DNA of 24,000 bases from NCBI GenBank assembly GCA_963753955.1, contig CAVWEM010000024.1, forward strand, positions 68,810 through 92,809, given 5' to 3'. The notes under the pieces were generated by a model that ran no database searches, had not been told where the DNA came from, and saw only the letters and a list, made by a program, of their open reading frames with translations. The position numbers were made by a program, and so were the translations under genes. Positions within the stretch are counted from its first letter, which is position 1, and each line of letters begins with the position of its first letter. The DNA is from an uncultured Gammaproteobacteria bacterium (GTDB taxonomy: Bacteria; Pseudomonadota; Gammaproteobacteria; Methylococcales; Methylococcaceae). Shown piece by piece: positions 1 to 24,000 of the stretch.

Positions 1-99
1 AGAAATAAAGCTAACCAGCTAATGCAATTATGGCATTTTCCTCCTCTTTTGGTTACTAAGTCTTTCTATAAAATTACAACATCTAGAATGTAATTAAAC

Positions 100-852
100 A
101 TGAATAAAGAACAAGGAATAGAGACAGAGTATTTATCTGAATTAAGGAAAATCTATGACAATATACACCAAAAATTCTCCAAAAATGGCATAGATATTGA
201 CTTGTTTTATTCAAACCCAAGTTATTGTGGCAAAAATCAACAGGGGCAATCTTACCTTTTAGCAGGGACTCATCCAACTGTGATCCATTGGCCGATTCAA
301 GATTATCCTGGCGGCGATAATTTTACTAACAACTTAGTGGAGGCGAGCAAGGAACTCGATAATATCATCGGCAGTGATAACATAGCTTGGGTATCCCCTT
401 CAAACTGGCATTGCACTGCTTTTAGCCCTATCCATAGCTCGGCACTTGATGCTGTCGAATACATTCCGCCAGAGGCACCCTTGCTTGTAACAGAAGCACT
501 TAAAATAACTAAAACTTATGATCTAAAGTTCACTCGAATTGCCATTAGCCGAGATGGAGGGATACTAGCACTTGGCTATCCACAAAGTTCAGATCTCTTA
601 GATGTCAGGTATCGTTTAAAGGAAGCTATTCCAAACGGTAATATTCCAAAGCTGGTTCATATTACATTGGGATATATAACCAAAAATCTGGATTGCATAA
701 CCCATAAAAACACCAATCATTATCTGGATCGCTTCGTTAATGACATTATTACTATTGGAGCTATCCAGATTAATTTTCTAACTTATGGCAATTATACGGG
801 ACCAATCACAACCATGAGCATTACAGAGATATTCAGATATCCTATTAAATAA
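100..852 (+). CDS. 2H-phosphoesterase-like protein (LigT / cyclic phosphodiesterase superfamily); function uncertain
   Basis: 250-aa ORF. Two H-x-T-x tetrapeptides in hydrophobic context ('WHCTAF' and 'LVHITLGY') lie about 85 residues apart, the hallmark of the 2H superfamily. No clear SD before ATG100, so the start is uncertain. Confidence 0.45.
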   Translation: MNKEQGIETEYLSELRKIYDNIHQKFSKNGIDIDLFYSNPSYCGKNQQGQSYLLAGTHPTVIHWPIQDYPGGDNFTNNLVEASKELDNIIGSDNIAWVSPSNWHCTAFSPIHSSALDAVEYIPPEAPLLVTEALKITKTYDLKFTRIAISRDGGILALGYPQSSDLLDVRYRLKEAIPNGNIPKLVHITLGYITKNLDCITHKNTNHYLDRFVNDIITIGAIQINFLTYGNYTGPITTMSITEIFRYPIK

Positions 853-888
853 AAATGTCAACTGATAAAAACACAGAGATACCATAAA

Positions 889-2025
889 GTGCCTCATACA
901 ACTGATCAAAAAATCACAGCAGATATTGCGCTGTGCTACAAAGTGATTCATCCGCCAATTGATACTTTTGATATTAAAGATAATTCACTCGCGTCTGTCG
1001 TTGGAGAATCACCTATTTTGATTGCGATAGATGAATGTGTTGCAGCACTTTATACTACAAAAATCACACAGTATGCCAATAGTTTTGGTTTAATTTTACT
1101 AGGTATTGTTGAACTTGGCGGTATGGAATCCGATAAAAATTGGAATTCTGTAGAGTCAGTGATTCAGGTTGCGATGGATTATGACTTGCCGCGAAACGGG
1201 ACTATAATAGGAATAGGTGGTGGTGTGGTTTTGGATGTAGCTGGCTTTGCTGCATCTATATATAGAAGAGGTATTAACTATATTCGTATACCTACATCAT
1301 TGATTGGCATCGTTGATGTCGGGGTTGGAATTAAACATGGAATAAATCACGCGGGCAAAAAAAATATCATAGGTTCATTTTATCCGCCTTTGGCTAATAT
1401 TAATGACATTAGACTCATTGCCACACAGCCACATGCGGCTATCATTAGTGGAATGGCTGAAATCATAAAACTTGGCATGGTATTTGATGTTAGTATTTTA
1501 GAAAAACTAGAACAGTATGGATCGAAACTAGCTCAATCAAGATTTCAAGAACCAATAGTGGTCGCACAAAGCGTCGTATTGCAATCTGAGCAGATTATGA
1601 TTAATGAATTGAGAAACGACCTTTTTGAATCAGATCTGCGCCGCGCTGTAAATTTTGGGCATACATTTAGTCCAGTACTTGAATCAATTAGCGGATTTCG
1701 AATCCCCCACGGGGAAGCGGTTGCGACAGACATGTTGCTTTCCACTGCAATTGCGGTACTAATTGGTACATGCCCTGCTTCAGATCTTACACGCTTGTCT
1801 ATGCTTTATAAACACATTGAAATGCCCTTACATCTTGATCTATGTACTGTCCAATCCCTTTCAAAGGCTATAGAAGAAGCTCGTTCTCACCGTGCAGGCG
1901 CACTTAACATGGTAGTGCCAAATCCAATTGGACAATCTTCATTTATAGACTCTGTGAGTGAGCAAACTTTGAACGATGCCTTAAAGCTTTCGCGTTATGC
2001 AATAGCTGAAGCTGTAATAAAATAG
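889..2025 (+). CDS. Sugar-phosphate cyclase of the 3-dehydroquinate-synthase superfamily (possibly sedoheptulose-7-P cyclase-like rather than AroB)
   Basis: 378-aa ORF with a GTG start directly after an in-frame TAA. NAD-binding 'GIGGGVVLDVAGFAAS' and 'RIPTSLIGIVDVGVGIKHGIN' are present. Metal-ligand contexts are 'AEIIKLGM', 'NFGHTFSPVLE' and 'HGEAVATDM'. The AroB box 'VDSSVGGKT' is replaced by 'VDVGVGIK'. Confidence 0.85.
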   Translation: MPHTTDQKITADIALCYKVIHPPIDTFDIKDNSLASVVGESPILIAIDECVAALYTTKITQYANSFGLILLGIVELGGMESDKNWNSVESVIQVAMDYDLPRNGTIIGIGGGVVLDVAGFAASIYRRGINYIRIPTSLIGIVDVGVGIKHGINHAGKKNIIGSFYPPLANINDIRLIATQPHAAIISGMAEIIKLGMVFDVSILEKLEQYGSKLAQSRFQEPIVVAQSVVLQSEQIMINELRNDLFESDLRRAVNFGHTFSPVLESISGFRIPHGEAVATDMLLSTAIAVLIGTCPASDLTRLSMLYKHIEMPLHLDLCTVQSLSKAIEEARSHRAGALNMVVPNPIGQSSFIDSVSEQTLNDALKLSRYAIAEAVIK

Positions 2026-2035
2026 GGGATACTCA

Positions 2036-3046
2036 ATGAATGCTTTCGTTTTTGACTTAGGCGGAACATTTATTCGTTGTGGAGTCTTATCTTCCTTTAA
2101 AGGAGTTCTGCATCAACGAAAATCCAAGATATCCGATATATTTAACTCACAAAATACGGAACTGGTCTGGCGAGATATTGAAGGATATTTCTGTGAGTAT
2201 ATAAACCACCACTCACAAGTACTTTCTCTAAACGCACCAATAGTTATAGCTTTTCCTGGCCCTGTTGTAAATCAAAAGAAATTGCTTCAGGCTCCAACGA
2301 TAAACAAAAACAGCGAACCTGTCCCAAACTTAGCAAACCGCTTGCAACACAGAACAGGACGCAATGTTTACTTTATTAACGATTTATCGGCTGCCGCATG
2401 GTATTTCAGTAGACAAACTACATTTCGCCGATTTATGGTTGTAACGATAAGCAGCGGCATTGGCAGCAAAATTTTTGATCGCGACAATGCTATTGGTGTT
2501 TTGGACAATGTACCCTATGCGGGTGAAATTGGTCACCTTACTGTAGATCACTCAATAAACGCACCAAAGTGTGATTGTGGCAAACTTGGGCATCTAGGTG
2601 CCATAGCCTCTGGCCGAGGAATAGAAAGAGCTGCTAGACAATTAGCTATTGATAATCCTACAGCATTTTCTTATTCGCTTTGTGTCCAGCAATTCTCAGC
2701 CTCAGCAAAAACCTTAAATAATGAAGACCACATTTTGCCTTCGGCGCTTCTAGGAGACAATTGGAGTCTGGACATAGTTCGTCGCTCTACTGCTCCCTTG
2801 GCGCAAACTATAGCAACAATTTTCTTAGCATCCGGATTAGAGAAAATTATTATTATTGGTGGTTTTGCGACAAATCTTGGAAGTATTTATCTAAATATCA
2901 TTCGTGAAGAATTTCTCAAATTTATGAATTATGAAGTACTGCCTAACGCACTATCAGAAATGATTGTTTTAGGAGAACTTACCGAAGATGCCTGTCTTCT
3001 TGGAGCCGCTACTTTTGCAGAAATATCGTCTATTATAACTCCATGA
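2036..3046 (+). CDS. ROK-family sugar/cyclitol kinase
   Basis: 336 aa, with SD AGGGGA 6 nt upstream. Contains the N-terminal 'FDLGGTFIRCG' (DxGGT ATPase motif) and the ROK region 'ISSGIGSKIF...YAGEIGH'. The Zn motif is 'GHLTVD...CDCGKLGHLG', with His where the usual CxCGxxGC has its last Cys. Confidence 0.85.
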   Translation: MNAFVFDLGGTFIRCGVLSSFKGVLHQRKSKISDIFNSQNTELVWRDIEGYFCEYINHHSQVLSLNAPIVIAFPGPVVNQKKLLQAPTINKNSEPVPNLANRLQHRTGRNVYFINDLSAAAWYFSRQTTFRRFMVVTISSGIGSKIFDRDNAIGVLDNVPYAGEIGHLTVDHSINAPKCDCGKLGHLGAIASGRGIERAARQLAIDNPTAFSYSLCVQQFSASAKTLNNEDHILPSALLGDNWSLDIVRRSTAPLAQTIATIFLASGLEKIIIIGGFATNLGSIYLNIIREEFLKFMNYEVLPNALSEMIVLGELTEDACLLGAATFAEISSIITP

Positions 3047-4311
3047 AAGTCGCAATTTTAGGAGGCAGCGCACCTAGCACACCTAGCTTATTTAATTTTT
3101 TTTCTAAACAGCCGAAGCTTCCTAAGCTTGAGATTTCGCTTGTCGGTCGGTCAACGCAACGCTTGCAAGCCGTAGTTCGTGCCTCACGTATTTTAGCAGC
3201 GGGAAGTGGTATTAGTATTGACGGATATCCAGCAACTCCCAGCGGACTTGCCTGCGCATTGGAGGGTGCTACCCTCGTGCTAATTCAGGTACGTGTAGGC
3301 GGATATTCTGGAAGAACATTCGATGAAAACATGCCCTTAAAATACGGGATCTGTGGAGATCAAGATTTAGGGCCAGGCGCTTTATCTTCAGGACTCCGTG
3401 TATGGCCTGAAATTCTGATATTATTAGAGCAAATTTACATTCATGCCCCCAATGCCTATATCGGAATGCTCTCATCTCCTGTTAGCTTATTAGTAGGAGC
3501 CGCCAATCTATCGTTTCCTCAATTAAATACATTTGGAATATGTGAGCTTCCATGGCGAAAATTACTCCAACTAGCAAACAGTTTATCACTCAACACAGAC
3601 GAATTAAAAGTTGGGTATTATGGCATCAATCATTTTGGGTGGTTTTATAAATTCCAATTCCATGGCTGTGATATATTTAGTGATATAAGAAAAAATCCAG
3701 GTAACTACAAAAACCTTACAGGAATAGACGAATTTATGCGCTTTGGGGGATTTCCAACACCATATGTTTATCTGCATATCAAACAACATGAATTCCTTTT
3801 GCAACAGCTCGGTCGTGAAGTAAGCCGGGGCGAAGAACTTGAGCAAATTTGCGAACGGGTGTTCCCCTGTTTTCAAGATGGAGATATCAGCGTTATTCGA
3901 GATGCACTTACTCTACGACCTGCGCCCTGGTATGAGTTCGCTATTGGCCCTCTAATTTTGGAACTCGCAGACTGTAAGCTCACAACACAGTTTTTCTTGT
4001 CTGTTGTTGAAAACACAGGAATGAACTCTAATTCAATTCCAGAAATTTCAGAAACTCCTCATATCATTATTTCTGGGAAACTCATACGCAACAATCTTAA
4101 CGTCACTGTTCCTGATGAGATCAAACAGATGGTAGATCGCATAAAATTGTTTGAAATAGCCGCAATATCTGCAATGATTCACCAGAATACCAAACTGCTT
4201 ACCGAAGCATTGATGCTTCATCCATGGGTATCTAATTTAGATGCAGCATCTTCTATGTCGTCAGAAATACTTCAGTACAATAGACGCACCAATTCTATAT
4301 CAAAACGTTGA
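3043..4311 (+). CDS. Glycoside-hydrolase family 4-like NAD(+)/Mn-dependent enzyme
   Basis: 422 aa; ATGA overlap with the ROK kinase stop. By eye it aligns to GH4 6-phospho-glycosidases. Matching segments are N-terminal 'MKVAILGGSAPSTPSL', 'QVRVGG...MPLKYGICGDQDLGPGALSSGLRVWPEIL', 'GICELP' (Cys ligand) and 'YGINHFGWF' (His ligand). Confidence 0.8.
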   Translation: MKVAILGGSAPSTPSLFNFFSKQPKLPKLEISLVGRSTQRLQAVVRASRILAAGSGISIDGYPATPSGLACALEGATLVLIQVRVGGYSGRTFDENMPLKYGICGDQDLGPGALSSGLRVWPEILILLEQIYIHAPNAYIGMLSSPVSLLVGAANLSFPQLNTFGICELPWRKLLQLANSLSLNTDELKVGYYGINHFGWFYKFQFHGCDIFSDIRKNPGNYKNLTGIDEFMRFGGFPTPYVYLHIKQHEFLLQQLGREVSRGEELEQICERVFPCFQDGDISVIRDALTLRPAPWYEFAIGPLILELADCKLTTQFFLSVVENTGMNSNSIPEISETPHIIISGKLIRNNLNVTVPDEIKQMVDRIKLFEIAAISAMIHQNTKLLTEALMLHPWVSNLDAASSMSSEILQYNRRTNSISKR

Positions 4312-4359
4312 TGTGCATTTGATAACAAATGCAAACCTTATCTAGCAACGGGAGGTGAG

Positions 4360-5202
4360 ATGAAAGCTAACATAAATGATCTTCATATTTCTCAGTATAA
4401 TAACCAAGGATATTTGGTTATTCCAGATGTTTTTTCTCAATCCGAAATCATGGAAATGCGCTCTGAATCAGATAGACTATTGGAGTTAATGGTAAATTCA
4501 TCCCTTGCCAATCAACGTACTAGCGAACGTCTAGACTTGCGTGTTCTACCATCAGGCAATCAAGTAATCCGAAAAATACAACCAATCAATGATCTTTCAC
4601 TTTATTTTACTAAAGTATCACAGGATAATCGTGTTATCTCAACCATTAGGGAGCTTATTTCAGACGACCCAGAACTAATTGAGGAGAAATTGAGTTACAA
4701 ACAACATTTACCAGTTCCGATTGATGGAATTCATGCTTTAAATGCAGAAGATCGATTTTTTGCTCATTGCGACTGGGCATATCATAAAGAACAAGGCTAT
4801 CCACCAAAAACAATTAATGTTGGTATTTGGCTTGACGATAGCCCTCCAATGTCTGGCCCTCTTCAGGTATGGCCGGAATCACACAAAAAGATATTACATC
4901 ACGACAAGATTGGAAAAAGCTATATTGTGCCTGAAGAACTTCTTCAAGATTACAATCCAGTTGAGCTTATCCCCGAAGCAGGTGCGGTAATTTATTTTCA
5001 TGGTCTACTGGTGCATTCCTCAAAACCTAATTCAACCCGACTACCAAGAAGGATTATGTTCTTCAATTATGTGGCGAAAAGTGAGTCAGTTGGATTTGAT
5101 GTTAGAAATGGGCCAAGACGATACAATGAATCGCCTTATGAATGGAACTACCAGATAATGAAAGATAAAGGTACTTTCATTGACAAATTCAAAATCACTT
5201 AA
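4360..5202 (+). CDS. Phytanoyl-CoA dioxygenase (PhyH) family Fe(II)/2-oxoglutarate oxygenase
   Basis: 280 aa, with strong SD GGGAGGTGA before the ATG. N-terminal 'YNNQGYLVIPDVFSQSEI' is typical of PhyH. The HxD facial triad sits in 'FAHCDWAYH' and the distal His in 'FHGLLVHSSKPN'. Confidence 0.8.
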   Translation: MKANINDLHISQYNNQGYLVIPDVFSQSEIMEMRSESDRLLELMVNSSLANQRTSERLDLRVLPSGNQVIRKIQPINDLSLYFTKVSQDNRVISTIRELISDDPELIEEKLSYKQHLPVPIDGIHALNAEDRFFAHCDWAYHKEQGYPPKTINVGIWLDDSPPMSGPLQVWPESHKKILHHDKIGKSYIVPEELLQDYNPVELIPEAGAVIYFHGLLVHSSKPNSTRLPRRIMFFNYVAKSESVGFDVRNGPRRYNESPYEWNYQIMKDKGTFIDKFKIT

Positions 5203-5366
5203 TATTAACCTGTACCATCAAATGCTGTTATAAGAAAATTGCTTCATTCAACATAACCACACTTTAATTGTTTCGATGATTATGACTTTCTCGTGGCAGC
5301 TACAGCGATGTTGTACTTTGTGAAGTCCTTTGCGCCCACCGTCAGTAAGCCCTTGTAAAGAAAAGA

Positions 5367-5405
5367 CCTACGAACATCCTCTGGAGGATGCTCGTAGGTT
5401 TGCTT
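5367..5405. terminator. Putative bidirectional intrinsic terminator between convergent genes
   Basis: Hairpin CCTACGAACATCCT-CTGG-AGGATGCTCGTAGG (5367-5398; 14 base-pair positions including one mismatch, 4-nt loop). It is followed by TTTGCTT on + and by a T-rich run (TCTTTTCTTT) on -. It lies between the PhyH stop and the helicase stop. Confidence 0.5.
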
Positions 5406-5411
5406 AAACGC

Positions 5412-7943
5412 TCAAATCAACCGCTTCGCCAATTCGACTTCCAAGCTGTCGCCTTCCTCTTGGTTGAGAACGTCCAGTCCGGTATCGGGCATGTCGCCCG
5501 ACGTGGACTGGCTGACGGCGATTTTCTTGGCCATGAGGCGCAAACAGTCAATTTGCGCCGTTTCCGCATAGCCGAGGTAAAACACCTCTACCCTTTGTTT
5601 CTGGCCAATGCGCCAAGAACGCCGGGAGGCTTGTTGAACCGTGAACACATTGTAGCCGCTCTGCATGAACACGATGCATGGGAAATCCAGCAAGTCCAAG
5701 CCGGTCTTGACCAATTCAGGATTACAGATCAGGACATCAATACCCCGGTCTACTTGCTCCAGAATCCAATCTTCCCGTTTCCCGGTTTCCACGCTTGAGC
5801 GCAGCACCGCCGCCTTGAAGCCTTCGGCTTGCAACAGGTTTTTCAGCCGTTGCGTGGTGTCGCGGGTGCCGCTGTAAATGCTGTAGACCAGCACCTTGCG
5901 GCCTTGGGCCTTCTGCTCCCGGCAAAGCCGGATCAGTTCAAGCTCCTTGGGCGCTGGCTCCTGTTCGCCGAATACGGATGCCGCATAGGCCAGCAACGCC
6001 CCGGTGCGCGGATGCTTCACCACCTCGTCGCGGAACCCGCAATCCGGCCAAGCCAGCAGCGCGTTCAACACGACGCCGAGCAAGCTCTTGTCGCCCTTGC
6101 GCAGCGCTTCCTTGAGTTCGGCGACCAGGCTGGAACGCAGCCTTTGGTAACGCTCGGCTTGTTCCGCTGCCATGCCGACCTCGACGAATTGCTCCTCGTA
6201 AGGCGGCAGGACGTTCCCGCCGATATCCCGCAGCTTGAGAAACGCCGTGTAAGGCAAGACGAAGCGGGCGATGCCCTTGGGTCCGAACCCCGGCGCTTTC
6301 TTGGTATGCACCGTGGTCTTGTTGCCCTTGGCGGTCTTGTGGCTACCTGCGTCGGTTTCCTTGTAGATGTCCTTGAGAACGCCATGCTCGCGCATGAATG
6401 CCAAGGCTGCGTGGGCTAGGCTGCCGCGCCGGTTGGCCTTGAACGCGTCTTCGATCATTCGTCGTGTAAGCACACGCCAAAGTAAGAAAAAGAGATCGTC
6501 TGCATAGCCGCCCATGAGCGTGCCGGTGAGCAACACCGCCTTGCGACATTTGGCCGCCAGCACACCCATGGCCTGGCCTTGGGCCGAGCCATCGTTCTTA
6601 TACTCATGGGCTTCATCCGCAATCAGCAGGTCGAAAAACCCTTGGGGGAGATACCTCTTGATGTACTCCGAGGCTTGGTAGCCGCCCTGTCCGAACGCGA
6701 AGGCTTGGGTTGCCAGACTCTTCTCCATCCTGACCGCTTGGCGGTCACTGAACACCAACTCGCCGTCTTCGTCCATCAAATTGATGAAATCAAACGGATT
6801 GGCATCCAGCATTCCGGCCAAGGTATCGGCCCCGAAACGGCCCAACAGCTTGTCCGCCGTCTTCGGGCCTATCGTCGGCAACTGGCACAGGGCATCCTTC
6901 ACGGTGGCCTGCCGGTCTTTGACGGCACCGGGCCGCTTCAATGTCCACAGCCGGGTTCCGCAATGTGGACAGGCTGCCCGTTTTTCGCTGGCGCTGGCGA
7001 GAAAGCTGTCTGCCGACATCCAACTGCCATCCACATCGGTCAGCACCGTCCCGCAATCGGGGCAGGCGGCATGTTCGACGGTTTGCACGAAGGACGACGA
7101 GTTCTCGTTGCCCTGTTCCGTGAATACCCGCCGGTGGGTTTTGCGCCGATGGATCACCGGCACCCAGTCGAATCCCAGACGCATCCTGACCCGGCCAATC
7201 ACATAGAACTCGGCTTGGCCGGTTTGTGGTTCGTGCTGGGTCGCACGGATGTTCAACAATTGCCTCAGCGTGTCCGGGCCGTTCAACACCCAGACCTTGG
7301 CGTCGGGGATGGTTTCCAGAATCTCCCGCCGCCATTTGTAAACCAGATGGGGCGGGGAGATGACCAAAGTCCGCTGGTAGCCTTCCGCCCGCAGCACTGC
7401 CGCGACCGAAATTGCCATCATGGACTTGCCCGTCCCCATCTCTGCATTGATGATGGCGGCGTCCTCGTCGGCATCCACCAACAGCTTGGCGACAGCCTGC
7501 ACGACCTCCCGCTGGGCGGGGAATGGCTGGCGCTTAAACCCGTCCATCACCTGCTCGCGGCGCGGGTCGGGCGTGCCATCGTAGACCGGAGGGTTCTGCA
7601 CGGCAACCGCCTGCATCAGCCCGTCGCCGAAATCGGCCACGAACTGCGACAGGGGGATGGCATCGCCAAACTCCGCCTCCGGGTCGTTCGCCGAACCGTC
7701 GGCAGGCACGCTGCGGGTCACCTCCCCGGTCTGGATGATCTCGCCGATGACTTCGGCGGCATCGCCCGGAAACAGGAATGCCCGCTCATAACGGTTCCAC
7801 TTGCCGCCGATGGCCTCCAGCACATTCTTGGTCTCTTCGTAGATTTTACGGTCGTACTCCTGGGCGAAAACCAAGGCATTGCCTTGGACTTTCGCCTCGG
7901 ACAGCACGTCCAGCACGTTCCACTTCACTTTAATTGTTTGCAT
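5412..7943 (-). CDS. SNF2-family DEAD/DEAH-box helicase with inserted Zn ribbon
   Basis: Motif I is 'AEMGTGKS', motif II 'LLIADEAHEYKN' and motif VI 'QASRRSWRIGQ'. Two CxxC pairs ('CPDCGT', 'CPHCGT') lie between motifs Ia and II. I prefer ATG at 7943, preceded by GAGGAG, over the TTG at 7982 used in the ORF track. Confidence 0.9.
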   Translation of the reverse strand: MQTIKVKWNVLDVLSEAKVQGNALVFAQEYDRKIYEETKNVLEAIGGKWNRYERAFLFPGDAAEVIGEIIQTGEVTRSVPADGSANDPEAEFGDAIPLSQFVADFGDGLMQAVAVQNPPVYDGTPDPRREQVMDGFKRQPFPAQREVVQAVAKLLVDADEDAAIINAEMGTGKSMMAISVAAVLRAEGYQRTLVISPPHLVYKWRREILETIPDAKVWVLNGPDTLRQLLNIRATQHEPQTGQAEFYVIGRVRMRLGFDWVPVIHRRKTHRRVFTEQGNENSSSFVQTVEHAACPDCGTVLTDVDGSWMSADSFLASASEKRAACPHCGTRLWTLKRPGAVKDRQATVKDALCQLPTIGPKTADKLLGRFGADTLAGMLDANPFDFINLMDEDGELVFSDRQAVRMEKSLATQAFAFGQGGYQASEYIKRYLPQGFFDLLIADEAHEYKNDGSAQGQAMGVLAAKCRKAVLLTGTLMGGYADDLFFLLWRVLTRRMIEDAFKANRRGSLAHAALAFMREHGVLKDIYKETDAGSHKTAKGNKTTVHTKKAPGFGPKGIARFVLPYTAFLKLRDIGGNVLPPYEEQFVEVGMAAEQAERYQRLRSSLVAELKEALRKGDKSLLGVVLNALLAWPDCGFRDEVVKHPRTGALLAYAASVFGEQEPAPKELELIRLCREQKAQGRKVLVYSIYSGTRDTTQRLKNLLQAEGFKAAVLRSSVETGKREDWILEQVDRGIDVLICNPELVKTGLDLLDFPCIVFMQSGYNVFTVQQASRRSWRIGQKQRVEVFYLGYAETAQIDCLRLMAKKIAVSQSTSGDMPDTGLDVLNQEEGDSLEVELAKRLI

Positions 7944-8011
7944 TGCCTGCTCCTCGTCAACTGGGATTAAGGGGCAGGCCAACCCCCAAGGGCGTTCTGC
8001 CCCAGGGGGTT
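7944..8011 (-). repeat. Intercistronic hairpin + RBS module, copy 1 of 3
   Basis: The - strand reads ACCCCCTGGGGCAGAACGCCCTTGGGGGTTGGCCTGCCCC-TTAATCCCAGTTGAC-GAGGAGCAGGCA-ATG. The stem is GGGGCAG/CTGCCCC with an inner CC[CTTG]GG tip. Confidence 0.7.
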
Positions 8012-8040
8012 TTTGAATAGTGCCGTGTCGGCCTTTGGCC

Positions 8041-8154
8041 TTAACGGTTAAGTAAATCGCCGATCATGGCGGTGGTGATCCAGGTCAATGGATCGTCGGC
8101 ATCGACAACCCGCGTGAAATAGCGGTCGCCAAGCTTGGCATGTTGCCGGGTGTA
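8041..8154 (-). pseudogene. 3' remnant of the hypothetical gene split by IS630 copy 1
   Basis: Joining 9320->9319 (TA) to 8152 downward continues the 9309..9647 frame. It then reads ...EFLDGNY-TRQHAKLGDRYFTRVVDADDPLTWITTAMIGDLLNR* with stop at 8041-8043. Confidence 0.75.
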
Positions 8155-8158
8155 TACT

Positions 8159-8719
8159 TTAGTGCTTTACAAACTGAACTTTATTAAAGGTTTGAAATTT
8201 GAGGTTAAGCAGAGTTTTAAGCATAGGCTCATATTCGTCTGTTCCCACTTTTGAAAGGCAATCCTGTATGGCTTCGGTGAAGAAGCCAAAACTCTCATAG
8301 TATTTAGAATACAGGCATTCTTTCTTGACGAACTTCCATAATCGTTCAATCAGATTTAAATTGGGCGAGTAGGCCGGTAAAAAAAGCAATTCGATACCAA
8401 GACTATCCGCCAACTCTTTTACCACCTTGGCATGTTGATATCTTGCATTGTCCAGCACCAAGGTGACTGGAACCTGAAACCCAATCTCGGCAATCGCCCT
8501 GAGCAATTCGCAGACGCTCTCCGCATTGATGTAGGTGTTATTTGTCACCGTAATGAGTTGATGCGTCCGTGCGTTGATTGCGCCTAATACATTAAATCTT
8601 TTTCGTCCCGCAGGGGCAGAAACAAAAAGCCGGTTCCAAAACCATAAATATCCAAGGAATGCCGCCCAGACAAAGTGCGCCGCATCCACGAAAAAAACTT
8701 CCCTGCGACCCGCCATCAT
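8159..8719 (-). CDS. IS630 transposase, DDE catalytic part (orfB)
   Basis: 186 aa with 'FFVDAAHF' (D), 'LVLDNARYQHA' (D) and 'LPAYSPNLNLIERLW' (E), the IS630 DDE pattern. Confidence 0.9.
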   Translation of the reverse strand: MMAGRREVFFVDAAHFVWAAFLGYLWFWNRLFVSAPAGRKRFNVLGAINARTHQLITVTNNTYINAESVCELLRAIAEIGFQVPVTLVLDNARYQHAKVVKELADSLGIELLFLPAYSPNLNLIERLWKFVKKECLYSKYYESFGFFTEAIQDCLSKVGTDEYEPMLKTLLNLKFQTFNKVQFVKH

Positions 8720-8822
8720 CTCTTCTAAGCGTTGCTCAAGCTTTTGTTCTTTAAAGATTTCTTGTTTTTTTGGCGTTCCGGGTCAGTTTGTTGGACGGGA
8801 ATTGAGCCTGTTTTATACCGGC

Positions 8823-9221
8823 TCAATCCAACGTTTTTTTTAAGAATCTATAAACAGCGGTGTTGCTTCGCTTGATCCCCGTGGTTTCCTCAATGCGGTG
8901 TCGAGCCTCACTAATGGTAGCAGGCGGTTTTTCAGCAATCGCTTCTTCAATTTTGTCGCGATGCAATGCTAGAACACTTTCTGGCTTGTGAAAATTAAGC
9001 TTCCGAATCCGATCCAATCCACCCTCTTGGTATTCGCGAAGATAACGGGCCAATGTGGCTCGCCCTCGAATATTGCTCAATTGACAGATTTGATGATGGG
9101 GCATTCCCAGAGATTTGTAGTACAAGACCTCCATTTTTTGACGGACACGCGGATGAGGATGGTATCGCTTTTCATACAGCAACTGCTCAACGGTTTCCGG
9201 AGAAAATTCTAGGCGAATCAT
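8823..9221 (-). CDS. IS630 transposase, N-terminal HTH part (orfA)
   Basis: 132-aa helix-turn-helix-type N-terminal region. It ends in a T8/A8 tract (8834-8841). Confidence 0.85.
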   Translation of the reverse strand: MIRLEFSPETVEQLLYEKRYHPHPRVRQKMEVLYYKSLGMPHHQICQLSNIRGRATLARYLREYQEGGLDRIRKLNFHKPESVLALHRDKIEEAIAEKPPATISEARHRIEETTGIKRSNTAVYRFLKKTLD

Positions 9222-9308
9222 ATCTTACTGAACTTGGGGATGTGTTTTTGGGCGTAGGTGTGGTTCAAAGCATTATACAGGAATTCGTAAAATGTTTTAT
9301 TTATTAGT

Positions 9309-9647
9309 TTAACAAGTATAATTTCCGTCCAAGAACTCGGAACACATGAACCGCTCCACACCGTCTGCCACCTCCCAATTCAGCGGAGGCAACATTTCAA
9401 GATGTTCGGTCCAGTACTCCAGGTTGGTTTCCTCGGGATCACGCAGGTAAAACCGGCGCTGGCATTCCAGGAACGCCGCCCAAGTGATGACCTCGTAATC
9501 ATCCGGCCCGCCGCTGTGATCGGCGGGGATTTTGGCCCGCCCGGCCTCGGCATACTCCGGGCTTTTGTAGAGATTCCAGGCTGAAGGACTTTCATCCTGA
9601 GCCTTGCTCGCCAGCACAAAACACGCTGGTTGTTCTTGGGTTGTCAT
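9309..9647 (-). pseudogene. Hypothetical protein, 3' end replaced by IS630 copy 1
   Basis: 112-aa ORF whose last 2 residues and stop come from IS sequence. ATG 9647 is preceded by GAGGAGCAGACC. The reconstructed pre-insertion protein is about 146 aa. Confidence 0.7.
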
Positions 9648-9709
9648 GGTCTGCTCCTCAAAATGTGGAAAGGGGCAGACATCCCCACGGGGCGCTGCCC
9701 CTTGGGGTA
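9648..9709 (-). repeat. Intercistronic hairpin + RBS module, copy 2 of 3
   Basis: The - strand reads ACCCCAAGGGGCAGCGCCCCGTGGGGATGTCTGCCCC-TTTCCACATTTT-GAGGAGCAGACC-ATG. The hairpin begins 14 nt after the upstream stop codon. Confidence 0.7.
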
Positions 9710-9722
9710 AGTCATGCTTGGC

Positions 9723-10055
9723 TCAGTCGTCGGCAAAGACGACCCACAGGCCGTCCATGAATCCGTTGGCCCGGCCTGACGGCAGTTTCAGCCGCACGGT
9801 CGGGCCTCGGATGTCGCCGTCGAAGCGGGCTTCGATGCCGACATTGAGTTCATGCAACAGCCTTTGGATTTCCATCTCGACGCCCTCCACCGCCAATTCT
9901 TCCCCATATTCCATGGCAAGTTCGCGGTGCCGGGACGATAGAGCCTTAAGCCTTTCGGCAACCAATCTGGCCAACAGGGGCGGAACCCCTTCATCAGCCA
10001 AAACAGCGTCCAAGGCATCAGGATTTCTGAAGGTATCGAAAATCGCGCTTAACAT
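9723..10055 (-). CDS. Hypothetical protein (110 aa)
   Basis: ORF with coding-like composition. ATG is preceded by GAGGAGCAGACC. No motif recognised. Confidence 0.6.
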   Translation of the reverse strand: MLSAIFDTFRNPDALDAVLADEGVPPLLARLVAERLKALSSRHRELAMEYGEELAVEGVEMEIQRLLHELNVGIEARFDGDIRGPTVRLKLPSGRANGFMDGLWVVFADD

Positions 10056-10126
10056 GGTCTGCTCCTCGAATTGAATGAACAGGGGCAGACCAACCCAAGG
10101 GCTTGTCTGCCCCTAGGGGTGGTTGG
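10056..10126 (-). repeat. Intercistronic hairpin + RBS module, copy 3 of 3
   Basis: The - strand reads ACCCCTAGGGGCAGACAAGCCCTTGGGTTGGTCTGCCCC-TGTTCATTCAATTC-GAGGAGCAGACC-ATG. The stem is 9 bp (GGGGCAGAC/GTCTGCCCC). Confidence 0.7.
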
Positions 10127-10201
10127 TTAAAAACGCTTATCCGCCAAGGCAAGCCTTGGCCGACATGGGTCAACGGTTATCGAGTGCCGCCAGCGCGAGA
10201 T

Positions 10202-10456
10202 TCACAAAGTTTCCCAGTGCTCGCCGCGCGAATATTGGATTTCGGTGCAACCGGCATGGGCAGCCGCCCAATCAAGCGGGGCGAAAGCCGCCTCGCTATC
10301 TTGGGCGTCGCTACGGCCCAAGTAGTAAACCTCGCCATCATCGTCAAGCAGACGAAAGCGGCAAGGCAATTCGGCGAGACGGCCATCGAGGGGGAAGTTT
10401 CCCACCCCGATGACGCGCCCGTCGTCCAAGTAATCGTCGGTGATCACCCAGCGCAT
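10202..10456 (-). CDS. Hypothetical small protein (84 aa)
   Basis: ORF 9 nt downstream of the preceding gene's stop. Acidic, Asp-rich sequence. No motif recognised. Confidence 0.55.
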   Translation of the reverse strand: MRWVITDDYLDDGRVIGVGNFPLDGRLAELPCRFRLLDDDGEVYYLGRSDAQDSEAAFAPLDWAAAHAGCTEIQYSRGEHWETL

Positions 10457-10465
10457 GGCCGCTCC

Positions 10466-11032
10466 TTACAGCAGGCCATGTTCGGCAAACGAGTAAATCA
10501 CGTCGCCGACCACGAAATGGTCGAGCACGCGGATGTCGATCAAGTCTAGTGCCTGTTTTAGCCGCATCGTGATGTGCTTGTCGGGGAATATCTCGTTTTG
10601 GGCAGGCTGCCCGTCTTCGCCGTCGGCAGGCTGTCCATCGTTTGGAGGTTTCGCCACACCCGGCTTGTTGCGCCTGGATGTCGCTTTGGTTTTGGATTGG
10701 AGCGTCTCTTCCCCGGCTTCCGGGCCAATCGGATTGGCGTCGGCCAAAAGTGCGAATTCCGCTTGCCCGCCGGGCAGATCGTCAATCGCCGCCAGGGCCA
10801 ATGACGCCAAAGTGGCGCGGATTTCAATGACCATGCGGCCACCGGCCACATAGCTGGCGGGAAAAATTTCGGCAATGCCGAACTCGCCTTGGTAATGGCC
10901 TTCGCCGTATTGACCGAGGAACTCGTCACGCAAAACGAACTCGCCGATGTCGGTGACCAGCCGACCGACCGAGAAGTCGCCGTTGCGGCCGCGGACCGAG
11001 CGTATGTATAAATTTCCTGGGAGGTTGATCAT
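10466..11032 (-). CDS. Hypothetical protein (about 188 aa)
   Basis: I prefer ATG 11032 ('MINLPGNLYIRSV...', AGAGG upstream) over the longer track start at 11080. It has a structured N-terminal half and a low-complexity, charged middle. No family recognised. Confidence 0.55.
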   Translation of the reverse strand: MINLPGNLYIRSVRGRNGDFSVGRLVTDIGEFVLRDEFLGQYGEGHYQGEFGIAEIFPASYVAGGRMVIEIRATLASLALAAIDDLPGGQAEFALLADANPIGPEAGEETLQSKTKATSRRNKPGVAKPPNDGQPADGEDGQPAQNEIFPDKHITMRLKQALDLIDIRVLDHFVVGDVIYSFAEHGLL

Positions 11033-11564
11033 GGGGGTTGCCTCTTGCTGAAACGCAAGGCACCTCCCATGACCGGGCAAGTGCCCTGTCAGGGTTGTGG
11101 GGTGTCCGGGGACGCTTAAATCCCCGGACGAATTGGAAAACGCGGCGGGCTTTTCACCTGCCGCCGCTGAATTAGGACCGCTGTCATGTCATTGGAGCGG
11201 TTGGGGACGTCTGCCCGCGACCATCCGAAGATTACGTTGATCGACGGAAGATAGATTATCGCGTCCAGGGAAGCGCAGACACGCCTGGAAAGCCTTTGGC
11301 TTTGGGTGCGGCTGAATCGCAGTCGCCACGAGTGAAAAATATATTCTACAACACCGGCATGAAAAATCGCAATGCAGAATGGGCTTCGCAATGGGCCTCC
11401 TGCCAAAATACCTTTTGGTTACTGGCAGGCAGAGGGTGAATCAAACGGTCAGACCGCTTCATATACAAGGAGGCAAGCTCCATCCAATAATCGTCATGAT
11501 GCTGGAGGTATTTACGCATCAGAACATCCCATACTCTACTGTGTTTCGTCCAAGCTACACTGGC

Positions 11565-12038
11565 TCACAAGTTTGCAAACGTCTTAAAAAAGTTCGCTCC
11601 AGCCTTCAGAACGTTGGCTAATTCCTTTGGAATACCTTCGTAGAATTCAACACCGTCAGGGCCAATTTTCTTCACTCTAGCCGCTAGAATTAATCCGCCA
11701 AGGACAAGCCCACCAACAGCCAAAGTAACTGGGTCAAATGCCTGAACTTGCGTCCGAGCTGCTTTTTCGACTGCTGTGCTACTCCACTCCCGGGCTGCAG
11801 GATCTGCATCAATCAATAGTAATGTAAGGGCTACCCGGCAAGCCTTACCTGCTTCAGTAGTACTAATGCTTGGCTCAGTGACCCAACTAGGTAAAGCGAT
11901 TTGTTGCCTACTTGTATAATTCTCAGTTTCCCTTATGACAGCATACGCTTGGAGTCCGTGTTTTGCAAACCACATTTGAGTCACTTCCGATAGTGCCTCA
12001 ATTGCTGCTATATCATTGATCTTGCTGACATCTATCAT
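11565..12038 (-). CDS. Membrane-anchored protein of unknown function (third gene of the protease operon)
   Basis: 157 aa; ATGA overlap with the upstream gene. One predicted TM helix 'VTLAVGGLVLGGLILAARV' lies near the C-terminus, followed by a short amphipathic tail. Confidence 0.65.
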   Translation of the reverse strand: MIDVSKINDIAAIEALSEVTQMWFAKHGLQAYAVIRETENYTSRQQIALPSWVTEPSISTTEAGKACRVALTLLLIDADPAAREWSSTAVEKAARTQVQAFDPVTLAVGGLVLGGLILAARVKKIGPDGVEFYEGIPKELANVLKAGANFFKTFANL

Positions 12039-12262
12039 ATCATTACCCTACGCATTGGCTGACCATGAGCTTGCCCAAGATCTTCTACAACAACTTTAAC
12101 ACCCTCAAAACTTTGAGGAATGTTTCTGCGGAAATTATCATCAACTGCTACAAGTAGAACAATGTTGCCGCTTCTCTTGGCGAGGCCAACAGACTGGAAG
12201 CCTGGTGTATTGTGGAGCTTCTTGATTAGCTCATCACGTTTTTCTATCAAGGAATGTGTCAT
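12035..12262 (-). CDS. Small protein (75 aa) of unknown function, translationally coupled to the protease
   Basis: ATG 12262 overlaps the protease TGA (ATGA). The track's longer start at 12292 would overlap the protease by 34 nt. The sequence 'QSVGLAKRSGNIVLLVAV...FEGVKVVVEDLGQA' weakly resembles the protease N-domain. Confidence 0.6.
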   Translation of the reverse strand: MTHSLIEKRDELIKKLHNTPGFQSVGLAKRSGNIVLLVAVDDNFRRNIPQSFEGVKVVVEDLGQAHGQPMRRVMI

Positions 12263-12693
12263 ATCAATTCTCCATCTATATGCTGGAGACACGAAAAGGC
12301 GGGGTGAAATAAGCTTCCCTTATGCGTGGCACCTACTAAAAAGCCAGCAGCCAATCCACTTTCCGTATAAACAAGTGCGCCGGAATCGCCTGGAGCGCTA
12401 CACGCTATACCATTATAGCTCGGGATAACGAAGTTGAGATCACCATAAAGATATTTCTTTCCGTTGGAAAATTTAATGGTGAAAGCGGCCAAGCAAGCCC
12501 CATCGAGAATGCCTTCAGAAAATCCTGATGTTCGACCCATCATATAAACCGGTTTCTCAAGATGTTCGATGAGACCATCTTGATCTAATACCCCTTTGAT
12601 TGGCATCCACCGACTCGTATTCCGAGGATCTATAACGACGTTCTCTTCAGGACATATATCTTCATCATCATAACTCTGCAACGGCAATATCAT
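12259..12693 (-). CDS. Trypsin-like (S1/chymotrypsin-fold) serine protease, C-terminal part carrying the catalytic Ser (frame-shifted)
   Basis: Contains 'GDSGALVY' (the GDSG nucleophile motif). Its frame opens only 2 codons upstream of its ATG and overlaps the upstream ORF by 26 nt. Confidence 0.7.
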   Translation of the reverse strand: MILPLQSYDDEDICPEENVVIDPRNTSRWMPIKGVLDQDGLIEHLEKPVYMMGRTSGFSEGILDGACLAAFTIKFSNGKKYLYGDLNFVIPSYNGIACSAPGDSGALVYTESGLAAGFLVGATHKGSLFHPAFSCLQHIDGELI

Positions 12694-13333
12694 TTTTATT
12701 TAGAACAGCATTAGGATCGTTCTGTTCTGAGTAATGCGTCAAATAGGAACATTTGGCTAGCGTTCCGACCCTATACTGTATATCAGCAACGATATCTGGA
12801 CGGCCAGGACTAATTATTGGATCACCATTCTGCGCTATATTATTGCAGCCAAAAACGTGTGCTGCGCTTGTAAAACCCTTAAATTCACCTTGTCGCTTAG
12901 GTTGCTTAAATTTTACAAATGCACCTAAAGAACCTGCCAAACCATGTATATGACTTACAGAGCTTCCTATAACCAATTGTTTATTACCTGAAATCTGCTT
13001 TGACACCGCAAGTGTTGGCATGACCGCCTGTGCGAAACCAATTACTTTTACTGATACCCTACTTGGCTCTTTTTTCTGTAGAGCCATAGCCTCGTTATAG
13101 GCCGAACCCTCATCTTTTTCCAGATAGATAGCTAATGCTTCTTTCCCATTTATAATGGTTTTAACCACTCCCAAGCGATTGCTAGGACGTTCGAGGATAA
13201 AACCTTCGTTATCATCTTGTCGGACGGGTTCTTTTCGATTCAAACTATCCAGAAAGTCCTTAATGATCTCTACAGTTTTTACGTTTGTGAAAGCAGACAG
13301 AACTGCTGTCGTGATTAGAGTTTCTAGAGCCAT
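12668..13333 (-). CDS. Trypsin-like serine protease, N-terminal part: N-domain plus catalytic His and Asp (frame-shifted)
   Basis: I prefer ATG 13333, preceded by AAGGAG. 'GSLGAFVKF...GFTSAAHVF' supplies the His motif and 'NDIAVAEL' the Asp motif. The ORF ends in TGATGATGA immediately after the Asp motif. Confidence 0.7.
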   Translation of the reverse strand: MALETLITTAVLSAFTNVKTVEIIKDFLDSLNRKEPVRQDDNEGFILERPSNRLGVVKTIINGKEALAIYLEKDEGSAYNEAMALQKKEPSRVSVKVIGFAQAVMPTLAVSKQISGNKQLVIGSSVSHIHGLAGSLGAFVKFKQPKRQGEFKGFTSAAHVFGCNNIAQNGDPIISPGRPDIVADIQYRVGTLAKCSYLTHYSEQNDPNAVLNKNDIAVAEL

Positions 13334-13691
13334 TTCAAAGTTCTCCTTCGCAGCAACGCCGAACAACTTTCCTTTTTATTCAGGCGAATTGAACTCATCG
13401 GTCAACCTACTGAATAAATTAAGCCCAGTTTTCATTAGGCAAGAAAATCTCGTTGTTATTATCATGCTAATGCTCAAATATAAACATTATCTGGGATCGA
13501 TCATAAAATCGCAAAATAGATTTTGCCGCAACGCCATCTGGCTCTCGAAAGGATCACGCCAGTAGAGTAGATCACATCAATCCCAAAAATCGGTCGAACA
13601 AGACACCCTCTTCAAGACTGAACGATGCACTTTACAGAAGGCTCTGTCAACCCCCTATGAACGATGAAGCCGTTTGACCAACCCTTGTTGG

Positions 13692-14117
13692 CTAAACGTA
13701 TAACTTGATGCCCACTCGTTGGGCAGCATTAGCCAAGTCGCCATCGAATACCAGGAAGCGGAAATCCAAGCCGGAGACGGCACGCCAAAGCGTTTCCACT
13801 GCCGCTAGATGCACACTGTCGTAACCTCGCAAGCGATGTGCTTCCGCCAAATCGCCCGCCCGGCGCACCAATTCATGAGTGACGCCAACGATCTCAAAAC
13901 TCGGCCAGTCGCGTTCAAAATCGCCGCGCCATGACGGGAGCCTGTCCTCGTATCCGGGCTGTTGCGCCTTGCGGGCAAATGCGGCACGGGTTTCGGCATA
14001 GGCGATTAGATGGGTCGCGCAAACCTTCGCCTCGGCAACCGCCGCCCGAACCCGGTCGGAGCCTGCTTCGTCCGCGTACAGCTTCACCACGGCGGAAGTG
14101 TCCAGGTAAAGGATCAT
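13692..14117 (-). CDS. vapC: PIN-domain toxin VapC
   Basis: 141 aa; N-terminal 'MILYLDTSAVVKLY' (PIN acidic residue context). ATGA overlap with the upstream antitoxin. Confidence 0.85.
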   Translation of the reverse strand: MILYLDTSAVVKLYADEAGSDRVRAAVAEAKVCATHLIAYAETRAAFARKAQQPGYEDRLPSWRGDFERDWPSFEIVGVTHELVRRAGDLAEAHRLRGYDSVHLAAVETLWRAVSGLDFRFLVFDGDLANAAQRVGIKLYV

Positions 14118-14404
14118 CCGCGCAATTCGCTGACGATTTCAGCGAGGTTTTGCTCGTCCGGGCCGATGCGAACCGGATTGGCCGAACCCATCGGCTTGTT
14201 GCCGTTGCCGGGAATGAGCCACGGCAAGGCGCGTAGCCGCGCAATGGACGCTTCCTCCAAGGTTTCCGGCGTGGCGTCCGCAGACACGGGGACGAGCCGC
14301 GCCAATGGCTTGCCGCGCAGCGTCACCAGCACTTCCTCGCCTAACGCCGCCCGGCGCAGGTATTCGGACAGATGGGATTTAAGATCTCGAACGTTGGTTT
14401 CCAT
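14114..14404 (-). CDS. vapB: Phd/YefM-type antitoxin (VapB role)
   Basis: 96 aa; N-terminal 'VRDLKSHLSEYLRRAALGEEVLVTLRGKPLARLVP' is typical of Phd/YefM-fold antitoxins. SD AAAGGTGA upstream. Confidence 0.8.
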   Translation of the reverse strand: METNVRDLKSHLSEYLRRAALGEEVLVTLRGKPLARLVPVSADATPETLEEASIARLRALPWLIPGNGNKPMGSANPVRIGPDEQNLAEIVSELRG

Positions 14405-14468
14405 GCAATCACCTTTGTGGTCATTTTTCGCTTATTGTAGTCACATCGCCATCGACAACACACAAATT

Positions 14469-15611
14469 TCATTGATGAGCGGGGGAACGGCTGGCGCAAA
14501 CCTGTCCCAAGCCAAACTTCCTCGCCTCCTTGGCGACGACGTTCAACGGGTTCTCCGCTTCGTCGGTGAAAAACAAATGTGCCTCGTCCAATACGACCAC
14601 TTCCGATACCCAATCCTGAACCCCGCGCAGGGCAGCCTGCCGGAATATCTGTTCGAGCCGGAAATACACGAACAGCTTTTTCTCGTCCGACGTGAGCGAG
14701 CGGATGTCATAACGCCATACCGGAATCTTGGGATCGAACGGCGGCTCGTCCGGTCGGAATATGCCGATGGCATTCAGGCTTTCCAACCGCTCCACCACGC
14801 TGCGCAATACGTCTTTTGAATCGTAGCGGATCAAGTCGTCCAACTCGCGTCCAGTGGCTATGCCTTGGATCGCGGCGGCGTAAGCCGCTATCGCTGCTTC
14901 TTTCAGTTTATCTAATTCGGGATCGGCTACCGGAGTATCGGCTTGGGGTTTCCCCAAGGTTTGCCGTATCTGACCCATCGCCTTGTTCCTGGCGTATATC
15001 GACCTCGCCTTCGCGTTGACTTGTTCCAATGCAGCCACCGCTTTGGCATCGGCTCCAAGGTATAGCGCCCTGAGTTTGGCGGCGGAGAAGCGGGCAGCGT
15101 CAAGCAAGGTTGGATATTTCTTCGGGTATTTCCGTGCTACCCCATCATCCAGCCGCCAGCTATCCGGCTTGTCTTCATAAAACCCGTTGGCGGCATAGAG
15201 GTCAGTCAGCAGCGCCCGCAATACCGCTTCCTGCCGAGTTCCCAATTGCCGGGAAGTCCGGTTCAGCGCCGCAATGAAGGACTGGATCTGCCGACGGACG
15301 CCGCCTCCATCGCGGTCTTGACTGACTGCTAATGGATTATGGCCATAGGCCGTGGCCTCGGAAAACTTCACTGTGGACGCACCGGCCAAATCAATGTCGC
15401 CGTGGACATCCAATACATGGATGCGCACCGGGCCATCGGCGGTTTTCGCCATCGCCTGGATTATCCGCCGCAGATTCCAGGTCTTGCCGGCCCCGGACGC
15501 ACCCATCACCAGCATGTGCGGGTTGATCGCCGTGCGGCTGTCCCAGACGACCGGGACATCCCGATTCTCGGTGCGCTTCAAGTAAGCGTTGGAACCCAGC
15601 AGGACACGCAT
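14469..15611 (-). CDS. HerA/FtsK-superfamily (DUF87/AAA_10-like) P-loop ATPase, probably 3'-truncated
   Basis: Walker A 'GASGAGKT' is near the N-terminus and Walker B 'VVVLDEAHLF' is about 300 aa later. 'KEARKFGLGQVCASRSPAHQ*' stops just after the segment that usually reads ...GRKxGxxxxxxSQxPxxx, where related ATPases continue. Confidence 0.65.
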   Translation of the reverse strand: MRVLLGSNAYLKRTENRDVPVVWDSRTAINPHMLVMGASGAGKTWNLRRIIQAMAKTADGPVRIHVLDVHGDIDLAGASTVKFSEATAYGHNPLAVSQDRDGGGVRRQIQSFIAALNRTSRQLGTRQEAVLRALLTDLYAANGFYEDKPDSWRLDDGVARKYPKKYPTLLDAARFSAAKLRALYLGADAKAVAALEQVNAKARSIYARNKAMGQIRQTLGKPQADTPVADPELDKLKEAAIAAYAAAIQGIATGRELDDLIRYDSKDVLRSVVERLESLNAIGIFRPDEPPFDPKIPVWRYDIRSLTSDEKKLFVYFRLEQIFRQAALRGVQDWVSEVVVLDEAHLFFTDEAENPLNVVAKEARKFGLGQVCASRSPAHQ

Positions 15612-15747
15612 CTCGTTCGCCTTGTGGTCAAATCAAATGGCAGGCCGAATTATCCTGCCGCAGGGATACGCTATCCAGCGAAAACCTTGTCAGCCCTTGG
15701 CAAGGGTTTTCGCTATCCATCGAATCGGTTTTGTTGGTTGACAATTT

Positions 15748-16010
15748 CTAGCGCCCCAGATAAACCGCCGTGACTTCTTCGCGGTTGTGGCCCATTTCCT
15801 GGCTGATAATGAGCCTGGCGGCAAGGTCGGCTTCCCGCTGTGCGGGCGTCAGTTCCCCGCGCCTTGGGCCTCCAGCATGGGGCGCTTTCCATCCGGTCAA
15901 TTCCAAATACCGATCTTGGGCATAGCCATGCCGTAGCCCGTGGGCTTTCCGGTCGCCTTCGGCGATACCGGCTTTCTTGGTTTCCCGCTCATAGAGATTC
16001 TTCTGGAATA
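15748..16010 (-). pseudogene. Tyrosine recombinase/integrase, C-terminal fragment (split by IS630 copy 2)
   Basis: The - strand translation is FQKNLYERETKKAGIAEGDRKAHGLRHGYAQDRYLELTGW...GHNREEVTAVYLGR*. It contains the HxxR box and the catalytic Tyr context. It joins in frame to 17175..17792 across the IS. Confidence 0.85.
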
Positions 16011-16107
16011 TACTTGTTAAACTAATAAATAAAACATTTTACGAATTCCTGTATAATGCTTTGAACCACACCTACGCCCAAAAACACATCCCCAAGTTCA
16101 GTAAGAT

Positions 16108-16506
16108 ATGATTCGCCTAGAATTTTCTCCGGAAACCGTTGAGCAGTTGCTGTATGAAAAGCGATACCATCCTCATCCGCGTGTCCGTCAAAAAATGGAG
16201 GTCTTGTACTACAAATCTCTGGGAATGCCCCATCATCAAATCTGTCAATTGAGCAATATTCGAGGGCGAGCCACATTGGCCCGTTATCTTCGCGAATACC
16301 AAGAGGGTGGATTGGATCGGATTCGGAAGCTTAATTTTCACAAGCCAGAAAGTGTTCTAGCATTGCATCGCGACAAAATTGAAGAAGCGATTGCTGAAAA
16401 ACCGCCTGCTACCATTAGTGAGGCTCGACACCGCATTGAGGAAACCACGGGGATCAAGCGAAGCAACACCGCTGTTTATAGATTCTTAAAAAAAACGTTG
16501 GATTGA
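16108..16506 (+). CDS. IS630 transposase, N-terminal HTH part (orfA)
   Basis: Translation is identical to 8823..9221. It ends at the A8 tract 16488-16495. Confidence 0.85.
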   Translation: MIRLEFSPETVEQLLYEKRYHPHPRVRQKMEVLYYKSLGMPHHQICQLSNIRGRATLARYLREYQEGGLDRIRKLNFHKPESVLALHRDKIEEAIAEKPPATISEARHRIEETTGIKRSNTAVYRFLKKTLD

Positions 16507-16609
16507 GCCGGTATAAAACAGGCTCAATTCCCGTCCAACAAACTGACCCGGAACGCCAAAAAAACAAGAAATCTTTAAAGAACAAAAGCTTGAGCAACGC
16601 TTAGAAGAG

Positions 16610-17170
16610 ATGATGGCGGGTCGCAGGGAAGTTTTTTTCGTGGATGCGGCGCACTTTGTCTGGGCGGCATTCCTTGGATATTTATGGTTTTGGAACCGGC
16701 TTTTTGTTTCTGCCCCTGCGGGACGAAAAAGATTTAATGTATTAGGCGCAATCAACGCACGGACGCATCAACTCATTACGGTGACAAATAACACCTACAT
16801 CAATGCGGAGAGCGTCTGCGAATTGCTCAGGGCGATTGCCGAGATTGGGTTTCAGGTTCCAGTCACCTTGGTGCTGGACAATGCAAGATATCAACATGCC
16901 AAGGTGGTAAAAGAGTTGGCGGATAGTCTTGGTATCGAATTGCTTTTTTTACCGGCCTACTCGCCCAATTTAAATCTGATTGAACGATTATGGAAGTTCG
17001 TCAAGAAAGAATGCCTGTATTCTAAATACTATGAGAGTTTTGGCTTCTTCACCGAAGCCATACAGGATTGCCTTTCAAAAGTGGGAACAGACGAATATGA
17101 GCCTATGCTTAAAACTCTGATTAACCTCAAATTTCAAACCTTTAATAAAGTTCAGTTTGTAAAGCACTAA
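16610..17170 (+). CDS. IS630 transposase, DDE part (orfB)
   Basis: Identical to 8159..8719 except for one residue (LINLKF vs LLNLKF). Confidence 0.9.
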   Translation: MMAGRREVFFVDAAHFVWAAFLGYLWFWNRLFVSAPAGRKRFNVLGAINARTHQLITVTNNTYINAESVCELLRAIAEIGFQVPVTLVLDNARYQHAKVVKELADSLGIELLFLPAYSPNLNLIERLWKFVKKECLYSKYYESFGFFTEAIQDCLSKVGTDEYEPMLKTLINLKFQTFNKVQFVKH

Positions 17171-17174
17171 AGTA

Positions 17175-17792
17175 TACATAAGAACGCCCTGCCGGAATCA
17201 ACGAACCATTTCCCACAAGCTGGCGGACTCGCCCTAGCAATTCGCGCTGGGCTTCATTACGAATAGGTATATCGCGTGGCCTGCCACCTTTCGTCCAAGA
17301 CGGCTTTAAATGGATATGGTTATCACGAACCGCATAAGCCGGTTGGAATTTCATGGCCTCCTCGCGGCGTAATCCGAAGTGTGCCTGCATCTCCAAACTC
17401 AAGCGTAGATGAGCGTCTTTTATTTGCGCCAGTTTCTCCGGGTCTAGGCTGATTTGTTTTCCTTCTGGTTTAACATAAACCCGGTTTTCAATGCCCAGCT
17501 TCCCATTGTCATTGGGGATAAGGGAGGGCCTGCCGATCTTTTCCGCCCACCACCGCAAATGCGACAGGCGGTTCTTCAGGGTTCCCGTGGATAATCCTTC
17601 CGCCTGCCAGCGCTTCACCAAGGCTTCGACATGCTTGGGCTTCAGGGAAATGGCCTTCATGTTTCGATAGCCCATTTCCTTCAATTGGCGGGCCATCAGA
17701 TCCAGCACTTGGTGACGCGCCGCCTGTGTTCCGATGGAATCCTCACGGTGTTGGTTGGTCAGTTTTTTCAATTCCCATTGCAGATCGTCCAT
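17175..17792 (-). pseudogene. Tyrosine recombinase/integrase, N-terminal fragment (206 codons)
   Basis: N-terminal SAM-like domain plus the first catalytic Arg context 'HFGLRREEAMKF'. The native sequence ends at ...LIPAGRSYV; the remaining 10 residues of the track ORF are IS-derived. Confidence 0.85.
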
Positions 17793-18523
17793 ACAGTCTC
17801 AAACTCATAAGGGATAATAATTCGGGATAGTCCAGTGGTTCGTTCGCGGATTTGTCGCAGGGTAAGTGTTAATGCCGACTCGATGGAATCGAGACCCCCG
17901 AAGGGAAAAGGCGTGCTGTCAATCCGAATAACAGGCCCGCAACTGCGGTTCGGCGTGTTCTGCTGTTGCAAACAATCGTCGAAGCGTCGTAGGTTTTTTT
18001 CCGCACAGCAGCCCGACGGCTTGACCGGCTGTGCGTGGTGCCTAAAACCGCGTTGCCGCAGTCCCAAGCGAGTGGGAGGGAGCCTTGGTGGCGGATTACA
18101 TACCACGACGGCAAGTTGGAAGCGCCATCCGGACACGGCAAGCCGTGCCATCAAGGCGTGGGTAGAAAGCGCTTTTGCGGGCAAACAAAGACGCGCCGCT
18201 TCAGCCCCTGGAAGGACGTTGGCAGGAACCAACTGGATGGGGTGCGTTGTGGAAAAACCGCAACGCGGGGATGCCGGAAACCTTCCCTTGGACAGGGTGG
18301 CCGCTGGCTAGGATGGAACTAGGGGGATCGTCGATCCCGAAGTGAACAGGCCGGAGCCTGGGGAACGCCTACGGGGCCAGAAGGCCCGCCGCCGGAAGTG
18401 TAGGCACACGGCGGCAAAGGGCGCGGCTGAGAACGCAGCCGCCACGGTTGAGCGGTCAAAATCGTGCCATCATCTGGCCGTCATGTCAAATTTTGCCCCA
18501 GAAGCCGCGCAGGCTGCCGCAGC

Positions 18524-18558
18524 CGCCCCCTGTCACTGCACGGCAGTGACAGGGGGCG
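18524..18558. other. Perfect 16-bp-stem inverted repeat (3-nt loop) in non-coding DNA
   Basis: CGCCCCCTGTCACTGC-ACG-GCAGTGACAGGGGGCG. There is no adjacent T-run on either strand. GGCAGTGAC recurs at 18585-18593. Confidence 0.7.
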
Positions 18559-18687
18559 CGTCAGGCTTCGGCAGGATTTTCACAGGCAGTGACGGCATTG
18601 CTGCAGGCCATTGGCTGTTCTGAAAGCGACAAACAGCCTTGGGCGGTATGAACCTTTTAATGTACACTACAGGATAAAAGGTGCGGA

Positions 18688-19035
18688 ATGGAAGAAAACG
18701 AAAAAATCCCGCTGGTGTTCTATCGCACATCGTCCGAGGCTGAACCGGGTCGGGATTGGCTCAAAGCGCTAGACCCGGAGGATCGATAGGCGGTGGGGAT
18801 GGATCTGATGCGGGCGCAATGGCGCTGGCCGATAGTCATGCCTTTGTGCCGCCCGATGGGGGACGGTTTGTGGGAAGTGCGAACCGAACTCCCGAGCCGC
18901 AAAATTGCCCGTGTGCCGTTCTGCGTCCACGAAGGCCGTTGGGTGGCATTGCACGGGTTCATCAAGAAGACGCAGAAAACGCCCGACGACGAATTGAAAA
19001 AAGCGCGCAAGCGCCAAAAGGCAATAGAGACATGA
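18688..19035 (+). pseudogene. higB: HigB/Gp49-like (RelE/ParE superfamily) toxin with an in-frame TAG
   Basis: The frame from ATG 18688 reads MEENEKIPLVFYRTSSEAEPGRDWLKALDPEDR-TAG(18787-89)-AVGMDL...GDGLWEVR...ALHGFIKKTQKTPDDEL...*. It is continuous in one frame and family-typical on both sides of the stop. Confidence 0.75.
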
Positions 19036-19325
19036 GCGACCAACATATCGGTTCAAGCCTGGACGACTTTCTGCAAGAAGAAGGTTTGTTCGAGGAAACC
19101 CAGGCGCAAGCCATTAAAGAAGTGATCGCGTGGCAATTAGGCCAGGCGATGAAGGATAAAGGCATATCAAAGGCGCGGATGGCTACGCTGCTCAAAACCA
19201 GCAGGACACAAGTAAACCGCCTGCTCGATCCTGAAAACGATATTACCTTGTCCACGCTGCAACGGGCGGCGGCCTTGGTTGGGCGGAAAGTCAGGATTGA
19301 CTTGGTGGCGGAGAATGGTGGGTAA
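19032..19325 (+). CDS. higA: HigA-like XRE-family HTH antitoxin
   Basis: 97 aa from ATG 19032 (ATGA overlap with the toxin stop). The HTH is 'ISKARMATLLKTSRTQVNRLLDPEN'. The track's upstream extension from 18756 merely overlaps the toxin frame. Confidence 0.8.
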   Translation: MSDQHIGSSLDDFLQEEGLFEETQAQAIKEVIAWQLGQAMKDKGISKARMATLLKTSRTQVNRLLDPENDITLSTLQRAAALVGRKVRIDLVAENGG

Positions 19326-19602
19326 AAATAAATCATGGCAATCAGAGGCTATGGTTATGCCACAGCCAGAGATAGCTGTCCTCTGTATGATGCAGATTCA
19401 GATGTAGGTAGGGTTAAACCATGCATAAATATTATGCATTGGACTGTAAACCCTAACCAGCATAAGACAGATTTCGACCCAGAGCGGTCAGCCGGGATGA
19501 TTAGGATTAAAAAGCGGCTATGAAGTCTATAGCGGTCATATACAAAAAGCTCATTGCTGGCTACGTCACTCCTGGCCAGAAAGCCTGCACTTTCATGGCA
19601 AC

Positions 19603-19818
19603 CTAACCAGCGCAGCAAGGTTTCTGCTGTTGAATTGGTGGACACTTGACCGAGCCGTAGGAGCAGAACACGCAGCAATCCCCCTGCTTTGGTTTGAGTA
19701 ATGTTCCGCAGCCTTTGCAATCATAGAAAAATTGGCAGGCATCGGTCGGCATGGTTTCGGTTTCAGCATGTCCGCAGTGGGGGCAGGTAATTATCGACTC
19801 CAAAATCGCCCCATTCAT
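19603..19818 (-). CDS. GDCCVxC-domain small Cys-rich protein (mer-associated)
   Basis: 71 aa with 'CPHCGH', 'CKGCG' and 'GDCCVFCSYGSVKCPP'. It overlaps the merP stop by 4 nt. Confidence 0.75.
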   Translation of the reverse strand: MNGAILESIITCPHCGHAETETMPTDACQFFYDCKGCGTLLKPKQGDCCVFCSYGSVKCPPIQQQKPCCAG

Positions 19819-20105
19819 TTTCCCTCCCCTTTGACAAGGGATGGATAACCGGCGGCTTTGGTTGCTTCGGTCAATTTTTCCGCCGTGGCTGTGGCATCGT
19901 CGAATTCCACGGTGGCTGTTTTGCTTGCGTAATCAACAGAAACCTTTTGCACCCCGGAAACGCCCTCAAGGGCTTTTTTGACGGTAAGCGGGCAAACCGT
20001 GCAAGTCATGTTTTGCACGTCAAGCGTGACTCTGCGAGACGCGGCCAGAGCGGCGCCGGAGGTAACTGCAAACGCCAGAAAGAGCGGAAGAATTCGAGTT
20101 TTCAT
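19815..20105 (-). CDS. merP: Periplasmic mercury-binding protein MerP
   Basis: 96 aa; signal peptide followed by an HMA fold with 'MTCTVCPLTVKKAL'. Confidence 0.9.
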   Translation of the reverse strand: MKTRILPLFLAFAVTSGAALAASRRVTLDVQNMTCTVCPLTVKKALEGVSGVQKVSVDYASKTATVEFDDATATAEKLTEATKAAGYPSLVKGEGK

Positions 20106-20114
20106 GTGGTTTTC

Positions 20115-20453
20115 TCAATAGAGCAGCGGAGCGACCCACGGGAACGCCACCAATCCGAACAAGGGGATTGCCACCACCCAAAAAATAACACGCTGATTGC
20201 GGATGGTTTCATCATCGGCGCACAGCCTGCCGGGTTCGCATGTCTGGGGTGTTATGTAGAGCTTGCGAAACGCCAGCCCGACAAAAAGCAGCGTGAGCAG
20301 GAGAAAGGCCGGGCGCAATGGCTCAAACGCGGTGAAATTCGCCACCCATGCGCCACCAAGGCCCAGGCTCAACAGCACCAAGGGCGCGACGCAACACAGG
20401 CTTGCGCCGATCCCGGCAAGAACTCCCGCAATCATGGCTTGTTTATGGTTCAT
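20115..20453 (-). CDS. merT: Mercuric ion transport protein MerT
   Basis: 112 aa. The first TM carries the 'CC' pair ('GASLCCVAPLVLL') and there is a second Cys pair ('CEPGRLC'). By eye it aligns with Tn501 MerT along its length. Confidence 0.9.
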   Translation of the reverse strand: MNHKQAMIAGVLAGIGASLCCVAPLVLLSLGLGGAWVANFTAFEPLRPAFLLLTLLFVGLAFRKLYITPQTCEPGRLCADDETIRNQRVIFWVVAIPLFGLVAFPWVAPLLY

Positions 20454-20481
20454 GGTAGCCCCGTGTGTTTTCGTTCAGCTT

Positions 20482-20513
20482 ACTATAAGCTCCGTACCTA
20501 GGTACGGAGGCAA
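20482..20513. promoter_or_regulatory. mer operator/promoter (MerR dyad within divergent promoter)
   Basis: Perfect 20-bp palindrome CTCCGTACCTAGGTACGGAG (20490-20509) containing the classic TCCGTAC-N4-GTACGGA. On the - strand, TTGCCT (20513-20508) and TATAGT (20487-20482) flank it with an over-long 19-20 bp spacer, as in MerR-type promoters. Confidence 0.8.
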
Positions 20514-20518
20514 GCCCC

Positions 20519-20927
20519 ATGACACAAGAAAGCTTCACAATTGGCACTTTGGCGAAAATGGCCGGGGTGAACGTCGAAACCATCCGTTTTTATCAGCGGC
20601 GTGGCCTGCTGGCCGAACCCGATAGGCCGCTTAAGGGTGTCCGGCGCTTATACCGAACGTGACTCGCAGCGTGTGCGCTTCATCAAGCAGGGGCAGAAGC
20701 TGGGTTTTTCATTGGATGAACTCATGGATTTGTTGAGCCTTGAGGATGGGCAACACTGCCAAGAGGCTCAGGACATCGCCCTTAAAAAGCTTTCCTCGAT
20801 CCGGGAACGGATCGAGGGCTTGCGCACCATGGAAAATGCCTTGTCCGCGTTGGCCGAAAGCTGTTCCCAAAACACTGGATCGGTATCTTGCCCGATCATT
20901 CTTGCCCTATTGGAAGCCTCGCCATAA
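20519..20927 (+). pseudogene. merR: MerR transcriptional regulator, frame-shifted
   Basis: The frame from ATG 20519 gives [43 protein letters not shown], then stops at 20660-62. The +1 frame continues [25 protein letters not shown]...VSCPIILALL. Deleting one T of TT 20648-49 restores ...RRYTERDSQ.... Confidence 0.8.
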
Positions 20928-21024
20928 GCCAAATTTCTGTTCCAGGGTTCAAGATATTTCTCAAACAGAAATGGAGGCATTCAAGCTGGGTAGAATTACA
21001 AAATGCCACTCCACCCAAGGGCCG

Positions 21025-22215
21025 TCACTCCTCCTTTCCCTGTTTGCACAAGGCTCCATGGAGGCAATGCGGACAATAAAATACCTCTTGGCCTGCCTGG
21101 CGGGCGTGGAAAAGCAGGCTATCGTCTTCTGAGTTTCCACACACAACACAAGCGGCAGACGTGAAGTATTTGCGCCTGAAATACAAAGCCACGTTAACCA
21201 AGCCAATCAAAACCGGCACTTCCACCAACGGCCCGATGACGGCGGCGAAGGCTTCGCCGGATTGCAGCCCAAACACCGCCACGGCGACGGCGATGGCGAG
21301 TTCAAAGTTATTGCTGGCGGCGGTGAAGGACAGCGTGGCGCTGATGCGATACCCCGCCCCGGCCTTGGCCGACATCCAGAAGGTGATTAAAAACATCACG
21401 AGGAAATAAATCACCAAAGGCACGGCGATGCGCAATACGTCCAAAGGCAGTTGGACGATGTATTCGCCCTTCAGCGAAAACATCACCAAGATCGTGAAAA
21501 GCAGCGCAATCAGGGTGATGGGGCTTATCTTGGGGATGAATTTTTCCTCATACCATTGCCGCCCCTTTTGGCGTACCAGGATAAAACTGGTCAATAGGCC
21601 GCCAAAGAAGGGAATCCCCAGATAAACCAAGACGCTTTCAGTGACTTGCAAAATGGTGATATCGACCTTCAAACCCTCGGCGATGCCCAGCCATTCCGGC
21701 AGCACCGTGACAAACACATAGGCGTAAACGGAAAAGAACAGCATTTGGAAGATGGAGTTGAACGCCACCAGCCCGGCGCAATATTCCGTGTCTCCGTCCG
21801 CCAATTCATTCCACACCAGCACCATCGCGATGCAGCGGGCGAGGCCGATGACAATCAGGCCGACCATGTATTCAGGGTAATCGCGCAGGAACAACACCGC
21901 CAGCCCGAACATCAGCAAGGGTCCAATCAGCCAGTTTTGCACCAAGGATAGCAACAGCACTTTGACATTCTTGAAAACTAAAGGCAGTTCTTCATAACGC
22001 ACTTTCGCCAACGGCGGGTACATCATCAAAATCAGGCCGATGGCGATGGGAACGGAGGTGGTGCCGACTTGGAAATGGTTCAGCCATTGGGTGAACTGGG
22101 GAACCCCATAGCCCAAAGCCACCCCACCACCCATGCTCAAGAATATCCACAAGGTTAGAAACCGCTCCACGAATCCCAGGCGTTTTGGGGCGATGGGGTA
22201 TTGGGATGTGTTCAT
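21025..22215 (-). CDS. acr3: ACR3-family arsenite efflux permease with extra Cys-rich C-terminal tail
   Basis: 396 aa. N-terminal '[24 protein letters not shown]' and multi-TM body are typical of ACR3. After '...[12 protein letters not shown]' about 45 extra residues contain CVVCG...CPHC. Confidence 0.85.
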
Positions 22216-22226
22216 GGTGTGTGCCT

Positions 22227-22718
22227 TTAATGGATTTCCGCGCCGATCTTATTCAAGGCTGCTGCCAATTCAGTTTTATCCATCGTCTCCACCGGCAGGG
22301 CCAGCAACCGATGAATACGCTTTTCGAGAATGGCATAAGTGGCTTCAAACGCAGCTTCGATCTCTTCCGGGCTGCCTTTGACATGGCCGGGGTCGGACAG
22401 GCCCCAATGGCCGCGTGTGGCCTTGCCCAAATAAACCGGACAAGCCTCGCCCGCCGCCGAGTCGCAGACCGAAATCAGGATGTCGATGTTGGCATCCTCG
22501 AACTCGTCCCACGACTGGCTTTGATACCCTTCCGTCGGAAGTCCATGCCGCGCCAAGGTCGCCAAGGCACCGGTGTTGATTCGGCCAATCGGGTGGCTGC
22601 CGGCGCTGAAGGCTTTGAAGCGGCCCTGGCTTAAATGGTTGAACAAGGCTTCGCCCAACACGCTACGGCAGGAGTTGCCGGTGCAGAGGACTAGGATATT
22701 CAAGGGTTTTTGGCTCAT
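22227..22718 (-). CDS. arsC: Arsenate reductase, LMW-PTP (thioredoxin-coupled) type
   Basis: 163 aa; P-loop '[10 protein letters not shown]' and the downstream Cys pair '[11 protein letters not shown]'. Confidence 0.9.
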
Positions 22719-22822
22719 GGATGGGTTCCTTGTGGGGATGGTGACTGATTGAAGTTAAGTTCAGGTGGATGTCGCATCTAGCAATTGAAAAATCGCAGAC
22801 CCAGCCCAACGGGCAAAACGCT

Positions 22823-23608
22823 TCACCCGTGGTGCCAGATCTTCACGGCTGAAATGACCAGTATCCCTGCCAGCAGTGGCAACAGCACGGCACTGGGCAC
22901 GATTCCGAGCAACTGTCCGCCCAGAAAGGCCCCGGTCAGCGAACCGATAGCCATGACCAGCACAAAAGGGCGGTTTTTTCCCAATACGGTGAAGCTCTTG
23001 TCACGGCTGTAACGCGTGAAGCCCGTCACCATGGTGGGCAAGCTGACCGCCAGGGACAAGCTGCCTGCCAACTTGATGTCAGCGCCGAACAGCAAAACCA
23101 AGGTAGGGATCAGCAGTTCACCGCCAGCCACGCCGAGCAACGAGGCGACGACACCAATGCCAAAGCCTGCGGCAACGCCGGACGCCACCTGAAACGCCCC
23201 GGAAAACAGAGGTTGCCCGTGTCCCGACGGGTCATGGCCCAACAGGAGGGCCAGGGCGATCACCAGCAGGAGGATGGCCATGATCCGGTATAGCGTCCCG
23301 GACTTGAGCCGGATCGCCCAGCCCGCCTCTAGCCATGCCCCAAGGAGGCTTCCCGCCAAGAGATTCGCAACCGCCTCCCAATGCAGGACGATGCTGCTGA
23401 AATGCACGGCGCTGACACGGAAAGGCAAAGCGGACGCCACGACCACGAGGCTCATGGCCTTGTTGAGAATGACCGCCTCCAAAGCCGCGAAGCGGAAGAT
23501 GCCAATCAGGAGCGGCAGGCGAAACTCCGCGCCGCCCAGGCCGATCAGTCCGCCCAACGTCCCGATCACCGCACCGCTGCCGAATACGGCCAGCCTATTC
23601 GTTCTCAT
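22823..23608 (-). CDS. TauE/SafE (DUF81) family anion-export-type membrane protein
   Basis: I prefer ATG 23608 (AAGGA upstream) over the track start at 23725. It has a Gly-rich polytopic pattern with two repeats, 'GGLIGLGGAEFRLPLL' and 'LLGVAGGELLIPTLV'. Confidence 0.75.
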   Translation of the reverse strand: MRTNRLAVFGSGAVIGTLGGLIGLGGAEFRLPLLIGIFRFAALEAVILNKAMSLVVVASALPFRVSAVHFSSIVLHWEAVANLLAGSLLGAWLEAGWAIRLKSGTLYRIMAILLLVIALALLLGHDPSGHGQPLFSGAFQVASGVAAGFGIGVVASLLGVAGGELLIPTLVLLFGADIKLAGSLSLAVSLPTMVTGFTRYSRDKSFTVLGKNRPFVLVMAIGSLTGAFLGGQLLGIVPSAVLLPLLAGILVISAVKIWHHG

Positions 23609-23646
23609 GTCCTTATTCTCACTCGCACCTGACGATCCGCGTTGAT

Positions 23647-24000
23647 TCAGGCCGTCAGGCCAGTGATTTGGGCCAGCCCCTTCGCGCCAATAGGCGGTTC
23701 GGCCAGCCAAGGGATCAAGGCGCAACGAGGCGACAATTCCTCGGCCACTTTGCGGATGAACGGGATTTCATACTGGCCCCGTTCGTCCAACTGCGGATCG
23801 TGGGTGCCGCTCGCCAGCAGGCTTTGGTTGATGACCCAGGCGTAAGGCGCGATGCCCGCCCGTGCCAGATCCTGTTGCAGGCGTTCGGCCTCATGGACGG
23901 GCGTGGCCTCGGCCAGCGTGGCGATGATGACCTTCGTGAAGGCCGGGTCGCGCAGGCGCGGCAACAACTGGCGCACGGCTTCCGGCATGTCGCCTTGCAC
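23647..24000 (-). CDS. arsA: Arsenite-transporting ATPase ArsA, C-terminal end (partial, runs off the window)
   Basis: The 117-aa partial ORF has 'VIIATLAEATPVHEAERLQQDLARAGIAPYAWVINQSL', matching the C-terminal half-domain of ArsA. Confidence 0.75.
   Translation of the reverse strand: MQGDMPEAVRQLLPRLRDPAFTKVIIATLAEATPVHEAERLQQDLARAGIAPYAWVINQSLLASGTHDPQLDERGQYEIPFIRKVAEELSPRCALIPWLAEPPIGAKGLAQITGLTA

Follow-up and report, generated by a model that had tools for sequence, protein, structure and literature searches.

In C7-cyclitol clusters of the EEVS type (ValA/ValC, AcbC/AcbM, Burkholderia kirkamide/streptol K and S) a cyclase of the EEVS/DDGS group adjoins a ROK-type kinase, and in other cyclitol clusters HAD or NUDIX enzymes handle phosphate. 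The effectors of the CBASS, Pycsar and Thoeris systems (Cap12, PycTIR, nuclease) combine a constant C-terminal module, which is a SAVED, CARF, SLOG or cNMP-binding domain, with an interchangeable N-terminus of TIR, nuclease or membrane type; their location is mobile and their distribution patchy. A 2H fold with two HxT motifs is known from LigT, CPDase and the DUF1045/TIGR03223 proteins of C-P lyase (phn) operons, the canonical DUF1045 gene adjoining phnN (ribose-phosphate chemistry). Here we describe a gene cassette which shares features with all of these proteins and clusters. It lies in a stretch of 24,000 nucleotides, referred to as the window, from a contig of an uncultured bacterium of the Methylococcaceae.

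The AT-rich block and its mobile setting

The original prediction had described a compact operon-like unit of five AT-rich genes; its layout and its assignment of the five genes to families were both confirmed. The five plus-strand ORFs lie exactly where it had placed them (Table 1), separated by gaps of 36, 10 and 48 nt, with g3 and g4 overlapping in an ATGA (3043-3046) and with Shine-Dalgarno sequences preceding gene 3 (GGGGA) and gene 5 (GGGAGGTGAG). Their GC content amounts to 0.37-0.43 versus 0.45-0.64 in the remaining window, and their GC3 to 0.28-0.34 versus 0.69-0.76 in the neighbouring genes. The gene count, however, has to be raised to six. As had been suspected, the cassette continues to the left, since the first 22 nt of the window form the end of a further gene, g0. 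It is present in its entirety (4698-6980, 760 aa) in L001, a more extensive copy of the locus, which matches the genes of the window at 100% in tblastn and in which 77 nt separate g0 from g1. Base composition is equally foreign in all six genes, and the borders are sharp. The AT-rich block is a foreign, horizontally acquired six-gene cassette, the right-hand five genes of which are the five ORFs of the window.

Table 1. Features of the cassette (window coordinates; all Pfam matches listed exceed the Pfam cut-offs).
Feature	Position	Strand	Basis
g0, 3' end (last six codons EIKLTS + stop)	1..22	+	window sequence
g1, 2H phosphoesterase, 250 aa	100..852	+	HxT motifs, predicted structure
g2, sugar phosphate cyclase, 378 aa, GTG start	889..2025	+	Pfam DHQ_synthase and DHQS_C above cut-offs
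g3, ROK-family sugar kinase, 336 aa	2036..3046	+	Pfam ROK, 99.4 bits
g4, GH4-like NAD+/Mn2+ enzyme, 422 aa	3043..4311	+	Pfam Glyco_hydro_4, 61.8 bits; Glyco_hydro_4C, 49.1 bits
g5, PhyH-family Fe(II)/2-oxoglutarate oxygenase, 280 aa	4360..5202	+	Pfam PhyH, 68.9 bits
Hairpin, 15-bp stem	5367..5400		between convergent g5 and ICE helicase gene

The right-hand end of the block is marked by the terminator-like hairpin, at which the GC content climbs from about 0.39 to about 0.6; in L001 it occupies positions 12324-12357 and comprises 15 pairs, seven of them GC, with a T-rich tail on the minus strand. With a GC3 of about 0.3, the cassette is cargo of a conjugative element of the pKLC102/ICEclc type whose GC3 is about 0.7, and an integrase adjoins the copy at locus L092. 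According to the ORF and gene tables of the window and of L001, the block encodes no exporter, regulator or resistance gene, and genes for a transporter, a PTS component or a regulator of sugar use are likewise absent. The cassette also harbours no aminotransferase, glycosyltransferase, ATP-grasp enzyme or O-methyltransferase, as predicted, and no signal synthase or phage sensor of a known type.

Cyclase, kinase, GH4-like enzyme and oxygenase

For the cyclase g2 the original prediction had noted the segment VDVGVGIK, which we located at residues 142-149 and which corresponds to VDSSVGGK in E. coli DHQS. Judged by its residues and its placement in a tree, g2 is a non-AroB cyclase of the sedoheptulose-7-phosphate cyclase group with EEVS as its nearest relative. 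Compared with proteins of known structure, it scores highest with ValA (4P53; 184.7 bits) and DDGS (5TPR; 174.9 bits), while every DHQS remains at or below 153 bits. Sequence identity amounts to 39% with Cja_3250, 37.5% with the EEVS Staur_1386, 32% with ValA and 29% with E. coli DHQS. The fingerprint segments are LRRAVNFGHTFSP (nt 1636-1674) and VDVGVGIKHGIN (nt 1312-1347). In the active site Met replaces K250 of DHQS, Ser-Pro replaces G274-H275, and a His occupies the position of ValA H360, all of which is shared with the EEVS clusters; an Asn at the position of EEVS Asp281 is unique to g2. In a neighbour-joining tree g2 branches beside EEVS and far from DHQS.

Adjacent to g2, as in C7-cyclitol pathways, lies the kinase g3, which contains the motif DLGGT (residues 7-11), the catalytic IND (114-116) and the CxCGxxGH zinc motif (179-188). 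It possesses no DNA-binding domain and scores below the cut-off of every NCBIfam equivalog; its relatives in the PDB are glucokinases and ManNAc kinases. In g4 the Cys-x-x-Pro metal site is present as GICELP (nt 3535-3552), followed by GINHFGW (nt 3622-3642), and C167, H197 and Y241 are invariant across 20 relatives. Its closest solved relatives are the 6-phospho-beta-glucosidases 5C3M and 1S6Y. With these and with BglT (1UP6) and GlvA (1U8X) it shares the fold, the NAD-binding N-terminus, the Cys/His metal ligands and the Tyr, the phmmer scores behind this match being about 84-108 bits. Unlike them, it has CELP in place of C[NDH]xP, and its family, comprising 44 members only, forms a cyclase-linked clade separate from classical GH4; its predicted substrate would be a carbocyclic pseudosugar phosphate instead of a glycoside. 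The oxygenase g5 contains H136-x-D138, the distal His within VHSSKPN (residues 218-224) and the Arg within PRRIMF, and among solved structures it comes closest to ectoine hydroxylases (E about 2e-9).

The order cyclase-ROK-GH4 is kept in 8 of 11 related loci from three phyla. The hosts are soil Acidobacteriota, Eremiobacterota and Eisenbacteria MAGs (loci L002-L012), in which the three proteins are 31-49% identical to those of the cassette and both the cyclases and the GH4-like enzymes fall into one clade each. Orthologues of g3 (40-46% identity) stand between cyclase and GH4 in these loci as well as in L088 and L104. Unlike the cassette, L002-L012 lack g0, g1 and PhyH and add cupin, GFO/IDH/MocA, NUDIX, DegT aminotransferase, GT4 and NTP-transferase genes. 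Related loci also carry a GmhA-like sedoheptulose-7-phosphate isomerase. All six families recur, in a different arrangement, on one contig, L104 (36-50% identity), where a g5 orthologue (50% identical) follows GH4 and a Zn-dependent alcohol dehydrogenase is additionally encoded; the g5 orthologue is missing from the other related loci. In the literature searched we found no paper linking GH4 with cyclitol pathways, and cyclase-ROK-GH4 apparently represents an undescribed conserved trio.

The g0/g1 pair

The first complete gene of the window, g1, has no match in Pfam or NCBIfam. It had been predicted to encode a 2H phosphoesterase, and its HxT motifs (WHCTAF, residues 103-108, nt 406-423; VHITLG, residues 186-191, nt 655-672), both conserved in its family, together with its predicted structure indicate a 2H fold with 2H motifs. 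The AlphaFold model, for which the family alignment served as input, reaches a pLDDT of 92.6 and resembles 2'-5' RNA ligase-like, LigT and CPDase structures (Foldseek E 1.7e-8, target-normalised TM about 0.72), the best matches being 1VDX, LigT, Atu0111 (2FSQ) and CPDase. The family is very rare: a set of 1.84 billion proteins contains no more than 30 representatives of it. Within the family H104 and R170 do not vary, and T106 hardly does.

The complete g0 consists of an N-terminal metallophosphoesterase (Pfam Metallophos, residues 7-250), a conserved middle domain and a C-terminal 2H phosphoesterase domain of the DUF1045/TIGR03223 type (Pfam DUF1045, 609-747; TIGR03223, 541-758, matched over the full length of the model at 60 bits, the cut-off being 249). 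Its set of phosphoesterase motifs (DxH, GD, GNHD, H, GHxH) is complete, and the two HxT motifs are present as well. From the proteins of phn operons it differs in that its 2H domain is fused to a new middle domain and to effector modules, and in its non-phosphonate context. Similarity to defence proteins, which is confined to the N-terminal domain of about 300 residues, is seen with the NCBIfam models DS8_antiphage (121 bits) and DS9_1 anti-phage phosphoesterase (69 bits) and the PADLOC models PDC-S60 (146 bits) and 'Effector/Endonuclease' (105 bits). Neither PADLOC nor NCBIfam provides a matching defence model for g1, for the middle and 2H domains of g0 or for g2-g5.

Throughout the g0 family (48 members) the middle domain is retained and neither HxT motif varies, in contrast to the N-terminus, which is a metallophosphoesterase at this locus and elsewhere CAP12/PycTIR TIR, TIR/TIR_2, ThsB_TIR, DUF4062 or membrane helices. 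These modules match the effector models PDC-S60, 'Effector Endonuclease', DS8/DS9_1 anti-phage, 'Effector TIR', PycTIR and Cap12 (PADLOC, NCBIfam). Such swapping is typical of ligand-gated immune effectors, and the family shares with those of CBASS, Pycsar and Thoeris the mobile location and patchy distribution. Its constant module, in contrast, is a motif-intact 2H phosphoesterase joined to the new middle domain, and a CD-NTase, nucleotide cyclase or signal-making TIR partner is absent from the cassette. Instead, its partners are sugar-phosphate enzymes or a radical SAM enzyme, the latter in loci L102 and L103, where it accompanies the pair instead of cyclase and GH4. Genes resembling g0 and g1 form a rare conserved pair, seen in 14 lineages differing by more than 10% in DNA. 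They abut in all nine lineages with enough sequence, accompanied by a GH4-like gene in seven and a cyclase gene in six of these nine, and the surrounding gene order varies among lineages. Of all the loci used for comparison, most are short metagenome contigs, and near-duplicates are present several times.

Proposed function and alternative explanations

We tentatively propose, with somewhat less than even confidence, that the cassette couples a cyclitol-phosphate pathway to a 2H-gated toxic effector. The cyclase g2 would convert sedoheptulose 7-phosphate to a C7 keto-cyclitol of the 2-epi-5-epi-valiolone type with release of phosphate, and the kinase g3 would re-add phosphate, probably at the primary C7 hydroxyl. 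An oxidation-assisted elimination or epimerisation of the phospho-pseudosugar could then be performed by g4, the product of which g5 may oxidise further. At the receiving end, the 2H domains of g0 and g1 would bind and cleave the cyclitol in a phosphodiester form, which may be a cyclic phosphate, and this event in g0 would control the fused toxic domain, here a nuclease-type metallophosphoesterase. As one member of the pair is fused to a nuclease-type domain of the kind that kills in bacterial immune systems, the block could be a novel defence system under the control of a small molecule. Seen in this way, the cassette would be a conflict system, most likely directed against phages by abortive infection, and not an antibiotic-type cluster. 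Several points speak against this: a pathway of several enzymes that draws on a central metabolite looks constitutive, an unusual property for an alarm signal, no signal synthase or phage sensor of a known type is encoded, the defence models match the N-terminal domain of g0 only, and the trio sits elsewhere in a biosynthetic context of glycosyltransferases, aminotransferases, NUDIX enzymes and NTP-transferases.

The main alternative, judged less likely, is that the locus is an unusual but ordinary C7-cyclitol secondary-metabolite cluster. In it a carbasugar would be assembled by cyclase, kinase, a GH4-like dehydratase or epimerase and a PhyH hydroxylase, with g1 and g0 removing or rearranging phosphate, and would serve as glycosidase inhibitor, osmolyte or signal. 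Pathways of this kind are known to begin with an EEVS-clade cyclase and a ROK kinase, relatives of the trio are grouped with aminotransferase, GT4, NUDIX, NTP-transferase and epimerase genes, the alcohol dehydrogenase of L104 is a typical cyclitol tailoring enzyme, and catalytic motifs are kept in all enzymes; as the 2H domains of g0 and g1 are intact by motif, they may simply be pathway phosphodiesterases. Yet this explanation accounts neither for the changing N-terminus of the g0 family, which is one of four TIR-type domains, membrane helices or a phosphoesterase of nuclease type, nor for the radical SAM partner, and it sits poorly with a block devoid of exporter, regulator and resistance gene. 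Compared with EEVS clusters, the cassette lacks pseudoglycosyltransferase, HAD phosphatase and VOC epimerase, and contains the GH4-like enzyme, the oxygenase, two 2H phosphoesterases and a linked effector-type protein instead. The cryptic cyclitol pathway of the original prediction stands with respect to the non-AroB cyclase and the kinase, but it had overlooked the effector-type pair. Given the interchangeable nuclease, TIR and membrane modules on the larger member of this pair, the likelihood of a conflict system is no lower than that of a cryptic natural-product pathway. For the same reason the phosphoesterase, although correctly assigned to the 2H family, is probably more than a tailoring phosphatase that takes the place of absent biosynthetic genes.

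Salvage or catabolism of a phosphorylated heptose or glycoside appears improbable. Modelled on the beta-glucoside kinase which operates with a 6-phospho-beta-glucosidase, the ROK enzyme would phosphorylate an imported sugar or glycoside, GH4 would cleave the phospho-glycoside and the other genes would process heptose phosphate. ROK and GH4 are indeed a classical catabolic pair, and the solved relatives of g4, a weak BglK match in the NCBIfam search and the GmhA-like isomerase of related loci agree with this; DHQS-type cyclases, however, are biosynthetic enzymes, the GH4-like clade is cyclase-linked, uptake and sugar-regulatory genes are absent from the block, and catabolism offers no place for effector-type domains. 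Quite improbable, too, is a chance neighbourhood of a stand-alone defence nuclease, g0, and a five-gene metabolic operon. The resemblance of its N-terminus to the single-gene defence candidates PDC-S60 and DS8 and the 77-nt gap would fit, but the adjacency of the pair in all nine lineages with enough sequence, joined in seven of these by GH4-like or cyclase genes in several orders, and the common foreign composition argue against it. That g2 is the housekeeping 3-dehydroquinate synthase of the host among ordinary neighbours can virtually be dismissed: aroB is its best NCBIfam match by name, but the score of 241.8 falls short of the cut-off of 305, and the replaced DHQS residues, the branching with EEVS and a foreign GC3 of 0.28 contradict it. 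The cyclase lies outside AroB, synteny recurs in relatives, and the neighbours did not turn out to be ordinary sugar catabolism genes.

If the proposed coupling holds true, the cassette may represent a new type of defence system in which a ring-sugar phosphate pathway is tied to an immune-type effector.

The gene block, its extent and its genomic setting

ORF calling returns the five plus-strand reading frames g1 to g5 (2H phosphoesterase, sugar phosphate cyclase, ROK kinase, GH4-like protein and PhyH oxygenase) at exactly the positions of the original prediction. They are separated by gaps of 36, 10 and 48 nt, the stop codon of g3 and the start codon of g4 overlapping in ATGA, and GGGGA is found upstream of g3 as is GGGAGGTGAG upstream of g5. 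DHQ_synthase+DHQS_C, ROK, both Glyco_hydro_4 domains and PhyH all exceed the curated Pfam cut-offs. The GC content of the five-gene block amounts to 0.37-0.43 compared with 0.45-0.64 in the remaining window, and its GC3 to 0.28-0.34 compared with 0.69-0.76 in the adjoining genes. Hence, the block is foreign by composition.

The unit, in fact, comprises six genes. L001, a Logan contig bearing the identical locus, reaches further left than the window and reveals the complete upstream gene g0 (760 aa), which ends at window position 22, its final codons (EIKLTS-stop) forming the start of the window. Low GC extends in L001 from about 4500 to 12400, that is, from g0 to g5, with flanks of 0.60-0.67 GC on either side. 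The cassette is a self-contained and mobile entity of about 7.8 kb. A long hairpin is located between g5 and the convergent helicase gene. No Rfam elements or tRNAs are present in or near the block, no direct or inverted repeats were found to flank it, and promoter and terminator scans of the block performed no better than chance.

The cassette is cargo of a proteobacterial integrative conjugative element (ICE). The 856-aa helicase is 60-64% identical to backbone helicases of pKLC102-type ICEs and plasmids, the latter from Pseudomonas, Stutzerimonas and Ralstonia, and it is this protein alone which places the element among the proteobacterial pKLC102/ICEclc-type elements. Its matches to DrmD, ZorD and BrxH are weak only; we read it as ICE backbone lying outside the cassette. 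Beyond it follow DUF3275-RadC, HerA-like and ICE-type integrase genes, and an integrase also adjoins the copy in L092, a locus with g0/g1 relatives. Megablast of the cassette and the remaining window against plasmids yielded short fragments only and no close DNA relative. In each of the two IS630-family copies the transposase is split into an HTH and a DDE_3 reading frame; the copies flank 6.7 kb with DUF3275-RadC, the PIN-domain gene and the HerA-like ATPase in a composite-transposon-like layout. The ICE may carry further defence or toxin genes. The genes to the left of g0 in L001 are consistent with the variable-region content of a mobile element.

Features bordering or outside the six-gene cassette (window coordinates unless L001 is indicated)
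Feature	Position	Strand	Description
Genes 5' of g0	L001 2040-4431		peptidase M15, PhdYeFM antitoxin, HU-like DNA-binding protein; host-like GC; left of window
Hairpin	5367-5400		long
Helicase	5412-7982	-	856 aa, SNF2/DEAD, convergent with g5
IS630-family pair	8151-9320 and 16009-17178	inverted	1170 nt each, 100% identical
PIN-domain protein	13692-14117	-	
HerA/FtsK-like ATPase	14469-15611	-	380 aa; weak PADLOC matches to mad8, HerA and DndH
Metal/oxyanion resistance cargo	19815-23725	-	HMA (MerP-like), MerT, ACR3-type arsenite efflux pump, LMW phosphatase (ArsC-like), TauE/SafE exporter

The cyclase and its companion enzymes

The view that the cyclase differs from housekeeping AroB is borne out by several observations. 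With 241.8 bits g2 misses the cut-off of the AroB equivalog model TIGR01357, which is set at 305. In the active-site columns of dehydroquinate synthase (DHQS; A. nidulans numbering), Lys250 is replaced by Met, Gly274-His275 by Ser-Pro and the GGK motif by GIK, leaving Asn268 as the sole match to this set; Met and Ser-Pro also occupy these positions in EEVS and DDGS. Among PDB entries ValA and Anabaena DDGS score higher than every DHQS structure. Sequence identity amounts to 39% with the EEVS Cja_3250, 37.5% with the EEVS Staur_1386, 33% with DDGS and 32% with ValA, while it is 29% and 27% with E. coli DHQS and BtrC, respectively. The source data of Osborn et al. 2015, eLife (PMC4426668), supplied the reference sequences, from which the fingerprint was rebuilt. 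In a neighbour-joining tree calculated without bootstrap g2 falls into a large, mainly metagenomic clade which is sister to Staur_1386/Cja_3250 and lies within the EEVS+DDGS group, apart from DHQS, EVS, aminoDHQS and DOIS.

Two fingerprint residues tell EEVS from DDGS, Asp at ValA 281 and His at ValA 360. The His at the position of ValA His360 is present in g2 (SHRAG, aa 333-337). At the position of ValA Asp281, g2 harbours Asn, as do DHQS and EVS, while EEVS enzymes possess Asp and DDGS enzymes Ala; in all 29 sampled clade relatives of g2, as well as in L104, a contig with all six families, this residue is Asp. Sedoheptulose 7-phosphate is thus very probably the substrate of g2, while its exact product is uncertain. 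The idea that this Asn was selected to mimic the DHQS/EVS-like cyclases of TIR-type loci was dropped since the closest analogue, L104, has Asp.

The public NCBI/ENA call for the cyclase (window 889-2025) comprises 300 aa, or 79% of the ORF, and omits a conserved N-terminal part whose alignment to ValA begins near residue 33. The longer call in Logan, 378 aa from the GTG start, agrees better with the family. Many relatives of g2 measure 550-660 aa (P0002, P0017, P0019, P0025, P0026, P0071 and others), some of them with a fused cupin domain, and in L004 and L005, two related cyclase-ROK-GH4 loci, a separate cupin gene is located 5' of the cyclase gene.

The kinase g3 is a ROK protein (Pfam 99.4 bits) containing the ATP motif DLGGT, IND with the catalytic Asp, and the zinc motif CDCGKLGH. 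With 336 aa it is too short for an N-terminal HTH domain, and it stays below every NCBIfam equivalog cut-off, so that these models assign no substrate. The oxygenase g5 (PhyH, 68.9 bits) contains the HxD...H triad (His136-Cys-Asp138, His219) and, for 2OG binding, Arg230/Arg231, and is of the hydroxylase and not of the halogenase type. For g4 both Glyco_hydro_4 domains are recognised (61.8 and 49.1 bits), and Cys167, His197 and Tyr241, i.e. the Cys/His Mn ligands and the catalytic Tyr, are invariant in its subfamily. The nearest solved structures are 6-phospho-beta-glucosidases, yet the small family of g4 (44 matches) forms a clade of its own, separate from classical GH4. This separation and the constant linkage to a cyclase argue for a substrate other than (phospho)glycosides. 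We infer that the substrate of g4 is what the kinase phosphorylates, a compound mimicking hexose 6-phosphate in carbocyclic form, which would fit both the nearest structures and the separate clade.

On the contigs of the best cyclase homologues a ROK and a GH4-like gene follow directly 3' of the cyclase gene. An alignment scan with one genome per species revealed seven true GH4-like orthologues in metagenome-assembled genomes (MAGs) of Terriglobales, Acidobacteriaceae, Eisenbacteria and Eremiobacterota. Within the related loci L002 to L012 the order cyclase, ROK, GH4 is present in eight; the rest consists of one ROK-GH4 pair with the cyclase 6.7 kb off, one truncated ROK-GH4 contig and one GH4 alone. 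Additional genes in these loci encode cupin, GFO/IDH/MocA, NUDIX, DegT aminotransferase, GT4, NTP-transferase and epimerase proteins, but none of the loci contains g0, g1 or PhyH. In the literature searched we found no report tying GH4 to cyclitol pathways. Distant GH4-like proteins (26-30% identity) are encoded at most about 3 kb from a DHQS-family cyclase (31-33%) in L016, L023 and L059, MAGs of Gemmatimonadales, Nannocystaceae and Planctomycetaceae; in the tree, their GH4s make up the sister group of the cyclase-linked clade.

The two 2H proteins

Although g1 matches no Pfam or NCBIfam model and its profile finds no PDB sequence, its assignment as a 2H phosphoesterase proved correct. The family retains the motifs WH[SC]T and VHITLG, the two H-x-T motifs of g1 being His104-x-Thr106 and His187-x-Thr189. 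An AlphaFold model calculated from the family alignment reaches a pLDDT of 92.6 (33 from the single sequence) and matches 2'-5' RNA ligase-like proteins (1VDX), E. coli LigT, Atu0111 and plant CPDase in the PDB. The family is very rare, a set of 1.84 billion proteins containing 30 representatives, and no similarity of g1 to the 2H domain of g0 is detectable by BLASTP. 2H domains resembling g1 also occur within giant, probably eukaryotic proteins of 1950-6640 aa (P0178, P0181, P0187, P0191, P0192). In the three which were scanned (P0178, P0181, P0191), the 2H domain is accompanied by, among others, HEAT repeats, methyltransferase, NDK, PEP-utilising, CofD, DUF4922 and NUDIX domains, which suggests a connection to sugar-nucleotide or phosphodiester chemistry.

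The protein g0 combines an N-terminal metallophosphoesterase with the full canonical motif set, a middle domain and, at the C-terminus, a 2H domain of the DUF1045/TIGR03223 type in which both HxT motifs are present. His588-x-Thr590 and His702-x-Thr704 are invariant in seven aligned family members; in a second alignment (n=25) this holds for both His and the first Thr, and very nearly for the second Thr. Residues 340-760 as query retrieved 48 family members, in which the middle domain and both HxT motifs are conserved while the N-terminus varies. The latter may be a CAP12/PycTIR-type TIR, a classical TIR/TIR_2, a ThsB_TIR or a DUF4062 domain, or one or two membrane helices devoid of an enzyme domain; the metallophosphoesterase is observed in this window only. 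The TIR versions retain the catalytic Glu and match PADLOC 'Effector TIR', PycTIR and NCBIfam Cap12. The phosphoesterase domain of g0 matches PDC-S60 (146 bits) and 'Effector/Endonuclease' (105 bits) in PADLOC as well as DS8_antiphage (121 bits) and the DS9_1 anti-phage phosphoesterase in NCBIfam. When the family profile was compared with PDB sequences the TIR part alone was matched, and the middle domain was not.

A constant domain to which TIR, nuclease or membrane modules are attached in exchange for one another is a hallmark of ligand-controlled immune effectors. The g0 family looks like such ligand-gated effectors, a resemblance and not a demonstrated membership, and its middle-plus-2H part would be the ligand sensor. 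Effectors of CBASS, Pycsar and Thoeris join an interchangeable toxic module to a ligand-sensing one; in the g0 family the exchange of modules is observed and the modules match effector models, while ligand sensing is predicted. In contrast to these systems, which possess a dedicated nucleotide-signal synthase, the cassette encodes no CD-NTase, pyrimidine cyclase or ThsB TIR signal synthase. PADLOC gave no match for g1 to g5, and a defence model for g1, the constant part of g0 or g2 to g5 is absent from both PADLOC (2023) and NCBIfam (June 2026). Neither g1 nor the constant part of g0 has a relative in IMG/VR, and the literature searched yielded no report linking GH4, DUF1045 or cyclitols to TIR proteins or defence.

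The contigs with g1 relatives, together with L102 to L104, represent 14 lineages differing mutually by more than 10% at the DNA level; as with the other comparison loci, most are short soil-metagenome contigs, and the trees carry no support values. Nine lineages offer sufficient sequence, and in each of them a g0-like gene adjoins the g1-like gene; seven of the nine have a GH4-like gene and six a cyclase gene. Four gene sets accompany the pair: (i) an EEVS-clade cyclase, ROK, GH4 and PhyH in the window and L104; (ii) a DHQS/EVS-like cyclase, ROK, GH4 and a sugar-phosphate TIM-barrel enzyme in L088-L090; (iii) a DHQS/EVS-like cyclase, a GmhA-like sedoheptulose-7-phosphate isomerase and GH4 in L086, L091-L096 and L101; and (iv) a radical SAM/SPASM enzyme in L102 and L103, with neither cyclase nor GH4 and with a distant family member in the place of g1. 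The cassette genes, PhyH included, are hence co-conserved elsewhere: L104 shares 42% identity with the window for g0 (constant part), 39% for g1, 45% for the cyclase, 45% for ROK, 36% for GH4 and 50% for PhyH. It additionally encodes a Zn-dependent alcohol dehydrogenase, and its two gene groups reside on opposite strands.

The radical SAM/SPASM enzymes of 480-490 aa are encoded 3' of the g0/g1 pair (L102 11101-12573, L103 7567-9012). Their radical-SAM core matches the viperin (pVip) models of PADLOC with 53-63 bits. We rejected an assignment as viperins since the match is limited to this core and the proteins carry SPASM domains; it probably reflects generic core similarity.

Competing readings and their implications

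In the mechanism we propose, g2 would cyclise sedoheptulose 7-phosphate (a 2-epi-5-epi-valiolone type activity is predicted), g3 would re-phosphorylate the cyclitol, g4 would remodel the phosphorylated cyclitol and g5 would oxidise the resulting product. Both g1 and g0 may use their 2H domains to bind and cleave a phosphodiester form of the cyclitol, and in g0 this binding or cleavage would control the nuclease-type module. Canonical DUF1045, the relative of the g0 2H domain, accompanies phnN in ribose-phosphate chemistry, and 2H enzymes generally act on vicinal cyclic phosphates; by analogy to both, the ligand is possibly a cyclic phosphate. We tentatively favour this reading of the cassette as a conflict system, with predicted functions throughout, at somewhat less than an even chance. 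Rather doubtful is the broader proposition of a new class of immune or conflict systems with a non-nucleotide messenger. According to it, the messenger, a C7 cyclitol in phosphate or cyclic-phosphate form, would be made from sedoheptulose 7-phosphate by cyclase, kinase or isomerase and GH4-like enzyme, and be read and turned over by 2H domains gating TIR, nuclease or membrane effectors; in a sister branch the ligand would stem from the radical SAM enzyme.

A plain C7-cyclitol biosynthetic cluster is a rather doubtful but serious alternative. Validamycin/acarbose-type C7N-aminocyclitol clusters harbour an aminotransferase and a (pseudo)glycosyltransferase by the cyclase; the six-gene block and its flanks contain neither. 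A catabolic operon, to which the 6-phospho-beta-glucosidases nearest to g4 might point, appears improbable, g4 belonging to the separate, cyclase-linked clade. Slightly more improbable still is a set of chance neighbours; the six families recur together in L104. That g2, a DHQS-superfamily member retaining Asn268, is a housekeeping aroB product can practically be dismissed in view of the missed equivalog cut-off and the mostly replaced DHQS active-site residues.

Even if read conservatively, the data define a cyclase-ROK-GH4 module which is widespread among soil bacteria yet unstudied, and point to a new reaction of GH4-type NAD+/Mn2+ enzymes on carbasugar phosphates, possibly a dehydration or an epimerisation as catalysed by other enzyme families in known C7-cyclitol pathways. 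Likewise, two rare 2H phosphoesterase families gain a concrete, testable substrate context, and the cassette is small enough for direct cloning and testing. If the coupling proposed for the conflict system is real, it would constitute the first link of cyclitol (pseudosugar) chemistry to immune-type effectors, and a non-nucleotide small molecule would join the known alarm and control signals of bacteria.

Follow-up and report, generated by a model that had tools for sequence, protein, structure and literature searches.

A NAL1-like serine protease gene paired with a gene for a small predicted membrane protein in a mobile operon of an uncultured gammaproteobacterium

Background

Bacterial immunity includes protease-activated membrane effectors, for example the bacterial gasdermins, which are cleaved by neighbouring proteases. 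The operon described here lies in a 24,000-nucleotide stretch of DNA from an uncultured Gammaproteobacteria bacterium (the whole stretch is called the window below) and consists of a protease gene followed by two smaller genes, referred to as gene 2 and gene 3. It resembles gasdermin systems in that the protease gene lies close beside the gene of a candidate membrane-active protein, in its location on mobile or defence-like DNA, and in that the predicted membrane protein carries a short conserved C-terminal segment. It differs in that the gene 3 product is 157 aa long, with an all-helical model and no gasdermin fold, and in that the protease is without sensor repeats or an NTPase, unlike gasdermin-type protease systems.

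Type II toxin-antitoxin (TA) systems, such as the vapBC pair adjacent to the operon, share with it small, translationally coupled genes carried as mobile cargo. The module differs from them in that it has neither a DNA-binding antitoxin nor a known toxin fold, its largest gene encodes a protease and a frameshift in this gene is tolerated. A third comparison is offered by alpha-lytic protease and streptogrisin, where a small alpha/beta domain binds and controls the protease, the same role as is proposed for such a domain here. Those enzymes are secreted, and their pro-region, which is both foldase and inhibitor, is covalently attached and then degraded. Unlike this pro-region, the domain in the present operon appears both fused to the protease and as a separate gene, and the protein is predicted to be cytoplasmic.

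The closest described protein is plant NARROW LEAF 1 (NAL1; PDB 8HAU, 8PME and 8PMG; PMC12012508). This self-compartmentalising protease has in common with the bacterial one an S1 domain, with its His/Asp/Ser triad, placed after a small alpha/beta domain; both are intracellular proteins without a signal peptide. For its activity NAL1 requires a hexameric cage of two stacked trimers, in which the equivalent alpha/beta domain provides the trimer interface (PMC12012508). The bacterial protease has only 357 aa, is without the long N- and C-terminal extensions of NAL1, and is encoded in an operon with an apparent free copy of its N-terminal domain and a predicted membrane protein, neither of which accompanies NAL1. 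NAL1 is of agronomic importance and its cage was solved only recently, whereas its bacterial relatives are uncharacterised; no description of bacterial NAL1-like operons was found in the literature.

Locus organisation and the frameshifted protease gene

The coordinates of the operon and of its surroundings are collected in Table 1. According to the ORF list, the 5' protease ORF extends over 12668-13366 (minus strand), with its start ATG at 13333 as read from the sequence, and the 3' protease ORF over 12259-12693 (minus strand), in the +1 frame relative to the 5' part. The ATGA stop/start overlaps on which the original prediction had based its tightly coupled three-gene module were confirmed in the sequence at 12259-12262 (protease and gene 2) and at 12035-12038 (gene 2 and gene 3). 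A Shine-Dalgarno sequence, AAGGAG, precedes the protease ATG by 8 nt, and a promoter scan gave a promoter-like site upstream of the protease at 13514-13486, which is a consensus match only.

Table 1. Features of the operon and its surroundings (positions in the window)
Feature	Position	Strand	Basis or remark
Operon of frameshifted protease gene, 75-aa gene 2 and 157-aa gene 3		minus	Order protease, gene 2, gene 3
Protease gene, 5' part (residues 1-221 of the repaired 357-aa protein)	12671-13333	minus	ORF list, sequence, homologues
Protease gene, 3' part (residues 222-357; GRTSG motif, second barrel, GDSG with Ser317)	12259-12669	minus	
Frameshift site TTA-T-GAT, extra T at 12670	12668-12673	minus	Sequence, homologue alignment
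Gene 2, 75 aa from ATG, small alpha/beta protein (model)	12035-12262	minus	AF2 model, hhalign, loci
Gene 3, 157 aa	11565-12038	minus	AF2 model, family alignment A3, conservation and hydropathy
AT-richer segment with the operon	~11400-13650	.	GC 0.40-0.48; boundaries approximate
AT-rich non-coding region upstream of the protease	13334-13691	minus	Sequence
PIN-domain VapC	13692-14117	minus	Pfam; context, outside the module
Phd/YefM-type antitoxin (TA pair with VapC spans 13692-14404)	14114-14404	minus	Pfam; context
IS630-family copy 1 (HTH and DDE_3)	8151-9320	minus	Identical and inverted to copy 2; context
IS630-family copy 2	16009-17178	plus	Context

That the protease gene is split by a frameshift had been proposed before, and the lesion was traced to a single base. 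The extra T (minus strand) falls between TTA (Leu221) and GAT (Asp222) and produces an in-frame TGA, and this premature stop at 12668-12670 ends the 5' part. Removal of the T gave exact colinearity with eight intact protease homologues of 356-364 aa, which run through the site uninterrupted (...VELDDET...). Programmed +1 frameshifting at UUA-U-GAU was considered and rejected, as none of the homologues is shifted and the sequence at the site is not among the known slippery motifs.

The protein P0001 corresponds to the 5' part of the protease, with 100% identity over 221 aa. An independent Logan assembly (run ERR11594402, L009) was 100% identical to positions 11247-14189 of the window and carries the same frameshift. 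The one-base insertion inactivates the protease gene, and the window copy of the operon is for this reason probably a recent, non-functional relic in which that gene is a pseudogene.

Protease family

In the 5' part of the repaired protein, an amphipathic helix at the N-terminus is followed by an alpha/beta domain (about residues 49-104) and by a first barrel with His159 and Asp215. The chymotrypsin-fold triad was found in canonical order as predicted (motifs TSAAHVF, NDIAVAEL and GDSGALVY), with His159, Asp215 and Ser317 invariant in 17 homologues and aligned with the triad region of NAL1. The N-terminus, MALETLITTAVLSAF, read from the sequence, carries acidic residues and has neither a basic n-region nor a cleavage motif, in keeping with the lack of a signal peptide proposed originally. 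When the single window sequence was compared with Pfam, no PDZ domain, no match to Nal1_C (PF25819) and no other domain was obtained, and weak Nal1_C matches were seen in five relatives (P0012, P0013, P0014, P0016 and P0018).

The family profile (A1) matched nine plant NAL1 chains with E values of 4e-16 to 2e-15 over profile positions 60-331, and the next solved relatives of the profile were alpha-lytic protease and streptogrisin, with E values of 0.002-0.008. From the triad, these matches and the lack of a signal peptide, the protein is predicted to be a NAL1-type S1 serine protease that resides in the cytoplasm. Its N-terminal domain of about 115 aa, which had been called unknown, was found to align with the region of the ATP-binding domain of plant NAL1; profile positions 60-86 align with NAL1 131-162, including loop 2 of that domain. 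Six ATP-binding residues of NAL1 were compared (R120, R122, K123, K139, Q149 and L151). The segment R120-K123 falls outside the profile alignment, and the ATP-contacting Lys139 corresponds to Lys in the family consensus and to Asp in the window protease. The protease alignments gave no relatives in genome or metagenome collections.

Partner genes

The AF2 model of the gene 2 product (pLDDT 78), built on a two-sequence alignment, has a helix at residues 4-16 and strands at 22-30, 33-40 and 55-61. Gene 2 had been thought to be without a recognisable motif, but its residues 18-69 align with residues 49-104 of the protease (hhalign P 3.4e-4, score 29.9) at a moderate HHsuite probability of 38%. 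In 40 column shuffles the score had a mean of 11.7, a standard deviation of 2.4 and a maximum of 20.8, which places the observed score about 7.7 standard deviations above the mean. Gene 2 thus seems to encode the N-terminal alpha/beta domain of the protease a second time, as a protein of its own. With the gene 2 model, Foldseek did not recover NAL1, and the alpha-lytic pro-region appeared at rank 14 (2pro_A, E 0.18, TM 0.43) and rank 48 (3pro_C), neither of them significant.

Homologues of gene 2 were gathered from the loci, where they hold the same position in 15 cases; a word-index search gave two matches only. Matches of the gene 2 profile to LRR receptor-kinases were set aside as repeat-driven noise. 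At one locus (L012), an 82-aa gene-2-like ORF lies directly ahead of a protease-domain-only ORF, and the pair looks like a split protease.

The gene 3 family is rare and patchy. Among 1.84 billion representatives it accounts for 130 clusters (50% identity), nearly all of them 145-170 aa long. The protein consists of a four-helix N-domain (about residues 1-98) that is followed by a conserved Asp-Pro, a hydrophobic helix rich in Gly (about 104-121), the sequence RVKK and a tail. A C-proximal transmembrane helix had been predicted, and the hydrophobic helix is supported by its mean Kyte-Doolittle value, which was 2.07 for a stretch of 19 residues in 98 members of the family. Gene 3 is accordingly described here as a small predicted membrane protein with one hydrophobic helix. 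The strongest conservation lies in this helix and in the tail, for which family alignment A3 gives the motif VEFYEGIPxxLAxV, and at one locus (L005) the helix and tail are kept with a diverged N-domain. The charge flanking the helix (K+R) is 3.0 on the C side vs 1.6 on the N side. By the positive-inside rule, the tail would be cytoplasmic and the N-domain of 100 aa would lie outside, an unusual arrangement for a protein that has no signal peptide.

The AF2 model of gene 3 is all-helical, with four helices in the N-domain, and the tail is modelled at pLDDT < 50. No solved structural match was obtained for it with Foldseek (best E 1.4 vs PDB). The gene 3 profile matched the HEAT array of a STAND NTPase (P0131) eight times, with a full-sequence E of 1.5e-12 and 1-17 bits per repeat, and no Pfam HEAT match was found among 18 family members. 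From the profile matches and the model, the N-domain may be HEAT-like.

Conservation across loci and genomic neighbourhoods

The protease gene and gene 3 were adjacent in every one of the about 20 related loci whose flanks were long enough. The adjacency holds for loci seeded from the protease as well as for those seeded, independently, from the gene 3 tail motif. The pairwise identity matrices of the two proteins were correlated with an r of 0.83, which was reached by none of 5000 Mantel permutations.

The three genes had been expected to be conserved as a unit, and this holds in part. Gene order and close spacing are the same in many contexts that are unrelated to one another, at locus GC contents from 0.42 to 0.69, but gene 2 is absent in four of the approximately 20 loci and its loss is polyphyletic. 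Because of these four loci, the conserved core is taken to be the pair of protease and gene 3, and models in which gene 2 is essential fail. Distant NAL1-like proteases keep a gene-2-like partner and differ in the third gene, which is phospholipase D-like (Rhizobium plasmid pRlvC), a Trypsin_2/alpha-beta-hydrolase gene or a second protease gene.

The operon is horizontally mobile. Integrases, resolvases or transposases were found near it in the window and at L003, L005, L011, L013, L017 and L023, and TA pairs in the window (vapBC) and at L013 (NTase and HEPN). The neighbours at L023 include an RM methylase and S subunit, and L025 has DUF4238-Pers as a neighbour. The original prediction had seen in the surroundings of the window copy the kind of neighbourhood in which defence or addiction cargo accumulates, and transposases, integrases, TA or RM genes are indeed often near the related loci. 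Expressed as counts without background statistics, TA, RM or candidate-defence neighbours were present in 4 of the 11 informative loci, and an ordinary chromosomal context in 3 (L001, L006 and L019). With about 11 loci, the evidence for a defence context is anecdotal.

Searches against described systems

No family in PADLOC-DB v2 matched any of the three proteins at E<=1, Pfam and NCBIfam gave nothing significant for them, and no HTH, RHH, AbrB or toxin domain was found in any of the three. The module as a whole had no match among described systems, plasmids or phage genomes. The claim that no described system has this exact composition was therefore upheld by PADLOC, NCBIfam and the literature. 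The composition itself, first given as a cytoplasmic protease with a membrane protein and a small partner, is supported by the triad, the hydrophobic helix and the lack of a PDZ domain, and is to be amended in that the core is a pair and the protease family is a recognisable, NAL1-like one. What is new is the pairing of a NAL1-like protease with gene 3 in an operon that matches no described system.

Proposed function and alternatives

In the reading that we prefer, at a probability of roughly 0.4, the module is a protease-gated membrane-effector cargo of mobile elements, acting in conflict, defence or addiction. The protease would assemble into an oligomer, and the gene 2 protein would compete for or cap the interface between domain and protease and so gate assembly or activity. 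The gene 3 protein would be the dedicated partner of the protease, as substrate or receptor, and its cleavage or release would change how its helix, which contains GxxxG and would oligomerise, behaves in the membrane. A frameshifted protease gene beside intact genes 2 and 3 is tolerated by the host, and for this reason a role of the protease as activator, not antidote, fits.

The opposite arrangement, an addiction module with gene 3 as the membrane toxin and the protease (with or without gene 2) as the antidote that continuously destroys it, would suit small, tightly coupled genes on mobile elements beside other TA pairs. It is nevertheless improbable, as the living organism that was sequenced carries, in both of two assemblies, a frameshifted protease gene beside an intact gene 3, no DNA-binding antitoxin domain is present and a 357-aa protease is atypical as an antitoxin. 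A doubtful but more serious alternative is that gene 3 is a non-toxic anchor, adaptor or sensor of a membrane-tethered regulatory or quality-control NAL1-like cage, a signalling or housekeeping accessory to a protease with other substrates. The N-domain might then face outward, and the cytoplasmic tail might dock, localise or switch the protease. The charge distribution favours a cytoplasmic tail; conservation is highest in helix and tail, as it should be in a docking interface, and L005 keeps these parts only; HEAT-like repeats are typical interaction scaffolds; and the three loci in ordinary chromosomal contexts also agree with it. This account is weakened by the very rare, patchy distribution of the family and its frequent mobile-element and TA/RM neighbours, by the lack of a sigma factor or two-component gene conserved alongside, and by the third gene itself, whose place is taken in distant relatives by PLD-like or hydrolase genes, a pattern that is more typical of effectors than of anchors.

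Two further origins were weighed against the effector reading. A phage-derived cassette from a decayed prophage, with a prohead or maturation protease and a holin-like membrane protein, could account for the small size and hydrophobic helix of gene 3 and for the matches of the protease domain to phrog_20754 ('protease', E 4.6e-13) and phrog_25502, the only PHROGs matches among the three proteins. However, a search of 2.9 million viral contigs gave no relative of gene 3, tblastn of the protease against 50,697 phage genomes gave no match, Foldseek against viral structures returned nothing and no phage structural genes were seen in about 25 loci, so that gene 3 is very unlikely to be the phage structural protein considered in the original prediction. 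The other competing explanation named there makes the protease a secreted or periplasmic housekeeping enzyme, of HtrA/DegP or alpha-lytic type, whose neighbours are unrelated to it; it could draw on the shared S1 fold and on alpha-lytic protease and streptogrisin as next-best solved relatives. The protease is not HtrA-like because it has a complete triad but neither a signal peptide nor a PDZ domain, and since its neighbours are strictly conserved and co-diverge with it, this explanation is effectively refuted.

Within the preferred reading, a role in defence or addiction, as a system that mobile elements carry, is plausible for the module. The bacterial NAL1 relatives described here are found in a conserved operon with a dedicated predicted membrane partner and often with what looks like a free copy of the oligomer-interface domain. 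If the protease acts on the membrane protein, the operon would represent a compact new protease-gated membrane module and a simple bacterial model for the assembly and regulation of NAL1-type cages. The variable third gene suggests a broader modular family outside current defence-system catalogues. A wider and rather unlikely extension is that a NAL1-like protease with a free N-domain copy forms the chassis of unrecognised modular prokaryotic conflict systems with a swappable third-gene effector, and that these are ancestral to plant NAL1.

Base composition and surroundings of the window copy

An AT-richer segment within GC-rich DNA had been noted originally and was confirmed, with a GC content of 0.40-0.48 within about 11.4-13.6 kb vs 0.56-0.63 in the flanks on both sides. 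The surroundings of this segment are a GC-rich (~0.6), degraded integrative element. At about 0.42, the GC content of the operon segment is close to that of host-like DNA at positions 1-5200 (0.37-0.43) and of the IS copies (~0.45), and not to that of the GC-rich island. A repeat search found no direct or inverted repeats bordering the segment, comparison of the island backbone by megablast with plasmids and with E. coli genomes defined no insert boundaries, and scans of the window for Rfam families and tRNAs gave no match. The two IS630 copies bracket 6.7 kb that include the operon. The closest relatives of these copies were those of Thiodictyon, Pseudanabaena and Acaryochloris plasmids.

Operon structure and frameshift

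Three genes made up of four minus-strand open reading frames (ORFs) and joined by ATGA stop/start overlaps were found in a segment with a GC content of 0.40–0.48, against 0.56–0.63 on either flank; ORFs, overlaps and GC values all agree with the original prediction of coupled genes in an AT-richer insert. The protease ATG is preceded 8 nt upstream by a good Shine-Dalgarno sequence, AAGGAG. The predicted frameshift in the protease gene was traced to a single extra T at 12670, between TTA (Leu221) and GAT (Asp222), and deletion of this T gave a protein of 357 aa that is colinear with eight intact homologues (356–364 aa). The Logan assembly of run ERR11594402, made separately, was 100% identical across window positions 11247–14189 and carried the same frameshift, so that an artefact of a single assembler does not explain it. 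Read from the sequence, the inserted T would inactivate the protease gene and make a pseudogene of the window copy, and it is the family, rather than this copy, that is of greater interest.

Coordinates of the operon and neighbouring features in the window
Feature	Position	Strand	Basis or description
Operon	11565-13333	minus	three genes, four ORFs
Protease gene, two pieces	13333-12671 and 12669-12259	minus	ORFs and sequence
Gene 2, 75 aa	12262-12035	minus	ORF and sequence
Gene 3, 157 aa	12038-11565	minus	ORF and sequence
ATGA overlaps	12259-12262 and 12035-12038	minus	stop/start
IS630-family copies	8151-9320 and 16009-17178		HTH + DDE_3, 1170 nt, inverted
Integrase gene	17142-17792		abutted by second IS630 copy
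DUF3275/RadC ORF, 204 aa	10466-11080	minus	chimeric
Repeated motif, about 45 nt	9645-9691 and 10053-10101		408 nt apart
Two successive small ORFs	9309-9647 and 9723-10055	minus	repeated motif at starts
SNF2/ResIII helicase, 856 aa	5412-7982	minus	island edge

Genomic setting

Bases 1–5200 (GC 0.37–0.43) look like host chromosome, with genes for DHQ-synthase-like, ROK and PhyH proteins and for a GH4 glycosidase. GC rises sharply near 5.4 kb, from about 0.40 (1–5400) to about 0.60 (5400–24000), and the DNA from this point forms an integrative element that is GC-rich (about 0.6) and visibly decayed, with genes for a SNF2 helicase, a chimeric DUF3275/RadC ORF, a Phd/YefM-VapC pair, a HerA/FtsK-like ATPase, an integrase touching an IS end, merT/merP, an ACR3 transporter, an ArsC-like phosphatase and a TauE exporter. 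Two 100% identical, inverted IS630-family copies enclose 6.7 kb, operon included, and could be a composite-transposon-like unit or an inversion substrate. The GC content of the operon and the IS copies is host-like, unlike that of the surrounding island, which suggests that the operon was inserted after the island arrived. A repeat search found no repeats delimiting the operon boundaries, and Rfam and tRNA scans of the whole window returned no Rfam family and no tRNA.

The chimeric ORF joins DUF3275 (profile positions 1–134 of 201) to the final 38 residues of the RadC JAB domain; it seems to be a fusion created by deletion within the backbone of an integrative conjugative element in decay. The repeated motif (CATGGTCTGCTCCTC... 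and a GC-rich hairpin-like stretch) lies at the starts of two small ORFs, which appear to have a common start and upstream signal. Matches of the island-edge helicase to DISARM DrmD and pilus-regulating Snf2 helicases are weak, and every one scores far below the curated cut-off.

Protease family

The window protease sequence alone had no match in Pfam, PADLOC or NCBIfam, and only 22 clusters matched it in a word-indexed search of 5.8 billion proteins. His159, Asp215 and Ser317 (GDSG) were invariant in an alignment of 17 sequences, upholding the chymotrypsin-fold triad first proposed, as was Gly266 of a GRTSG motif. The 17-sequence profile matched nine chains of the plant serine protease NARROW LEAF 1 (NAL1) at E 4e-16 to 2e-15, with streptogrisin B and alpha-lytic protease well behind (E 0.002–0.008). 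The NAL1 match spans profile positions 60–331, covering the protease domain and the alpha/beta domain before it, so that the N-domain is no longer the unknown one of the original prediction. On sequence grounds the protease adds a bacterial member to the NAL1-like branch of S1 proteases. Because it lacks both a basic n-region at its N-terminus (MALETLITTAVLSAF...) and a PDZ domain, it looks cytoplasmic, as had been proposed.

In NAL1, the ATP-binding alpha/beta domain (ABD, residues 89–172) builds the trimer by contacting the protease domain of the neighbouring subunit, and two trimers form a cage that is needed for activity (PMC12012508). With residue correspondences deduced from alignment numbering, window residues 60–86 lie opposite NAL1 131–162, and the NAL1 ATP ligand Lys139 aligns with an Asp, so nucleotide binding cannot be assumed for the window protease.

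Gene 2 and gene 3

When 16 gene 2 sequences from related loci were compared with 32 proteases using hhalign, gene 2 residues 18–69 aligned with protease residues 49–104, the domain equivalent to the NAL1 ABD (P 3.4e-4, score 29.9; 40 column-shuffled controls: mean 11.7, sd 2.4, maximum 20.8). The related locus L012 (924–3281) has a full-length NAL1-like protease, then an 82-aa gene-2-like ORF (hhalign P 1.8e-4) and, directly after that, a 241-aa ORF holding only the protease domain; these two ORFs look like a split protease paralogue, which supports a detached N-domain. From the alignment and this split arrangement gene 2, initially described as lacking a recognisable motif, can with moderate confidence be read as a free-standing copy of the protease N-domain. 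Its AF2 model (two-sequence alignment, pLDDT 78) has one helix and then three to four strands, for which Foldseek gave no significant solved relative (best E 0.09; alpha-lytic pro-region 2pro_A, E 0.18, not significant).

Searched exhaustively with the gene 3 profile, 1.84 billion representative proteins gave 130 relatives (100 at E<=1e-10), almost all of 145–170 aa. Among 98 members, conservation peaks in the hydrophobic helix and tail (consensus G..ligliLAaRvk.ig...veFyeG.P..l..v), with a mean Kyte-Doolittle value of 2.07 in the best 19-residue window; K+R counts are 1.6 N-terminal to this helix and 3.0 C-terminal to it. Hydropathy and conservation make a membrane helix likely, in keeping with the C-proximal helix noted earlier. 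The AF2 model (18 sequences, pLDDT 70) has four helices at pLDDT 75–90, a helix over residues 109–119 and a low-confidence tail, and had no Foldseek match in the PDB or among viral structures.

One outlier, P0131 (1289 aa), is a STAND NTPase (nSTAND3) with a long HEAT array, matched eight times by gene 3 profile positions 25–103 (full-sequence E 1.5e-12, single repeats weak). Since the single repeats are weak and Pfam gave no HEAT repeat in 18 gene 3 family members, a HEAT-like N-domain is only a lead. P0131 is the sole tie between gene 3 and any named fold.

Conservation and neighbourhoods

Loci found with the protease (L001/L002, L003/L004, L005, L006 and L010) have the three genes in constant order, with overlaps or gaps of 4–5 nt, the small ORF being left uncalled in two. 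In loci found independently with the gene 3 tail motif, the protease always adjoins gene 3 where sequence suffices. Gene 2 lies between them in L018, L019, L021, L022, L023 and L024, is also found in the partial loci L014, L016 and L026, and is missing from L013 (a Solirubrobacteraceae MAG), L015, L017 and L025; in L020 the gene order is reversed. Pairwise identities of protease and gene 3 correlate (r 0.83, 15 loci; 0 of 5000 Mantel permutations as high). L025, which lacks gene 2, has a protease 61–62% identical to its counterparts in the gene-2-carrying loci L006 and L022, so that gene 2 must have been lost recently and polyphyletically. The proposed three-component module holds for protease and gene 3, which form the conserved core, but not throughout for gene 2, a frequent accessory.

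Mobile genes lie within about 5 kb of the window copy (IS630, integrase remnant), L003 (integrase, resolvase), L005 (truncated comM-like gene, serine recombinase), L011 (resolvase, HNH, IS630), L013 (IS30-like), L017 (IS256-like, rve) and L023 (DDE fragment), while L001, L006 and L019 resemble ordinary chromosome. Four loci have toxin-antitoxin (TA), RM or candidate-defence neighbours: the window (vapBC), L013 (NTase+HEPN, and an AAA_15 ATPase weakly similar to AbiL/PtuA/GajA), L023 (N6 methylase and S subunit, directly adjacent) and L025 (DUF4238-Pers). In this small sample, with raw counts and no background rate, the neighbourhoods are compatible with defence or addiction cargo and are no proof of it. 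In L013 about 1 kb separates the nucleotidyltransferase-HEPN pair (MntA/HepT-type TA, 5136–5922) from the protease-gene 3 doublet downstream of it, a placement paralleling that of vapBC beside the window copy. Searches of 2.9 million viral contigs, of 50,697 phage genomes and of 72,556 plasmids did not find the protease-gene 3 pair and gave nothing beyond distant proteases of about 25% identity.

Possible function

On the features tested, the operon fitted none of the described defence, TA, gasdermin or HtrA systems, and no description of bacterial NAL1-like operons was found in the literature, which bears out the expectation of a composition without described precedent. We rate it as a protease-plus-partner type on mobile DNA.

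The reading we favour, at a probability of roughly 0.4, is a protease-gated membrane effector. The protease would oligomerise in the manner of NAL1, gene 2, as a mimic of the N-domain, would modulate this assembly, gene 3 would be the protease's dedicated substrate or receptor, and the output would be the membrane state of gene 3. The frameshifted protease is tolerated while genes 2 and 3 are intact, which fits a protease acting as activator and equally a harmless anchor; that gene 3 is a non-toxic anchor, or has a regulatory role, is somewhat less likely than the favoured reading. The same tolerance argues against a gene 3 that is constitutively toxic and held in check by the protease as antidote; this reading is minor, as are those remaining.

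Distant relatives

After more distant NAL1-like proteases (24–26% identity) comes a 77–82-aa gene-2-like protein and then a varying third gene: in L007 a 173-aa ORF, with a Trypsin_2/Abhydrolase_8 protein after it, and in L012 the ORF restricted to the protease domain. This constant enzyme and partner with a variable third gene may, by analogy, resemble modular conflict systems. That the operon represents a broader, undescribed modular family of such systems is rather unlikely. On the Rhizobium leguminosarum plasmid pRlvC (L030; NZ_CP025505.1, 70218–72816), a distant 324-aa NAL1-like protease is followed by an 81-aa alpha/beta protein, weakly similar to gene 2 (P 0.011), and by a phospholipase D-like protein as the third gene product. 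An M48 metalloprotease is encoded upstream of the pRlvC protease.
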